Origin: Dehalococcoidia bacterium
GTDB lineage: Bacteria > Chloroflexota > Dehalococcoidia > UBA2979
Length of the DNA: 64,000 nt
NCBI GenBank assembly: GCA_964291495.2
Contig: OZ219871.1
Coordinates: forward strand, 1,152,001-1,216,000
Reading direction: 5' to 3'
The notes under the pieces were generated by a model, which searched no databases, was not told the origin of the DNA, and saw nothing but the letters and a program-made list of their open reading frames with translations. The position numbers and the translations under genes are program-made. Every line of letters begins with the position of its first letter. Within the stretch, counting starts at the first letter, position 1. Positions 1-64,000 of the stretch are shown here, one piece after another.

Positions 1-300
1 GTCGCACGGTCCGCCGATCGTGATGCGCTCCACGTCGGGCGCCTCGCCGGCCTCGATGCGCGTGCAGGCGCGGCATTCGAGGCAGGGGTCGACGCCCGCG
101 GCGTCGACCTCGTCGCGCTGCTCGCAGTGCAGGGCCTGCACGAGCCGCCGCGCCAGCGTCGCCTTGCCCACGCCGTCGGGGCCGCTGAACAGCCAGGCAT
201 GGCCGAGGCGACCGGACGCGAGGGCGGCGCGCAGCTCGGCCACGGGCTGCTCCAGCCCTCGCACGCCCCAGCGCGCGTCGCCGCCGGCTTCGGCGCTCAC
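1..300 (-). CDS. holB: DNA polymerase III subunit delta' (5' part; runs off the window)
   Basis: Not in the ORF track. Manual translation from GTG at 300 gives MSAEAGGDARWGVRGLEQPVAELRAALASGRLGHAWLFSGPDGVGKATLARRLVQALHC...PCLECRACTRIEAGEAPDV, i.e. HAxLFxGxxGxGK plus the Zn-module Cys residues. GTGA overlap with the lysA stop. Confidence 0.85.
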   Translation of the reverse strand, partial: MSAEAGGDARWGVRGLEQPVAELRAALASGRLGHAWLFSGPDGVGKATLARRLVQALHCEQRDEVDAAGVDPCLECRACTRIEAGEAPDVERITIGGPCD

Positions 301-1637
301 GGGCCCACGTCCAGCGCCATCAGGTCCTCGAAGGTCTGGCGGCGGCGCAGCAGCCGCGCCCCGCCGTCAGCGACCAGCACGACCGCGGGCCGCAGTGCGA
401 GGTTGTAGTTCGACTCCATCGCGACCTGGTAGGCGCCGGCGGCGGGCATCGCGACGACCTCGCCGGCGCGCAGCCGCGGCGTCTCGATGTCGCTCGCCAG
501 CAGGTCGCCGGACTCGCAGTACTTGCCGGCGATCGTCACGGTCTCCTCGGCGGGCGCCGTCGGGCGCTCGGCGGAGATCAGCTCGTACTGCGAGCCGTAC
601 ATCGCCGGGCGGATGTTGTCCGCCATGCCGCCGTCGACCGAGACGTAGGTGCGCACGCCCTCGATCTCCTTGCGCGCGCCGACGGTGTAGAGGGCGAGCC
701 CGGCGCGCCCGACCAGCGAGCGGCCCGGCTCAATCACCAGCCGCGGCAGCGGCAGGCCGCGCGCGTCCGCCTCGCGCCGCACGGTCCCGCAGACCACGCG
801 CGCGTAGGCGGCAGGCGGCGGCGGCTCCTGCTCGCCGTGGTAGCCGATGGCGAAGCCACCCCCGACCGACAGCTCGTCGAACTCCAGCCCGAGCCGGTCG
901 CGGCAGACCTCTGCCTGGAAGGCCGCGACGACCTCGATGCCGCGCTCGTACGGCGTCAGCTCGAAGATCGGGCTGCCGAGGTGCATGTGCAGCCCGCGCA
1001 GGTCGAGGTGTTCCCTGGCGGCGATGCGGCGCACCGCCTCCTCGGCGTCGCCGGTGGCGATCGCCACGCCGAACTTGCTGTCGAGGATGCCGGTCGTCGT
1101 CTTCTCGTGCGTGTAGGCGTCGACGCCGGGCGAGACGCGCAACAGCACCGGCTGATGCACGCCCGCCCCGGCCGCCGCCGCCTCGACCAGCTCGATCTCG
1201 CCGAGGTTGTCGATGACGACGCGACCGACGCCCGCCTCGACGGCGGCGCGCAGCTCCTCGCGCGACTTGTTGTTGCCGTGCAGGTAGATCGTGGAGGGGT
1301 CGACGCCGGCCGCGAGCATCACCGCCAGCTCTCCGCCGGAGACGGCGTCGAAGCCGTAGCCCTCGGCCGCGATCAGGCGGGCGAAGGGGCGGTTGAGGAA
1401 CGCCTTGGCGGCGTAGAGGGCCGTCGTCTCCTCGTGCTCGGCGCGGAACGCCTCGAGGAACCCGCGCGCCTGCCGCTGCAGCGTCGCGAGGTCGTAGACG
1501 TAGAGCGGGGTGCCGTACTCGCGCGCGAGCGCGGGCAGGTCGCAGCCGCCGACGGAGAGCGCGCCGGACTGGCCGAGGTCGGCGGTGACGGGCAAGAGAT
1601 GCGCCAGCGGCAGTGATGCCGTCGCGGAGGTAGCCAC
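297..1637 (-). CDS. lysA: diaminopimelate decarboxylase
   Basis: YGTPLYVYD, YAAKAF (PLP Lys), HGNNKS, HMHLGS, EPGRS, GKYCESGD, GAY. ORF track extends to 1730; GTG at 1637 is the likelier start. Confidence 0.93.
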   Translation of the reverse strand: MATSATASLPLAHLLPVTADLGQSGALSVGGCDLPALAREYGTPLYVYDLATLQRQARGFLEAFRAEHEETTALYAAKAFLNRPFARLIAAEGYGFDAVSGGELAVMLAAGVDPSTIYLHGNNKSREELRAAVEAGVGRVVIDNLGEIELVEAAAAGAGVHQPVLLRVSPGVDAYTHEKTTTGILDSKFGVAIATGDAEEAVRRIAAREHLDLRGLHMHLGSPIFELTPYERGIEVVAAFQAEVCRDRLGLEFDELSVGGGFAIGYHGEQEPPPPAAYARVVCGTVRREADARGLPLPRLVIEPGRSLVGRAGLALYTVGARKEIEGVRTYVSVDGGMADNIRPAMYGSQYELISAERPTAPAEETVTIAGKYCESGDLLASDIETPRLRAGEVVAMPAAGAYQVAMESNYNLALRPAVVLVADGGARLLRRRQTFEDLMALDVGP

Positions 1638-1846
1638 AGTGATCCCGCGTTCCCGCGGTGTCGTCGTATTCGGCCTCGCGGGCGGCGCTCCGGCCGGAGC
1701 CCGGGGAGCGCGCGCGAGGTTGGACGTCACACGTCGTTGTTCTGGCGGATTATCGCACGCCCGCCGCCGGACCGCACGGCGGGCTGGCCTTGTCTGCGGG
1801 CCTCGCGCAAGTCGCGCGGGGGTTCGTCACGGTCCACGCCTCCGGG

Positions 1847-3034
1847 TTAGTCCTCGATGTCAGCGTCCTGGAAGAGTGCGACGTAGGGATCGTAGATGAA
1901 CAAGCGGTTGCGCTTGCGGCCGGTGATCTCTGCCAACAGACCGAGATCAGCAAAGGCCCGCACCAGCGAGTTCGCCCGGGAGTGACTCAACCCCGCGCGC
2001 CGCTCCGCATCGCGGATGTCGACGAACGGAGCCGGGTAGAGCGACTCGAGCAAGCGTAGTCCGTTGTCCGCGCGCCGCCCGAGCGACCCAGCAACGAGTT
2101 CGCGGTGCTCCTCGCGTAGCGTGATCAGCCGGCGCGCCGTCTCGGTGGCTTCCGCCGCCACGATGCGCACGCCCTCGAGGAAGAATCGCAGCCAGCCCTC
2201 CCAGTCACCCCTGTCCCGCACCGCCTGCAGACGATCGTAGTACTCGGAACGATGGCGCCGCAGGTAGTGAGAGAGGTAGAGCAGCGGTCGCTTCAGGATG
2301 CCTGTCTCGCAGAGCAGGAACGTGATCAAGAGACGCCCAACACGTCCGTTCCCGTCGAGGAACGGGTGAATCGTCTCGAACTGCGCATGGACGAGCGCGA
2401 CCTTGATCAGCACAGGCAGGTCGCTCCCGTCGTGGATGAACGCCTCGAGTGCGCCGAGCGCATCGCGCATCTCCGCAGGCGGCGCCGGGACGAACGAGGC
2501 CGACGTCAGGGTGCTGCCCGGCGCGCCGATCCAGTTCTGCGAGGTGCGGAACTCACCGGGGTTACGCTCCGCGCCGCGCACACCGTCCAGCAGTACGCCA
2601 TGGATCTCGCGGATCAGCCGCAGCGAGACGGGCAACGATGCGAGACGCTCCAGCCCGTGATTCATTGCCGTCACGTAGTTGGCGACCTCGGCGGAGTCGT
2701 CCGGTGTCCGGGCCCGCGCCCGCTCCGACTCGAACTCAAGAAGATCAACGAGCGAGGCCTGCGTGCCTTCGATCTGACTCGACAAGACTGCCTCTCGCCG
2801 GACGTACATGTAGACGAACAGGTCCGGGTCGGGCAGCAGCTCCGAGGCGCCATCGAGCCGCCCTAACGCACGATCCGCTTCCGAGAGCAGCCGCACCAAC
2901 TCGGAATCGAGATTCGGGGGAGGGATGGGCGGAAGCGGCGCGGGAATGAACGCGCGGTAGCCAGCCGGGACGCGCACGTAACGCCCGGCGCGCGGCTCCG
3001 CTGGTGTCGCTTCCGGAACCTTCTCGTCAGCCAT
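1847..3034 (-). CDS. Fic family protein (N-terminal EAVLSSQIEG inhibitory motif, C-terminal HTH-like region)
   Basis: Canonical HPFLDGNGRVGR Fic motif; SSQIEG motif; somewhat atypical codon usage. Confidence 0.92.
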   Translation of the reverse strand: MADEKVPEATPAEPRAGRYVRVPAGYRAFIPAPLPPIPPPNLDSELVRLLSEADRALGRLDGASELLPDPDLFVYMYVRREAVLSSQIEGTQASLVDLLEFESERARARTPDDSAEVANYVTAMNHGLERLASLPVSLRLIREIHGVLLDGVRGAERNPGEFRTSQNWIGAPGSTLTSASFVPAPPAEMRDALGALEAFIHDGSDLPVLIKVALVHAQFETIHPFLDGNGRVGRLLITFLLCETGILKRPLLYLSHYLRRHRSEYYDRLQAVRDRGDWEGWLRFFLEGVRIVAAEATETARRLITLREEHRELVAGSLGRRADNGLRLLESLYPAPFVDIRDAERRAGLSHSRANSLVRAFADLGLLAEITGRKRNRLFIYDPYVALFQDADIED

Positions 3035-3068
3035 CTACGTACTATTATCACTTTACCTAGTTAATCGG

Positions 3069-3208
3069 CAATAGCGAGCCCCCAGCGGATGCCATTATGC
3101 TCGCTTCTGGCACTAAACGGTCCGTTCCCTTCGCTTTCTGTCGATTTCTCTACCGAAACGACAATAGCGAGTCAATCTTGGGCCTCTTACTGCCGCTTCC
3201 GGCACTAA
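3069..3208. repeat. imperfect ~92-93 bp period direct repeat upstream of fic
   Basis: CAATAGCGAG at 3069-3078 and 3162-3171; CGCTTCTGGCACTAA at 3102-3116 and CGCTTCCGGCACTAA at 3194-3208, in AT-richer intergenic DNA. Confidence 0.65.
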
Positions 3209-3265
3209 CTCACCATGCGCGGGCGCGCTACCGTCGCTTTGCCCCAGGGAGAGACAATACCGCCC

Positions 3266-3691
3266 GTGGACGAGTGCGAGCCGACTGCCGAGCAGCGCGA
3301 GATCGACGCCCTCCTCGCGCGTTACGAGCGCGAGCTCGAGTACTTCGTCCTGACGCGCGACCGGCTGCTGCCGCTGATGCGCCAGCTCCTCGACGCGTTG
3401 CGGGACTGGGCGCGCAGCGGCGAGGACGCCGACGGACGGGCGGCCATGCTGCGCCGCGAGTACATCACGGAGCTCAACACGCTCGGCGGGCAAATCGACG
3501 ACTGGGTGCGCATTCGCGGCTCCGGGCTGCGCGTCTCCTCGCTCGCGGGCGGGATGTCCGACGAGCAGATCGAGCTTTTCAGCGCGCTGCAGTCGCGCGA
3601 GGTCGCCGAGGCCGTGGGTCGCGAGGAGTTCGACGCCGCGCAGGCCGAGCTGCGCGAGCTGCTGCTGATCTTCGAGGAGTTCGCCGGGTAG
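3266..3691 (+). CDS. hypothetical alpha-helical protein
   Basis: Host-like codon usage, fills the gap between fic and the MFS gene. ORF track start is 3215; GTG at 3266 preferred. Confidence 0.7.
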   Translation: MDECEPTAEQREIDALLARYERELEYFVLTRDRLLPLMRQLLDALRDWARSGEDADGRAAMLRREYITELNTLGGQIDDWVRIRGSGLRVSSLAGGMSDEQIELFSALQSREVAEAVGREEFDAAQAELRELLLIFEEFAG

Positions 3692-3694
3692 CGC

Positions 3695-5026
3695 TCAGAG
3701 CCGCCGCAGCGCCGAGGCGGGCGGCCTCGGGCGCGTCGCGAAGATGAAGCAGAGCGAGCCGAGCCCGGCCGCCACCGCCAGCAGCAGGAAGGCCGGCGTG
3801 TACGTCCCCTGCGCGTCGTAGATGACGCCGGCGATCAGCGGCCCGATCATCATCCCCGTCATCACGATCAGCGAGGAGAAACCCTGGATCTGCCCGTAGG
3901 AGCCCGGACCGAAGTAGTCCGCGCGCAGCGCCGAGGTGAGCGGCCCGCGCGCCCCCCAGGCCGTGCCCTGCACCGCGACGCCGACGGTCAACAGCCAGAA
4001 CGACGGGCTCCAGGCCAGCAGCAGCATCGCCGTCATGTGCCCGAACATCGCCGAGACGATGATGATGCGCTTGTTCATGCGGTCGCCGAACACCGCGCCG
4101 ATCAGCATGCCCACCACCAGCATCGCGGTGAGCAGCGCGATCAGCCGCGCCGCCGTCGCCGAGGACTCGCCGAAATCCCCGGTCACGTAGACGAAGAGAT
4201 GCACCGAGACGGCGCCGACCGTCACCAGCCCCGAGGCGTGCCCGAGCGAGAGCAGCCAGAACGCGCGCGTTCGCATCGCCTCGCGCACGGTGAAGCTCGT
4301 CTCCGGCATGGCTGCGGCAGCGGCCGCCGCAGCGGCGGGCGGGAGCCCGTCGGGTGTTCGCCCGTGGTCTCCGGGACGGGTCCGCACGAGGCTCGCGAGC
4401 GGCAGGCCGATCGCCAGCACGAGACCGCCCGAGACGAGCGCCGTGGTCCGCCAGCCCCAGCCCTCGAGCGCCAGGACCACCACCGGCGTTACGAGCCCGC
4501 CTGCCGCCACGCCCGTCGACATCACGCCCAGCGCCAGCGCGCGCCGGCGCTGGAACCAGTTCACCACCGCGACCGAGACGCTCAGCATCGAGGAGAGGCT
4601 GGCGCCGATCGCGATCAGCGCGAACGCCAGGTAGAACCCCAGCAGCGAGTCGATGAGGCTGAATGCGGCGAGGGCCAGCGCGAAGAGCACGACGCCGATT
4701 AGCATGATCAGCCGCGGACCGAAGCGATCGACCGCCCAGCCGTGGACCGGCCCGAGGACGCCCGTCTCCACGCGCTGCAGGGCGAAGGCGAGCGAGAGCT
4801 CCGCGCGGCTCCAGCCGAACTCCTCCTCGAGCACCTTCACGTAGGCCCCGAAGGCGTGGAACAGCAGTCCGCCGCCCACCACCATCAGGCCCCAGCCGGC
4901 GAAGACGATCCACCAGCCGTAGAAGATGCGCTCGCGGACGAATCGAGGCGTCCCGGGCGGCGGCGCGGAGGCGTCTCCCGATGCGCCGTTCCCTCCGGCG
5001 TCCGCTACCTCGACGACCTTCGCCAC
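3695..5026 (-). CDS. MFS transporter
   Basis: About 12 hydrophobic segments, FYGWWIV N-terminus, GWAVDRFGPR motif A. Confidence 0.9.
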   Translation of the reverse strand: MAKVVEVADAGGNGASGDASAPPPGTPRFVRERIFYGWWIVFAGWGLMVVGGGLLFHAFGAYVKVLEEEFGWSRAELSLAFALQRVETGVLGPVHGWAVDRFGPRLIMLIGVVLFALALAAFSLIDSLLGFYLAFALIAIGASLSSMLSVSVAVVNWFQRRRALALGVMSTGVAAGGLVTPVVVLALEGWGWRTTALVSGGLVLAIGLPLASLVRTRPGDHGRTPDGLPPAAAAAAAAAMPETSFTVREAMRTRAFWLLSLGHASGLVTVGAVSVHLFVYVTGDFGESSATAARLIALLTAMLVVGMLIGAVFGDRMNKRIIIVSAMFGHMTAMLLLAWSPSFWLLTVGVAVQGTAWGARGPLTSALRADYFGPGSYGQIQGFSSLIVMTGMMIGPLIAGVIYDAQGTYTPAFLLLAVAAGLGSLCFIFATRPRPPASALRRL

Positions 5027-5143
5027 CCGTGAAGACTCCTCGCCCTGTTCCGGTCGCTCCGGTCCGGCTTCGCGCCCCGGCTGCGTTGATGCGGCCCCGC
5101 CATCATAGGCAGGCGGCGCTACGCACCCGGCGGCGCGCTCCGG

Positions 5144-5557
5144 CTACCGCGCCTCCGCCCCGCCCTCGAGCGCGTCGAGGCGCCGCAGCAGCACGGACGC
5201 GCCGGCCACGTGCGCGCCCAGCGCCTCGACCTCGCGGCGCAGCGCGGCGTCCGAGGTGACGACGGTCAGGGTGGCCGGGTCCGGGTCCTCCGCTACCAGC
5301 TCGGCGATGCGTTCGTCGGCGGCGTTCCTGCCGCCGCGCCGCGCGTAGAGCACGCGCAGCGGCTCGCCCTCGGCACGCTCCGGCGGGCCTCCACGGCCGG
5401 GCCGTCCGTCGAAGACGACGGTCAGCTCGTCGCCGCTCGCCCCGGCGAGCGCCTCGAGGCGTCTCGCGATCCGCCGCGCGGCGGCGGCGCGATCGCGCCA
5501 CCAGCCGTCCGGCCGGGATCCGATCACGTTCATGCCATCGACGATCAGCCGCGCCAC
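5144..5557 (-). CDS. NYN/YacP-like PIN-fold RNase domain protein
   Basis: LIVDGMNVIGSRPDGWW, VVFDG, ADERI, VVTSD. GTG at 5557 preferred over ORF start 5611. Confidence 0.8.
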   Translation of the reverse strand: MARLIVDGMNVIGSRPDGWWRDRAAAARRIARRLEALAGASGDELTVVFDGRPGRGGPPERAEGEPLRVLYARRGGRNAADERIAELVAEDPDPATLTVVTSDAALRREVEALGAHVAGASVLLRRLDALEGGAEAR

Positions 5558-5634
5558 GATTCGCTCCTGTGTCGTGCCCCGGCGCCAGGCCATCCTCGCA
5601 CGATGCGGCATGCGATCGTGAGGGCGATCCGGTC

Positions 5635-5668
5635 CCCTCTCCCCGCGGGAGAGGGCGGAGGGTGAGGG
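5635..5668. repeat. REP-like palindrome, family A (CCCTCTCCC-N-GGGAGAGGG-N-GGGTGAGGG)
   Basis: Hairpin plus GGGTGAGGG tail. Further copies near 24026, 24357, 42212, 52563, 56861 and 56966. Confidence 0.85.
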
Positions 5669-5740
5669 AGAGCGGGCGCAGCCCGCCAGCCCCGCCGGGC
5701 ACGGCGCGATCGTGAGGGCGGCAGCGGCTACCCTCGCACC

Positions 5741-6949
5741 GTGACCACGACGCCCGGTCCTCCCGACGAGCCGATCGAATCGACGATCGCGACGACGCCG
5801 CGCGCGGCCGAGCCGCCGCCGCTGTTCACGCGCGGGCTATTGCTGCTCTGCACCGCCGTCTTCTTCCAGATGTTCAGCTTCCAGATGCTCCTCCCCGTGA
5901 TGCCGCTCTACCTGCTCGACATCGGCGGCAGCGAGGGGCAGGTGGGTCTGATCCTCGGCGTCACCGCCGGGACGGCGTTGCTGTTCCGCCCGCTGACGGG
6001 CTGGGTCGCCGACCGCTACGGGCGCAAACCGCTGCTGGTTGCCGGGAACGCCGACTTCGCGCTCTCGATGGCGCTCTACCCGTTCGCGCGCGCCGTCGCG
6101 CCGCTGCTCGGCGTGCGCTCCCTGCAAGGCGCCGGGCTCTCCGCCGTCAGCACGGCCGGCAGCACGATGGTCGCCGACCTCGCGCCCCCGCTGCGCCGCG
6201 CCGAGGCGATGGGCGTCTACGGCGTCGCCGTGAACGTCTCGAGCGCGATCGGGCCGCTGCTCGGCGCCACGATCGCGATCGGGGCCGGCTTCAACAGGGC
6301 CTTCCTCGTCGCCGGGGTGTTCGCGGTCATCGGCCTCGTCCTCACCTCGCGACTGCCGGAACCGCCGCGCCCCGCGGCTCCCGAGGGCGGGACGCGCTTC
6401 ACGCTGGTCAGCCGCGACGCGCTGTTCCCGGCCTCGATCGCGCTCTGCCTCTTCCCGCCGATCGGCGTCGTGCTCTCCTACGTCGCCGTCTTCGCGGACG
6501 CCGAGGGGCTAGGCAACCCCGGCCTCTTCTTCCTGCCCTACTCGCTGACGCTGATCGTGGTGCGCGTGCTCGCCGGAAGACTCTCCGACCGCTACGGGCG
6601 CCTGACCGTGCTGCTGCCGGCGATCATGGCGTTCATCGCCGCGCTGGTCGTGATCGCCTCGGCGAACCACGTGCTGGTGTTGCTGCTCGGTGCGCTGCTG
6701 CTCGGTCTGGGCTTCGGCATCGCGCACCCCACGATCCTGGCGATGGCGGTCGACCGCGCCCCGCCGGGCCGCCAGGGCGCCTCGATGAGCACGCTGATCG
6801 GCTCCTTCGACCTCGGCATCGGCGGCGGCTCCGCGCTCGCCGGGCTGGCCGTCGCCTTCGTGGGTCTGCGCGGCGTCTTCGTGCTCGCGGTGATTACCCC
6901 ACTGATCGCGGCACTCGTGCTCGCCGTGGTGCTGCGCCGCAACCGCTGA
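5741..6949 (+). CDS. MFS transporter
   Basis: GWVADRYGRK and GRLSDRYGR motif A in both halves; multiple TM segments. Confidence 0.9.
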   Translation: MTTTPGPPDEPIESTIATTPRAAEPPPLFTRGLLLLCTAVFFQMFSFQMLLPVMPLYLLDIGGSEGQVGLILGVTAGTALLFRPLTGWVADRYGRKPLLVAGNADFALSMALYPFARAVAPLLGVRSLQGAGLSAVSTAGSTMVADLAPPLRRAEAMGVYGVAVNVSSAIGPLLGATIAIGAGFNRAFLVAGVFAVIGLVLTSRLPEPPRPAAPEGGTRFTLVSRDALFPASIALCLFPPIGVVLSYVAVFADAEGLGNPGLFFLPYSLTLIVVRVLAGRLSDRYGRLTVLLPAIMAFIAALVVIASANHVLVLLLGALLLGLGFGIAHPTILAMAVDRAPPGRQGASMSTLIGSFDLGIGGGSALAGLAVAFVGLRGVFVLAVITPLIAALVLAVVLRRNR

Positions 6950-6967
6950 GGGCCCTGCGCCTCGCGC

Positions 6968-8023
6968 TCACGCCGCCGGGGCAGCCTCCGCACAGGTCGG
7001 GATCTGCTGCAACTCCGCGACGATTTCGCGCACCTGCGCCTCCTCGTCCGGGTTTCGCGGCTCCACCTCGAGGTTCACGGCCGTCGCGAGGCCGGCGTAC
7101 TTCTCGCGCATCTCCGCGGCGATCTCGTCCCAGCCGCCGATCGCGCAGAACTCCTCCAGCATCTCGTCGCTCACGCGGCTCGGCATCACGTCCCAGCGCC
7201 CTTCGATCGAGAGCCGCCGCAGCTCGGCGGCCGTCTCCTCCAGGCCATGCAGCGCGAGGATGCCCGCGTACGATCCCGTCGAGGAGTAGAACGCGATGCG
7301 ACGCCGCGCGACCTCGCGGGACTCCGCAAGCTCCTCCTCGTCGCGGCCCGTCACGATGAAGCCGCCCGAGCGCACCATCAGCTCGCCGGGGTCTCGCCCA
7401 GCCGCACGCGCGCCCTCGAAGACGCGTGGCAGCACCACCTCGCGCTGATGGCGGAAGCTGCTCAGGGGGTGGATGGCGATGCCGTCGCAGAGCTCGCCGG
7501 CGAGGCGCGTGTTGTAGGGGTTCACGGCCGAGATCACGACGCTGACGTCGGGGTGCTCGATCGGGCCGGGGTCGAAATCGGGGTTGGTCAGGGTGTAGCG
7601 GTAGTACTCGCCCTCGAAGTCCGGCTGGGCGCCGGTCTGCCAGCAGTGCCAGATGGCGCGGATGCAGCGGATGTAGTCGCGCAGCCGCGGGCCGGGCGGC
7701 CCCCAGGGCACGGAGAAGCGGCGCTCGTTGTGCCCCTTCACCTGCGTACCCAGCCCGAGCACGAAGCGCCCGCCCGAGTAGCGCGCGAGATCCCACGCCA
7801 GGTTCGCCGTGATGTAGGGCGCGCGCGGGAAGGCGATCGCGACGGAGGTCGTGAAGCGCACCCGCTCCGTGTGCTCCGCCACCAGCGTGAGCGGCAGGAA
7901 CGGATCGTGCTTCGACTCCGGGGTGGCGATCAGGTCGTACCCGAGGTCCTCGAGGGCGCGCGCCTTCGCGGGCACGTCCTTCAGGTCCACATTGCGGAGC
8001 GCGTGCCAGACCATCATGCCCAT
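6968..8023 (-). CDS. LLM class (probably F420-dependent) oxidoreductase
   Basis: ESKHDPFLPL, AIAFPRAP, GRFVLGLGTQVKGHNERRFS, RRRIAFYSST. Confidence 0.88.
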   Translation of the reverse strand: MGMMVWHALRNVDLKDVPAKARALEDLGYDLIATPESKHDPFLPLTLVAEHTERVRFTTSVAIAFPRAPYITANLAWDLARYSGGRFVLGLGTQVKGHNERRFSVPWGPPGPRLRDYIRCIRAIWHCWQTGAQPDFEGEYYRYTLTNPDFDPGPIEHPDVSVVISAVNPYNTRLAGELCDGIAIHPLSSFRHQREVVLPRVFEGARAAGRDPGELMVRSGGFIVTGRDEEELAESREVARRRIAFYSSTGSYAGILALHGLEETAAELRRLSIEGRWDVMPSRVSDEMLEEFCAIGGWDEIAAEMREKYAGLATAVNLEVEPRNPDEEAQVREIVAELQQIPTCAEAAPAA

Positions 8024-8157
8024 CGGATCACCGCCATCCTCGAAGCAGGCTATTGCGCGCGAATTGTAGCGCCGGGCTGCGCGCAGCCGGACGCGGGCGC
8101 AATTGACGGCCGCGGGCGCGGGGGCTTCAATGATTCACGGGCAGTGCGCCCGCCAGA

Positions 8158-8232
8158 GCCGGTGTAGCTCAGAGGTAGAGCAGCTGTTTCGTAAACAGCA
8201 GGTCGAGGGTTCGAATCCCCCCGCCGGCTCCA
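8158..8232 (+). tRNA. tRNA-Thr (anticodon CGT)
   Basis: GCCGGTG acceptor stem pairing with CGCCGGC; D arm GCTC-AGAGGTA-GAGC; anticodon stem GCTGT/ACAGC with loop TTCGTAA; GGTTCGAATCC T arm; encoded CCA. Confidence 0.96.
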
Positions 8233-8278
8233 GCCCCCACCCCCTCGAACCCAACCGATCGCCTGACCCTCGCGCGCG

Positions 8279-9550
8279 TCACGCCTCGAGGGCGGCGCGA
8301 CGCCGCTCCGCGCCCTGCGCGACGCCGAGCAGCAGCAGCGCGACGATCGCCCCACACGCGGCGAGCACGACGAAGGTCTCGCCGGTGCCCCAGCGCTCGC
8401 TGACGAAGCCCGTCGCGCTGCTCGCCGTCGATCCGACGCCGAAGACGAGCAGGAACCAGACCCCGAAGGAGCGCCCCACCATGCCCGGAGGCGCGTAGTC
8501 GGCGATCAGCCCGTTCATGATCGGCTGCTGCGCCCAGCTGCAGATCGCGAACCCGGTCGCCGCCAGCAGCAGCCCCACGCCGCCGACTCCGCCCATCGCG
8601 AAGAGGAAGAACGGCGTCGCCACCGCGTAGGGCAGGATCGCACGCTCGAGGGCGATGCGATCGCTCAGCCAGCCGCCGGTAACGAGGCCGATCACCGCCA
8701 GCAGCAGCGCCAGCGAGGCCGTCGCGCCGGCGATCGCCTCGGCGTCCCAGCCGAACAGCTCGAGCCCGAGCTCGCGCTCGAGGTGCACCGCGAGGAACGT
8801 CAGCGATCCTCGGTAGATGAAGCCCACGCCGACCGCCGCGGCGTAGAGCACGAGCAGCGGCCGCGTGAACCAGCCGCCCGGCGGGGGCGGCGTCGTGCGC
8901 CGTCGCGCGGGCGGCGTCGCCTGCTCCGTGCGGCCGGACTCTGCCGCGGCCCGTTGCGCCGTCTCGTAGTCCGGCGAGATCTGCCAGACGACGATCGCGA
9001 CGCCGGCCGCCAGCGCCGCGAACGCGACGTAAGCCACGCGCCAGTCGGTCGCGATCGCAATCCCGATCGCCACGCCCGGCGCGAAGGCGATGCCGACGAT
9101 CCCGGCGACGCCGTGCGTGGCGAGGGCGATCCCGCGGCGGCTTGCGACCGTCGCCACCATCGAGATGCCGGCGGGGTGGTAGAGCCCGATACCTGCACCC
9201 AGCAACGTGAGCGAGGCAGCCAGCAACCAGAGGTTCGGCGAGAGCGCGACGACGAGCGCGAACGCCGCCGCGCTGCCCATCGAGAGCGTCATGACGGCCC
9301 TCGGCCCGTAACGGTCGACAAGCCAGCCCGAGGGCAGCGCGAAGAGGCCGAAGGTCAGCGTGCCCGCGTTGCCGACCGCGCCGAGCATCGCGAGGTCCGC
9401 GCCGAACTCGAAGCCGATCCGCACCAGCAGCGCCGCGTACACCAGTTCCAGCGCGTGCGTACCCGCGTGCGCCAGCGAGGTGGACACGATCACGCGCCGC
9501 TCGAGACCCGTCCGTTCGTCCGGCGCCAGTGCGCCCGCCATCGTCGCCAT
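8279..9550 (-). CDS. MFS transporter (Fsr-like)
   Basis: GWLVDRYGPR, GLYHPAG, multiple TM segments. Confidence 0.88.
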   Translation of the reverse strand: MATMAGALAPDERTGLERRVIVSTSLAHAGTHALELVYAALLVRIGFEFGADLAMLGAVGNAGTLTFGLFALPSGWLVDRYGPRAVMTLSMGSAAAFALVVALSPNLWLLAASLTLLGAGIGLYHPAGISMVATVASRRGIALATHGVAGIVGIAFAPGVAIGIAIATDWRVAYVAFAALAAGVAIVVWQISPDYETAQRAAAESGRTEQATPPARRRTTPPPPGGWFTRPLLVLYAAAVGVGFIYRGSLTFLAVHLERELGLELFGWDAEAIAGATASLALLLAVIGLVTGGWLSDRIALERAILPYAVATPFFLFAMGGVGGVGLLLAATGFAICSWAQQPIMNGLIADYAPPGMVGRSFGVWFLLVFGVGSTASSATGFVSERWGTGETFVVLAACGAIVALLLLGVAQGAERRRAALEA

Positions 9551-9717
9551 CGGCGCCGCCGTTCCGCCACCTCGGACTGCGCCGGGAGCATATCCGCCGA
9601 GCCCGCCCGGCCGCGAGGTTGCGCCCGGCCCGATCCTGTGGCGAGGATCACCGCCGGGCCGCGCGTCACGCCTCGTGGCCGCGACACCGCAGCCTCCGGA
9701 GGGAGAGCCGCCACGCC

Positions 9718-10452
9718 ATGAGCAAGCTCCGCGACCGCATCCGCCGCACCTTCCAGCGCCGCCCCGGCCCGCTCGGCTTCGCGCCGCGCAGCCGCCAGGC
9801 CGACGAGCACCGCTACGTGATCGTGATCGCCGAGGTCGCGGACGCCGCCGCCGCCACGGCCGCTGCCGACGCAGGCGCCGACGCGCTGCTACACGCGGGC
9901 GGGCGCGACGGCATCGAGGCCGTCGTCGAGGCCGCGGGCGACCTGCCGGTCGGCGCGCGCCTCGAGGCCGCCACGGGTGGCGACGCCGACGCGCTGATCG
10001 AGGCGGGGGCGGACTTCCTCGTCTTCGACGACGCGCAGACCGAGGCCGCCGCGCTGCTGCGCGACGAGCTCGGCCACGTCGCGCTGCTCGGCGACGCCGA
10101 CGCCTCGGAGGAGGAGCTGCGGCTGCTCCAGCCGCTCGATCTCGACGCGCTGCTCGTACCGCCGAGCGCGGGGGCCCTCAGCGTGCGCGATCAGCTGCGT
10201 ACGCGGCGCATCGCCGAGCTGACCCGCAAGCCGCTGATCGTCGCGGTCGCGGCCAGTGTGTCCACCGAGGAGCTGCGCATCTGGCGAGACGCCGGAGCAC
10301 CCGCCGCCCTCGCCACCGGCGACGCGGGCGACCTCGAGGGCGTCATCGCCGCCGCGCGCGAGGTTCCCGCGCCGCGCGAGCGCCGCGAGGAGCGCCCGGA
10401 CCCGCTGCTACCATCGTCCGCCGCCCCCGCGGACGACTTCGACGACGACTAG
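9718..10452 (+). CDS. hypothetical protein, probable TIM-barrel fold
   Basis: ATG at 9718 after GGAGAG; alternating beta/alpha pattern (EAGADFLVF, DAGAPAAL); host-like codon usage. Confidence 0.7.
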   Translation: MSKLRDRIRRTFQRRPGPLGFAPRSRQADEHRYVIVIAEVADAAAATAAADAGADALLHAGGRDGIEAVVEAAGDLPVGARLEAATGGDADALIEAGADFLVFDDAQTEAAALLRDELGHVALLGDADASEEELRLLQPLDLDALLVPPSAGALSVRDQLRTRRIAELTRKPLIVAVAASVSTEELRIWRDAGAPAALATGDAGDLEGVIAAAREVPAPRERREERPDPLLPSSAAPADDFDDD

Positions 10453-12618
<2,166 letters not shown>

Positions 12619-12642
12619 TCGCCGGCGAGGGCGCTCTCGCGC

Positions 12643-13104
12643 CTACCCGGCGTCGGCGATGGCCTTGACCGCCTCGAGGGCGCCGTCGGGGTGGGCTTCC
12701 ATGTCGCCCTGGTCGTCGATCACCGTGCGCAGCACGCCCTCGGCGTCGAAGACGAAGGTGGCGCGCATCGCCGTCGGCCCCTGATCACGTTCCACCCCGA
12801 AGGTCGCGATCGTGCGGTTCGAGGGCCAGTCCGAGAGCAGCGGGAACTCCGCGCCGATCTCGCGGGCGAACGCGCCCTGGGTCGCCCAGGTGTCGGAGCT
12901 GACGCCCACCACGTGGGCGTTCATGGCCTTCAGCTCGCGGTAGTGCCGCTGAAAGCCCTCCATCTCGCGCGTTCAGCCGCCGGTGAAGGACATCGGGTAG
13001 AAGGCGATGACCGCGATCGCTCCTCGCAGCTGTTCGTCGGTGAAGCGCTCGCGATCGGGGTCGCGCAGCGAGAACTCGGGCATCGAATCGCCTGGCTGCA
13101 GCAT
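12643..13104 (-). CDS. peroxiredoxin (AhpC/TSA, BCP/AhpE-like) with in-frame UGA, probable selenocysteine at codon 44
   Basis: ATG at 13104 after GGAGG; [16 protein letters not shown] stays in frame into the 12643..12963 ORF (VVGVSSD, FPLLSD, RATFVFD). UGA sits at the PxxxTxxC peroxidatic position. Confidence 0.85.
12925..12957 (-). promoter_or_regulatory. candidate bacterial SECIS hairpin
   Basis: mRNA GGCUUUCAGC...GCUGAAGGCC 10-bp stem starting 15 nt after the UGA; alternative inner stem GCGG-CACUA-CCGC. Confidence 0.55.
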
Positions 13105-13138
13105 CGTTCCTCCTGTGTCGCCCGCGAGGGGCGACGGG

Positions 13139-13444
13139 CTAGTGCGAGTCTCCGTCGTGGTCGTCGCCGGCCATCTCGCCCTCGGAGAGGGCTCCGTGGG
13201 GGAGCTGGTAGTCCCAGTGCAGGCCGCGCTGACGGCGGTAGAGGTAGCCGATCGCGGCCAGCACCAGCGTCGCGGCGAGGGCGAGGCCGACCAGCAGCAG
13301 CGCCAGCGCCATGTCGCCGGGTGGGTCGAGCGCGGGATCGGGGTGGTCCGCCGCGGCGAGCGAGGGCAGCAGCGCCGCCAGCACGCCGGCCGCGATTCCA
13401 CCCGCCACGCCGCAACTTCGTCGCGTCAGCCGTGCCACGCCCAC
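13139..13444 (-). CDS. small membrane protein (signal-like N-terminus, one TM, His/Asp-rich tail)
   Basis: Hydrophobic stretches and YLYRRQRG stop-transfer; lies just upstream of the peroxiredoxin on the same strand. Start uncertain. Confidence 0.6.
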
Positions 13445-13556
13445 CTCCGACTCAGCCTCCCGCCGGCCCTCGCGAGCGAGGCCGGCGTACGTCTCCGTCC
13501 GTTCGGCAGTCTACCACCGGCTGCCGTTGCGTCAGCGGAGCGGGGTGCGTCCTCGA

Positions 13557-13586
13557 TTGCCGCTGTTGCGGACCCACCCATATACT
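13557..13586 (+). promoter_or_regulatory. putative sigma70 promoter of the rpmH operon
   Basis: TTGCCG-18 nt-TATACT about 100 nt upstream of rpmH. Confidence 0.45.
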
Positions 13587-13687
13587 CCTCGGACACTCAC
13601 TTCGGCGGCCACCAACTTGCCGCACCGCACGATCGACCGTGCGATCGATCTCGCGACCGAGCGCCGCGACACCGGACGGAGTTTCAC

Positions 13688-13825
13688 GTGCCGAAGCGAA
13701 CATGGCAGCCCAAGCGGATCCCGAGGAAGCGAAAACACGGCTTCCGCGCGCGCATGGCGACCCGTGGCGGTCGCCAGGTGCTCAAGCGCCGCCGCGCTCG
13801 CGGCCGCACCCGTCTCGCGGTCTAG
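13688..13825 (+). CDS. rpmH: 50S ribosomal protein L34
   Basis: (M)[44 protein letters not shown], from GTG at 13688. Confidence 0.96.
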
Positions 13826-13836
13826 CGCGAGGCCCC

Positions 13837-14244
13837 GTGGGCCGGTCCCGGCCACTCGACGTACAGGCTGCGGCGCCCTCGGCCGCGCGCCCCTGCGAGC
13901 GCCTGCGCCGGCGGCGCGACTTCGAGGCGCTGATGCGCGGACGAACGGGCGCACCCCCGGCGCGGCACCGCCTGCTTACGCTGCGCGCGAGGCCGAACGG
14001 CCTCGAGCAGTGCCGCGTCGGCTTCGCGGTGGGGCGACCGGTGGGCGGCGCCGTGGTGCGCAATCGCGTGAAGCGGCGGCTGCGCGAGATCGTGCGGGCG
14101 CTGCCCCTGGCGCCCGGCCACGACATCGTCATCGCCGCCCGGCCGGCGAGCCGCGAGGCGAGCTTCGAGGAGCTGCGCAACGCCCTCGCGAGCTGCGCGA
14201 GGCGCGCCGGGCTTGCGGGCCATGCCGCGGGCGGAAGGGGCTGA
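13837..14244 (+). CDS. rnpA: ribonuclease P protein component
   Basis: [28 protein letters not shown] motif, directly after rpmH. Start uncertain. Confidence 0.92.
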
Positions 14245-14248
14245 GGCC

Positions 14249-14527
14249 GTGCTGAAGCCGTCCAGGCTGCTGCTGCGGCTGATTCGCGGCTACCAGCGGG
14301 CGATCTCGCCGCTGCTGCCGCCCGCCTGCCGCTACGCGCCGACCTGCTCGCAGTACGCCCTCGAGGCGATCGAGGCGCACGGAGCGCTGCGCGGCGTCTG
14401 GCTGGCGCTGAGGCGGCTGAGCCGCTGCCACCCCGGTCGCAAGGGCGGCTACGACCCGGTTCCCGGCCGGGACGGCGACCCTCGCACCGCCCGAACGGAC
14501 CTCCCGAGGGACGCGAAGGCGAGTTGA
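14249..14527 (+). CDS. yidD: membrane protein insertion efficiency factor YidD
   Basis: [23 protein letters not shown]...RCHP...GGYDPVP. Confidence 0.94.
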
Positions 14528-14539
14528 GACGATAAATCT

Positions 14540-15766
14540 ATGCATAACGAACCTCATGCAAGAGTTTTGAGCAGAATCGCAATCCGAGGCCCTGCAGCCT
14601 CTCCCTCCTCTGCTTATGTTTCACGTGAAACATCCATCGTTCGGCGAGGCCGTTCCAGACCGCTCACTGCGCTCCTCGCGCTGCTCCTCGTGCTGCCGCT
14701 GCTCGTCGCCTGCACGACCGACGTGAACAGCCCCGACGGCTGGGCCGGACCCGTCAGGGCCCGCGAATTCACCATCCTCCAGGAGAAGCCCGGCGAACTC
14801 GTCGCGGTCCGCCTCGGCAGTACCGACAATCCCGGCACCCCCGACACCGACGAGCGCGTCGCCTGGCGCTTCCCGGGCGACGCCGATGTCGACCTCGACG
14901 CCGTCTACGCCGACCCGATCCTCGATGGCAACACGCTCTACGTCGCGGGCTACTCGGGCGAGGTCGTCGCCCTCGACCTCTCGTTCGAGCCGCCGCGCAT
15001 CATCTGGCTGCGCGATCTCGACGAGACCATCATCGCCACGCCCGCATTCGACGGCCAAACGCTCTACATCGGCACCGAGGCGGGCGCGATCGTCCCGATC
15101 ACCGTCGCCAGCGGTGCCGTCGGGGCGCCGATTGCACAAGCAGGAGAGCGGATCTGGTCCGAGGTGCTCCTCGAGGACGGCGCGCTCTACGTCGCGGCCC
15201 TCGACAAGCGCGTACGGGCGATCAGACCCGGCGGCGGCACGATCTGGGCCCAGCCAACGGAGTTGAGCGGCGCCGTGCCCGGCGACACGGCGATCGAGGG
15301 CGGGCTGCTGGTCGTCGGCTCGTTCGATCGCCGGCTGCACGCCCTCGACGCCGATACGGGCGCCGAGGAATGGGCGTTCGACGGCGACGGCTGGTTCTGG
15401 GCGCGCCCCGTGATCGCCGGCGACACCGTCTACGCCGCCTCGACGCGCGGGAGCATCTACGCCCTCAACGCGGGCGGCGGCGACTCCAACCGCGTGCGCT
15501 GGCACTTCAACCAGCTCGACAGCGAGATCCGCGCCGCGCCCGTCCTCGCGCGAGGCGTCCTCGTCGTGGCCGCCGAGGAAGCGACGATCTGGGGCATCGA
15601 TCCCGCCACCGGGGACCTCCGCTGGAGCGCGCCGCTGCCCGGCCACCGTTTCCTCGCCAACCCGCTCGTGCTCGACTCGAGCCTGATTTATGCAACCACA
15701 CGAGGCGATCTCGTCGAGATCGACCCGCAATCCGGCCGCGCCGCGATCCTCTACGAGCGGCGGTGA
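14540..15766 (+). CDS. PQQ-like beta-propeller (BamB-like) lipoprotein
   Basis: Hydrophobic signal ending in lipobox LVAC; repeated propeller blades (LYVAGYSGEVVALD, LHALDADTGAEEW, IDPATGDLRW). Start uncertain (ATG 14540 or TTG 14567). Confidence 0.8.
   Translation: MHNEPHARVLSRIAIRGPAASPSSAYVSRETSIVRRGRSRPLTALLALLLVLPLLVACTTDVNSPDGWAGPVRAREFTILQEKPGELVAVRLGSTDNPGTPDTDERVAWRFPGDADVDLDAVYADPILDGNTLYVAGYSGEVVALDLSFEPPRIIWLRDLDETIIATPAFDGQTLYIGTEAGAIVPITVASGAVGAPIAQAGERIWSEVLLEDGALYVAALDKRVRAIRPGGGTIWAQPTELSGAVPGDTAIEGGLLVVGSFDRRLHALDADTGAEEWAFDGDGWFWARPVIAGDTVYAASTRGSIYALNAGGGDSNRVRWHFNQLDSEIRAAPVLARGVLVVAAEEATIWGIDPATGDLRWSAPLPGHRFLANPLVLDSSLIYATTRGDLVEIDPQSGRAAILYERR
14617..14632. promoter_or_regulatory. 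parS: parS centromere site
   Basis: Perfect consensus palindrome TGTTTCACGTGAAACA, extending to an 18-bp palindrome at 14616-14633, ~4.3 kb upstream of parA. Confidence 0.92.
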
Positions 15767-15800
15767 GGCCAATGATGAGCGGGGAGACGGCGGAGCGACG

Positions 15801-17012
15801 ATGACCGACACCTGGCAGCTGCTGCTGGAGACGCCGCTCGTCAACCTCATGGTGCTGCTCAGCGTCGTCTCGTTCGGCTCCTACGGGGCCGCGATCCTCG
15901 TCTTCACCGTGATCACGCGCGTCGTCACCTTCCCGCTGACCATGCGCACGCTGCGCGCCACGCGTGGACTGCAGGAACTGCAGCCCGATATGCAGGCGAT
16001 CCAGAAGCGCTACTCCGACCCGAAGCGCCGCTCCGAGGAGCAGATGAAGCTCTACCGGCGCAAGACACTGGCTTGCGAGGACGGCGGTGTCGCCGCGGCG
16101 GTCCTCGGATACCCGGTTGAGTGCGATTGGAAGGGTCAGGACACCGACAAGGGCGAGCTGTTCGAGCAATACGCCACGCACCTCGAGCGCATGCACGGCG
16201 TGCGCGTCTCCGACGCCTCCGCGCGGCAACTGAAGCGCGCCCGCAAGGCGATGAGCGGCGGCATCAACCCGATCGGCTGCCTCGGACCGCAGTTGGTCCA
16301 GCTGCCGATCTTCATTGCGCTCTTCTCCGTGATCCGGCTCACGCTCTCGCAGTCGCCCGAGGACATCCTCGAGCTCTCGGACCGGCTCTACGACTACGGA
16401 CCGCTGCAGAACGCGATCCCGCTCGAGACCAGCTTTCTGGGCATGAACCTCTCCGCGAACGGCAGTTTCATCCTGGTCATCGTCATTTTCTGCTCGATGT
16501 GGCTCACGCAGCGCATCTCCTCGTCGCGCGCGGCGGCGCAGGCAGGGAGCCAGCAGGCGCAGACGCAGCAGATGATGCAGTGGATGCTGCCGCTGATGTT
16601 CGGCTGGTTCGCGATGTTCGTGCCGGCCGGCCTCGGCCTCTACTGGGCGGCGAGCACGCTGATCGGCCTGGTGCTGCAGTGGGTCTTCGTCGGGCCGGGC
16701 GACTTCACCTGGGGATCGCTGATCCCCGGCTTCGTGCGGACCCGGATCGGGCTGCCCGCGGAGATCGAGACGCGCACCGAACGCGAACGACGGCTCGAGC
16801 GCGAACAGCGCCGGGCCGCCTCCGGCGACCCGGAGGACGATACGGACGGCGCTGAGCCGCCGGGCGCAGACGGCGCCGGCGGAGACGGGGGAGGACGTGA
16901 TGAGCGTCGAGGAGGTAAGCGGAAGGACGGTCGAAGACGCCGTCGAACGGGCTCTCGCCAGGCTCGGGGTGGCTCGCGATCGCGTCGACGTCGAGGTAAT
17001 CCGCGAGGGTAA
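15801..17012 (+). CDS. yidC: membrane protein insertase YidC (short type without P1 domain) with C1-loop insertion and basic C-tail
   Basis: GAAILVFTVITRVVTFPL, ELQP, QMKLY...GINPIGCLGPQLVQLPIFIALF, PAGLGLYW; ATG at 15801 after GGAG. Confidence 0.93.
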   Translation: MTDTWQLLLETPLVNLMVLLSVVSFGSYGAAILVFTVITRVVTFPLTMRTLRATRGLQELQPDMQAIQKRYSDPKRRSEEQMKLYRRKTLACEDGGVAAAVLGYPVECDWKGQDTDKGELFEQYATHLERMHGVRVSDASARQLKRARKAMSGGINPIGCLGPQLVQLPIFIALFSVIRLTLSQSPEDILELSDRLYDYGPLQNAIPLETSFLGMNLSANGSFILVIVIFCSMWLTQRISSSRAAAQAGSQQAQTQQMMQWMLPLMFGWFAMFVPAGLGLYWAASTLIGLVLQWVFVGPGDFTWGSLIPGFVRTRIGLPAEIETRTERERRLEREQRRAASGDPEDDTDGAEPPGADGAGGDGGGRDERRGGKRKDGRRRRRTGSRQARGGSRSRRRRGNPRG

Positions 17013-18039
17013 GCGCGGCCTGCTCGGCTTCGGCGGCGAGGACGCCATCGTTCGCGTCACCACTAAGGGCGACGCGGCAACGCCGGCCCGCGGACGCCAG
17101 GGCCGGCGCGGCGGCAACGGCGGCGGCGGCCGCGACGACGCCCAGCGCGGCGAGGGTCCGGCCCGCGAGGGCCGCGGCGGCGGCCGGCGAGGACGGCGCG
17201 GCGGCCGCGGGGGACGCGGACGCCGGCGCGGCGGAGACCGCGCTCGCGAGCGCAGCGGCGGCGAGAACCGGGACCGCGACCGTGACCGCGAGCGCATGCC
17301 TTTCGAGGGTGAATTGCCACTCGTGCCGGGCGCGCCGGACGACCTGCCGGCGGCCCCGACCGCCGACGCCGAAGACGAGATCGACTTCGCGGGCAGCACA
17401 CTGCGCGAGGTGCTCACGTTGCTCGGGCTGCTGGACACGCAGATCGAGGCGCGCGAACCGGAGACTCCCGGCGACGGCGTGGGCCGCACCGCCCAGGTCT
17501 TCGAGATCACGGGCGACACGGAAGACGCCTCGGACGAGCTCGGCCTGCTGATCGGCCGTCGCGGCGAGACTCTCGGCGCGCTCCAGTACCTGCTCAACGT
17601 GATCACCCGCCACCACTACGGCGAGGCCAACCACGTCTTCTCCGTCGACGTCGAGGGCTACAAGCGCCGCCGCGAGCGCTCGCTCGTCGAGATGGCGCGC
17701 CGCGTCGCCGCCGAGGTGCGCGACACCGGAGACGTGATCACCCTCGAGCCGATGAAGCCGGCCGAGCGCCGCATCGTGCACCTCACCCTCAGCGAGGAGC
17801 CGGGCGTCACCACGGAGAGCGTCGGCTCCGGCAACGAACGCCAGGTCGAGGTGCTCCCCACCGACTACAACGACTACGAGGATGACTACGACGATTATGA
17901 TGAGGAGGCGCAGTACGACGGCGACGAACCCGTCGCCGAGCTCGACGAGGACGATGCCGATCCCGTCGAGGACTACGACGACGCGGGCGACGAGGACGGC
18001 GAGGCCGACGACGAGGACGGCGAGGGGCCGAACCGGTAG
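16897..18039 (+). CDS. jag: RNA-binding protein Jag/EloR (KhpB): Jag_N, KH and R3H domains
   Basis: GRTVEDAVERAL...GKRGLLGFG, LIGRRGETLGALQYL (KH), EPMKPAERRIVH (R3H). Confidence 0.93.
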   Translation: MMSVEEVSGRTVEDAVERALARLGVARDRVDVEVIREGKRGLLGFGGEDAIVRVTTKGDAATPARGRQGRRGGNGGGGRDDAQRGEGPAREGRGGGRRGRRGGRGGRGRRRGGDRARERSGGENRDRDRDRERMPFEGELPLVPGAPDDLPAAPTADAEDEIDFAGSTLREVLTLLGLLDTQIEAREPETPGDGVGRTAQVFEITGDTEDASDELGLLIGRRGETLGALQYLLNVITRHHYGEANHVFSVDVEGYKRRRERSLVEMARRVAAEVRDTGDVITLEPMKPAERRIVHLTLSEEPGVTTESVGSGNERQVEVLPTDYNDYEDDYDDYDEEAQYDGDEPVAELDEDDADPVEDYDDAGDEDGEADDEDGEGPNR

Positions 18040-18053
18040 GGAGCACGCCAGAC

Positions 18054-18959
18054 GTGCGGCAGCGGCATCCCGGCCAGGGCGCGGCGGACCGCGAGCCCTC
18101 GCGTGCGCCGTCCGTGCTGATCGCGGGCGCCGTCACATGGGATGACTTCGGAGCGGAGCAGCGTCCAGGCGGGGCCGTGCTCTACGCCGCCCGTGCGGCG
18201 GCAGCCCTCGGGCTGCGTGCGCGGATCCTCGCTCTCGCCGGCGCGGACGCCCATCTCGACGCGCTTGAGGGGCATGACGTCACCGTCGGCGAGTCACCTC
18301 GTACACTCAGGTTCGTACATATGTTCTCACCCGAGGCCCCTCCTCGGCGCGAGCTACGCGTCGTCGCCCGGCCGGGGCGCGCACTGAGCGCGTCCGACCT
18401 CCCGGCCGCGCCCGAGGACGACCTCGACCTGCTCGTGCTCGCCCCGCTGCTCCCGGACGACATCGATCTCGGCTCCTTCGCCCGGGTGCGCGCGCGGCGA
18501 CGCGCCCTGCTCGCGCAGGGCCTGCTGCGCGAGGTCGGCGCGGACGGCCTCGTGACCCACGCGAGCGAACCCCCGACCCGACTGCTCGACGCCGTCGATG
18601 GGCGAACCAGCGTCTTCCTCTCCGAGGACGAGATCGTGCGCTGGGACGCGTCGGCGCTCGCCTCGCTCGCCGCCAGTGCCGAGCGCGTCGTCGTCACGCG
18701 CGGCGCGCGCGGCGCCACGATCCTGCGAGGCGGCACGCGCATCGAGACCCCGGCACAGCAAGCAGAATCGGTCGATTCCACCGGCTGCGGCGACGTGTAT
18801 TCGGTTGCGTACATGATCGCGCTCGCCTCGGGAGCGGACGACGCCCAGGCGGCGGCGATCGGCGCGGAGCTCGCCTCGGCGGCCCTCGGGCTGCGGGGCC
18901 CGCAGCCCCTGCCCGCGGTCCGCAGCGACCTCCGCAGCGAAGCGCACGCCGGGGTGTGA
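18054..18959 (+). CDS. PfkB family carbohydrate kinase
   Basis: PGGAVLYAA, VVTRGARGA, VDSTGCGDVY anion-hole motif. GTG at 18114 is an alternative start. Confidence 0.8.
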   Translation: MRQRHPGQGAADREPSRAPSVLIAGAVTWDDFGAEQRPGGAVLYAARAAAALGLRARILALAGADAHLDALEGHDVTVGESPRTLRFVHMFSPEAPPRRELRVVARPGRALSASDLPAAPEDDLDLLVLAPLLPDDIDLGSFARVRARRRALLAQGLLREVGADGLVTHASEPPTRLLDAVDGRTSVFLSEDEIVRWDASALASLAASAERVVVTRGARGATILRGGTRIETPAQQAESVDSTGCGDVYSVAYMIALASGADDAQAAAIGAELASAALGLRGPQPLPAVRSDLRSEAHAGV

Positions 18960-18960
18960 C

Positions 18961-19749
18961 GTGGGCGCCGTGATCGCGGTCGTGAACCAGAAGGGCGGCG
19001 TCGGCAAGACAACCACGGCGATCTCCCTCGGCGCGGCACTCGGCGATCGCGGACTGCGCGTCCTGCTCGTCGACGCCGACCCGCAGGCGAACGCGACCTC
19101 GGCGCTCGGGCAGCCGCGCAACGAGGACGGCGGCCTCTACGACGCGCTCGTCGGCGAGCGCCCGCTCGACGGCTCGCTCGTCGAGACCGGCGCGCGAGGG
19201 CTCTCGCTCGCCCCGGCCACGCTGGACCTCGCAGGCGCCGAGGTGGAGCTGGTGCCGGTCATGGCGCGAGAGTTCCGGATGCGGCGCGCGCTCGCGCCGC
19301 TGCGCGACGGCTTCGACCTGATCCTGATCGACTGTCCGCCCTCGCTGGGCCTGCTGACGGTCAACGCGCTGGCCGCGGCCGACTGGGCGCTCGCGCCGGT
19401 GCAGACGGAGTACCTGGCGCTCGAGGGGCTGCTGCACCTCTCGCAGACGATCAGCCTCGTGCAGCACAACCTCAACCCGGAGCTGCGCGTGCTCGGCATC
19501 GTGCTCACGATGTTCGACGGCCGCACCAACCTCGCCCGCCAGGTCGAGGAGGAGGTGCGAAAGCACTTCGACAGCACCTTCACGTCCGTGATCCCGCGCT
19601 CGGTGCGACTCTCCGAGGCGCCGAGCCACGGGCAGGCGATCGAGCAGTACGACCCCGCCTCGGCCGGCGCCGAGGCCTACCGGCGGCTCGCCGACGAGCT
19701 GATTGAGCGGCTTGCACTCCCCGGGACGGAGGTTTCCGGTGACGACTGA
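18961..19749 (+). CDS. parA: chromosome partitioning ATPase ParA/Soj
   Basis: NQKGGVGKTT, DADPQANAT, IDCPPSLG, IPRSVRLSEAPSHG. Confidence 0.95.
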   Translation: MGAVIAVVNQKGGVGKTTTAISLGAALGDRGLRVLLVDADPQANATSALGQPRNEDGGLYDALVGERPLDGSLVETGARGLSLAPATLDLAGAEVELVPVMAREFRMRRALAPLRDGFDLILIDCPPSLGLLTVNALAAADWALAPVQTEYLALEGLLHLSQTISLVQHNLNPELRVLGIVLTMFDGRTNLARQVEEEVRKHFDSTFTSVIPRSVRLSEAPSHGQAIEQYDPASAGAEAYRRLADELIERLALPGTEVSGDD

Positions 19750-20650
19750 TCGAGGACCGGCAAGGGGCCTCGGACGCGGCCTCGGGGCACTCATCCCCGG
19801 CGGAGACGCGCCCGGCGACCTCGCCGGGCGGCCCGTGACCGAGATCGCCATCGCGGAGATCGAGGCGAATCCGCACCAGCCGCGGCTGATGATGGACGAC
19901 GAGGCGCTCGACGAGCTGACGCAGTCGGTGCGCGAGCACGGCGTGATCCAGCCGCTGATCGTGACGGAGCTGCCTCGGGCCGAGCCCGGCGGTCCCCGCT
20001 ACCGGCTGATCGCCGGCGAGCGACGGCTGCGCGCGGCCGCCGCGGCCGGCCTCGAGCGCGTGCCGGTCACGCTGCGCGAGACGACCGACCGCGACCAGCT
20101 GGAGCTGGCGCTGATCGAGAACGTCCAGCGCGAGGACCTGAGCCCGATCGAGGAGGCGCGCGCCTACCGCCGCCTGATCGACGAGTTCGGGCTGACGCAG
20201 CAGCAGACCGCGGACCGCGTCGGCTGCTCGCGGGCGAAGGTGGCGAACCGGCTGCGGCTGTTGGAGCTGCCCCCGGAGGCGATCGAGGCGCTGCAGGCCG
20301 CCCGGATCAGCGAGGGCCACGCGCGCGCACTGCTGGGCGCGCCTTCCATCGAGGCGCGCCTCGCGATCCTCGCGCGCATCGAGCGCGAGGGCCTGAGCGT
20401 GCGCCAGACGGAACGCCTCGCCCGCCGCGCACAGGCGACGGGGACCGCGCTCCCCACCGCGAGCGGCGCGGTGCGCGACCCGCAGATCGAGTCGCTCGAG
20501 GACGCGCTGCGCATGCAGCTCGGCACGAAGGTGGGGCTGCGGCGCGGACGCGGCGGACGCGGCACGCTCACGATCCACTTCCACAGCGACGAGGAGTTGG
20601 ACGGAGTGCTCGAGCGGCTGCTGCCCGAGTGGCTCGCCGAGCAGGCGTGA
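19739..20650 (+). CDS. parB: chromosome partitioning protein ParB/Spo0J
   Basis: GLGRGLGAL, NPHQPR, IAGERRLRA, ENVQREDLSPIEEA, HTH SRAKVANRLRLL. Confidence 0.95.
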   Translation: MTTDRGPARGLGRGLGALIPGGDAPGDLAGRPVTEIAIAEIEANPHQPRLMMDDEALDELTQSVREHGVIQPLIVTELPRAEPGGPRYRLIAGERRLRAAAAAGLERVPVTLRETTDRDQLELALIENVQREDLSPIEEARAYRRLIDEFGLTQQQTADRVGCSRAKVANRLRLLELPPEAIEALQAARISEGHARALLGAPSIEARLAILARIEREGLSVRQTERLARRAQATGTALPTASGAVRDPQIESLEDALRMQLGTKVGLRRGRGGRGTLTIHFHSDEELDGVLERLLPEWLAEQA

Positions 20651-20749
20651 CCCCACCGGCCTACGCCTCGCGCCGATCGGCGGCTATCCTCTCCGCTGTT
20701 CGGGCCCTGAGGCCGTAGCGTTCCGCACGGACTGAACGAGGTCGGGTCG

Positions 20750-23185
20750 ATGGCGCACGCGCTCGATGGCATCCGCATCGTCGAGGTCGGCGAGGGCAAG
20801 CAGCTCGCCTACTGCGGCAAGCTGCTGCGCGACCTCGGCGCCGAGGTGATCAAGGTCGAGCCGCCCGGCGGCGACCAGCTGCGCCTGCACGGCCCCTTCC
20901 CCAACGACGAGCCGGGCCCCGAGCAGAGCGGCCTCTTCATCTACTTCAACGGCGGCAAGCAGGGCGCGCGGCTGGACCTCGGACGCTCCGAGGACCGCGC
21001 GGCGCTGGGCCGCCTGATCGACGGCGCGGACGTGCTGCTGCTGGGCATGCGCCCTTCGCAGGCGCGGGCGGCGGGCCTCGATCCCGACGCGTTGCTGGCG
21101 AAGCGGCCGGGCCTCGTCGTCGCGACGGCGACGATCTACGGCTTCACGGGGCCCTACGCCGAGTGGCTCGGCTACCCGATCCACGCCTACGCCGGCTCCA
21201 GCGTCGCCCACCGCGTCGGCGACCCGGAGCGCGAGCCGCTCAACGCCCCGCTCGACGGCGCCGACATCCATCACGGCGCGGTGCAGCTCGCGGGCGCGAT
21301 CCTGACCGCGCTGCTGCACAAGGCGAAGACCGGCGAGGGACAGCTCGTCGACGTCGGCAGCCTCGAGGCCTCGAACCTCGCGATCTGGGGTCACGGCATC
21401 GCGCAGATCGTGTACCTCGGCTACCTCACGCCGGAGCGCAACGGCTTCCAGATCAGCGGCGGCGTCTGGGGGGCGTGGCCGACGAAGGACGGGCACTTCG
21501 CGATCATGACGCAGGTGCCGCGGCACTGGCAGGACTTCATGATCGGCCTCGGCGACCCCGAGTGGGCGCACCATCCGATCTTCTGGAAGCTCGGCCACGC
21601 CGGCATCCGGCGCGACATCACGCCCGAGCAGGGCGAGGAGATCCAGCAACTCCTGCGCGGCCCCTTCTCCGAGCTGCTCAAGCAGTGGACCAACGCCGAG
21701 CTCTGGGAGTTGTGCCGCCGCGAGCGCATCGCCTGCCAGCCCGTGCTCACCATCCCCGAGGTCTGCGAGGCCGACCACCCGAACGAGCGCGACTGGCTGA
21801 CCGAGGCGCCGGGGCCGCACCCGCCGTTGCGCGTGCCCGGCCGCCCCTACCACCTCTCGAAGACGCCGTGGCGGGAGCCGGGCCCGCCGCCCCGCCTCGA
21901 CGAGCCCTCGGTAAGCGCGTGGCAGGGCGAGCACCAGCCCCCATCCCCGCTGCGCACGCGAGCGGACGCGCTGATCGAGCCACGCAACGCGGGCCAGCCG
22001 CTCGCGGGCCTGCGCATCCTCGACCTCGGCATCGTCTGGGCCGGGCCGCAGACGATTCGCTTCCTCGCCGACTTCGGCGCGGACGTGATCAAGCTCACCA
22101 CCAACACGCGGCCCTGGATGTCGGGTGTGCGCGGCGGCTCCGACCCCGCCGATCCGATGTCGTGGGAGTGGATCCTGCGCAACCGCCGCTCGGTGAACAT
22201 CGACCTGCGCCACCCGGAGGGGCCGGACCTGGTGCGCCGCCTCGCCACCGTCTCCGACGTGGTGCTCGAGAACTTCGGCTCCGGCACCGCCGAGCGGATC
22301 GGCATCGGCTACGAGGCGCTTTCGAGGGACAATCCCGGCCTCGTCATGATCTCGATGCCGCCTGCGGGCACGACCGGCCCATGGTCGGACCTCGTCTCCT
22401 ACGGCCCGACGCTGACCGGGCTCAACGGCATGAAGGCGATCAGCGGCTACCCCGAGGACGGCTCGATCTCCGAGGAGGCGGCCGAGCTGGACCCGATCGC
22501 CGCCGCCTACGGCGCGCTCGCGATCCTCGCGGCGGTGATGCACCACTGCCGCACGGGCGAGGGCCAGCACATCGAGCTGGGGCAGGCGCAGGCCGGGTTC
22601 ACCGGCCTCGCCGAGGGTGTGATCGATTACACGTGGAACGGTCGCGACGTCGGCCCCGTCGGCAACACGCACCGCTTCCTCGCGCCGCACGGCATCTACC
22701 GCACGGTCGGCGAGGACGACTGGATCGCGATCGCCTGCGACGGCGACGAGCAGTGGCGCACCCTCGCGGGCGTCGCCGGGCGGCCCGACTGGCTCGAGCG
22801 TGAGGACTTCGCCTCGCCCGCGGCGCGGCGCGCGGCGCGACACGCGATCGACGCAGAGCTCGACGCCTGGACGCGCGACAAGGAGAAGCGCGAGCTGGCG
22901 GAACGCCTGCAGGCGGCGGGCGTGCCCGCCTTCCCCGTCCTCGAGGGCATGGAGGTGATCGCCGACCCGATGCTGCGCGAGCGGCGGGCGGAGTTCGAGC
23001 TGCACCCCGACTTCACGGTGGACGAGCTGCTCAACGGCATCGCCTGGCACCTCTCGAAGACCCCGCCGCGGTTGCGCCGGCCCGCGCCCGCCTTCGGCGG
23101 ACACAACGTCGAGGTGCTCGGCGAGTACCTCGGCCTGACGGAGGCCGAGGTGCGGGCGATGGAGGAGTCGGGCCTGCTCGCGTAG
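20750..23185 (+). CDS. two-domain class III CoA-transferase (CaiB/BaiF fusion)
   Basis: Two CaiB-like repeats (LDGIRIVE...DLGAEVIKVEPP; LAGLRILDL...DFGADVIK). Confidence 0.9.
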   Translation: MAHALDGIRIVEVGEGKQLAYCGKLLRDLGAEVIKVEPPGGDQLRLHGPFPNDEPGPEQSGLFIYFNGGKQGARLDLGRSEDRAALGRLIDGADVLLLGMRPSQARAAGLDPDALLAKRPGLVVATATIYGFTGPYAEWLGYPIHAYAGSSVAHRVGDPEREPLNAPLDGADIHHGAVQLAGAILTALLHKAKTGEGQLVDVGSLEASNLAIWGHGIAQIVYLGYLTPERNGFQISGGVWGAWPTKDGHFAIMTQVPRHWQDFMIGLGDPEWAHHPIFWKLGHAGIRRDITPEQGEEIQQLLRGPFSELLKQWTNAELWELCRRERIACQPVLTIPEVCEADHPNERDWLTEAPGPHPPLRVPGRPYHLSKTPWREPGPPPRLDEPSVSAWQGEHQPPSPLRTRADALIEPRNAGQPLAGLRILDLGIVWAGPQTIRFLADFGADVIKLTTNTRPWMSGVRGGSDPADPMSWEWILRNRRSVNIDLRHPEGPDLVRRLATVSDVVLENFGSGTAERIGIGYEALSRDNPGLVMISMPPAGTTGPWSDLVSYGPTLTGLNGMKAISGYPEDGSISEEAAELDPIAAAYGALAILAAVMHHCRTGEGQHIELGQAQAGFTGLAEGVIDYTWNGRDVGPVGNTHRFLAPHGIYRTVGEDDWIAIACDGDEQWRTLAGVAGRPDWLEREDFASPAARRAARHAIDAELDAWTRDKEKRELAERLQAAGVPAFPVLEGMEVIADPMLRERRAEFELHPDFTVDELLNGIAWHLSKTPPRLRRPAPAFGGHNVEVLGEYLGLTEAEVRAMEESGLLA

Positions 23186-23210
23186 GCGCGCGGCGACAAA
23201 GGAGGACGAG

Positions 23211-24002
23211 ATGAGCGACGACGGACAACTGATCATCGAGGAGCGCGACCGCATCGCGTTCGTGACCTTCAACCGGCCCGAGAAACTCAACGCCTGGACG
23301 TTCGAGATGAGCAACGAGCTTCGCGAGTACCTCTGGGGGCTCAACGAGGGCGAGTACCGCATCCGCTGCGTCGTGATGACCGGCTCCGGGCGCGCCTTCT
23401 GCTCGGGTGCGGACGTCGGCAACCTCGCAGCGCGCCAGGGCGGCGAGCGGCCGCCCTGGCGGCCGCCGCACCCGGAGGCGCACATCACCGAGGCGCTGCG
23501 CCGCTGCAACGCGCCGGTGATCGCCGCGATCAACGGCTACGCGCTGGGCATGGGCCTCGGCATCGCGATGTCCTGCGACATCCGCATCGCCGCGGACGAC
23601 GCGCGCTTCCAGGTGGCGCAGATGAAGCGCGGCCTCACCGCCGACACCGCCCTCGCCCACTCGCTCCCCGCCGCGATCGGCGCCGAGCGCGCGATGGAGC
23701 TGATGTTCACCGCCCGCATGATCGAGGCGGACGAGGCGGAGCGGATCGGCCTCGTGCTGAAGGTCGTGCCCGCCGACGACCTGCTGGACGAGGCCGAGGC
23801 GCTGGCGCGCGAGATCGCAAAGAACGGCCCGCTCGGCGTCGCCGCCGCGAAGCGCACGGTCTACCTCCGTGACGACGACGCCTTCCAGCGCGCGCACGAC
23901 TTCCTCGGCCTGACGATGGACCGCCTGTTCATGACCGAGGACGCCCGCGAGGGCATCAGCTCCTTCGCCGAGCGCCGCGAGCCGGAGTTCCCCGGCCGCT
24001 AG
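23211..24002 (+). CDS. enoyl-CoA hydratase/isomerase family protein
   Basis: NRPEKLNA, FCSGAD, IAAINGYALG, AERIGLV. Confidence 0.9.
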   Translation: MSDDGQLIIEERDRIAFVTFNRPEKLNAWTFEMSNELREYLWGLNEGEYRIRCVVMTGSGRAFCSGADVGNLAARQGGERPPWRPPHPEAHITEALRRCNAPVIAAINGYALGMGLGIAMSCDIRIAADDARFQVAQMKRGLTADTALAHSLPAAIGAERAMELMFTARMIEADEAERIGLVLKVVPADDLLDEAEALAREIAKNGPLGVAAAKRTVYLRDDDAFQRAHDFLGLTMDRLFMTEDAREGISSFAERREPEFPGR

Positions 24003-24025
24003 GCGGTGTCCGCCTCCGGCCCCTC

Positions 24026-24401
24026 TCCGGCCCCTCTCGCGGGGAGAGGGCGGGGGTGAGGGGGCTCGCCCGTCGCCCGCTTGCCGGCTCGATCGGTGGT
24101 TGCGCCCCCGAGGGCTCATGCCCGTCGGGCGTCGGACGAGCACGCGCTACGCGCGGCTCGGCCCACCCACCCGCCCCGGATCTTCTTTCCTGTGGGGGCT
24201 TCGCCCCCACGCCCCCGCTGCTGCTCGCCTCGGAGGGCCCGTACGCTCTCCAGGGCCCTTTCCCGGCGGGCGTCGGAGCGAGCACGCTGCTCGGCTCGGC
24301 TGGATTCCGGCCTTCGCCGGAATGACGAAGAGGGGGAAGCCTCACCCGTGCGGGCCCCGATCCGGCCCCCTCTCCTGGGGGAGAGGGCGGGGGTGAGGGG
24401 G
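24026..24401. repeat. composite REP cluster (two family A copies, one family B copy, extra hairpins)
   Basis: Family A at 24026-24063 and 24357-24401; family B CTGGATTCCGGCCTTCGCCGGAATGACG at 24300-24327; GTGGGGG-CTTCG-CCCCCAC hairpin at 24192-24210. Lies between convergent genes. Confidence 0.85.
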
Positions 24402-24481
24402 CACGCCGGACTCGCGAGGACGCACACACGCCCATTGGCCGCCCGGCCCCTCGCTCCAGGGCTCGTGCCGGGCCGCTCTCT

Positions 24482-25279
24482 CTAGTAGTGGATCGCGGCG
24501 CCCGACCCGCCGCCTGTGGCGATCGCGTCGCCGTTGATCGAGATCGACTTCGGGGAGGCGAGGAAGGCGACGACGTAGGCGACCTCGCGCGCGTCGACGA
24601 GGTGGCGGATCGAGTTGCCCTCGGCGAGACGGCGCTCGACCTCCTCCTCCGGTTCGCCCGCCGCGACCCGCGCGGCGATCATCTCCGTCGTGCGCTCGGT
24701 GCGCGTGCCGCCGGGGTGGACGACGGTGACGTTGATGCCGTGCGGGCCGAGCTCGTCCGCCAGGTTCTTCGTCAGCGCGGCCACGCCGACGTTGCGGATG
24801 CTGCCGGAGGTGTTGCCGGCGCGGCGCGCGCCGAGGCCGGAGATGTTGACGATCCGCCCCCAGCCCTGCTCGCGCATGATCGGCGCCACCGCCCGCGCGG
24901 TGCGCAGGTAGCCCAGCACCTTCACCTCGATGTCCGCGCGCACGTGATCGTCGGTCAACTCGTCCAGCGGGACCGGCGGCAGCGCGCTGCCCGGCGAGGC
25001 GGCGTTGTTGACGAGGATGTCGATCCGCCCGAACGCCTCGTGCGCGGCCTGCACCATCGCCTGCACCGAGGAGTCGTCGGATGTGTCGGCGGTCAGCGGA
25101 AGCACGCGGCGGCCGCTCTCCCCGGCGATCTCGGCGGCGGTCGCCTCCAGCGCCTCGCGCCCACGCGCGACGGCTGCGACGTCGGCGCCCTCGAGGGCCA
25201 GTTCACGCGCCACCGCCTTGCCGATGCCGCGGCTCGCGCCGGTGACGATCGCCACCTTCCCCGTCAGCTCCAGGTCCAT
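24482..25279 (-). CDS. SDR family oxidoreductase (atypical, no YxxxK)
   Basis: TGASRGIG, LVNNA; GSIRN occupies the YxxxK position. Confidence 0.88.
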   Translation of the reverse strand: MDLELTGKVAIVTGASRGIGKAVARELALEGADVAAVARGREALEATAAEIAGESGRRVLPLTADTSDDSSVQAMVQAAHEAFGRIDILVNNAASPGSALPPVPLDELTDDHVRADIEVKVLGYLRTARAVAPIMREQGWGRIVNISGLGARRAGNTSGSIRNVGVAALTKNLADELGPHGINVTVVHPGGTRTERTTEMIAARVAAGEPEEEVERRLAEGNSIRHLVDAREVAYVVAFLASPKSISINGDAIATGGGSGAAIHY

Positions 25280-25401
25280 GCCGTGCCTCCCGCCTCGCAT
25301 CGCGCTCGCGCCGCCGCGCATCGTACGCCCCGCGGCGAGGGCCGGTGTATCCTCGCCGCGCGGTGGGCGGCGCGCCAGCGCGGCCGGGGAGGGCGAGGCG
25401 C

Positions 25402-26604
25402 ATGACGACGCAGACACGCGGGCGGGACGCCGTCTTCCTCTCGGGCGTGCGCAGCGGCTTCGGCAGCTTCGGCGGCTCGCTGAAGGACCTCAGCGCCACG
25501 CAGCTCGGCGCGACCATCGCGCGAGACGCGATCGCCGCCTCCGGCGCGTCCGCCGAGGAGTTCGACCACGTCGTCTTCGGCAACGTCCAGCAGACCTCCT
25601 CGGACGCGATCTACCTCGCGCGCCACATCGGCCTCGAGGCGGGGCTGCCAATCGAGACGCCCGCGCTGACCGTGAACCGCCTCTGCGGCTCCGGCTTCGA
25701 GGCGGTCACGCAGGGCGCGCAGCAGATCATGCTCGGCCGCTCGGAGCTGGTGCTCGCCGGCGGCACAGAGTCGATGAGCCAGGCGCCGCACGTCGTGCGG
25801 GGCGCGCGCTGGGGTCTGCGCCTCGCCGCGCAGGCGGAGTTGGAGGACTCGCTCTGGGAGTGCCTCAGCGATCGCTACTGCGGCCTCTCGATGGGGGAGA
25901 CCGCGGACAACCTCGCGCAGCGCTACGAGCTGGATCGCGACGAGGTCGACGAGTACGCGCTCGGCTCGCAGCAGCGCGCACGGCAGGCCTGGGAGGACGG
26001 CGTCTTCGAGAACGAGGTGACCCCGATCATGGTCGGACGGCGCGGCCGCGAGACGGAGTTCCGCGCCGACGAGCACATCCGCGCCGACACCACCCTCGAG
26101 GGTCTCGGGGAGCTGCCGACGGTCTTCCGCCAGGGTGGCGTCACCACCGCCGGCAACGCCTCCGGCATCTGCGACGGCGCGGCGGCGCTCGTCGTGGCCA
26201 GCGAGGACTACGCCGCGGCGAACGACCTCGAGCCGATCGGCCGGCTGATCGGCTGGGCGGTCGCGGGGGTGGACCCGGCGCACATGGGCATCGGACCCGC
26301 GCCCGCGATCCGCGACGTGCTGGAGCAGACCGGCCTGAGCCTCGACGAGCTGGACCTGATCGAGGTCAACGAGGCGTTCTCCGCGCAATACCTCGCGGTC
26401 GAGCGCGAGCTGGGCCTGGATCGCGAGCGGACGAACGTGCACGGCGGCGCGATCGCGATCGGGCACCCGGTCGGCGCGAGCGGCGCGCGCATCACGGCGC
26501 ACCTGCTGCACGCGCTGCGCCGTGAGGGCAAGCGCTACGGCCTCGGCTCCGCCTGCATCGGCGGGGGCCAGGGCGCGGCGCTGATCGTCGAGGCGTTCAA
26601 CTAG
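25402..26604 (+). CDS. acetyl-CoA C-acyltransferase (thiolase)
   Basis: [27 protein letters not shown]: full catalytic set. Confidence 0.93.
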
Positions 26605-26637
26605 CCGCGCATCCGGCGCGGGTTACGTAGCAGGAGG

Positions 26638-27537
26638 ATGAAGATGGCTGAGAGCGGCGTTCGCAGCGTCGGAGTGCTCGGCTGCGGACAGATGGGCGGC
26701 GGCATCGCCCAGGTCTGCGCCACGGCCGGCTTCGAGACCCACGTACGCGAGGCAGGCGAGGAGCCGCTGGAGCGAGGCATGGCCTCGATCCTCCGCGCGC
26801 TCGACTCGGCCGCCGCGCGCGGCCGGCTGTCCGCCGAGGACCGCGCCGCGATCGAGGGGCGGCTCCACCCGACGACCGACCTCGCCGACCTCGCCGCCTG
26901 CGACATCGTGGTCGAGGCGGTGACCGAGGATATCGACCTCAAGTGCGCGGTCTGGCGCGAGGCGGACGCGGCAGTTCAGCCGGACGCCGTCTTCGCCTCG
27001 AACACCTCGAGCCTGACGATCGCGGCGATGGCCGGGTCGACCGGCCGGGCGGACCGCTTCGTGGGGATGCATTTCTTCTTCCCCGTGCCGGCGATGCGGC
27101 TGGTCGAGGTGGTACGGACAGTGACCACCTCGGACGAGACGTTCGAGCGCGCGACGGCGTTCGCGAGCGAGATCGGCAAGGAGCCGATCGCGGCGAAGGA
27201 CCAGTCCGGCTTCACCGTGAACCTGCTGCTGGTGCCCTACCTGCTGGACGCGATCCGTGCGCTCGAGCGTGGCGTCGCCAGCACCGAGGACATCGACCGC
27301 GGGATGCAGCTCGGCTGCGGCCACCCGATGGGGCCGCTCACGCTCTGCGACCTCGTGGGGCTCGACGTACTGCACCAGGTGGCGGAGTACATGTACGCGG
27401 AGCACCGCGAGACGCGCTACGCGCCGCCGCCGCTGCTGACGCGGATGACGCTGGTGGGGCTGCACGGCCGCAAGACCGGCCGCGGCTTCTACGACTACTC
27501 GGCGGACCCGCCGACGCCGCTCGGGCTCGGGGTGTAG
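26638..27537 (+). CDS. 3-hydroxybutyryl/3-hydroxyacyl-CoA dehydrogenase
   Basis: GCGQMGGGIA, ASNTSS, GMHFF, GHPMGPL. Confidence 0.92.
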   Translation: MKMAESGVRSVGVLGCGQMGGGIAQVCATAGFETHVREAGEEPLERGMASILRALDSAAARGRLSAEDRAAIEGRLHPTTDLADLAACDIVVEAVTEDIDLKCAVWREADAAVQPDAVFASNTSSLTIAAMAGSTGRADRFVGMHFFFPVPAMRLVEVVRTVTTSDETFERATAFASEIGKEPIAAKDQSGFTVNLLLVPYLLDAIRALERGVASTEDIDRGMQLGCGHPMGPLTLCDLVGLDVLHQVAEYMYAEHRETRYAPPPLLTRMTLVGLHGRKTGRGFYDYSADPPTPLGLGV

Positions 27538-27549
27538 CACCTCGCACCT

Positions 27550-28836
27550 TCAGCGGGCCCCGGTGGGCTCGAACTGCAGCTGCGGGAGCCGCGAGACGAT
27601 GGCGAAGAGCAGCGCCGCCAGACCGAACGAGCCGACGAACATCACCAGCGCGAGGTCGTAGCTGCCCGTCACGTCGAAGATCCAGCCGGCGACCACCGGG
27701 CTGACGACCAGCCCCGCCTCCTCGATCACGAACATCGCGCCGAGCAGCGTGGCGAAGTGGGCGAGGCCGAACATCCTCGTCAGCAGCATCGCCTCGATGA
27801 TCGGGCCGCCGCCCGTGCCGCAGACCCAGAGCAGCACGAACAGCGTGATGCCGACCGCGCCCGAGTCAAGCAGGAGCGCCACCAGCCCGCTTACGAGGCA
27901 GGCGCACATCGCCATCACCAGGTACTCGAAACGGCTCAAGCGGTCCGCGATGAGCCCGAAGGCCAGCCGCGAGCCGATCCCCAGCGTCGCCATCGCCGAG
28001 ACGATCAACGCCGCATCCGCGCGCGACACCCCGAGCGAGACGTAGAGCGGGATCTGGTGCACCAGCATCCCGAACATGCCGAAGAACAGGAACGTGAACC
28101 CGAACGCGACCAGCCAGAAGTGCGGGGTCGCCAGCGCGGCCCGCAGCGTGAGACCGCTCAGCCGTGATGCGGCCTCACTCGGCTCGACGGGCGCGTCCGC
28201 GGGCGCCCGAGCACCGTCCGGTTGCGCCCCGACGTCCGAGGGGTGGTTGCGCACCAGCAACGTGCCGAGCGGCAGGTAGAGCAGCGAGATCACGACGCCG
28301 GAGAAGATGAACGACGGCCCCCAGCCCAGCGTGTCGATCACCAACCGCATCGAGGGCACGACCACGACGCCACCGAGCGCAAACCCCGTCCCGAGGATGC
28401 TGAGCGCGATCCCGCGCCGGCGATCGAACCACCTCGAGATCAGCGCCTGGAAGGGGATGAAGAACATCATCTGGCGGAAGACGCCGTTGATCGCCGAGTA
28501 GACGTACCACTGCCACAGCTCGCTCGTCGTCGCGAGCAGGCCGTAACTCAGCGCCGTCGTGACCGCGCCGAAGAGAATCACCTCGCGCGGACCGCGCGCG
28601 TCGATCCAGCGCCCGGTCAGCAGGCCCGAGAAGCCGCTGCAGAGCAGCCCCAGCGAGAGCGCGCCGGAGACCTCGCCGCGGGACCAGCCGAACTCATCCT
28701 CGAGCGGCGAGATGTAGAGGCCGAAGGCCCAGAAGGAGACGCCGCTGCCGAGCGCCATCGCGGCGATCGAACCGGCCAGCAACCACCAGCCGTAGTAGAC
28801 CTGCCGCGGCCGGCGCAGCCACAACGGGAGACTCAT
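27550..28836 (-). CDS. MFS transporter
   Basis: YYGWW, GRWIDARGPR, WFDRRRGIA; paralogue of 3695..5026. Confidence 0.9.
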   Translation of the reverse strand: MSLPLWLRRPRQVYYGWWLLAGSIAAMALGSGVSFWAFGLYISPLEDEFGWSRGEVSGALSLGLLCSGFSGLLTGRWIDARGPREVILFGAVTTALSYGLLATTSELWQWYVYSAINGVFRQMMFFIPFQALISRWFDRRRGIALSILGTGFALGGVVVVPSMRLVIDTLGWGPSFIFSGVVISLLYLPLGTLLVRNHPSDVGAQPDGARAPADAPVEPSEAASRLSGLTLRAALATPHFWLVAFGFTFLFFGMFGMLVHQIPLYVSLGVSRADAALIVSAMATLGIGSRLAFGLIADRLSRFEYLVMAMCACLVSGLVALLLDSGAVGITLFVLLWVCGTGGGPIIEAMLLTRMFGLAHFATLLGAMFVIEEAGLVVSPVVAGWIFDVTGSYDLALVMFVGSFGLAALLFAIVSRLPQLQFEPTGAR

Positions 28837-28866
28837 CGCGGTGTCGCGGCGCGCCGCGCTCGCCCG

Positions 28867-29961
28867 CTAGCCCAGCTCGAGGATCGAGCGCCCCGAGATC
28901 TGGCCCGCCTCGAGCGCGTCCGTCGCCTCGTTGATCGCGTCGAGCGGGTAGCGCGTGGTGACGAGCGCGTCGAGGTCCAGCTCGCCCTCGTGGTACCAGC
29001 GCAGGAACATCGGGAAGTCGCGGTCCGGCCGGCAGGAGCCGCCGATGCTGCCGATGTACTTCTTCTCGGCGATCAGCATGTCCCGCGCATCGAGCTCGAC
29101 CGGCGTCTGCGGAACCCCGACGAGCACGGCCGTCCCGCCCGTGCTGCGGCCGATCACGCCCCCGCGCACCGCCGGCATGATCTGCTCCATCGTCTGGCGC
29201 ACGCCGATGCAGTCGAAGGCGTAGTCGACGCCACTGACCGGCTCCCCGTTGAGCCTCAGCTCGTCGGGCCGCCGCGTCAGCTCGTGAATGCGCTCGACGG
29301 GGTCGACCTCGGAGGCGTTGACGCCGATTGTCGCGCCGAAGCGCCTCGCGAAGTCCAGTTTCTCCTCGTCGAGGTCGACGGCGATGATCGGGTCCGCGCC
29401 GACAACCGCGGCGGCGGTGATCGCGGAGAGGCCGACCCCGCCGACGCCAAAGACGGCGACGCTCTCGCCGCGCTGCACGCCGGCGGTGTGATAGACGGCG
29501 CCGGCGCCGGTCATCACCGCGCAGCCGATGATCGCGGTCACGTCCGTGGGCGCGTCGTCCGGCAGCCGGACGACGAACTGCTCGTCTGCGATCGTGTGGT
29601 CCGCCCACGTGAACGTGTTCTGGGAGTGGGCGACGCTGCCGTCGCCGAGCGTGAGGCTGGCCATCTCCGGCAGCCTCGACGCCTCGGGGTCACGCACCAC
29701 CCAGGTGACCATCACGCGATCGCCCTCGCGGACGTGGTCCACCTCGGAGCCAGCGGCGAGTACGACGCCCGTCGACTCGTGGCCCAGCAACTGCTGGCGC
29801 TCCCGAGGACCATGCATCTGGTGCAGCTGCGAGTGACAGACGCCGCTCGCGAGCTGCTTCACCACGACCTGGTGCGGGCCGGGGTCGGGCAGGTCGACCT
29901 CCTCGATGCGCAGCGGGCCGGGGCCCTGCGGGCAGACGACGACGCGGGCGGGAGTGGGCAT
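28867..29961 (-). CDS. zinc-dependent alcohol dehydrogenase (lacks structural-Zn Cys4)
   Basis: GVCHS, GHE, GCAVMTG, GVGGVG. Confidence 0.9.
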   Translation of the reverse strand: MPTPARVVVCPQGPGPLRIEEVDLPDPGPHQVVVKQLASGVCHSQLHQMHGPRERQQLLGHESTGVVLAAGSEVDHVREGDRVMVTWVVRDPEASRLPEMASLTLGDGSVAHSQNTFTWADHTIADEQFVVRLPDDAPTDVTAIIGCAVMTGAGAVYHTAGVQRGESVAVFGVGGVGLSAITAAAVVGADPIIAVDLDEEKLDFARRFGATIGVNASEVDPVERIHELTRRPDELRLNGEPVSGVDYAFDCIGVRQTMEQIMPAVRGGVIGRSTGGTAVLVGVPQTPVELDARDMLIAEKKYIGSIGGSCRPDRDFPMFLRWYHEGELDLDALVTTRYPLDAINEATDALEAGQISGRSILELG

Positions 29962-30021
29962 GTCACGCCTCCGTGCTCTTCGCTCGGCTCATGGTAGCGG
30001 CTGGATGCGGGCGAGCGGCGG

Positions 30022-31269
30022 CTAGATCACCCCGTCGCGGCGCAGCGCCTCGAGCTCGTCCGCGCCGAGGCCAAGCGCGCCGTAGACCTCGGCGTTGTGC
30101 TCGCCGGTGAGGGGGGCGCGACGGGTCGTGCCGAGCGGGGTCTCGGACCAGATGCCCCAGGCGCCGGAGTAGCGGAAGCGCTCGCCCAGCTCGGGGTGCT
30201 CGATCTCCTGCCAGTAGCCGCGGTCCTCCCAGTGCGGGTCCGGGAGGATCTCGTCGAGGCTGCGCACCGCGCCCCAGGCGTGGCTGCGCTCCTGCGCGCC
30301 CCGGTAGGCCTCCTCGGCGGGCACGTTCGGGAAGAAGTCGCGCAGCACGTCGCTGATGTGGTTCTGCTCCTCCACGATCTGATCCTGCTCCGCGAAACGC
30401 TCGTCCAGCAGGTCGTCCGCGGCGTCGTACTGGTCCAGCCACTCGCCGATGCTGCGCAGCTGCGGAGGCGAGAGCCGCTGGTTGAACATCGCGTTCACGT
30501 ACTTGCCATCGGCGCACTCGAACTGCGTGTGCGGGCGCGGCAACGACCACGCGGCGTGGCGGCCCGTCTGCCGCCGCAGCTCGCGCCCGGTGGCGAAGTA
30601 GATCGGCACCGCCATCTCCGTCGTCAGCGCGCAGGCGTCGTGGATCGAGACGTCGAGGAACTGCCCCTCGCCCGTGAACTCACGATCGAGCAGCGCGGTG
30701 GCGATCGCCAGCAGCGCGTAGTGGCCGCCGATGTGCCAGGCATTGCCGCCGCCCGGCGCGATCGGCGGGGCGTCCGGGGCCTCGTCCTCGTCGTAGCCGG
30801 AGGAGGCCATCTGCCCGCCGGCGGCCATGTGCACGAGGTCCGTCGCGATGTAGTCGCGCCACGGCCCGTCCTGCCCGAACGGCGAGAGCGAGCAGTAGAC
30901 GAGCTCCGGGTCCGCGCCGCGCAGCTCCTCCGGCCCGAGGCCGAGCGCCGGCAGCGTGCCGGGGCGCGTGGTCTCAAGCAGCACGTCGGCCCCGCCGACG
31001 AGCGTGCGGAACAGCTCCGCGCCGCGCGGATCCTCGAGGTCCAGCGTGATGCCGCGCTTGCCGCAGTTGTAGTGCCAGAAGGAGAGCGAGCGCTCGCGGT
31101 GCGGCTCGTCGTGGTAGTACGGGCCCACCTCGCGCTCGCTCGAGCCGCCCGGCGGCTCGACCTTGATCACGTCGGCGCCCAGCTCGGCGAGCAGGCGGCC
31201 GCACCAGCGACTGGCCTCGCCACCCAGCTCGACGACGCGCAAGTCGGCGAAGGGGCGGTTGTCGCTCAT
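30022..31269 (-). CDS. class III CoA-transferase subunit (catalytic Asp apparently absent)
   Basis: LRVVELG, LGADVIKVEPPGG, GKRGITLD; translationally coupled to the upstream paralogue. Confidence 0.88.
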   Translation of the reverse strand: MSDNRPFADLRVVELGGEASRWCGRLLAELGADVIKVEPPGGSSEREVGPYYHDEPHRERSLSFWHYNCGKRGITLDLEDPRGAELFRTLVGGADVLLETTRPGTLPALGLGPEELRGADPELVYCSLSPFGQDGPWRDYIATDLVHMAAGGQMASSGYDEDEAPDAPPIAPGGGNAWHIGGHYALLAIATALLDREFTGEGQFLDVSIHDACALTTEMAVPIYFATGRELRRQTGRHAAWSLPRPHTQFECADGKYVNAMFNQRLSPPQLRSIGEWLDQYDAADDLLDERFAEQDQIVEEQNHISDVLRDFFPNVPAEEAYRGAQERSHAWGAVRSLDEILPDPHWEDRGYWQEIEHPELGERFRYSGAWGIWSETPLGTTRRAPLTGEHNAEVYGALGLGADELEALRRDGVI

Positions 31270-32627
31270 GGCGCCTCCTCCGTCCCGGCCTCCGAGGTCT
31301 CATCGAGCAGGTAGGGCTCGAGCGGCTCGCTCGGCGGCCAGAGCCAGCCATCGTCGTAGCCGGCGCGCAACTCCTCCTCGCTGAGGCCGAGCATGCCGCA
31401 CAGCACCTCGCGGTTGTGCTCCCCTGCAAACGGCGCGATGCGCCGCGCCGTGGTCTCGTTGACCGCGGATTGCCACGGCAGGTTCTGGTAGCCCCGCTCG
31501 CCCACCACCGGGTGGGGGTGGTGCGAGAAGAGGCCGCGCTGGCGCAGCTGCGGGTCGTGCTCGACGCGATTCTCGTTGCTCTGCACGGGCATCGCCGGCA
31601 CGCCCGCTGCCTGGCAGCGCTCGGCCAGCTCATACTTGCCGAGGGTCAACGTCCACGCCTCGATCCGCTCGTCAAGCTCCTCCTGGTGCTCGAGGCGGCC
31701 CTCGAGGCTGTCGAAGCGCGCCTCGGCGGCCCACTCCGGCGAACCCATCACGCCCTGCAAGGCCCGCCAGTCGGCGTCGTCGCGGCAGACGATGGCGCAC
31801 CAGTCGTTGTAGCCGCCGCCGGCGCTGCGGTAGGCGTTGTGCGGGGCGGCGATGGCGCCGCGGTAGTTGTGCAGCAGCGGCGTGCCGGGCCAGTGCGCGC
31901 GGTTGCCGGGCGGGAAGCCCTCGCGGCGCGCGGGCCGCCCGTTCACCGTCGCGTCGAGGATTGCGGAGCCCGCGAGGCCGATCCCGAGCCCGGCCTGCGA
32001 GACGTCGATGTGCTGGCCGCGGCCGGTGCGCCTGCGCTGCCGCAACGCGCTCAGGATCGCGATCGCGCCGAAGATCCCTCCCGTGTCGTCGAGGTAGGAC
32101 CAGCCCCAGCCCGCGGGCGGCCGGTCGGGCAGTCCCGACAGGAACGTCAGCCCGGAGAGCGCCTGCGCGCTCGGCCCGAAGGTGCGGTAGGGGTGATCGC
32201 GGCCGATGTGGCCGAGGCCGGACATCGAGACGTAGACGAGACCGGGGTTCAGCTCGCGCAGCTGCTCGTAGCCAAGCCCCCAGCGCTGCATCACGCGCGA
32301 GGTGAAGTTCTCCAGCACCGCGTCGGAGTCGGCGAGCAGCCGCCTCAGCAGCTCGCGAGCCCGCTCGTCGCGCAGGTTCATCGTGACGCTGCGCTTGTCC
32401 ATGTGCTTCTCGACGAACCAGTGATTGCCTTCGAGGCTCGGTACGGCGTCCTCTGGCATCCCGACGGTGGTGAAACGGTCCTGGTGGTGGACCGTCCCGC
32501 GCTGCGGCCACTCCACCTTGATCACGTCCGCGCCGAGCGTCGCGAGGATGCGCGTCGCCCACGGCCCCGCGCGCACCCAGCTGAGGTCGACGATGCGGAT
32601 GCCCTCGAGCGCGAGCCGCTTGGTCAT
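31266..32627 (-). CDS. class III CoA-transferase subunit
   Basis: LEGIRIVDLSWVRAGP, LGADVIKVE, ENF, YLD catalytic Asp region; ATG at 32627. Confidence 0.9.
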   Translation of the reverse strand: MTKRLALEGIRIVDLSWVRAGPWATRILATLGADVIKVEWPQRGTVHHQDRFTTVGMPEDAVPSLEGNHWFVEKHMDKRSVTMNLRDERARELLRRLLADSDAVLENFTSRVMQRWGLGYEQLRELNPGLVYVSMSGLGHIGRDHPYRTFGPSAQALSGLTFLSGLPDRPPAGWGWSYLDDTGGIFGAIAILSALRQRRRTGRGQHIDVSQAGLGIGLAGSAILDATVNGRPARREGFPPGNRAHWPGTPLLHNYRGAIAAPHNAYRSAGGGYNDWCAIVCRDDADWRALQGVMGSPEWAAEARFDSLEGRLEHQEELDERIEAWTLTLGKYELAERCQAAGVPAMPVQSNENRVEHDPQLRQRGLFSHHPHPVVGERGYQNLPWQSAVNETTARRIAPFAGEHNREVLCGMLGLSEEELRAGYDDGWLWPPSEPLEPYLLDETSEAGTEEAP

Positions 32628-33127
32628 GCCGGCGCCTCCGTTCGCTCCAACTCCGCGTCGAGCCGCCAGACCGCGGTGCCCTCGGGTGTCTCGAGGGCGC
32701 GCCAGGCGGGGACGGTGTAGGCGCCGTCCGGCGCCTCCTCCCAGGCGACCTCGACCGCCGCGCCCACGCCCGCGGCATCCTCGCCGTCGAGCAGCAGGCC
32801 TGCCAGCCGCACGGGCTCGCCGTCCTCGTTCGCGCAGTCCGGCAACTCGACGAGGGCGACGACGTAGGGGGCGGCAGGGCGGAACGCGGGGAGCACGGAG
32901 TGCGCGACGACGACGTAGCTGGCGATCACGCCCCGGCCCTCGGCCTCGTGCCATTCGAGGTCGAAGGAGCGGCAGCGCGGGCAGAGCGGCGCGGGCGGAT
33001 ACCAGCGCCGGCCGCAGTCCGCGCAGGCGCGCACGACCAGCCGGTGCTCGCGCGCAGCCGCCCAGAACTCCTCGGAGTCCGGGTCCGGCTGCAGCGCGAT
33101 CAGCGAGTAGTCGACGGCTCCCTGCAT
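32624..33127 (-). CDS. DUF35 Zn-ribbon/OB-fold protein (ChsH2 C-terminal-like)
   Basis: FWAAAREHRL, CADC...CPRC, PYVVALVEL. Confidence 0.87.
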   Translation of the reverse strand: MQGAVDYSLIALQPDPDSEEFWAAAREHRLVVRACADCGRRWYPPAPLCPRCRSFDLEWHEAEGRGVIASYVVVAHSVLPAFRPAAPYVVALVELPDCANEDGEPVRLAGLLLDGEDAAGVGAAVEVAWEEAPDGAYTVPAWRALETPEGTAVWRLDAELERTEAPA

Positions 33128-33155
33128 CTCGCTCCCCGTCCTGTCCCTGCCGTCC

Positions 33156-34463
33156 CTAGCGCCGCAGCACCACGGTCCAGCCCTGCTGCGCGCCACCGCC
33201 GCCTGCGCAGAAGGCGACGCTGGGCGGGCTCGGGTGCTCAACCGGCTCGCCGCGCGCGCGGCGGCGGCGATCCTCGCGCGCGAGGGCCTGGCGGCAGCCC
33301 TGTGCCCGATCGTACGTGTGCTCGCCCTGCCGCCAGCCCGCGCAGAGGTCGTCGGTGCGGCCGCGGAGCTGGCGCGCGCTCTCGATCAGGTAGCCGATGC
33401 CGTGCGCGTAGCCCTCGGAGAGCTGGCCGCCGTTGGTGTTCTGCGGCAACTCGCCGTCGAGGTGGATGCGCCCGCCCCCGACGAAGTCGCCGCCCTCGCC
33501 CTCGCCGCAGAAGCCGAAGGCCTCCAGGTACATCATCGGTGTGGTGGTGAAGTTGTCGTACATCGTGACGATGTCCACGTCCTCGGGGCCGATGCCAGCG
33601 CTGCTGAAGGAGCGCTCGCGCACGAACTTGCCCCAGCCCTCGGTCATGTCGGGGCGGCCCCAGGTCCAGCTCGGGTTGTGGGTGGAGGCGCGCGCGCAGC
33701 CGCCCATGATGTAGACCGGCGGCTGCTCGAGGTCGGCGGCACGCTCCGCGGAGGTCACGATCAGCGCTCCCGCCACGTCGTTCTCCTGGCAGCAGTCGAG
33801 CAGCCGGAACGGCTTCGCGATCCAGCGCGAGTTCTGGTGGTCGTCGATGCTGATCGCCTCGCGGCGCGTCGCCTTCGGGTTGAGCGTCGCGGCGAAGCGC
33901 TGCGTCACGGCGAGGTCGGCCATGTGCAGCGTGTTGTAGCCGTAGCGCTGGAGGTAGGACATCGCCTCGAAGGCGTAGATCGTCGGCGCGCCGCGGATGC
34001 CGAACGGCACCTGGTACTGCCCACGCCCCGCCGCGGCGACCGGCTGCGGCCTCGGCGCCTCGCCGCCGCGCGTCGCGGCGCCGCCGCCCATGCGCAGGCC
34101 GGAGCGCCCGTTCATGGAACGCCAGACCGCCACCGTCTCGCAGTACCCCGCCTCGATCAGCGCGATCGACTGCGCGACGAGCTGCCCGATGCTGTTGCCG
34201 CCGCCGAGGATGTCGACGCCCATGTTGGTACGGATGCCGAGCGCCGAGGCGACCTCGGCGTTGCCGCAGGAGTCGCCCGCCGTCGCCTGATGGCTGGCCA
34301 GCCCGTCGATCTCATCGACGGCGATGCCGGCGTCGGCCGCGGCCGTGACGATCGCCTCGCAGGCCATGGACAGCGTCGTGCGGCCGGACCAGCGGGAGTA
34401 CTCCGTCTCGCCGACGCCGACGATGCAGTAGCGGTCGCGCAGGCCCGGCCCGGATTGCACCAC
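33156..34463 (-). CDS. thiolase-superfamily lipid-transfer/aldolase protein (Ltp2-like)
   Basis: IVGVGETEY, LDCCQENDVA, YDNFT, NTNGGQLSEGYAHG; adjacent DUF35 gene. Confidence 0.85.
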   Translation of the reverse strand: MVQSGPGLRDRYCIVGVGETEYSRWSGRTTLSMACEAIVTAAADAGIAVDEIDGLASHQATAGDSCGNAEVASALGIRTNMGVDILGGGNSIGQLVAQSIALIEAGYCETVAVWRSMNGRSGLRMGGGAATRGGEAPRPQPVAAAGRGQYQVPFGIRGAPTIYAFEAMSYLQRYGYNTLHMADLAVTQRFAATLNPKATRREAISIDDHQNSRWIAKPFRLLDCCQENDVAGALIVTSAERAADLEQPPVYIMGGCARASTHNPSWTWGRPDMTEGWGKFVRERSFSSAGIGPEDVDIVTMYDNFTTTPMMYLEAFGFCGEGEGGDFVGGGRIHLDGELPQNTNGGQLSEGYAHGIGYLIESARQLRGRTDDLCAGWRQGEHTYDRAQGCRQALAREDRRRRARGEPVEHPSPPSVAFCAGGGGAQQGWTVVLRR

Positions 34464-34494
34464 CGCCGCTGCCCTTCCCCGTGCCCCGAGGGCG

Positions 34495-35352
34495 CTACGA
34501 GGCGTCCGCGCTCCCTGCGACCGCGAGCGGGAGCACCTCGTTCATCGAGCCCGAGCGGAAGCCCTCGAGGTCGACGGTCACGTACGCAAAGCCCGCGCTC
34601 TTGACCGCATCGACGATCTGCGAGCGCAGCGGCTCGGCAAGGGCGCGCGCCAGCTCCTCGGGGCCGAGCTCGACGCGGGCGACGCGGTCGTGGTGGCGGA
34701 CGCGCAGCTCGCGGAGGCCGAGCACGCGCAGCGCCAGCTCCGCTTCGGCGATCTGGCGCAGCTTCTCCGGCGTCACCTCGCTGCCGTAGGGAATGCGCGA
34801 GGCGAGGCAGGCCATCGCCGGCTTGTCCCAGGTGGGCACGCCCAGGCGCTTCGCGAGCGCGCGCACGTCGGCCTTCGTGAACCCTGCCTCGGCGAGCGGG
34901 CTGCGCACGCCGTGCTCGCGGGCCGCGCGCCGCCCGGGCCGGAAGTCGCCGCTGTCGTCGGCGTTCGCGCCATCGAGGACCACTGCGTCGCCGAGATCCT
35001 CGCGAGCCAGCGCGTCGAGCAGCGAGTAGAGCTCGTCCTTGCACTCGAAGCAGCGCTCCGGCGAGTTCTCGACGTAGCCCGGCCGGTCGATCTCGTGCGT
35101 ATCAATCTCGCGGTGCGCGATGCCGATCGCCGCGGCGACGCGGCGCGCCTCCTCGCGCTCGCTCGGGGCGAGCGAGGGCGAGACGCCGGTCACGGCGAGC
35201 GCGCGATCGCCCAGCGCCTCAACCGCGGCGGCGGCGAGCAGGCTGGAGTCGACGCCGCCGGAGAAGGCGACGACGGCCCTCGGAAGCTCCGCGAGCAGGC
35301 GGCGCAGCTCGGCCGTCCGGGCATCGAGGTCGCGTGCGTCCTGCTCGTCCAT
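34495..35352 (-). CDS. larE: ATP-dependent sulfur transferase LarE
   Basis: PP-loop AFSGGVDS, RCFECK, DFRPG, KPAMACLASRIPYG, GFRSGSMN. Confidence 0.92.
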   Translation of the reverse strand: MDEQDARDLDARTAELRRLLAELPRAVVAFSGGVDSSLLAAAAVEALGDRALAVTGVSPSLAPSEREEARRVAAAIGIAHREIDTHEIDRPGYVENSPERCFECKDELYSLLDALAREDLGDAVVLDGANADDSGDFRPGRRAAREHGVRSPLAEAGFTKADVRALAKRLGVPTWDKPAMACLASRIPYGSEVTPEKLRQIAEAELALRVLGLRELRVRHHDRVARVELGPEELARALAEPLRSQIVDAVKSAGFAYVTVDLEGFRSGSMNEVLPLAVAGSADAS

Positions 35353-35470
35353 CGCTCGTCCTCGCGCGGCGGCGGGGTCCGCCGTGGGCCGCCGCCGCTG
35401 TAGTCTAGCGCAGCGGCGGCTGACCGCCTGCGACCGGGGAGTCGCGGCCAGACGCAGGCGGGGGTGCGAA

Positions 35471-36256
35471 CTGAGCAACGACGGGATTCAACTGGAGGCG
35501 CTGCTGGAGCGGGTCGCGCGGGGCGAGCTGAGCCCGAGCGACGCCGCCGAGCGGCTGCGCGTGCTGCCCATCGAGGATCTCGGCTTCGCCCGCCTCGATC
35601 ACCACCGCGCGATCCGCGACGTCCTGCCGGAGGTCGTGCTCGCCGAGGGCAAGACCGCGCAGCAGGTCGTCGCCGCTGGTTGCGCGATCCTCGAGCGCGC
35701 CGGCTGCCTGCTCGTCACCCGCGCCTCCGAGGAGATCGCGCAGGCACTCGAGGCCGCGATCCCGGACCTGCGCCGCCACCCGCCCTCGACGACGCTGAGC
35801 GTCGACCGCCGGCCGCCGCGCTCGCTACGCAGCGGCGTCGTCATCGCCAGCGGCGGCACCGCCGACCTCGCCGTGGTCGAGGAGGCGGCGGCGACCTGCG
35901 CGCTGATGGGCCACGAGGTAGACCGCATCGTCGATGTCGGCGTGGCCGGCATCCACCGCGTGCTCGCGGAGACGGAGGCGCTGCGCCGCGCGAACGTGAT
36001 CGTCGTCGTCGCGGGCATGGACGGGGCGCTGCCGAGCGTCGTCGCCGGCCTCACCGCCGCGCCGGTGATCGCCGTGCCGACGAGCAACGGCTACGGCGCG
36101 GCCTTCGAAGGCCTCGCGCCGCTGCTCACCATGCTCAACGCCTGCGCGACGGGCGTCTCCGTGGTCAACATCGACAACGGCTTCGGCGCGGGCTACATCG
36201 CCGCGCTGATCAACGAGCAGGCGTGGTCCGGGCCGCCGGACCGCGACGCCGGGTAG
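35471..36256 (+). CDS. larB: nickel pincer cofactor biosynthesis protein LarB
   Basis: DLGFARLDHHR, EGKT, GTADL, DVGVAGIHR, AGMDGALPSVV, VVNIDNGFGAG. Probable CTG start at 35471. Confidence 0.92.
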   Translation: MSNDGIQLEALLERVARGELSPSDAAERLRVLPIEDLGFARLDHHRAIRDVLPEVVLAEGKTAQQVVAAGCAILERAGCLLVTRASEEIAQALEAAIPDLRRHPPSTTLSVDRRPPRSLRSGVVIASGGTADLAVVEEAAATCALMGHEVDRIVDVGVAGIHRVLAETEALRRANVIVVVAGMDGALPSVVAGLTAAPVIAVPTSNGYGAAFEGLAPLLTMLNACATGVSVVNIDNGFGAGYIAALINEQAWSGPPDRDAG

Positions 36257-36269
36257 CAGGCGGCAAACG

Positions 36270-37457
36270 ATGCGGGTCGTCTACGTCGACGCGCGCTTCG
36301 GGGCGGCCGGCGACATGCTGCTCGGCGCAGCCCTCGACGCCGGCGCGGACCTCGAGGCCGTGCGTGAGGCGCTGGCCGCCCTGCCGGTCGAGGGCTGGTC
36401 GCTCGACGTGCAGACCGTGCATCGTGCGGGTTTCGCCGCCACGAAGGCGAACGTCTCCGTCGAGACGCCCCAGCCGCCGCGAACCGCGAGCGAGATCGTC
36501 GCGATGATCGAGGCCGCCGCGCTGCCGCCGCGCGTCCGCGAGCGCGCCGTCGCGACCTTCGAGCTGCTCGGCAGCGCCGAGCGCGCCGTGCACGGCACGC
36601 CCGAGGGCGAGGACGCGCACCTCCACGAGGTCGGGGGCGTGGACGCGATCGTGGACGTCGTCGGGACCTTCGCCGCTCTCGAGACCCTCGGTGTCGAGCG
36701 AATCTACGGGAGCGGGCTGCCGGCGGGCGGCGGCACGGCGCGGGCGGCGCACGGCCGCCTCCCGGTGCCCGCGCCGGCGGTGCTGGAGATCGCCGCCCGC
36801 AGCGGCGCGACGCTCCTGGAGGCGCAGCCGGGCGAGCCGCCCTCGGAGCTCGTTACGCCGACGGCGATGGCGATCCTCGGTGCGGTCGCGGAGTTCGAAC
36901 GGCCCGCGCTGCGCCTCGAACGCATCGGGATCGGCGCCGGGACCCGCGACCCCGAGGGCTGGCCGAACGTCGTGCGGCTCTGGATCGGCGAGGCCGAGGA
37001 GCGCGGGACCGGCCTGCGCCCGATCGCGCTGCTGGAGACCAACGTCGACGACATGCCGGGCGAGCACCTGCCGTTCCTCGAGGCGCGGCTGCGCGAGGCG
37101 GGCGCGCTCGACGTCTGGTGGGCGGCGGTGCAGATGAAGAAGGGGCGGCCGGGCCTGCAGATCACGGCCGTCGCCGCGCGCGAGGACGCCGACGCCGTCG
37201 CCGCCTCGATGCTGGAGCACTCACCGACGCTCGGGGTGCGGGCGACAGAGCTGCTGCGCTACGAGGCGGAGCGCGAGGTCTTCGAGTTCGAGAGCTCGCT
37301 CGGCCCCGCTGCGGTGAAGGTCAAGCGCCTCCCCGGCGAGCCGCCACGCGCGGCCCCGGAGTACGAGCACGCGCGCGCCCTCGCCGAGCGCAGCGGCCTG
37401 CCAATCGCCGAGGTCTACGCGCTGCTGACGCAGGAAGCCCTCGCGCTGCTGGAGTAG
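36270..37457 (+). CDS. larC: nickel insertion protein LarC
   Basis: GAAGDMLLGA, HLHEVGGVDAIVD, HGRLPVPAPA, ELVTPT, LETNVDD, MKKGRPG, PEYE. Single frame, no His-rich linker. Confidence 0.93.
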   Translation: MRVVYVDARFGAAGDMLLGAALDAGADLEAVREALAALPVEGWSLDVQTVHRAGFAATKANVSVETPQPPRTASEIVAMIEAAALPPRVRERAVATFELLGSAERAVHGTPEGEDAHLHEVGGVDAIVDVVGTFAALETLGVERIYGSGLPAGGGTARAAHGRLPVPAPAVLEIAARSGATLLEAQPGEPPSELVTPTAMAILGAVAEFERPALRLERIGIGAGTRDPEGWPNVVRLWIGEAEERGTGLRPIALLETNVDDMPGEHLPFLEARLREAGALDVWWAAVQMKKGRPGLQITAVAAREDADAVAASMLEHSPTLGVRATELLRYEAEREVFEFESSLGPAAVKVKRLPGEPPRAAPEYEHARALAERSGLPIAEVYALLTQEALALLE

Positions 37458-37483
37458 GGGAAGCCGTCAGCGCAGGGCTCTGG

Positions 37484-37924
37484 TCAGGCCTCCCACTCGA
37501 GGACAAGGTTGTCGGCCGGCATGTTGAAGTCGAGACGGACCTCGCTCAGGAGGTCGCGGCCCAGCAGCGACGGGATTCCCGCAGTCGTCGGTCCCAACTC
37601 GATGTGCAGGCGGACTTCCGAGGCCATCAGGGCGCCCTCATCCGTCCTGAATACGAGCACGGCGTCCTCCCTGCCGTAGAGGACCGGGACCCCGGCGATG
37701 CCGTAGGCCTGTGCCTGATCCGGGAACACCGTGTCGGCAGGGAGCTCGTCGCCCGTACGCGTTCGGAGCAAGTTACGATCGCCCCAGTGGATCGTGGTCG
37801 TGTCGGCGCCTGTGTCCACGAAGAGGCTGACCTTTGCGGTCACGCCCAGCCGGGGAAGGAGCACGTCCGCATCGACGAAGGGCTGGCGATCGTCGCCCTC
37901 GAAGTAGCCCCTTGTGCTCGGCAC
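37484..37924 (-). CDS. retropepsin-like aspartyl protease
   Basis: Single-domain FVDTGADTT and SLLGRDLL clan AA motifs; GTG at 37924. Confidence 0.8.
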   Translation of the reverse strand: MPSTRGYFEGDDRQPFVDADVLLPRLGVTAKVSLFVDTGADTTTIHWGDRNLLRTRTGDELPADTVFPDQAQAYGIAGVPVLYGREDAVLVFRTDEGALMASEVRLHIELGPTTAGIPSLLGRDLLSEVRLDFNMPADNLVLEWEA

Positions 37925-37932
37925 CCAAGGCC

Positions 37933-38229
37933 CTACAGGATCCAGGTTCGTTCTTCGGTATCCAGCAGGTCCAGCGCCACTCCGTCGGAATCCTGGTAGG
38001 CCTCGCGAACGGTGCGCATCACGCCCTCCGGGGTGTCCCCGTGAGCCACGACCCGCCGGCGAAGGATGGCGATCCACTGGTCGGGGTACTGGCGCTTGAG
38101 GCGCTCGCGATTCTCATCCAGGTACTCCCGATTCTCCCTCAACCGGCGTAGACCCGTGTGGACAGCGTCCGCGCCGCCAAACGGTTCGAGCACCTCACGC
38201 AGTTCTTCGTCCGGAACGATCCTGGCCAT
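37933..38229 (-). CDS. DUF5678-like small protein
   Basis: REYLDENRERLKRQYPDQWIAILRRRVVAHGDT pattern; ends 8 nt before the protease gene. Confidence 0.72.
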   Translation of the reverse strand: MARIVPDEELREVLEPFGGADAVHTGLRRLRENREYLDENRERLKRQYPDQWIAILRRRVVAHGDTPEGVMRTVREAYQDSDGVALDLLDTEERTWIL

Positions 38230-38370
38230 TGCCCGTCCCTCGTGCCTCAAGCGACAGCATAGCAGAACCTTGTCAGTCCGCCCAGCCGCCGGACGTAGTC
38301 CCGGCGCAACGCACCGCTAGAATGCGCGCGCCGCACGAGACAGCTGCGGCAAGCCGCGGGAGGAACGCGC

Positions 38371-39519
38371 ATGAAGCTCGATCTGCTCTACGAGCTGTCC
38401 TGTCCGAAGCCCTGGAACGAGGAGAAAGAGCGCAATGCCTACTACAACGCGCTCGACCAGATCGTGCTCGCCGACCAGCTCGGCTTCGGCACCGTCTGGG
38501 AGGTGGAGCACCACTTCCTCTCCGAGTTCTCGCACTCCTCGGCGCCGGAGATCTTCCTCGCCTGCGTCTCGCAGCGGACCGAACGGATCCGCATCGGGCA
38601 CGGCGTGGTGCTCCTGCCGAACCCGTTCAACTACCCGATCCGCGTCGCCGAGCGCATCGCCGCCCTCGACATCATGAGCCGGGGCCGCGTCGAGTTCGGG
38701 ACGGGACGCTCCACCTGGTACGAGCAGGCCGGGTTCAACGTCCGCCCCGACGAGACGCGCGCTATGTGGCAGGAGGCGCTCAGCATCATCCCGAAGATGT
38801 GGTCCAGCGAGCAGTTCTCGCACAAAGGCGAGCACTTCGAGATCCCCGAGCGCAACGTCCTGCCGAAGCCGATCCAACGCCCGCACCCGCCGGTCTGGGT
38901 CGCCGGCACGCAGGACGAGTCGTTCGAGATCGCAGGCCGCCTCGGCATCGGCATGCTCGCGCTCACGATCATGGTGCCGGTCGAGGAGCTGGAGCGGCGC
39001 ATCGCGATGTACCGCAAGGCGAGCGAGAACGTCGAACCGATCACCGACGTCGTCAACGACCGCATCAACTGCCTCACGCTCGTCCACTGCGCGCGCACCA
39101 CGCGCGAGGCGATCGAGAACGGCGCACCTCAGGCCGTCGCCTGGTACCTGCGCACGGTCGCCGCCCTCTTCGCCCCGCCCGAGGGCGGAGAGATCGTCTC
39201 GGGCTTCGACTTCGCCGCGCACGGCCGGCGCAGCCTCGAGGATTCCGTCCCGCAGCTGCAGAACGAGGCGACGCGGGCCATCGACGAGTTCCACCAGGGC
39301 GAGATCGGCGTTGACGACCTTTACGAGGCGCTGAACACCGACGAGATGGTGATCATCGGCGACCCGGAGCAGTGCCGGAAGAAGCTGGAGCGCTACGCCG
39401 ACCTGGGCCTCAACAGCCTGATGTGCCAGGTCCAGATCGGCGACCTCTCCCACGAGGCCGTCATGAAGTCCGTCGGCCTGCTCGGCCGGGAGGTCCGCCC
39501 GCTGATCGACCCGGACTGA
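38371..39519 (+). CDS. LLM class flavin-dependent oxidoreductase
   Basis: WEVEHHF, SAPE, PIRVAERIAALD, GRVEFGTGR, PKPIQRPHPP. Confidence 0.9.
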   Translation: MKLDLLYELSCPKPWNEEKERNAYYNALDQIVLADQLGFGTVWEVEHHFLSEFSHSSAPEIFLACVSQRTERIRIGHGVVLLPNPFNYPIRVAERIAALDIMSRGRVEFGTGRSTWYEQAGFNVRPDETRAMWQEALSIIPKMWSSEQFSHKGEHFEIPERNVLPKPIQRPHPPVWVAGTQDESFEIAGRLGIGMLALTIMVPVEELERRIAMYRKASENVEPITDVVNDRINCLTLVHCARTTREAIENGAPQAVAWYLRTVAALFAPPEGGEIVSGFDFAAHGRRSLEDSVPQLQNEATRAIDEFHQGEIGVDDLYEALNTDEMVIIGDPEQCRKKLERYADLGLNSLMCQVQIGDLSHEAVMKSVGLLGREVRPLIDPD

Positions 39520-39520
39520 G

Positions 39521-40348
39521 TCAGTAGAGGCGCTGCGCCTCCGCCTCCAGCGCGCGCTGCTCCGCGGCGCCCATCGGTTCGTACGAGGTCGCCGTGGCCA
39601 CGTTCTCTTCGATGCGCGAGGGGAAGCGCGCGCCCGGGATCGCGACCGAGACGCCGGGCTGCGAGAAGACGTAGCGCAGCAGGTTGGGCGGCGTGAGCGG
39701 GCCGTCGTAGCCCTCGGCGATGCGACCGCGCATCACGCTCGTGCGGCCGGAGCCGCCGAGCGGGCGCATCACGATCACGCCCACGTCGTGCTCCCGCGCC
39801 AACTCGATCAGCGGCGCGGTCTCCGTGAAGAACGCCGAGTACTCGAGCATCACCGTCGCGAACTCGCCGCTCTCGATCGCCAGCCTCAGCACCTCGAGGC
39901 TGTGCGAGGAGATGCCGATGTGCTCGATCAGCCCGCGGTACTGGGCGATCTGCAGCCCTTCGAGCGCGCCGTCCTCGCCGGTCGCCTCCTCCCAGGCCTC
40001 GAGCGAGGAGATGTCGTGCAGCTGGTAGAGGCTGATCCGCTCGACGCCGAGCGTGCTCAGCGAGCGGTCGATGTCGTGCTGGCTGCCGTTGATCGAGTGG
40101 CTGAACGTCTTGCTGGCGATGTGGAAGGCTGGCCGGCTGGCCTCGGCGCGCGCACGCACCGCCTGCCCGATCATGAACTCGCTGCCCGCGTACTCGCGCG
40201 CCGTGTCGACGAAGTCGATGCCCAGGTCGAGCGCACGCTCGAGCGTCTGCGGCCCCTCGCGCGCCGTCGGCGTGTCCATCGCGCCGAGGCCCAGCTCGGT
40301 CACCATCAGCCCGGTCCGGCCCAGTCGCCGCCGCCCCAGCTCCGCCAT
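39521..40348 (-). CDS. aldo/keto reductase
   Basis: LGRTGL, DTAREY, ASK, YQLH (D-Y-K-H tetrad). Confidence 0.9.
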   Translation of the reverse strand: MAELGRRRLGRTGLMVTELGLGAMDTPTAREGPQTLERALDLGIDFVDTAREYAGSEFMIGQAVRARAEASRPAFHIASKTFSHSINGSQHDIDRSLSTLGVERISLYQLHDISSLEAWEEATGEDGALEGLQIAQYRGLIEHIGISSHSLEVLRLAIESGEFATVMLEYSAFFTETAPLIELAREHDVGVIVMRPLGGSGRTSVMRGRIAEGYDGPLTPPNLLRYVFSQPGVSVAIPGARFPSRIEENVATATSYEPMGAAEQRALEAEAQRLY

Positions 40349-40372
40349 GCAGCTCGGCCCCGCCCCGAGGCG

Positions 40373-40759
40373 CTAGCCGCCCTCGCCGCGCAGCTGCTCG
40401 AAGTCGAAATCCTCGGGCATGGGGACGACGATCGAGCGGCGGGGCACCTCGACGGTGCGGGCGATGTGGCCCTGCCCGGTGGTGTCGTCGGCGAAGAAGA
40501 CGTCGCCGACGCCGAAGGTGCGCTTCGAGCCGTCGCCGCACTCGATCTCGGCGCTGCCGGAGACGGTGATCACCCACTGGCGGTGCGGCGCGGGGTGGTA
40601 GTCCGTCTCGAAGGCCGCGGTCGATTCGTGGAGGCTGATCTGCGCGGCGTCGAGCAGCGGCGTCCGCACGCCGCGCCCGACATCGAGGGCGAACGCGACC
40701 TCGACGTCCTCGAAGTGGGACTGCCCGTCGTCGCCGGTGTAGATGCGGGTGATTCGCAT
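40373..40759 (-). CDS. cupin domain protein
   Basis: DGQSHFED, HPAPHRQW, DDTTGQGH. Confidence 0.82.
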   Translation of the reverse strand: MRITRIYTGDDGQSHFEDVEVAFALDVGRGVRTPLLDAAQISLHESTAAFETDYHPAPHRQWVITVSGSAEIECGDGSKRTFGVGDVFFADDTTGQGHIARTVEVPRRSIVVPMPEDFDFEQLRGEGG

Positions 40760-40875
40760 GAGTCGCTCCCTCGCGCGGCGGCGATGCTAGCAGGCGTCAG
40801 CCGCCGCCGACTCGACCAGCCGCGCCGGAGTAAGGTAGCGGCGGACGGCAGCGGGCGATCAGCGAGGAGGGCGCG

Positions 40876-41649
40876 ATGGGCTTCATGATGGACGGTATCC
40901 GCATGGACGGCCGCGTCGCCGTCGTGACCGGCGCGGGCAGCGGCATCGGCCGCGCGATCGCGATCGGCATGGCCGACGTCGGCGCGCGCGTCGCGATCGG
41001 CGAGATCAACCCGGAGACCGGCCAGGAGACCGCCGACATGATCACCGAGGCCGGCGGCGAGGCGGTCTCGATCCCGACCGACGTGCGCGACCCGGACTCG
41101 CTGCGTGCGCTCGTCGCCGGAGCGCGCGAGCGCTTCGGGCGGCTCGACGCGATGTTCAACAACGCCGGCGGCAACTTCCAGGCGCCGACCCTCGACGTCT
41201 CGGAGCGAGGTTTCGACGCGGTCGCGCGCATGAACGTGCGCGCCGCCTTCATCGGCAGCCAGGCGGCGGCGCGCGTGATGCTCGATGACGGGCGCGGCGG
41301 CAGCATCGTCAGCACCGCCTCCAGCGCCGCCTACCACGCGACAGGGCAGGGCATCGCCGCCTACGCCGCGGCGAAGGCGGGCATCCTCGGCCTCACTCGC
41401 GAGCTGGCGGCGGAGTGGGGGACGCAGGGCATCCGCGTGAACGCGATCGCGCCCGGGGGCGTGGACAGCCCCGGCCGCCACAGGAACATCCAGCGCCGCG
41501 AGGACGACATCGCCGAGAACTACGGGCTCCTGAAGCGCCTCGGTTCGCCGGAGAACTTCGCGGCGGGGGCGATCTTCCTCGCCTCGGACCTGGCGGCCCA
41601 CATCACCGGCCACACGATTCACATCGACGCCGGTACCGGCGTCTCGTAG
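40876..41649 (+). CDS. SDR family oxidoreductase
   Basis: TGAGSGIG, NNAG, YAAAK. Confidence 0.92.
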   Translation: MGFMMDGIRMDGRVAVVTGAGSGIGRAIAIGMADVGARVAIGEINPETGQETADMITEAGGEAVSIPTDVRDPDSLRALVAGARERFGRLDAMFNNAGGNFQAPTLDVSERGFDAVARMNVRAAFIGSQAAARVMLDDGRGGSIVSTASSAAYHATGQGIAAYAAAKAGILGLTRELAAEWGTQGIRVNAIAPGGVDSPGRHRNIQRREDDIAENYGLLKRLGSPENFAAGAIFLASDLAAHITGHTIHIDAGTGVS

Positions 41650-41655
41650 CGCGCG

Positions 41656-42186
41656 CTACCCCTCGGCCTCCTCGAGGCGTGCGAGGGCGATGCGGCGGGC
41701 GCTGTTGTCGCCCGCTTCGGCGCGCACCTCGATACGTTCCGCCCACTTGATGCTGGTGAAGCACTCGCCGCCCGGCACGACGAGGCGCGCCGGGCCGCCG
41801 TGCTCGGCGGGCAGCGGCTCGCCGTTCACCTCGAGGGCGAGCAGGGCGTCGCGCGCCTGCTCGAGCGGCAGCGGCAGGCTGAAGTCGTCGGCGCTGATCT
41901 GCACCCACACCGCCTGCGACGGCGCTGCCGCCCGATCGAGCAGGTCGGCGACGGGCACGCCGCGCCAGCGCAGGCCCGGCACCGTCCAGCCCTCGAGGCA
42001 GCTGAAGTCGTCGACCATGAGGCGCTGCGGCATCGCGGCGAGGTCGCGGAGATCGAGGTCGAGCGCCGTGTCGACGAGGCCGTCGACGCGCAGCCGCCAG
42101 GCTGCCGGGTCGGGCGCATCGCCCGGGTGGACCGGGAGCGCGTCGAGGACGTGCAGGTCGCCGGCGGCGGAGTGCTGATCGGTCAT
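41656..42186 (-). CDS. molybdopterin-binding oxidoreductase (sulfite oxidase family, Moco domain only)
   Basis: WRLRVDGLV, FSCLEGW, WRGV, NGEPLPAEHGGPARLVVP, SIKW. Confidence 0.87.
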   Translation of the reverse strand: MTDQHSAAGDLHVLDALPVHPGDAPDPAAWRLRVDGLVDTALDLDLRDLAAMPQRLMVDDFSCLEGWTVPGLRWRGVPVADLLDRAAAPSQAVWVQISADDFSLPLPLEQARDALLALEVNGEPLPAEHGGPARLVVPGGECFTSIKWAERIEVRAEAGDNSARRIALARLEEAEG

Positions 42187-42211
42187 CGCAGCTCTCTCGA
42201 TCGCGCAGGGG

Positions 42212-42252
42212 CCCTCACCCCCCGCCCTCTCCCTCGGGGAGAGGGGGCCGGA
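42212..42252. repeat. REP-like palindrome, family A (reverse orientation)
   Basis: CCCTCACCCCCCGCCCTCTCCCTCGGGGAGAGGGGGCCGGA. Confidence 0.85.
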
Positions 42253-42270
42253 GCGCGGGCGCCCGCCCCG

Positions 42271-43239
42271 TTAGTATCCGGCCTGCTTGTCGATCAGGCC
42301 TTCGAGCGGCTCGCCGGTGCGCAGCCGCCAGAGGTTGCCGCAGAAGCGGTCGATGTTCCGAGGCGCACGCAGCTGGCTGGCGCCGGCGGCGTGCGGCGTC
42401 ATCACCACGTCGTCGCGCTGCCACAGCGGGTGGTCCTCGGGCAGCGGCTCGATCGGCACCACGTCGAGCCCTGCCCCGGCGAGCTGGCCGGAGTCGAGCG
42501 CCTCGATCAGGGCGTCGGCGTCGATGATCTCGCCGCGCGTGACGTTGACGATCATCGAGCCGCGCGGCATCCGCGCGAACGCCTCGCGGTCGAACAGGCC
42601 GTGGGTCTCCGGCGTCAGCGGGCAGCAGACCGCAACCACGTCCGAGGCCTCGAGCAGGTCGTTGAAGCGATCCATCGCCCAGACCTCGTCGACATGGTCG
42701 TCGCCCTCGAGGGCGTCGCGGTCGACGGCGATGCTGCGCATGCCGAAGCCCGTTGCGCGCTGCGCGACGGATCGCCCGGTCCCGCCGTAGCCGACGATTC
42801 CCATCACCTTGCCGGTCAGCTCGGTCTCCTGCATGCGCAGCGCGCGTCGCTGGTCCCAGGCCTCGGGGCCGAGCCGGATCGCCGAGCCGACCTTGCGCGT
42901 GAGGGCGAGCAGCAGCGCGAAGGCGTGATCGGCGAGCTGCGGGCCGACCTGCCCCTTCTCGCTCGACAGCATGACCTCGCCGTCACGGAACGCGGGATAG
43001 AGGTAGCGGTTCACTCCCGAGGCAATGGCGTGGACCCAGCGCAGGTTCGGCGCGGCCGCGTACAGCTGCGGCGTCACGAAGCCGAGGACCACGTCCGTCT
43101 CCGCCGCGAACTCCAGCGCCTCGCCGTCCGAGTCGACGACCGTGACCGTCGAGTCCGGCCCGGCGGCCTCCATGATCCGCTCGATGATCTCGGGCGGCAC
43201 CTCGGGCAGGGCCGTCCCCGTAACGATGAGGATGTTCAT
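42271..43239 (-). CDS. D-2-hydroxyacid dehydrogenase
   Basis: GYGGTG, CPLTPET, NVTRG, LDV..IEPL, TPH. Confidence 0.9.
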   Translation of the reverse strand: MNILIVTGTALPEVPPEIIERIMEAAGPDSTVTVVDSDGEALEFAAETDVVLGFVTPQLYAAAPNLRWVHAIASGVNRYLYPAFRDGEVMLSSEKGQVGPQLADHAFALLLALTRKVGSAIRLGPEAWDQRRALRMQETELTGKVMGIVGYGGTGRSVAQRATGFGMRSIAVDRDALEGDDHVDEVWAMDRFNDLLEASDVVAVCCPLTPETHGLFDREAFARMPRGSMIVNVTRGEIIDADALIEALDSGQLAGAGLDVVPIEPLPEDHPLWQRDDVVMTPHAAGASQLRAPRNIDRFCGNLWRLRTGEPLEGLIDKQAGY

Positions 43240-43403
43240 CTTGAGCCCCCAATCGGCAGGGCGGAGCCTACTCCCATCGGCGCGGCGTTGCGTGCGCAGG
43301 GCTGATCGAGCGCCCCAACCGCCGGCCACCTCGGTAGTATGGCGTTCGTAGTGGAGCTGCGAGGCGGCCGCTCCCCCGGTCAGCGCCTCGCGTTGGAGGC
43401 AGC

Positions 43404-44615
43404 ATGATCACCGACGAAATCAAGGTCATCGACGTCGACACGCACGTGACGGAGCCCTACGACCTCTTCACCTCGCGAGTCTCGACCAAGAAGTGGGGCG
43501 ACATGGTGCCCCACGTCCGCACGATTCCCTGGGACACGGCGAGGCAGTGGGATCCGAAGGCGGACCCCGAGACGCTGCGCGACATCTGGATCCTCAACGG
43601 CCAGCCGTCCTCGCCGATCGGCATCACCACCATGGCCGGCTGGCGCGAGTGGCCGCCCGCGCATCCCTCGACCCTCGAGGATTTCGACCCCGGCGCCTAC
43701 GACGCCGAGAAGCGCCTGGAGCGCATGGACGAGTACGGGATGTACGCCCACGTCATCTACCCGAACGTGGCCGGCTTCGGGAACCAGAACTTCCTCAAGC
43801 TCGAGGATCCCGAGCTGATGCTGGCCTGTGTTCAGGCCTACAACGACTTCCTGCACGAGTGGTGCGGCCTCAACCCGGACCGGCTATTGCCGATCATGGC
43901 GGTCCCCTTCTGGGACGTGGATGAGACGGTCAAGGAGATCGAGCGCTGCGCCAAGCTCGGTCACAAGGGCGTGCTGTTCCCGCAGCAGCCGCACTACTTC
44001 GGCGACGCGCCGATGCTCGCGGACCCGCACTGGAACCCGGTCTGGCACACCGCCGAGGACCTGGGCCTGAGCATCAACTTCCACATCGGCTCGGGGAACC
44101 CGGTGGACACGCGCGGTGGCTACGAGGGCAATGGCCCGCAGGCGAACTACTCGGCCGGCACGGTGCGCTTCTTCATGGACAACATGAACGGGATCATGGA
44201 GATCCTGATCTCGGGCATCTGCCACCGCCACCCGAACCTCAACTTCGTCTCCGTCGAGAGCGGCATCGGCTGGGTGCCGTACGTCCTCGAGGCGGTCGAC
44301 TGGCAGTGGCTCAACGCCGGAGGGCGCGACGAGCATCCGGAGATGGACCTGCTGCCGAGCGAGTACTTCAGGCGCCAGGTCTATGCCTGCTTCTGGTTCG
44401 AGCGCGAAGTGGCGCTGCACACGATCGAGATGCTGCCCGACAACGTCCTCTACGAGACGGACTTCCCGCATCCGACGAGCATGTCGCCGGGTCCGGCCTC
44501 GGTCGCGGACAAGCCGAAGGACTTCATCGAGCGCAACCTCAGCTCACTGCCGAGGGAGACGCTACAGAAGATCCTCCACGACAACGCCGCGCGCGTGTAC
44601 AACCTCGACTACTAG
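43404..44615 (+). CDS. amidohydrolase family protein
   Basis: IDVDTHVTEP, AYNDFL, FHIG, ESGIGWVP, ETDFPH. Confidence 0.9.
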   Translation: MITDEIKVIDVDTHVTEPYDLFTSRVSTKKWGDMVPHVRTIPWDTARQWDPKADPETLRDIWILNGQPSSPIGITTMAGWREWPPAHPSTLEDFDPGAYDAEKRLERMDEYGMYAHVIYPNVAGFGNQNFLKLEDPELMLACVQAYNDFLHEWCGLNPDRLLPIMAVPFWDVDETVKEIERCAKLGHKGVLFPQQPHYFGDAPMLADPHWNPVWHTAEDLGLSINFHIGSGNPVDTRGGYEGNGPQANYSAGTVRFFMDNMNGIMEILISGICHRHPNLNFVSVESGIGWVPYVLEAVDWQWLNAGGRDEHPEMDLLPSEYFRRQVYACFWFEREVALHTIEMLPDNVLYETDFPHPTSMSPGPASVADKPKDFIERNLSSLPRETLQKILHDNAARVYNLDY

Positions 44616-44638
44616 CTCCGAAGGCGCGCCCCGCCCTG

Positions 44639-45721
44639 CTAGTCGAAGAGCAGGATGGTGCGCGCGCCGACGTGGGCGCGCTGGTCCTCGAAGGCCTGGT
44701 CCAGGTCCTCGAGCCGTCCGCGCCGCGTGACCAGCTCGTCGAGCTTGAGCTGGCCCTGGCGGTAGAGCTCGAGGTAGCGCGGGATGTCGACGCGCGCGCG
44801 GGTGCGGCCCATGAACACGCCCTGGATGCGCCGGTCCTGGATCAGCAGGTTCGGCGGCAACTCCAGCGGCGCGGTGATGCCCGCGCCGATGATCGACGCC
44901 GTGCCGCCGGCGCGGGTGCAGGCGAAGGCCTGTTCCGCCGTCGCCTTCATCCCGATCGCCTCGAAGGAGTAATGCACGCCGCGCCCTTCGGTCAGGTCGC
45001 GGATCGCCTCGACCGGATCGTCGACCTCCGAGGCGTTCACCAGGTCCGTTGCGCCGAGTTGCCGCGCGCGCTCCAGCTTCTCGTCGGTCAGGTCGACGGC
45101 GATGATCCGGCTCGCCCCGGCGATGCGCGCGCCCTGGACGACCGAGAGCCCGACGCCGCCGAGGCCGAAGACGGCCGCCGTGGTGCCCGGCTTCAGCTCG
45201 GCTGAGCGGAAGACCGCGCCGAGCCCGGTGATCACCCCGCAGCCGACGAGGCAAGCCGTCTCCAGTGGCACGTCGCCGGGCAGCTTCACGACGCCGGCCT
45301 CGGGCACCAGCATGTACTCGGCGAAGCTGCCGACGTTCGTGAGGGCCAGCACGCCCTCGCCGTTGAGCGTGATCCGAGGGCGCTCGTGCCGGCGGCGGCG
45401 CGGCCGGTCGAGGCAGCGGTGCGGGTTGTCGCTCAGGCACTCCTCGCACTGGCCGCAGAAGACGACGCCCGTGACGATCACGCGGTCGCCGGGCTGCACG
45501 TAGCTCACGTCCAACCCGACCGCCTCGACGACGCCGGAGCCCTCGTGGCCGAGGATGCCGGGGGTCGGCCACTGGCCGATGCCCTCGACGAACATCAGGT
45601 CGCTGTGGCAGACGCCGCTGGCGGCGGTGCGGACCAGCACCTCGCGTGGCCACGGGTCGTCGACCTCGACCTCCTCGATCGGCATCGGCTGGTTGGCGCC
45701 GTGGTAGATCGCGGCTCTCAT
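44639..45721 (-). CDS. zinc-dependent alcohol dehydrogenase
   Basis: GVCHSD, GHE, CGQCEEC...C, GCG, GLGGVG. Confidence 0.92.
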   Translation of the reverse strand: MRAAIYHGANQPMPIEEVEVDDPWPREVLVRTAASGVCHSDLMFVEGIGQWPTPGILGHEGSGVVEAVGLDVSYVQPGDRVIVTGVVFCGQCEECLSDNPHRCLDRPRRRRHERPRITLNGEGVLALTNVGSFAEYMLVPEAGVVKLPGDVPLETACLVGCGVITGLGAVFRSAELKPGTTAAVFGLGGVGLSVVQGARIAGASRIIAVDLTDEKLERARQLGATDLVNASEVDDPVEAIRDLTEGRGVHYSFEAIGMKATAEQAFACTRAGGTASIIGAGITAPLELPPNLLIQDRRIQGVFMGRTRARVDIPRYLELYRQGQLKLDELVTRRGRLEDLDQAFEDQRAHVGARTILLFD

Positions 45722-45892
45722 GGTCGACTCCCCTCAAGTGCCGAGTCGCCGGGAGCATAGCGGTCGGCATGAGCAGGGCGCTCAGGGCCGTCACATGCGC
45801 AGCACATGTGCTACGCCGCGGTCGAAATCCTCCCGGTCGACGCCGCCACGGACTGACGCACACGACCCGAGAAAGCAGAACCTCGCCGAGGT

Positions 45893-47032
45893 CTACGCGC
45901 CGTCCTCAAGGCTGGCGTAGGTGGCCTCGATGAGAGTGCGCGCGCGCACGTCGCCGGGCCCGCGAATGCGGTTCATCACGTAGGCGAAGCCGAGCCCCGA
46001 GCCCGGGTCCGCGAAGGCCTGCGAGCCGCCGACGCCGGAGTGCCCGAAGGCGGTCTCCGGCCTCGGGTCGTCCAGCTCCGGCGAGGGCAACTGGAAGCCG
46101 AGCGCGTAGCGGTTCGAGACGCCGATCGTCGCGTCCGTGCCCTCGCTCTGCAGCACGCGCGCCGCCTCGATCGCCTCGCTGCTCAGGAGGCGCACGCCGT
46201 CCAGCTCGCCGCCGCGGGCGAGCGCGCCGTAGAAGCGGGCGAGGCCGCGCGCGTCGCTGTGCGCGTTCCCGGCGGGGATCTCGGCCTCGCGCCACTCGGT
46301 CGTGTTCGCGGTCTCGAAGGTCCACGGCGGATTGTTGTGCGCCATCGCGATGATCGAGGTCACGTCGGGCTCCGGCAGCGGGCTGCGGCTCGGCGGGACG
46401 ATCTCCGCGACGCGCGCCTGCTCGGCGGCGGAGAGCCCGATGTGGAAGTCGAGGCCGAGCGGCTCCACGATCTCCTCGCGGATGAAGGCGCCGACCCGGC
46501 GGCCGCTCACGCGGCGCACGATCTCGCCGATGATCCAGCCGTAGGTCCAGACGTGGTAGCCGTGCCGGGTCCCGGGCTCCCACCACGGCTCGGCCTCGGC
46601 CAGCGCCGCGGTCATCGTCTCCCAGTCGTACTTCGCCTCCTCCGGCAGCAGGCGCCGCGCGCCGACCACGCCGGAGCGGTGCCCCAGCACGTGGCGGACC
46701 GTGACGCCCTCCTTGCCGCCCTGCGCGAACTCCGGCCAGTAGCGCGCCACGGGAGCCTCGATGTCCACGAGCCCGCGGTCGGCGAGCATGTGCAGGCCGA
46801 GCGAGAGCACGCCCTTCCCGGTCGAGTAGAGGTTGACGATCGTGTCGCGCTCCCAGGCGCGCGCGCCGGCGGAGTCGGCGTTCCCCGCCCAGAGGTCGAC
46901 GACCGGCTCGCCGTCGATGGTGACGGCGACCGCGGCGCCGATGTCGCCGCGCTCCGTGAAGTTCTCCTCGAACGCCTCGCGCACCGCAGCGAACCGCGCA
47001 TCGCACTCGCCGTGGATCTCGACCTCGGACAT
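45893..47032 (-). CDS. serine hydrolase (beta-lactamase class C-like esterase)
   Basis: YSTGK (SxxK), YWPEF, PGTRHGYH, FGHSG; ATG at 47032. Confidence 0.9.
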   Translation of the reverse strand: MSEVEIHGECDARFAAVREAFEENFTERGDIGAAVAVTIDGEPVVDLWAGNADSAGARAWERDTIVNLYSTGKGVLSLGLHMLADRGLVDIEAPVARYWPEFAQGGKEGVTVRHVLGHRSGVVGARRLLPEEAKYDWETMTAALAEAEPWWEPGTRHGYHVWTYGWIIGEIVRRVSGRRVGAFIREEIVEPLGLDFHIGLSAAEQARVAEIVPPSRSPLPEPDVTSIIAMAHNNPPWTFETANTTEWREAEIPAGNAHSDARGLARFYGALARGGELDGVRLLSSEAIEAARVLQSEGTDATIGVSNRYALGFQLPSPELDDPRPETAFGHSGVGGSQAFADPGSGLGFAYVMNRIRGPGDVRARTLIEATYASLEDGA

Positions 47033-47171
47033 ACGCCGCCTCCCGACACGCCGGCGCAGCGTACGACAGGCCGCGCGAGGGCGCGCGCGGCCTTCGAGGG
47101 GCGGCGTCATCCGCTACAGTGCCAGCGCGGGAGCCGCCGCGGGCGCGATCTCGCGTGAAGGGTCTATCGAG

Positions 47172-47903
47172 ATGCACGAGACGCTGAGCATCGAGCGCGA
47201 GGGCCGCGTCGCCACGCTCACCGTGACCCGGCCGCCCGTGAACGCGCTCGGCCTCGACATGCTCGAGTCGATGGCCGAGGAGCTGCACCGCCTTGGCGAC
47301 GACCCGGAGATCAGCGCGATCGTCTGGCGCAGCGGCGTGCCCGGCATCTTCAGCGGCGGCTTCGACCTCAACGACCCGCGCAGCGCCAGCTCCACGCCGA
47401 TCCACACTCCGCCCGGCGACCACCTGGTGCGCGTGCGCAACGCGCAGACCGCGCTGCTCGATGTACCCGTGCCGATCATCGTCGCGATCAACGGCGCGGC
47501 GGTCGGCCTCGGGATGCTGATGCCGGCGCTCTGCGACATCGTGATCGCCGGGAGGAGCGCGCGCTTCGGGCTGCCGGAGATCCAGATCAACTCGATCGGC
47601 GGGGCCGGCCACGCGCGCCGCATCCTCCCGGAGCCGGTGCTGCGCTACCTGATGCTGACCGGCCGCCGCGTCACGCCCGAGTACCTGCAGCAGTGCGGCG
47701 CGATCGCGCTCGTCGTCGAGGACGACCAGCTCGACGCGGAGGCGCAGGCGATCGCCTCCGAGATCGCGAGCTACGACCCCGTCGTCGTGCGCAACTCCAA
47801 GATCTCCCTCGAGGCCTTGCGCAAGATCGACGACGTCGCGCTCGCCTACTCGCTCGAGCACAAGTGGGGCGCTGCGCTCCGCTGGTCGCGCCAGCAGGGC
47901 TAA
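47172..47903 (+). CDS. enoyl-CoA hydratase/isomerase family protein
   Basis: RPPVNAL, FSGGFD, VAINGAAVG, FGLPE. Confidence 0.88.
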   Translation: MHETLSIEREGRVATLTVTRPPVNALGLDMLESMAEELHRLGDDPEISAIVWRSGVPGIFSGGFDLNDPRSASSTPIHTPPGDHLVRVRNAQTALLDVPVPIIVAINGAAVGLGMLMPALCDIVIAGRSARFGLPEIQINSIGGAGHARRILPEPVLRYLMLTGRRVTPEYLQQCGAIALVVEDDQLDAEAQAIASEIASYDPVVVRNSKISLEALRKIDDVALAYSLEHKWGAALRWSRQQG

Positions 47904-47984
47904 GGCCGGACCTCGCGCGACAGCCGCGACGCGCCGGTCGCAATCGAGGCCGTGTAACATGATTGCGCACGGGAGCGAACCGGG

Positions 47985-48542
47985 ATGACGACCACAGAGG
48001 CGAAGCTGCTCACCGCCGCCGACCTGCTGCGACTCGGCAGCCGCGGCGTGCGCGGCGAGCTGATTCGAGGGGTGCTCTGCGAGACCATGCCGACGGGACA
48101 CGAGCACGGCAAGATCGTCACCAATCTGGTCATTGCATTGGGCGCCTTCGTGAAGCCCCGGCGGCTGGGGACGCTCGTCGCCTCGGACTCCGGCGTATGG
48201 CTCGAGCGCGATCCGGACACCGTGCGCGAGCCGGACATCGCGTACACCTCGGCGGAGAAGATCCCGCTCGACGCGCGCATCGTCGGCTACGCCGAGGCCG
48301 TGCCCGACCTCGTGGTAGAGGTGCGGTCCCCGAGCGACAGCCGCCGCGAGGTCCACGACAAGGCGCGGATGTGGCTGAGCCACGGCGTACGCATCGCGTG
48401 GGTCGTGCACCCGGACACGCGCACGGTTGACGTGCATCGGCCAGACCAGCCTGCCGCCACCCTCGGCGCGAACGACAGCCTCGAGGGCGGCGACGTGCTG
48501 CCCGGCTTCGCCCACCCCGTGAGCGCCATCTTCGAGGCGTAG
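47985..48542 (+). CDS. Uma2 family endonuclease (DUF820)
   Basis: ELIRG, EPDIAY, PDLVVEVRSP, GGDVLPGF. Confidence 0.9.
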   Translation: MTTTEAKLLTAADLLRLGSRGVRGELIRGVLCETMPTGHEHGKIVTNLVIALGAFVKPRRLGTLVASDSGVWLERDPDTVREPDIAYTSAEKIPLDARIVGYAEAVPDLVVEVRSPSDSRREVHDKARMWLSHGVRIAWVVHPDTRTVDVHRPDQPAATLGANDSLEGGDVLPGFAHPVSAIFEA

Positions 48543-48558
48543 CCGCCTCGTCGCGCCG

Positions 48559-51042
48559 ATGCCGCCGTCAGCCGCAGCGCCGCCGCTCTCCGGCATCCGC
48601 GTGCTGGACCTAACCACCGCGCGCTGCGAGATCGGCGGGAGGATCCTCGCCGACCTCGGCGCCGAGGTGCTCAAGATCGAGCCGCCCGAGGGCTGCGACG
48701 CGCGCCGCATGCCGCCCTTCGAGGACGGCCGCGAGGACGAGCCGGACGGCTCGCTCTACTGGGCCGTCTACGGCGCGAGCAAGCGCAGCGTCGTGCTCGA
48801 CCTCGCTTCGGACGAGGGCCGCCGGGGCCTGCGCGCGCTGGCCGAGGGCACCGACGTGCTGCTGGAGTCGTTCGCGCCCGGCCACCTCGCGGCGCTCGGC
48901 CTCGGCTACGAGGATCTGCGCGCGCTCAACCCCGCGCTCGTCTACGCCTCGATCACGCCCTACGGGCAGAGCGGGCCGGACGCGCTCTCGCCGGCGACGG
49001 AGCTGACGATCGAGGCGGCCGGCGGGCTGCTCTCGCTGCAGGGCGACGGCGACCGCCCGCCGATCCCGGTCGGCTACCCGCAGGCCGGGCTGCACGGCGG
49101 CGCGCAGGCCGCCGCAGACGCCGTCGTGGCGCTCGTCGAGCGCGACCGCTCCGGCCTCGGCCAGCACCTCGACGTCTCGATGCAGGCCTGCATGGTCTGG
49201 ACGATGATGGACGCGAGCGGCTACCCGCCGAACGAGGGCGGCGACAGGCCCGGCTACGGCGACGATCGCGCCGAGCCTCGGCCTCCCCACCCCTCCGGCC
49301 TCCACCTGCCAAGCGTGATCGCGGCCGCCGATGGCCACGTGATCGTGACGATGGGCGTCACTCTCCCGCAGCGCATCGCCATCAACGAAACCATCGCCTG
49401 GATGCGGGAGGACGGCGTCGAGTTGCCCGAACGCCTCCGGGCGGTCGACTGGGAGCACTGGCACGAGCAGTTCATCGATCCCAGCGCCGTCCCGGCGGAG
49501 ACGGTGGCGCTGTTCGACGAGGCGCTCCGGCTCGCGGTCGAGTTCATCGGCACCAGGCCGAAGCGCGAACTGCACGAGCGCGCCGTCGCCAGCGGGGCGC
49601 TGATCGCGCCGATCATGACCGCCGCCGATCTCCTCGCGGACCCGCAGCTTGCCTATCGCGACTACTGGAGGGAGGTCGAGGGCCGCCCGCACCCCGGACC
49701 GTTCGCGAGGGCGAGCCGCACGCCGCTGCGCAGCCCGCAGCCCGCGCCGGCACTCGGCGAGGCGAACGCGCTCCTCGGCGAGTCGCGGCGGCCGATGCCA
49801 GCCGAGCGCCCCGACGTGAGCGCCACCCCGACGCGCACGAGGGCGTTCGAGGGGCTCAGGGTGGCGGACTTCTCCTGGGTGGGCGTCGGTCCGCTGCTCG
49901 GCAAGGCGCTGGCCGATCACGGCGCGACGGTGGTGCGAGTCGAGACCGCGAAGCGCATCGACACCCTGCGCGGGATGGGGTCGTTCAAGGGCGGCGTGCG
50001 GGACATCAACCGGGCGCAGTTCTTCGCCAACTTCAACTCCTCGAAGCTGGGCATGACGCTCGACCTGTCGAGCGAGGGCGGCCGCTCCGTCGCGCGCAGG
50101 CTCGCGGGCTGGGCGGACGTGGTCCTCGAGAGCTTCACGCCGGGCACGATGGAGCGGCACGGGCTGGGCTGGGAGACGCTGAGCGCGGGCCGCGACGACC
50201 TGCTGATGGTGCGCACCTGCCTCCGAGGGCAGACCGGTCCGGAGGCCCCGTTCACCGGCTTCGGCAGCCAGGGCGCCGCGCTGGCCGGGCTGCACGGCGT
50301 GACCGGCTGGCCGGACCGCCCTCCCGCTGGGCCCTACGGCGCCTACACGGACTTCATCAACCCGCGCTTCGGCCTCGCCGTGATCGCGGCGGCGCTCCGT
50401 GAACGCGCCCGCAGCGGACGCGGCCAGTTGCTCGACATCTCGCAGGTCGAGGTCGGCATCCACTTCCTCTCGCCGCTCGTCCTCGACTACGCGGTCAACG
50501 GCCGCGTTGCGCCGCCCGCCGGGCACGACTCGCGCACCGCCTGCCCGCACGGCGTCTACCGGGTCGCCGGCGCCGAACGCTACATCGCAATCGCCTGCGA
50601 GACGGCGGAGCAGTGGCGCGCGCTGCGCGACCTCGCCCGCCTCGAGGGCTTAGACGGTGGCGAGTTCAAGAGCTACGAGGGCCGGCTCGCCGCGCGCGAT
50701 CGCATCGACGAGGCGCTGCGCGGCTGGTGCGCCGGGCAGGACGGGCATGCCCTCGCCGCCCGGCTGAAGGCGGCCGGGGTCCCCGCCTCGGCGGTGCTGC
50801 GCGCGAGCGACCTCTACGAGGACGCCCAGCTGGCGCATCGCGGGTTCTTCGTCACCCTGGACCATCCGGCGATGGGCCCGACGCCGTACGACGGCCTCGC
50901 GACCATCTACTCGGAGACGCCCGGCACGCCTCGCAAGGCCGCGCCGCTGCTGGGCGAGGACACGCACTACGTGCTCACGGAGCTGCTCGGACTCTCCGCC
51001 GAGGAGGCCGCGATCCTCGCGGCGAGCGGGGCGCTCACCTAG
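48559..51042 (+). CDS. two-domain class III CoA-transferase
   Basis: Two CaiB-like repeats (LSGIRVLDL...DLGAEVLKIEPP; FEGLRVADFSWVGVGP). Confidence 0.9.
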   Translation: MPPSAAAPPLSGIRVLDLTTARCEIGGRILADLGAEVLKIEPPEGCDARRMPPFEDGREDEPDGSLYWAVYGASKRSVVLDLASDEGRRGLRALAEGTDVLLESFAPGHLAALGLGYEDLRALNPALVYASITPYGQSGPDALSPATELTIEAAGGLLSLQGDGDRPPIPVGYPQAGLHGGAQAAADAVVALVERDRSGLGQHLDVSMQACMVWTMMDASGYPPNEGGDRPGYGDDRAEPRPPHPSGLHLPSVIAAADGHVIVTMGVTLPQRIAINETIAWMREDGVELPERLRAVDWEHWHEQFIDPSAVPAETVALFDEALRLAVEFIGTRPKRELHERAVASGALIAPIMTAADLLADPQLAYRDYWREVEGRPHPGPFARASRTPLRSPQPAPALGEANALLGESRRPMPAERPDVSATPTRTRAFEGLRVADFSWVGVGPLLGKALADHGATVVRVETAKRIDTLRGMGSFKGGVRDINRAQFFANFNSSKLGMTLDLSSEGGRSVARRLAGWADVVLESFTPGTMERHGLGWETLSAGRDDLLMVRTCLRGQTGPEAPFTGFGSQGAALAGLHGVTGWPDRPPAGPYGAYTDFINPRFGLAVIAAALRERARSGRGQLLDISQVEVGIHFLSPLVLDYAVNGRVAPPAGHDSRTACPHGVYRVAGAERYIAIACETAEQWRALRDLARLEGLDGGEFKSYEGRLAARDRIDEALRGWCAGQDGHALAARLKAAGVPASAVLRASDLYEDAQLAHRGFFVTLDHPAMGPTPYDGLATIYSETPGTPRKAAPLLGEDTHYVLTELLGLSAEEAAILAASGALT

Positions 51043-51070
51043 AATCACGCAGCACGCGCCGGGGGATGCG

Positions 51071-51613
51071 ATGACCAAGGTCGAGGGCGAGTACGACATC
51101 GAGGCCGTGCGCGCCGAGTGGATCGGCAGGAAGACGCCGCTCTACCACGGCCGCTACCCGGTCGAGTACGACCCGATCCGCCGCTACTGCCACATGGTGG
51201 AGGACGACAACCCGCTGTTCCTCGATCCCGACTACGCGGCGACCACGAAGTGGGGCGGGGTGATCGTCCCGCCGGTGATGACCGACTACTTCGCGGGCGG
51301 CGGCGCCTGGCCCGAGGAGGACGAGCCCGCGCTCATCCTCCAGGTGCCGACGCGCGGCGACCGCACCATCAACCTCAACATCAGCTGGGAGTTCATCCAG
51401 CCCGCCCGCATCGGCGACCGCCTCTCGCGGCAGACGGAGATCGAGGACATCTACCAGAAGCGGACGCGGCTGGACCCGCGCTCGATCTGGATCGCGGCGA
51501 AGACCACGATCTTCAACCAGGACGGCGAGGTCGTCGCGATCGGGCGGAACACGATGGTCGCCCACCGCCGCCCCGAGGAGTTCGCGGCCGAGCTCGAGGG
51601 GAACGGCGAATGA
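51071..51613 (+). CDS. MaoC-like dehydratase (hot-dog fold, N-terminal type)
   Basis: IRRYCHMVEDDNPLF, IVPP, WEFIQPARIGD. Confidence 0.85.
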   Translation: MTKVEGEYDIEAVRAEWIGRKTPLYHGRYPVEYDPIRRYCHMVEDDNPLFLDPDYAATTKWGGVIVPPVMTDYFAGGGAWPEEDEPALILQVPTRGDRTINLNISWEFIQPARIGDRLSRQTEIEDIYQKRTRLDPRSIWIAAKTTIFNQDGEVVAIGRNTMVAHRRPEEFAAELEGNGE

Positions 51614-52068
51614 GCGGCGAGCCGCGCGCGCAGCGCTACTGGGACGACGTCAGCGCAGGGGATGACCTCGAGGGCTTCACCTTCACGCTCGGCTGGACGG
51701 AGATGGCGAAGCAGGTCAGCGGCTCGCAGGACTTCCACAAGGTCCACCACGACTTCGAGTTCGCGCGCGAGGGCGGACACGAGACGATCTTCTACAACAC
51801 CGGATTCACGCGCGGCTGCCTGGGGCGCCTGCTGACGGACTGGATGGGTCCGGAGGGCTGGATCAGGACCTTCGGCTTCCAGATGCGGCGCATGAACACG
51901 CCCGGCGACGTGATGTCCGTGAAGGGCCGCGTCCGAGGCAAGGCGGACGGAGACGACCCGGAGACGGGCGTCGTGAACCTCGAGATCTGGATCGAGAACA
52001 CCCGCGAGGGCGTGACGACGCCCGGCACGGCGACGGTGCTGCTGCCGCGGCGCGCTGAGGGGACCTAG
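51610..52068 (+). CDS. MaoC-like dehydratase (catalytic DxxxxH type)
   Basis: YWDDV, SQDFHKVHHD; ATGA overlap with the upstream gene. Confidence 0.85.
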   Translation: MSGEPRAQRYWDDVSAGDDLEGFTFTLGWTEMAKQVSGSQDFHKVHHDFEFAREGGHETIFYNTGFTRGCLGRLLTDWMGPEGWIRTFGFQMRRMNTPGDVMSVKGRVRGKADGDDPETGVVNLEIWIENTREGVTTPGTATVLLPRRAEGT

Positions 52069-52072
52069 CACG

Positions 52073-52552
52073 ATGGCGAACGCGACCAAGGCCGAGATCG
52101 AGGCGGGCGGCACCTACTTCCCGGAGCCCGTCGCCTACCCCGCCACGATGAACGACGACCTCGACAAGCCGTTCATCGAGGGCACGCAGCGCGGCGAACT
52201 GTGGGTGCAGTACTGCAGCGCCTGCGCGAAGCACCAGTGGGGACCGGAGTGGATCTGCCACGGCTGTCTCACATCCGAGCTCGAGTGGCGGGAGGTGGAG
52301 GGGCGCGGGCGGATCTACTCCTGGGAGCGGGTCTGGCACCCGGTGCACCCCGCGCTCAGGGAGGCTGTGCCCTACGTGGCCGTCGTCGTCGAGCTGCCGG
52401 ACGCCGATGGCATCCGCCTGGTCGGCAACCTGCTCGGCGACCCCGAGGCGGAGGTCGTGATCGGCAGCGCGGTCGAGGCCGTCTACGAGCACCACGCGGA
52501 CGCCGACCCGCCCTACAGCCTCGTCCACTGGTCGCGCATCGAGGACGAGTAG
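52073..52552 (+). CDS. DUF35 Zn-ribbon/OB-fold protein
   Basis: CSAC...CHGC, GRIYSW, PYVAVVVEL. Confidence 0.87.
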   Translation: MANATKAEIEAGGTYFPEPVAYPATMNDDLDKPFIEGTQRGELWVQYCSACAKHQWGPEWICHGCLTSELEWREVEGRGRIYSWERVWHPVHPALREAVPYVAVVVELPDADGIRLVGNLLGDPEAEVVIGSAVEAVYEHHADADPPYSLVHWSRIEDE

Positions 52553-52562
52553 CAACCACTGT

Positions 52563-52597
52563 CCCCTCTCCCTCGGGGAGAGGGTCAGGGTGAGAGG
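52563..52597. repeat. REP-like palindrome, family A
   Basis: CCCCTCTCCCTCGGGGAGAGGGTCAGGGTGAGAGG inside an operon, directly before the ACAD ribosome-binding site. Confidence 0.82.
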
Positions 52598-52605
52598 AGC
52601 GAGGC

Positions 52606-53766
52606 ATGGACTTCCAGATGCCCGATGACGTCGTCGAGTTCCGCGAGCAGATCCACGACTTCATCCGCCGTCACCGCACGCCGGAGCTGGAGGCGGAGAT
52701 CGCCGGCCACCACGTGCACGGCTACGGCCCCGCCGCCGAGACGTTCCTGCAGGCGCTCGCCGACGAGGGCCTGCCCTCGGTCGCCTGGCCCGAGGAGTAC
52801 GGCGGCCGCGGCAAGGGCGCGCTCTACCTCTGGATCCTCTCCGAGGAGCTGGCGCGCGAGGGCATGCCCTGGGACACGCTCACCTACAACTCCGTCAGCC
52901 CGACGATCATGCGCCACGGCAGCGAGGAGCAGCGGCGCGACATCCTGCCGAAGGTGCTCTCGGGCGAGATCCGCTTCGCCCTCGGCTACACCGAGCCGAA
53001 CGCCGGGACGGACCTCGCCTCGCTGCAGACCCGCGCCGTCCGCGACGGCGACGAGTGGGTGATCAACGGCCAGAAGATCTACACCTCCTCGGCGCACCTC
53101 GCGACGCACGTCTGGCTCGCCGCGCGCACCGACCCGGACGCGCCGAAGCACCGCGGCATCTCCACCTTCGTGGTGCCGCTCAGCACGCCCGGCATCACCG
53201 TGCGCCCGCTCTGGGTGATGGGCGAGGGCCGCACCAACGAGACGTTCTACGAGAACGTGCGCATTCCCGCCGACGCGCTCGTCGGCGAGGAGAACCGCGG
53301 CTGGTACATCGTCACGGGCGCGCTCGACCTCGAGCGCGTCGCGATCGGCACCTACCGCCCGCTCGAGCGCAGGGTGCAGAACATCATCTCCTACCTCGTG
53401 GCCGAGCGCAGCGACCTGCTGGACGACCCGGCCACGCGCATGGCCGTCGCCGAGGCCTCGATGCGCGTCGAGGTGGGGCGCGCGCTGGCGACCAACAACG
53501 CGGCGATGGTGCACAACGACCTGGTGCCGACGATGGAGGCGGCGATGTCCAAGATCTGGAAGGGCGACTCCAGCGAGCGCATCCACGACGCCTTCATGGA
53601 CATCCTCGGCCGCAGCGGCGGGCTGCACGAATCGAACGAGGACGCCCCGCTCGGCGGCATGCTCGAGGCGGGGTGGCGCAGCGACCCGCCCGGCCGCTTC
53701 GCCGGCGGCACCAACGACATCCAGCGCCGCGTGATCGCCACGCGCGGCCTGCAGCTGCCGCGATAG
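52606..53766 (+). CDS. acyl-CoA dehydrogenase (heteromeric type, catalytic subunit)
   Basis: GYTEPNAGTDLASL, NGQKIYTS, LDLER, AGGTNDIQR. Confidence 0.92.
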   Translation: MDFQMPDDVVEFREQIHDFIRRHRTPELEAEIAGHHVHGYGPAAETFLQALADEGLPSVAWPEEYGGRGKGALYLWILSEELAREGMPWDTLTYNSVSPTIMRHGSEEQRRDILPKVLSGEIRFALGYTEPNAGTDLASLQTRAVRDGDEWVINGQKIYTSSAHLATHVWLAARTDPDAPKHRGISTFVVPLSTPGITVRPLWVMGEGRTNETFYENVRIPADALVGEENRGWYIVTGALDLERVAIGTYRPLERRVQNIISYLVAERSDLLDDPATRMAVAEASMRVEVGRALATNNAAMVHNDLVPTMEAAMSKIWKGDSSERIHDAFMDILGRSGGLHESNEDAPLGGMLEAGWRSDPPGRFAGGTNDIQRRVIATRGLQLPR

Positions 53767-53776
53767 GAGGCGCACG

Positions 53777-54862
53777 ATGGACCTCCGACCGAGCGAGCTG
53801 CAGGACATCCTGCGGACCAACGCCGAGGACTTCTTCGAGCGCGAGGTCAGCTTCGAGCGGATCCGCGAGATCGAGGCGGCGAACCGGCCCGACGAGCAGC
53901 TGCACGGCCAGATGACGGAGCTGGGCTGGAACTCGCTGGCGATCTCCGAGGAGTACGGGGGCCAGGGCGGGACCGTGCTCGACGCGGGCGTGCTGATCAC
54001 GCAGATCTGCCGCGCCGCGCTGCCCTCCCCGCTCGCCAGCACGCTCGTAGGCGCGGTCACGATCGAGCGGCACGGCGACGAGGAGTTGAAGACCTCGCTC
54101 CTCCCGCAGCTCAACAACGGGCTCACGATCTCGCCGGCGCTACTCGAGGCCTCGGACTCGCTCTACGGGCCGGTCACGGCGGAGTACGCCGATGGCACGG
54201 TCACGGGCGAGAAGCGCTTCGTCGAGTTCGGCGAAACCAGCGACGTGCACCTCGTCGCCGCGATGCATGACGGCGCGCCGGGCCTCGCCGTCGTACGGCG
54301 CGACCAGCCGGGCGTCTCGACGCGCGACACGCGCACCATCGGCGCGCTGCCGCAGGCGGCCGTCCACTACGACGGCGCGGCGGCCGAGGCCTGGCTCGAG
54401 GGCGCGGACGCCCTCGATTCGATGCGCTGCCTCGGCGCGGCGGTGGCCGCGTTCGAGACCTACTGCTACACGCAGAAGGCGCTCGACCTGACGGTCGACT
54501 ACGTGCAGATGCGGGTGCAGTTCGGGCAGCCGATCGGCGCGTTCCAGATGGTGCAGATGCGCAGCGCGGACATGGCGACGATCGTCGAGGGCTCCCGCTT
54601 CCTCGTGCACGAGCTGCTGTGGCAGATCGACGAGGGCCTCGAGACGCGCCGCCAGGTCGCGGTCGTCAAGGCGATCACGGCGAAGATGGCGCCGCAGGTC
54701 CTGCAGGACTGCCACCTGCTGCACGGCGGCATCGGCTACATGCAGGAGTACGACCTGCACTTCTTCACGCGTCGCGGCCGTGACGCCGCACTGCGCTGGG
54801 GCAGCGCCCGCGAGACGATGAACATCGTCACAGAGGAGGCCTTCGCCGCTGCCTCGGCATAG
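53777..54862 (+). CDS. acyl-CoA dehydrogenase (heteromeric type, partner subunit)
   Basis: EEYGGQG, RVQFGQPIGAFQ, HGGIGY; shortened C-terminus. Confidence 0.9.
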   Translation: MDLRPSELQDILRTNAEDFFEREVSFERIREIEAANRPDEQLHGQMTELGWNSLAISEEYGGQGGTVLDAGVLITQICRAALPSPLASTLVGAVTIERHGDEELKTSLLPQLNNGLTISPALLEASDSLYGPVTAEYADGTVTGEKRFVEFGETSDVHLVAAMHDGAPGLAVVRRDQPGVSTRDTRTIGALPQAAVHYDGAAAEAWLEGADALDSMRCLGAAVAAFETYCYTQKALDLTVDYVQMRVQFGQPIGAFQMVQMRSADMATIVEGSRFLVHELLWQIDEGLETRRQVAVVKAITAKMAPQVLQDCHLLHGGIGYMQEYDLHFFTRRGRDAALRWGSARETMNIVTEEAFAAASA

Positions 54863-54894
54863 CCGGGCGGGCGGGGGGCTGTCTCGACCGTCCG

Positions 54895-55758
54895 CTAGTT
54901 CCCGTACGAGACGTGGGCCGCCTTCATGAGATCCTGAAGTTCAGGCTCATGATCGTCTATGTCGCTCGCCGTCAGCCGCATCCGATAGTTCTGCCAACGG
55001 ACGTCATAGGGCAACATCCCAAGCCCCGACTGTTCTAGCCGCTCTGTCCACTCGTCGGAGCGGGGGATTGAGAACTCCGCAACTACATGCTGCTTGCGCG
55101 GCCTAAAGATCACAAAGTTCTTGGTCACGCCGTGACTCGCTAATCCGATGTAGTACTTGTTGTACTTCGCTTGAAGCCCCGGCTCGATGGTCTGAACCAT
55201 GCGTGCGATCATCCGGTCGACGAGTTGAACGGAACTCGGCGAGGCCCTCTGTTCCCAGTAGCCCCGATCGACGATCTCCCCTTCGTCTTCCTCATCGGTC
55301 CCGAGCGTCATGACATCCAACACTCGCGTCGATACGACTGTGAAGGCCCCATTGACCTCGAGTCCCTGTATCTGGATTGCGATGAGGGGGATAAACCCGT
55401 TGAACAGACTCACGACATTGAGGAAGCGGCTCGTGATGTCCTCGGCAACAATGACGGCGACGTGATCGTATTGGGGGTAGCGACGCTTTTCGAGGTCCCA
55501 GTACTCAATGGTGCGGATGATGTGGGACTCGTCGAGCGAGCCGAGTTGGAGTTCGACCACGTACCGGACATGCGTTTCGGGATCGGCAAGCAGCAGATCG
55601 AGCCTGCCCGCTCGCGGCTGGCGTCGCTCCACCGCCCGCACCTCGAGGTCACCCAGTCCGAGCAAGCTGGGGTCGTTCTTGACTAGTTCTTGTAACTCCT
55701 GCTCGGAAAAGTCAGGATTGCCGCGCAAGTTGACACGCTTGGCTTTATGGAACTCCAT
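54895..55758 (-). CDS. NucS-like PD-(D/E)XK-fold nuclease with C-terminal DUF5655-like domain
   Basis: SEQELQ, GRLDLLL, VVELQLG, HIIRTIEYWD, KYNKYYIG; lower GC than flanking genes. Confidence 0.72.
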   Translation of the reverse strand: MEFHKAKRVNLRGNPDFSEQELQELVKNDPSLLGLGDLEVRAVERRQPRAGRLDLLLADPETHVRYVVELQLGSLDESHIIRTIEYWDLEKRRYPQYDHVAVIVAEDITSRFLNVVSLFNGFIPLIAIQIQGLEVNGAFTVVSTRVLDVMTLGTDEEDEGEIVDRGYWEQRASPSSVQLVDRMIARMVQTIEPGLQAKYNKYYIGLASHGVTKNFVIFRPRKQHVVAEFSIPRSDEWTERLEQSGLGMLPYDVRWQNYRMRLTASDIDDHEPELQDLMKAAHVSYGN

Positions 55759-55882
55759 GGGACTCCCCCTTGTGGAGCAGCATTGTAGGTCCCCGGGGGA
55801 GGGGCGTGGACACGATACCGGCGTCGCTGGTACGTAAAGACGTTTGCGGCGGCAGCAAAGCCCCTCGGCGGCCTCGGGCGAA

Positions 55883-56710
55883 TCAGCCGAGCTCTTGCGC
55901 GGTCCGGTCGCCCGCGTCGTAGTCGGCGAACATGTCGTCATAGTGCTCCTGCAGCACGTCGCGGGCGTCCGGGTGGGTGAAGATGAAGCGGCGGTTCTCG
56001 CGGGCGCCCTGCAGCAGGCGAGGGATGAACGCCTCCGGGGGCGGCGCCTCGATCCGGGGCGCCGCGAAGTCATCGTCCGGCCCCCCGTAGCGCTGCTGAC
56101 GGACGCGCACGGCCCGGCGGATCTGCGTGTCCATGCGGCTCGGGCACCAGCAGGAGACGCCGATGCCCTCGGCCGCCAGCTCGTGGCGCAGCACGTTCGA
56201 GTAGCCGACGACGGCGTGCTTCGTGGCGGTGTAGACGCCGTTGACGTTCTGCCGTCCGACGAGGCCGGACATCGAGGAGGTGAGCACGATCTGCGCGGGC
56301 CCCTCCTGCTCACGCAGCAGCGGCAGGAACGCCTGCACGCTGTGGATCACGCCCCAGAGGTTGACCCCGAGGATCCACTCCCAGTCCTCGCTGGTCGCCT
56401 CGACCAGCGGCGCGTTCCTCATCACCCCGGCGTTCTCGAAGAGCACCAGCCCGCTGCGCTCCGCGCCGAATGCGGCGCGCGTGCGCTCGGCCAGAGCGTC
56501 GAGCGAGGCGCGCTCGGCGACGTCCGTCTGCACCGCGATCGCCTCGCCGCCGCCCTCGCGGATCGCCGCGGCGACGGCTTCGCCGGCCTCGCCGTCGATG
56601 TCCGCGACAACGACGCGCATGCCGTCCGCCGCGCAGGCATGGGCGAGCGCCCGGCCCGCGCCGCCGCCCGCGCCCGTCACCACCGCCACGCAGCCCACGA
56701 AGTTGTGCAT
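55883..56710 (-). CDS. SDR family oxidoreductase
   Basis: TGAGGGAG, ENAG, YTATK; ATG at 56710 after GGAGG. Confidence 0.9.
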   Translation of the reverse strand: MHNFVGCVAVVTGAGGGAGRALAHACAADGMRVVVADIDGEAGEAVAAAIREGGGEAIAVQTDVAERASLDALAERTRAAFGAERSGLVLFENAGVMRNAPLVEATSEDWEWILGVNLWGVIHSVQAFLPLLREQEGPAQIVLTSSMSGLVGRQNVNGVYTATKHAVVGYSNVLRHELAAEGIGVSCWCPSRMDTQIRRAVRVRQQRYGGPDDDFAAPRIEAPPPEAFIPRLLQGARENRRFIFTHPDARDVLQEHYDDMFADYDAGDRTAQELG

Positions 56711-56759
56711 CGACCCACCTCCACTCACGGAGCCGAGCCTACGACCTTTCCCCCTCGCG

Positions 56760-57006
56760 CTCACCCTCGCTCACAGGGGAGAGAGGCGCGCCGCCGCCGC
56801 ATCGACTGGATTCCGGCTTTCGCCGGAATGACGGGAAGGGTAGGGCGGAATGCCACAAGCCCGATCCGGCCCCTCTCCCTGGGGAGAGGGCGGGGGTGAG
56901 GGGGAGGACTCCCGCGCCCCCTTCGAGAGCCCCGACGGCGCAAAGAAACTCCAGAGGCGGATCCTCCCTCACCCTGACCCTCTCCCGCGGGGAGAGGGGA
57001 CCGGAG
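56760..57006. repeat. composite REP cluster with inverted family A doublet
   Basis: Degenerate A at ~56760-56786; family B at 56806-56833; family A at 56861-56904; inverted family A at 56966-57006. Confidence 0.85.
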
Positions 57007-57023
57007 GGGAGGAGGGGCGCCGT

Positions 57024-57850
57024 CTAGCGGCCCTCGAAGTGGGGGTCGCGACGCTCGAGGAAGGAGCGGAAGCCCTCCTGCGCGTCCTCGCTGCCGAGCA
57101 GGCCGAGCTGGGTGGTCCACTCGTACTCGAGGAAGTGGGACATCGGCAGCTCGCTCGCGCGCATCAGCATGCGCCGCACGCCGGTGTAGGCGAGCGGCGG
57201 TCCGGCGGCGATCTCGCGGGCGTAGCCGAGCGCGCGCTCCAGCAGATCGTCGTCCGGGACGACCTCGGTGGCGAGGCCCAACTCCAGACAGCGCGCGGCG
57301 TCGACCAGGTCGCCGCTGTAGAGCAACTCGACGGCGCGCGCGTGGCCGACGATGCGCGGCAGCCAGTAGGCCGCGCCGTAGTCCGCGGCGAGCCGCGCTG
57401 GATGAAGACCGACCCCATGCGCGCCGATTCGCCGAGGAAGCGCACGTCGCAGCAGAGCGCGAGGCCGAAGCCCGCTCCGACGGCCGCGCCGTTGACCGCC
57501 GCGACGATTGGCACGTCGCAGCGCGCGAGCGTCTCCGCCAGCTCGCCGGAGAGCCCGCGGCGGTCCATCCGGTGCTGGCGCGGAGCGTCCCCGCCCTCCT
57601 GCGCGGCGAGGTCGCCGAGATCTGCGCCCGCGCAGAAGCCGCGGCCCTCGCCGGTGATTACCAGCGCATGCACCTCGTCGCTCTCGTTCGCCTCGGCGAC
57701 GGCGTCGAGCAGCAGCTCGACGGCGTGCCCGTTGAGCGCGTTCATCGCCTGCGGGCGGTTGAGGCGGGCGAGCAGCACGCCGTCCTCGATCGAGGTCAGC
57801 AGCGGCGCTTCCTCCGTGCCGTCGGGCGGATCCGTCGTCCGTGCCACCAT
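57024..57850 (-). pseudogene. enoyl-CoA hydratase/isomerase with a 1-bp frameshift near 57392 (pseudogene or sequencing error)
   Basis: N-half (NRPQAMNAL, FCAGAD, GAGFGLAL, VFIQRG) and C-half (LAADYGAAYWLPRIVG...FLERRDPHFEGR) are in different frames; adding one C (GGC CTC) joins them. Confidence 0.75.
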
Positions 57851-57962
57851 CTCGCTGCTCCTTGCCGGTCTCGGCCCTCGCGCGGGGCCACCTCGCTGGA
57901 GTCTGCGCCACGCCGGGCCGCAGCGCCATCCGCTATGCTCGCGCGGCGCGAAGGGAGCCGAC

Positions 57963-59105
57963 ATGAAGATCGGCGTCCACCTCAACTTCCAGAACTACGG
58001 CGACTGGGAACGCTACGAGGCGCGGTCGAACGCGCCGCAGGCCGTCACCGACCAGCAGATCTACGAGGAAGACCTGCATCTCGCCTCGCTCATCGAGCCG
58101 CTCGGCTACGACTCCTACTGGACGATCGACCACCACTTCTCGCCCTACATCATGACCGGCGGGGCGATGCAGCACCTGACCTACATGGCCGGGGCGACGG
58201 AGCGGATCGACTTCGGGACGATGGTGATCGTGCTGCCCTGGTACGACCCGGTGATCGTCGCCGAGCAGATCTCGGTGCTCGACAACATGCTGCAGGGGCG
58301 CAAGCTGACGATCGGCCTCGGACGCGGGGCGGCGCAGCGCGAGTTCGACGCCTACCGCATCCCGATGGGCGAGTCGCGCGACCGCTTCATGGAGTCGCTC
58401 GCGATCCTGCGCAAGGCGCTGACGCGCGAGTGGTGGAGCCACGAGGGCGACTTCTACTCGATCCCGGAGACGACGATCCGCCCGCGTCCGCGCAACGGGC
58501 CCGAGATCGTCGAGAACCTGAAGGTCGCCTGGGTCAGCCCTGAGACACTGGAGATCGCGGCCAACGCCGGCCTCGGCGTGCTGATGACGAACCAGAAGAG
58601 CTGGGACGAGTACCGCGAGGAGCTCGGCCAGTTCAACACGATCCGCCGCGACCGCGGCTGGGCGCCCGTGCAGCCCACCACGGTCGCGAACCTCGCCTGT
58701 TTCGAGACGGAGGAGGAGGCCTGGAGCATCATCCTGGAGGCGGTGACGCAGGCGCAGATCAGCAACAACAACCACTACCAGTTCGCGGACAGCTCGATCT
58801 TCAAGGCGGCCACGGGCTACAGCTACTACGAGAACTTCGAGAAGACCTTCAAGCGCAAGACGACCGAGGAGATCGGCGAGTTCAACGCGCGCCCGCAGGC
58901 CTGGGGCACGCCCGAGCAGGTGCTGCAGAAGCTGATCGACATTCGCGACAAGACCAGCGCCGAGGAGATCATCCTCAACGCCCGCTACGGCGGCATGTCC
59001 GCCGAGCACGCCGAGCGCAGCCTGCGGCTCTTCGCCAGGGAGGTGCTGCCGAAGCTGCAGGAGCTCGACGCGCCGCTCTCGCCCGAGGTGGCCGGGCTGG
59101 CGTAG
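57963..59105 (+). CDS. LLM class flavin-dependent oxidoreductase
   Basis: WTIDHHF, LPWYDPVIVAEQISVLD, GLGRG, GTPEQV, LFAREVLP. Confidence 0.88.
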   Translation: MKIGVHLNFQNYGDWERYEARSNAPQAVTDQQIYEEDLHLASLIEPLGYDSYWTIDHHFSPYIMTGGAMQHLTYMAGATERIDFGTMVIVLPWYDPVIVAEQISVLDNMLQGRKLTIGLGRGAAQREFDAYRIPMGESRDRFMESLAILRKALTREWWSHEGDFYSIPETTIRPRPRNGPEIVENLKVAWVSPETLEIAANAGLGVLMTNQKSWDEYREELGQFNTIRRDRGWAPVQPTTVANLACFETEEEAWSIILEAVTQAQISNNNHYQFADSSIFKAATGYSYYENFEKTFKRKTTEEIGEFNARPQAWGTPEQVLQKLIDIRDKTSAEEIILNARYGGMSAEHAERSLRLFAREVLPKLQELDAPLSPEVAGLA

Positions 59106-59174
59106 CGAGCCCCGCCCAGACACGAGGGAGGCAGCAACGGGACCGGCGCCCCCGCGCCGGACCGGGGGGACGAC

Positions 59175-60023
59175 GTGGAACAGCTGGAGGGTGGCACGGC
59201 GGTCATCACCGGCGGAGCCAGCGGCATCGGCCTCGGGATCGCCCGCGCCGCAGCCGGCGAGGGCATGCACGTCGTGATCGCCGACATCGAGGCGGGTCCG
59301 GGCAGGGAGGCCGCCGCCGCGGTCGCGGCGACGGGCGCGCGTTCGCTCTTCGTCCGGACGAACGTGATGGATCCCGACTCCGTCGAGGCGCTCGCCGACC
59401 TCGCCTTCTCCGAGTTCGGACGCGTCGATCTGCTGTGCAACAACGCGGGCGTACACCACCCCGGCCTCTTCAGCGAGACGAGCCGGCAGGACTGGCGCTG
59501 GCTGCTCGGCGTCAACCTCGAGGGCGTGGTCCACGGACTGCTTGCCTTCCTGCCGCGGATGCGGGAGCAGGGCGGCGAGTCGCACATCGTCAACACCTCC
59601 TCGCTCGCCGGCCTGGCGCCGTTGCCCGGCGGCGCCGCCTATACGACGAGCAAGTTCGCGGTCACGGGCCTGACCGAGGTCCTGCGCCGCGAGCTTGCCC
59701 CGCACCGGATCGGCGTCTCGCTGCTCTGCCCTGGCCCGGTGAACACCAGAATCGGCAGCTCGGCCCGCAATCGCCGGGGCGCCCTCGGCGACGACGGCGA
59801 GGACAGCGGAGAGACGGCCGACAGCAATGCGCAGGCCGATGTCGAGGCGGTGACCGCCCGCGGGATGGACCCGGACCTCGTGGGGCGGCTGGTGATGGCC
59901 GGTGTACGCGCGAACGACCGCTACATCCTCCCCCACCCGGAGTGGCGGGATGCCATCGAAGCGCGGATGACGCGCCTGCTGCAGGGCTTCGATCGCGCCG
60001 AGGAGATGCTCGACAGCCTGTAG
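59175..60023 (+). CDS. SDR family oxidoreductase
   Basis: TGGASGIG, NNAG, YTTSK. Confidence 0.92.
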   Translation: MEQLEGGTAVITGGASGIGLGIARAAAGEGMHVVIADIEAGPGREAAAAVAATGARSLFVRTNVMDPDSVEALADLAFSEFGRVDLLCNNAGVHHPGLFSETSRQDWRWLLGVNLEGVVHGLLAFLPRMREQGGESHIVNTSSLAGLAPLPGGAAYTTSKFAVTGLTEVLRRELAPHRIGVSLLCPGPVNTRIGSSARNRRGALGDDGEDSGETADSNAQADVEAVTARGMDPDLVGRLVMAGVRANDRYILPHPEWRDAIEARMTRLLQGFDRAEEMLDSL

Positions 60024-60038
60024 CGCGACGGCGGTCGC

Positions 60039-60851
60039 TCAGCTCCGGCAGCCGACGCCGTCCCCGTCGCGGTCGAGTTGGTGCGGGTCCGGCGGCAGCA
60101 CGCGGATGTCGCGGTACTCGATATCGCCGCAGTTGAGGTCCGGCGGCGGCGGCGGGATGCAGACGTCGGGGTAGGCATCGTCGCACCCGTCCCTGGAACT
60201 CGCGGCGCCAGCGTCAATGTCGTCCGCGCCATCTTCCGTCTCGCACGCGGTCCAGAGGCCGGCGCCAGCCGCGCGGGCGCGCGCCTCGGCCTCGCGGAGG
60301 CGCTGCTCGTGCTGCTCCATGTCTCCCGAGTCGAAGAGCCTCGCGTAGCCGCCCTCGAGCAGCAGCTCGTTCAGCATCCGCCCGTCGTCGAGGTAGACGT
60401 AGCGCAGCAGGCGGCCGAAGGCGTCCTTGTCCGTGGCATCGCGCTCCAGGCGCACCTCGGAGCCCTCCGGCAGCAGCGAGGAGACGTACTCGCTCGCCTC
60501 CGGTCCGTAGCATTCCGTGGGGCGCAGCTCGGGCGTGTCGACCAGCAGCAGCCGCACGCGCCGCGTCTCATCCCAGATCATCACATCGATCGTGTCGCCA
60601 TCGACGACGCGGGCGACCGGAACGGTCCCGGTCGTCGAGGGCGGCTCGACGACCCAGCGCTCGATGAAGCGCTCGTTGACGAAGTCGGGCGCGGCCGGGA
60701 AGTAGCCATGCCACTCGCCGTCCTCGTCCTGCACCCAGACGGAGCGCGCGCCATCGAGATCGAGCATGAGCCCCGGCGCGGAGGCGCGCGCGTCGACGGC
60801 GGCGACGAACAGGAAGACCGCCGCGAGCAGCGCGAGCGCGAGTCGCCTCAT
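60039..60851 (-). CDS. secreted thermonuclease (SNase) with C-terminal Excalibur-like Ca-binding domain
   Basis: Signal peptide; VVDGDT, VRLLLVDTPE, DAFGRLLRYV, GLW; DLNC...LDRDGDGVGC. Confidence 0.88.
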   Translation of the reverse strand: MRRLALALLAAVFLFVAAVDARASAPGLMLDLDGARSVWVQDEDGEWHGYFPAAPDFVNERFIERWVVEPPSTTGTVPVARVVDGDTIDVMIWDETRRVRLLLVDTPELRPTECYGPEASEYVSSLLPEGSEVRLERDATDKDAFGRLLRYVYLDDGRMLNELLLEGGYARLFDSGDMEQHEQRLREAEARARAAGAGLWTACETEDGADDIDAGAASSRDGCDDAYPDVCIPPPPPDLNCGDIEYRDIRVLPPDPHQLDRDGDGVGCRS

Positions 60852-60964
60852 CGCCTGTCTCCCGTCCTGCGGCGCCCCTCGTGCGCCCCGCCTGCAAGCC
60901 TAGCGCTCGGGGTGGCGAGCAACGTGGCGCAGTTGTGCGATGATGGAGGCCGCCGGAGGCAATC

Positions 60965-61210
60965 ATGGTGACCAAGCACTTCCGCGCCAGGTACTCGAAG
61001 GGCGTCCTCGAACCCCTCGAGGCGATCGACCTCGAGGAGGGGGCGGAAGTCTCCCTGTCCATCGAGGAGGAGCCCTCGCCGAAGCACGACCCCGAGGCGA
61101 TGAGAGCTGGTGCCGGCGGCTGGGTCGGCCAGCATGAAGATCCGGAAGAGTTGATCCGGATGATCTACGAGTCCCGCATCACCGGCTCGCGGGAACCGCC
61201 AGACCTGTAA
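60965..61210 (+). CDS. antitoxin, AF2212/DUF104-like (VapB role)
   Basis: ARYSKGVLEPLEAIDLEEG N-terminus; immediately upstream of a PIN toxin. Confidence 0.78.
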   Translation: MVTKHFRARYSKGVLEPLEAIDLEEGAEVSLSIEEEPSPKHDPEAMRAGAGGWVGQHEDPEELIRMIYESRITGSREPPDL

Positions 61211-61214
61211 CGCC

Positions 61215-61607
61215 GTGCAATATCTCGTAGACACGGATTGGGTGATCCACTACCTGAACCGCATCGGACGCGTCGTTGACCGTGTAGTGGAGTTAACACC
61301 GGAGGGCCTCGCCCTAAGCATCATTTCCCTCGCGGAGCTGCACGAAGGAGTGCTGGGGTCGGCGAATCCGGAACACAGCGAGCGAGAATTGCGGGCCTTC
61401 CTGGAACGGGTCTATCTGCTTGAGTTGGATGAGGAGACCTGCCGGATCTTCGGCAGGGAGCGCGCCCGCCTGCGCGCCGCCGGCAATCTCATCGGCGACC
61501 TCGACCTGCTGATCGGGGCGACGGCGCTACGCCACGGGCTGACGCTGCTCACCAACAACCGGCGCCACTTCGAACGGATCGAGGGTCTCGCCGCCGAGTC
61601 TGTGTAG
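61215..61607 (+). CDS. vapC: VapC family PIN-domain toxin
   Basis: YLVDTD, SLAEL, DLLIGATAL, TNNRRHF. Confidence 0.9.
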   Translation: MQYLVDTDWVIHYLNRIGRVVDRVVELTPEGLALSIISLAELHEGVLGSANPEHSERELRAFLERVYLLELDEETCRIFGRERARLRAAGNLIGDLDLLIGATALRHGLTLLTNNRRHFERIEGLAAESV

Positions 61608-61627
61608 CGGACGCCCCGGCGCAGCCT

Positions 61628-62077
61628 TCAGCTCGGGCCGTCGGGCTTGTCCTCCTGGCCGGCCCAGACGACGCCCAGCGTGCGATGGGCGAAGCGCCAG
61701 GCGCCCTCGTGGCGCGCGTACTCGTCGCGGTAGTGGATGTACATCACGCGGTCACGCGTGCCCTCCTCGGCGTTCTCGGTGAAGTGGTGGGCGATGCAGT
61801 AAGTCTCGCCGCGGACCACGCCGTCGTCGATCCAGTGGCGCGACTGGCCGACGAGGTGGAAGGTGCGGTCGTAGCGCGCGAGGCCGGACACGCCCTTCGC
61901 GATCGCGTCTCGGCCGTCGTAGCGACCACGCGAGGGGATGAGCACGCCGTCCGGCGTGAACAGCGCGGCGAAGCCCTCGAAGTCTCGCGCGTCGGCGGCG
62001 AAGGCGTAGGCGTGGCCGAGCGCGACCAACTCCTCGCGATCCTCGCGCGTGAGTTCCGCCGGGACGGCGTCGCTCAC
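61628..62077 (-). CDS. SnoaL/NTF2-like domain protein
   Basis: YAFAADARD, LFTPDG, TFHLVG, YRDEY...WRF. Confidence 0.85.
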   Translation of the reverse strand: MSDAVPAELTREDREELVALGHAYAFAADARDFEGFAALFTPDGVLIPSRGRYDGRDAIAKGVSGLARYDRTFHLVGQSRHWIDDGVVRGETYCIAHHFTENAEEGTRDRVMYIHYRDEYARHEGAWRFAHRTLGVVWAGQEDKPDGPS

Positions 62078-63003
62078 GAGGCAGCCGCGCGGAAGGCCTC
62101 GACGATGGCGCTGAACTCCTCCGTGGCCGCCTCGCGCTCCTCGGTGACCCGGAAGCCGCCACGCACGTCGGTCACGCCCGCGGCCACGAGGTCCGGCACG
62201 GCCGCCATCGTCGCCTCGAGATCGATCCCGCCCGCGTCGTCCTGGACGATCTGCAGCCGACCGACGACCCCGAGCTCGGCCGGGTCGCGGCCGAAGCTGG
62301 CGACGGCCTCGCGCATCCGCTCGATGCCGCCCGGGATGTCGGCGGCGTCCGGGCCCCAGGGGATCCAGCCGGAGCCGTAGCGCGCGAGGCGCCGCATCGC
62401 CCTTGGATTGACGGTGCCGCTCACCCAGATCGGGACGCCGCCGGGCTGCACGGGCTTGGGCATCTGGTGGACGTTGCTGAACGTCACGCCCTCGGCGTCG
62501 TAGGCCGCGACGCGGTTGCGCCAGAGCGTCTGGCAGAGCTCGAGCGTGTGGTCGAGCAGCCGCCCGCGACGGTGGTACGGGAGGCCCGCAGCCTGGTACT
62601 CGGCGAGCTGCCAGCCGATGCCGACGCCGATGTCGAGCCGCCCGCCGGAGAGCACATCGATCGTCGCCCCCACCTTGGCGAGGACGAGCGGGCGGCGCAG
62701 CGCGGCAAGCAGGATGTTGGTTCCGAAGCGCACGCGCGAGGTCACCGAGGTGAGGTGCGCGATCACCGTCAGCGGATCGAGCCAGTAGCCGTCGGGGCTC
62801 GTCGGCTGGACGCCGCCGACCTGGCCGCCCAGCTCCGGCAGGGCGTAGTCCTCGAGCTGCTCCCCGAAGGCGACGTGGTCGGAGACCGTGAGCCGGTCGA
62901 CGCCGGCCTCGTCGGCCGCCCGGGCGACGTCGATCAGGTGTTGCCAGCTGCCGGGATCCTCGGGCGTGAACGAGCGGAGACCTGTCGAGAGTTGCGGCTG
63001 CAC
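62074..63003 (-). CDS. LLM class F420-dependent oxidoreductase
   Basis: VSDHV, DPL, DVLSGGRLDIGVGIGW, PKPVQPGGVPIWVSG. Confidence 0.88.
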   Translation of the reverse strand: MQPQLSTGLRSFTPEDPGSWQHLIDVARAADEAGVDRLTVSDHVAFGEQLEDYALPELGGQVGGVQPTSPDGYWLDPLTVIAHLTSVTSRVRFGTNILLAALRRPLVLAKVGATIDVLSGGRLDIGVGIGWQLAEYQAAGLPYHRRGRLLDHTLELCQTLWRNRVAAYDAEGVTFSNVHQMPKPVQPGGVPIWVSGTVNPRAMRRLARYGSGWIPWGPDAADIPGGIERMREAVASFGRDPAELGVVGRLQIVQDDAGGIDLEATMAAVPDLVAAGVTDVRGGFRVTEEREAATEEFSAIVEAFRAAAS

Positions 63004-63082
63004 GGCTGTCGCTCCCTTCCGGGCGCGTACGGCCCGATGCGCGGCGTGAAGCGCGGCGATGATAGCGCCTTGGGGCGGCCGG

Positions 63083-64000
63083 TCAGCGTCGCGAGGGCGC
63101 CTCGGCGGCGGCGGCGCGGCCGGCGACGCGGCCGAAGGCGAGTGCGTCGGCGATGTGGAAGCCGCCGTCCTTGCACCAGCTGTAGGTGGAGCTGACGGTG
63201 CCCGCGGCGTAGAGCCCCGGGATCACGCGACCGAACGGGTCGAGCACTTGCGAGCGCTCGTTGCGCCTCGGGCCGCCATTGGTCCAGCCGAGCAGCGGCG
63301 CCGAGGTGAAGCCGTAGTAGGGCGGCTGGTCGATCGGCGCGAGCGTGCGCGGGTGGCGCTGGAACTGGTCGTCGACGCCGGCGGCGCAGGCCGCGTTGTA
63401 GCGCCGCACCGTCTCCTCGAGGACCGCGCCGTCGACGTCGAGCAGCGCCGCCAGCTCGCGAGGCGAATCCGCGCGCTTGATCCAGCCGCGCTCGATCTCG
63501 GCGCTGTTGTCCTCGCTCCACTCGTAGCCCTCGACGAGCATGTTCCAGCCGACGGGGAGCAGCGAGGGCGGCGGCGAAATCGGACCGGCGAGGCGGGTGC
63601 GCTCGTCGAAGATCACGTGCATCGGCGCTGCCGGGTAGAGCTCGTAGCTGCCGTTGATCTTCCCGTGGCCGTGGCCGCCGCGCGGGAACTCGTCGATCAG
63701 CCGCCGGCCGTCCATGCCGGTGAAGATGAAGCCGCGCGCGAAGACGAAGGAGACGTAGAAGCCGCTCTCGAAGCCCTCCGCGCGGAAGCCGAAGGCGGTC
63801 GCCATGTTGTCCATGTGCCAGAGGTCCGCGCCCACCTGCTGCGCCATGCGGATGCCGTCGCCGGTGCCGGCCGGCGACCCCCAGACCGGCGAGTCCGGAA
63901 GCTGCAGGTAGTCGCGCACCATCTGCGGGTTGTTTTCGAAGCCCCCGGTGGCGAGCACCACACCGCCACGGGCGCGGATGCGCAGCGGCGTTCCGCCCTC
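63083..64000 (-). CDS. FAD-binding oxidoreductase (flavocytochrome c/3-ketosteroid dehydrogenase-like), 5' part outside window
   Basis: IRARGGVVLATGGF, GTGDG, TNGGPRRN..SQVL...IPGLYAAG, FGRVAG; frame open to the window edge. Confidence 0.85.
   Translation of the reverse strand, partial: EGGTPLRIRARGGVVLATGGFENNPQMVRDYLQLPDSPVWGSPAGTGDGIRMAQQVGADLWHMDNMATAFGFRAEGFESGFYVSFVFARGFIFTGMDGRRLIDEFPRGGHGHGKINGSYELYPAAPMHVIFDERTRLAGPISPPPSLLPVGWNMLVEGYEWSEDNSAEIERGWIKRADSPRELAALLDVDGAVLEETVRRYNAACAAGVDDQFQRHPRTLAPIDQPPYYGFTSAPLLGWTNGGPRRNERSQVLDPFGRVIPGLYAAGTVSSTYSWCKDGGFHIADALAFGRVAGRAAAAEAPSRR

Follow-up and report, generated by a model that had tools for sequence, protein, structure and literature searches.

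A DUF1059-like domain with a putative metal site at the base of the YidC C1 hairpin in one clade of Dehalococcoidia

The yidC gene of one clade of Dehalococcoidia carries an in-frame domain at the base of the cytoplasmic C1 hairpin of its product, probably a divergent member of the DUF1059 family that may hold a metal ion. The best explanation as a whole, in which an acquired DUF1059 domain with a metal site serves in docking or bracing on the insertase, is given a probability of about 0.55. YidC and DUF1059 are each already known; an add-on domain of this kind is not described for this universal enzyme. A literature search returned no YidC whose cytoplasmic C1 loop bears a folded Cys/His domain, and nothing relevant on YidC with an insertion or zinc in Dehalococcoidia or Chloroflexi.

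Results

A short-form YidC in a conserved operon

The window analysed here is a stretch of 64,000 nucleotides from a Dehalococcoidia genome, and all coordinates refer to its forward strand. Its yidC gene (15801..17012; ATG at 15801, stop at 17010-17012) encodes a protein of 403 amino acids (P0002), a YidC/Oxa1-type insertase of the short form, without the periplasmic P1 domain. As the sequence-only reading had it, the gene is a yidC: the product matches Pfam PF02096 (60KD_IMP; E 5.2e-40, 137.5 bits, cut-off 35) and TIGR03592 (E 6.6e-42, 143.7 bits, cut-off 84.3), each in two stretches with the insert between them. The YidC structures 3WO6, 6Y86 and 3WVF likewise match on either side of the insert in phmmer searches, with query residues 5-79 and 153-297 aligned to 3WO6, and residues 27-87 and 153-292 aligned to residues 247-307 and 308-420 of 6Y86. 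In these alignments the core helices and the CH1-CH2 hairpin are collinear with the solved YidCs. Residue R40 in the first core helix, which we take to be the groove arginine of YidC, pairs with the Arg of 3WO6 and is invariant in 53/53 aligned sequences. By profile, arginine and collinearity, yidC encodes a YidC/Oxa1/Alb3 insertase, with its activity predicted. Its first membrane helix and cytoplasmic helices CH1 and CH2 (residues 1-85, ending in EEQMKLY; 15801..16055, by phmmer to 6Y86) precede the insert, and behind it follow the rest of the membrane core (residues 154-310, 16260..16730, aligned to 3WO6 and 6Y86) and a C-terminal tail that is acidic and then Arg-rich (residues 311-403, 16731..17012).

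Upstream of yidC lie rpmH (an L34-like open reading frame ending at 13825), rnpA (13831..14244; Pfam Ribonuclease_P), yidD (14213-14527; Pfam YidD) and a gene for a BamB-like beta-propeller (14540-15766; Pfam PQQ_2). Downstream lies the partner gene jag/khpB (16897..18039; Jag_N, KH and R3H domains by Pfam), whose Jag_N match begins at residue 7 of the open reading frame starting at 16897. The last ~116 nt of yidC overlap the start of jag in a different frame, and third-position GC is down to 0.43-0.6 within the overlap. The order rnpA-yidD-propeller-yidC-jag-parA is common to insert-bearing and insert-less loci, and the window's yidC sits in rpmH-rnpA-yidD-propeller-yidC-jag as its insert-less orthologues do; the insert-bearing yidC is thus a positional orthologue of the insert-less gene. 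Short-form YidCs of the YidC2/SpoIIIJ type, such as 3WO6 from Bacillus halodurans and 6Y86 from Thermotoga maritima, have the same five-helix core, Arg and CH1-CH2 hairpin, and the same operon genes rnpA, yidD and jag. A peroxide-defence gene, probably for a selenocysteine peroxiredoxin, also lies just upstream in the window, and the closest relatives have katG as well.

A whole domain at the C-terminal base of C1

The insert (residues 86-153, 68 aa, net gain 65; 16056..16259), delimited by alignment to relatives, is flanked by ...MKLY and GINP..., between which insert-less relatives hold 3 residues (for example, LY-REA-GVNP). The translation of 16050-16262 gives exactly the peptide that the sequence-only reading had picked out, in frame within the 403-aa YidC, and the extra residues do form a discrete domain, the extent of which we mend from 16056..16256 to 16056..16259. 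A MAFFT alignment was made of 76 Chloroflexota YidCs, comprising the window and 75 loci that were left of 79 after L059, L065, L074 and L076 had been dropped as partial or short. The stretch from Y85 to N156 holds 5 residues in 55 of the aligned proteins, 2 in 2 and 70-71 in 19, and no intermediate lengths occur between these two residues among the 76. Where the window's YidC has a 65-residue domain, the solved short-form YidCs and 57/76 of the Chloroflexota relatives thus have 2-5 residues. Third-position GC is 0.87 in the insert versus 0.95 in the flanking core, and this nearness indicates the same frame and the same codon bias. An insert of 68-69 residues is also present in 40 further protein clusters (90% identity), and a survey of Chloroflexota found the insert in 18/79 loci of species-representative genomes, several of them on contigs or chromosomes of 2-3.6 Mb from different projects. 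Because the insert recurs across clusters, genomes and projects, it is genuine sequence and not the assembly artefact for which the first reading had allowed.

The insertion point falls between residues 307 and 308 of the Thermotoga YidC 6Y86, in which C1 spans 282-308, CH2 spans 299-308 and TM3 starts from 317, as delimited in passages of the structure report (bioRxiv 10.1101/2021.07.15.452481); other passages there describe C1 as flexible and required for activity. By alignment, the insert is at the C-terminal base of the hairpin, after the last CH2 residue and before the GxNP linker. The earlier placement in the cytoplasmic hairpin holds for the C1 region, but not for the interior of the hairpin. 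By homology to the solved YidCs, the domain would lie on the cytoplasmic side.

A search of the insert borders for direct and inverted repeats gave none. Inteins begin with Cys, Ser or Thr, end in His-Asn followed by Cys, Ser or Thr, and have a splicing domain of more than 100 residues. The insert begins with R-R-K-T, ends in M-S-G followed by G-I-N and has only 68 residues, and Pfam scans of YidC and of the inserts returned no intein family; an intein, already discounted from the letters alone, is rejected. A duplicated hairpin is ruled out by sequence features and the Pfam result.

A single gain under purifying selection

In a maximum-likelihood tree of the 76 YidC cores, computed by a quick search after removal of the insert, all 19 rows that carry it fall on one side of a single branch (SH-aLRT 100). 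One change is needed to explain their distribution, and 0/500 label shuffles gave a number as low. The insert was gained once, in a single clade of Dehalococcoidia. Across 41 insert-bearing sequences, 17 insert positions and G154 are invariant. Mean pairwise dN/dS is 0.37-0.50 for the insert, 0.12-0.33 for the membrane core and 0.32-0.75 for the tail; the value for the insert is thus ~1.5-3 times that of the membrane core, yet well below 1. Between the two halves of the clade, dS is ~0.65 in the insert region. The insert is under purifying selection.

These values bear on whether the insert does anything at all. It might be a tolerated passenger, that is, a stable domain without function in a permissive loop, kept since its clean removal is unlikely. 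Such a passenger could account for the higher dN/dS of the insert relative to the membrane core and for its limitation to one clade (18/79 loci), and it would sit well with the reported flexibility of C1 and with a search of 1.84 billion representatives in which only three 50%-identity clusters matched the insert. We consider it improbable: the insert is of constant length, 17 of its positions are invariant in 41 sequences and its dN/dS is well below 1, its clade-specific loop and basic helix are themselves conserved, and it resides in the only yidC seen within a conserved operon.

Likeness to DUF1059

Scanned against 24,736 Pfam models, 18/18 inserts have DUF1059 (PF06348) as their best match at E<=1 (best E 1.7e-5); the 18 inserts are mutually related and their matches are not independent. 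Among 14 inserts that were re-scanned, 13 match DUF1059 at E<=0.1, with no such match for the insert of L001, and 4 reach the curated cut-off of 21.1 bits (L008, 21.8; L009, 24.1; L011, 21.9; L013, 23.0). The insert of the window itself falls below that cut-off, at 16.2-16.4 bits (E 0.011-0.013). The Pfam match begins at Cys108, about profile position 11-13. An independent language-model search of the ESM Atlas places three DUF1059 clusters at the top for the insert (scores 0.89, 0.88 and 0.88; shared features 187, 194 and 175). By hhalign, the inserts align to five stand-alone DUF1059 proteins of Chloroflexi with E 0.0055 and one 9-residue gap, pairing C7 with C7, C23 with C14, H42 with H33 and H47 with H38 (insert with stand-alone), and align weakly to 25 mixed stand-alone proteins (E 0.098). 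Run against six-frame translations of the window and the 79 loci, an HMM of these 25 proteins missed every YidC insert at E<=1.

The residues that are kept point to the same family. When four inserts are aligned with four stand-alone proteins from Chloroflexi, Sinorhizobium and Ruegeria, the sole invariant columns are C7, G11, C23, E34, H42 and H47, and across 25 stand-alone DUF1059 proteins of three lineages the invariant columns are the same C, G, C, E, H and H plus one Leu. The inserts carry this C, G, C, E, H-x4-H set in the order of the family. Stand-alone DUF1059 proteins (55-66 aa) also have the same spacing between these residues bar one loop: the two Cys are 15 residues apart in the insert, with a hydrophobic loop, versus 6-8 in the stand-alone proteins. 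Pairwise identity to stand-alone members is only 17-26%, with scores around or below the family cut-off. Unlike these members, the insert forms part of a membrane protein and has a basic C-terminal helix; its length of 68 residues is within the DUF1059 range (about 55-70 residues), but the domain is internal to a protein of 403 residues rather than a small protein of its own.

A profile search of the 1.84 billion representatives with the insert returned the three YidC clusters and four WD40-repeat proteins, and no stand-alone relative. The WD40-repeat matches are false positives caused by a repeated 'LWD..GELL..F.GH...V.SV' pattern. Word-index searches gave 2 near-identical clusters for a Chloroflexi stand-alone DUF1059 and 138 close relatives from one subfamily for the Ruegeria protein, so the DUF1059 family alignment used here is narrow. 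Within the insert-bearing clade, three genomes additionally have a gene for a stand-alone DUF1059 protein (Pfam E 2.6e-10). Precomputed Pfam labels of the 40 insert-bearing clusters all give PF02096, with Jag_N added for one (P0011) and DUF1059 for none, so routine annotation misses the domain. A literature search returned nothing functional on DUF1059, with no paper found under PF06348 or IPR009409.

An unrelated or new sequence with a chance C...C...H-x4-H pattern would explain why the window's insert scores below the Pfam cut-off, why hhalign E values are weak, why the HMM of stand-alone proteins misses the inserts and why neither the profile search nor a fold search (below) led to a stand-alone relative or a match. 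That reading is unlikely given that DUF1059 is the best match for every insert, with 4/14 over the curated cut-off, that the language-model search arrives at DUF1059 independently and that the six stand-alone invariants are the very columns common to the inserts, in the same order and, bar one loop, with the same spacing. Membership of the insert in DUF1059, as a divergent member, is moderately well supported, and within the overall explanation this identity is the part that we hold to be highly probable. The likeness that the sequence-only reading proposed thus fares moderately well across the 18 inserts, with the window's own copy below the cut-off.

A classical C2H2 zinc finger was also considered, in which, as in the insert, two Cys lie around a strand pair and a helix then carries two His at a distance of one turn. 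The Cys-to-Cys spacing of C2H2 fingers is 2-4, against 15 in the insert, and zf-H2C2_5 matches 2/18 inserts at E 0.29, which is not significant; the insert is not classed with these fingers.

Predicted fold and candidate metal site

Four residues are candidate metal ligands: Cys92 (insert position 7; codon 16074..16076, TGC) at the end of strand 1, Cys108 (position 23; 16122..16124, TGC) just before strand 2, His127 (position 42; 16179..16181, CAC) in helix 1, and His132 (position 47; 16194..16196, CAC) at the end of helix 1, the two His forming an H-x4-H motif. All four are invariant in 41/41 insert-bearing sequences, and E119 is kept in 39/41. Cys92 corresponds to the first Cys that is invariant among stand-alone DUF1059 proteins, and His127 and His132 each align with an invariant His, so that the conservation that the first reading expected of its two Cys and two His extends to the C, C, H, H of the family. 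Most likely, these residues hold one metal ion in a putative Cys2His2 site, for which zinc would be the default guess.

AlphaFold2 models the insert alone with pLDDT 89.5 and pTM 0.76, as strand-strand-helix-helix (E3-6, E26-29, H32-47, H56-65), and the insert is confidently predicted to fold on its own as a compact domain. The full-length model, from the 41-sequence alignment, is poor (pLDDT 49.5, pTM 0.26) and was not used for the position of the domain; the insert blocks are its best part (68-82). A Foldseek search of the PDB with the insert model gave 0 matches at E<=0.001 (best E 1.8), and PDB sequence searches with the insert and the insert profile gave nothing below E 0.5, so the fold and the metal site rest on prediction. 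Neither route led to a solved DUF1059 structure. The Foldseek match at rank 9 (E 3.1), a chain of 56 residues in a ribosome entry from Methanosarcina, was set aside; the one relevant passage of its paper names DUF5350, not DUF1059 (PMC13454478).

Two further elements set the insert apart from stand-alone DUF1059 proteins. The Cys-to-Cys loop (residues 96-106, G-V-A-A-A-V-L-G-Y-P-V; 16086..16118) contains ~9 residues absent from those proteins, by hhalign and by a MAFFT gap, and is hydrophobic (mean Kyte-Doolittle hydropathy 1.25 over 41 sequences); in the same sequences G96 and A98 are invariant, and L102, G103 and V106 are each kept in 90% or more. The basic last helix (residues 141-153, A-R-Q-L-K-R-A-R-K-A-M-S-G; 16221..16259; positions 56-65 in the model) leads by way of the GINP linker to the membrane helix that follows. 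Its net charge is +3 to +6 across the 41 sequences, with A147 invariant and R148 in 39/41.

Discussion

In the explanation that we favour, the housekeeping yidC of one Dehalococcoidia clade would have gained its 65-residue in-frame domain once, at the C-terminal end of CH2. Cys92 after strand 1, Cys108 before strand 2, and His127 and His132 one turn apart in helix 1 would coordinate a metal. A tether of a few residues to the membrane helix, together with the hydrophobic loop and the basic helix, suggests that the domain lies on the cytoplasmic membrane surface, and from these three features we infer a pose beside the opening of the hydrophilic groove of YidC. There the domain may act as a metal-stabilised docking or bracing surface added to the C1 loop, neither catalytic nor sensing, that would alter the contact of the insertase with targeting partners, the ribosome or substrates. 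We put this structural role forward tentatively, at somewhat less than even odds.

Gram-negative YidC has its P1 domain, and Oxa1, Alb3 and YidC2 have C-terminal extensions; these are familiar lineage-specific additions to the core that set partner use. The P1 domain is periplasmic, metal-free and ~200-300 residues long, whereas the insert is small and folded and would be on the cytoplasmic side within C1. The Oxa1/Alb3/YidC2 tails are unstructured and basic, and the window's YidC has a basic tail besides the insert. The nearest working analogy for docking is the C-terminal metal-binding domain of SecA, likewise a small Cys/His module on export machinery, which according to passages of one report holds zinc or iron and has SecB and ribosomes as binding partners (bioRxiv 10.1101/613315). 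It belongs to another protein, has another motif and is terminal, whereas the insert is internal, and the two are likened by description only. Passages on Escherichia coli YidC state that C1 contacts SecY, SRP and FtsY and that deletion of residues 392-409 abolishes complementation (PMC5766551). The first reading took C1 to gate substrate entry; a flexible, required C1 in contact with SecY, SRP and FtsY agrees with the passages seen here, and gating is stronger than what they say.

Zinc sites with Cys among their ligands can serve as redox switches, and the domain might accordingly be a metal- or redox-sensing switch, in which loading or oxidation of the Cys2His2 site shifts the pose of CH2 and C1 and tunes substrate access or docking. 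The invariance of the four candidate ligands would suit such a switch, as would the splicing of the insert directly at the end of CH2, in a part of YidC that, according to the passages cited above, has to be flexible for activity, and, as a matter of neighbourhood only, the peroxide-defence genes just upstream. No observation shows switching, however, and a permanent structural site would explain invariant ligands in a confidently predicted compact fold just as well. Insert-less yidC operons (for example, L025, L027 and L029) have the peroxiredoxin gene beside them too, so this gene does not track the insert. A sensing switch is therefore unlikely, and it is doubtful that in this Dehalococcoidia clade, which is aerobic, a metal- or redox-gated insertase ties the making of membrane proteins directly to metal supply or oxidative stress by switching substrate access or the docking of SRP/FtsY, SecY or the ribosome.

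YidC-family insertases handle subunits of respiratory complexes, and the domain could in principle keep a metal ion ready at the insertase and hand it over to nascent membrane metalloproteins during their insertion. Such a hand-off would accord with a DUF1059 gene that one report lists with the maturation genes of a [NiFe]-hydrogenase cluster (PMC9561532), and with a Ruegeria DUF1059 gene that adjoins a gene of the GFA family. These are two gene-neighbourhood anecdotes, and the stand-alone DUF1059 gene of L009 adjoins nitroreductase and MFS genes instead. When four ligands fully coordinate a metal inside a compact fold, the site is typically structural rather than one for transfer, and nothing ties the clade to any particular metalloprotein, which makes a hand-off very improbable.

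Few machines of membrane-protein biogenesis are universal; YidC/Oxa1/Alb3 is one of them, and lineage-specific additions set its partners. If the domain of this Dehalococcoidia clade were only a tolerated passenger, it would still show that the junction between CH2 and the following membrane helix can accept a whole domain. If redox or metal gating were true, the orphan DUF1059 family would gain its first function. If, as our preferred docking or bracing role would have it, the domain binds both a metal and a partner, it would provide a natural experiment on the function of C1 and a first functional handle on DUF1059.

An inserted domain at the base of the YidC hairpin

In the window (G+C 71.6%), a plus-strand open reading frame that starts with ATG at 15801 and ends at 17012 encodes P0002, a protein of 403 residues that profile matches identify as YidC (Pfam 60KD_IMP, E 5.2e-40; NCBIfam TIGR03592, 143.7 bits, cut-off 84.3). 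Both matches fall in two stretches of the protein, 1-90 and 146/153-296. An insert of 68 residues (16056-16259, + strand) follows '...SEEQMKLY' (up to residue 85) and runs up to 'GINPIGC...' (from residue 154), and its translation is identical, letter for letter, to the extra in-frame residues quoted in the sequence-only reading. The insert reads as normal coding sequence that continues the frame of the core: GC at third codon positions is 0.87 within it and 0.95 in the core on either side. No flanking repeats were seen at the insert.

Alignment by phmmer to Thermotoga YidC (6Y86) pairs query residues 27-87 with residues 247-307 and 153-292 with 308-420. Passages of bioRxiv 10.1101/2021.07.15.452481 give the C1 region, the cytoplasmic CH1-CH2 hairpin, as residues 282-308 of 6Y86, its second helix as 299-308 and TM3-TM6 as 317-424, and describe fluctuations of C1 close to the cytoplasmic surface of the bilayer. 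The alignment and these published limits place the domain on the cytoplasmic side, directly after the final residue of CH2 and ahead of the short linker that leads into the next membrane helix. This is the base of the hairpin; the sequence-only reading had put the domain inside it. A position on the membrane surface would agree with two features specific to the clade: a conserved hydrophobic loop (mean hydropathy 1.25) corresponding to ~9 residues missing from stand-alone DUF1059, and a strongly basic last helix (net +3 to +6).

Distribution and origin

A word-indexed protein search with P0002 residues 60-200 (E ≤ 0.001) returned 87 proteins. The insert is covered by 40 cluster representatives (P0003-P0042; full-length identity 63-92%), and the remaining matches, ~300-330 residues long, are without it (52/87 aligned). 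Two metagenomic protein clusters, P0043 and P0044, have the insert and are frame-shifted within or directly after it, likely through sequencing errors. A scan of the GTDB set, with a single genome for each species, yielded 79 Chloroflexota yidC loci, of which 18 have the insert (L001-L018). All 18 carry the label Dehalococcoidia, Dehalococcoidaceae or Chloroflexi MAG, and several belong to long contigs or chromosomes (2-3.6 Mb). This recurrence in 40 clusters and 18/79 loci rules out an assembly artefact, and the insert is real. In an alignment of 76 usable YidC sequences (four loci were excluded as partial or short), the stretch from Y85 to N156 is 5 residues long in 55 sequences, 2 long in two others and 70-71 long in the remaining 19, with no intermediates. 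One 'Chloroflexia' MAG (L043) carries two yidC copies (1261-1904 and 8001-8702) ~6.5 kb apart, both without the insert.

A quick maximum-likelihood search on the 76 YidC cores, with the insert removed, separated the 19 insert-bearing rows from all others by a single branch (SH-aLRT 100), a topology that a single gain is enough to explain. The gene order rpmH-rnpA-yidD-(BamB-like beta-propeller)-yidC-jag-(pfkB)-parA-parB is common to the window and to insert-bearing and insert-less Chloroflexota loci. Because the tree has one such branch and gene order is the same with and without the insert, the insert was gained once, in place, in a positional orthologue of ordinary yidC. The BamB-like PQQ beta-propeller gene between yidD and yidC (14540-15766, + strand), with a lipoprotein-like N-terminus (...LLVAC...), was matched by tblastn in 71/79 loci, mostly in the same place; to our knowledge, it is not a usual member of this operon in other phyla. 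The last ~116 nt of yidC (16897-17012, + strand) overlap the start of jag (khpB) in another frame and encode an Arg-rich tail (...GRRRRRTGSRQARGGSRSRRRRGNPRG), with yidC third-position GC down to 0.43-0.6; basic C-termini are present in insert-less relatives too. One cluster, P0011 (525 aa), has Jag_N and 60KD_IMP together, in a fused or frame-shifted form.

Relationship to DUF1059

Pfam DUF1059 is the top family for 18/18 inserts at E ≤ 1 (best E 1.7e-5), and its match begins at the second Cys of the insert. On re-scanning 14 inserts, DUF1059 was matched at E ≤ 0.1 in 13 and reached at least the 21.1-bit cut-off in 4; one orthologous insert had no match at E ≤ 0.1. The DUF1059 likeness proposed from sequence alone holds up, with reservations: against that cut-off, the insert of the window itself reaches just 16.2-16.4 bits, and one orthologue is unmatched. 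In an ESM Atlas language-model feature search, three DUF1059 clusters ranked on top (0.89, 0.88 and 0.88), which the tool's own standard counts as no more than a lead.

Three insert-bearing genomes also encode a canonical stand-alone DUF1059 protein of 55 residues ~6 kb upstream of yidC (L008 1595-1759, L009 2131-2295 and L010 2161-2325, all + strand; Pfam E 2.6e-10), which was found neither in the window nor in the other 76 loci. Comparison of the insert profile with a small alignment of this protein and its Chloroflexi relatives, five stand-alone proteins in all, using hhalign (E 0.0055, one 9-residue gap) pairs all four insert Cys/His. With DUF1059 genes fetched from Sinorhizobium fredii and Ruegeria conchae plasmids (the latter annotated DUF1059), the invariant columns across 4 inserts and 4 stand-alone proteins are solely C7, G11, C23, E34, H42 and H47 (insert numbering). 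In 25 stand-alone proteins, these six are again invariant, together with one Leu. The hhalign comparison of the insert with those 25 was weak (E 0.098), an HMM built from them matched 0 inserts at E ≤ 1, and the insert profile retrieved three YidC clusters, four WD40 false positives and nothing else from 1.84 billion representatives. Homology of the insert to DUF1059 is assigned a probability of about 0.85. A further homologue, on an Ensifer adhaerens plasmid (L082, 58-296), is split over two frames and is probably a pseudogene.

A less favoured reading, in which the insert would be a cofactor hand-off module, is prompted by genes beside stand-alone DUF1059. Passages of PMC9561532 place a DUF1059 gene within a hydrogenase maturation cluster, and a GFA-family gene adjoins the Ruegeria DUF1059 gene. 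The stand-alone gene of L009 instead has an MFS transporter gene and two genes of the nitroreductase family as neighbours.

Predicted fold, conservation and selection

Structure prediction of the insert alone (pLDDT 89.5, pTM 0.76) gives a strand (3-6), short helices (7-17), a second strand (26-29) and two helices (32-47 and 56-65), with C7 after strand 1, C23 before strand 2, and H42 and H47 towards the end of helix 1. Together with the conservation, this arrangement suggests that the four Cys/His converge on a candidate metal site. A less favoured reading, proposed from the sequence alone, is that the insert would be a metal or redox sensor. The predicted layout is similar to a stretched strand-strand-helix zinc finger but differs in spacing; spacing and the Pfam result do not support that assignment. 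No solved structure resembling the insert was found by sequence or by fold.

Across 41 insert-bearing sequences, the insert is 68-69 residues long and 17 positions are invariant (R86, R87, K88, T89, C92, G96, A98, C108, W110, Y124, H127, L128, R130, H132, A139 and A147, plus G154). Mean pairwise dN/dS within the two clade halves is 0.37 and 0.40 for the insert (0.50 between halves), 0.12 and 0.13 for the membrane core (0.33 between) and 0.32 and 0.75 for the YidC tail (0.69 between). These values indicate purifying selection on the domain, though weaker than on the membrane core. A functionless passenger is another less favoured reading of the insert.

Neighbouring genes

Upstream of the yidC operon, an AhpC/TSA peroxiredoxin frame (12646-13105, - strand) has an in-frame TGA precisely at the expected peroxidatic Cys and probably encodes a selenocysteine peroxiredoxin. 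The 106 residues downstream of the TGA match the Pfam profile from position 45, L009 and L016 carry the same truncated frame, and a hairpin begins 18 nt past the TGA (z -2.58); no SECIS family of Rfam reached its gathering score. By tblastn, the peroxiredoxin occurs in 18/18 insert-bearing loci and some insert-less loci, and a katG-like catalase-peroxidase gene, also upstream of the operon (10495-12618, + strand; Pfam peroxidase E 1.6e-72), is matched in no loci beyond the five closest, L001-L005. Downstream of parAB, a cluster (20750-35478) encodes 3-4 family-III CoA-transferases, enoyl-CoA hydratase, thiolase, 3-hydroxyacyl-CoA dehydrogenase and MFS transporters. A LarC-type nickel-insertion gene lies at 36270-37457, and tRNA-Thr (CGT) (8158-8232, + strand) is the sole Rfam match at gathering score across the whole window.

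A possible role in docking or bracing

Passages of PMC5766551 report that the E. coli C1 loop contacts SecY, SRP and FtsY and that deletion of YidC residues 392-409 abolishes complementation, and passages of bioRxiv 10.1101/2021.07.15.452481 report C1 flexibility as necessary for activity. With a compact, probably metal-stabilized domain fixed to the end of CH2, the C1 platform beside the groove opening would become larger or stiffer. Because C1 contacts partners and the domain would act on this platform, our tentative preference, at somewhat less than even odds, is for a structural role in docking or bracing. For docking, the nearest analogue is found in SecA, whose small metal-binding domain binds SecB and ribosomes according to bioRxiv 10.1101/613315. 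Literature searches found no description of this YidC architecture or of any DUF1059 function, and none of the 40 clusters with the insert has DUF1059 among its precomputed Pfam labels. In one uncultured clade, to which the architecture is restricted, an ordinary YidC core carries a hitherto undescribed insertion, a domain that belongs to an orphan family.
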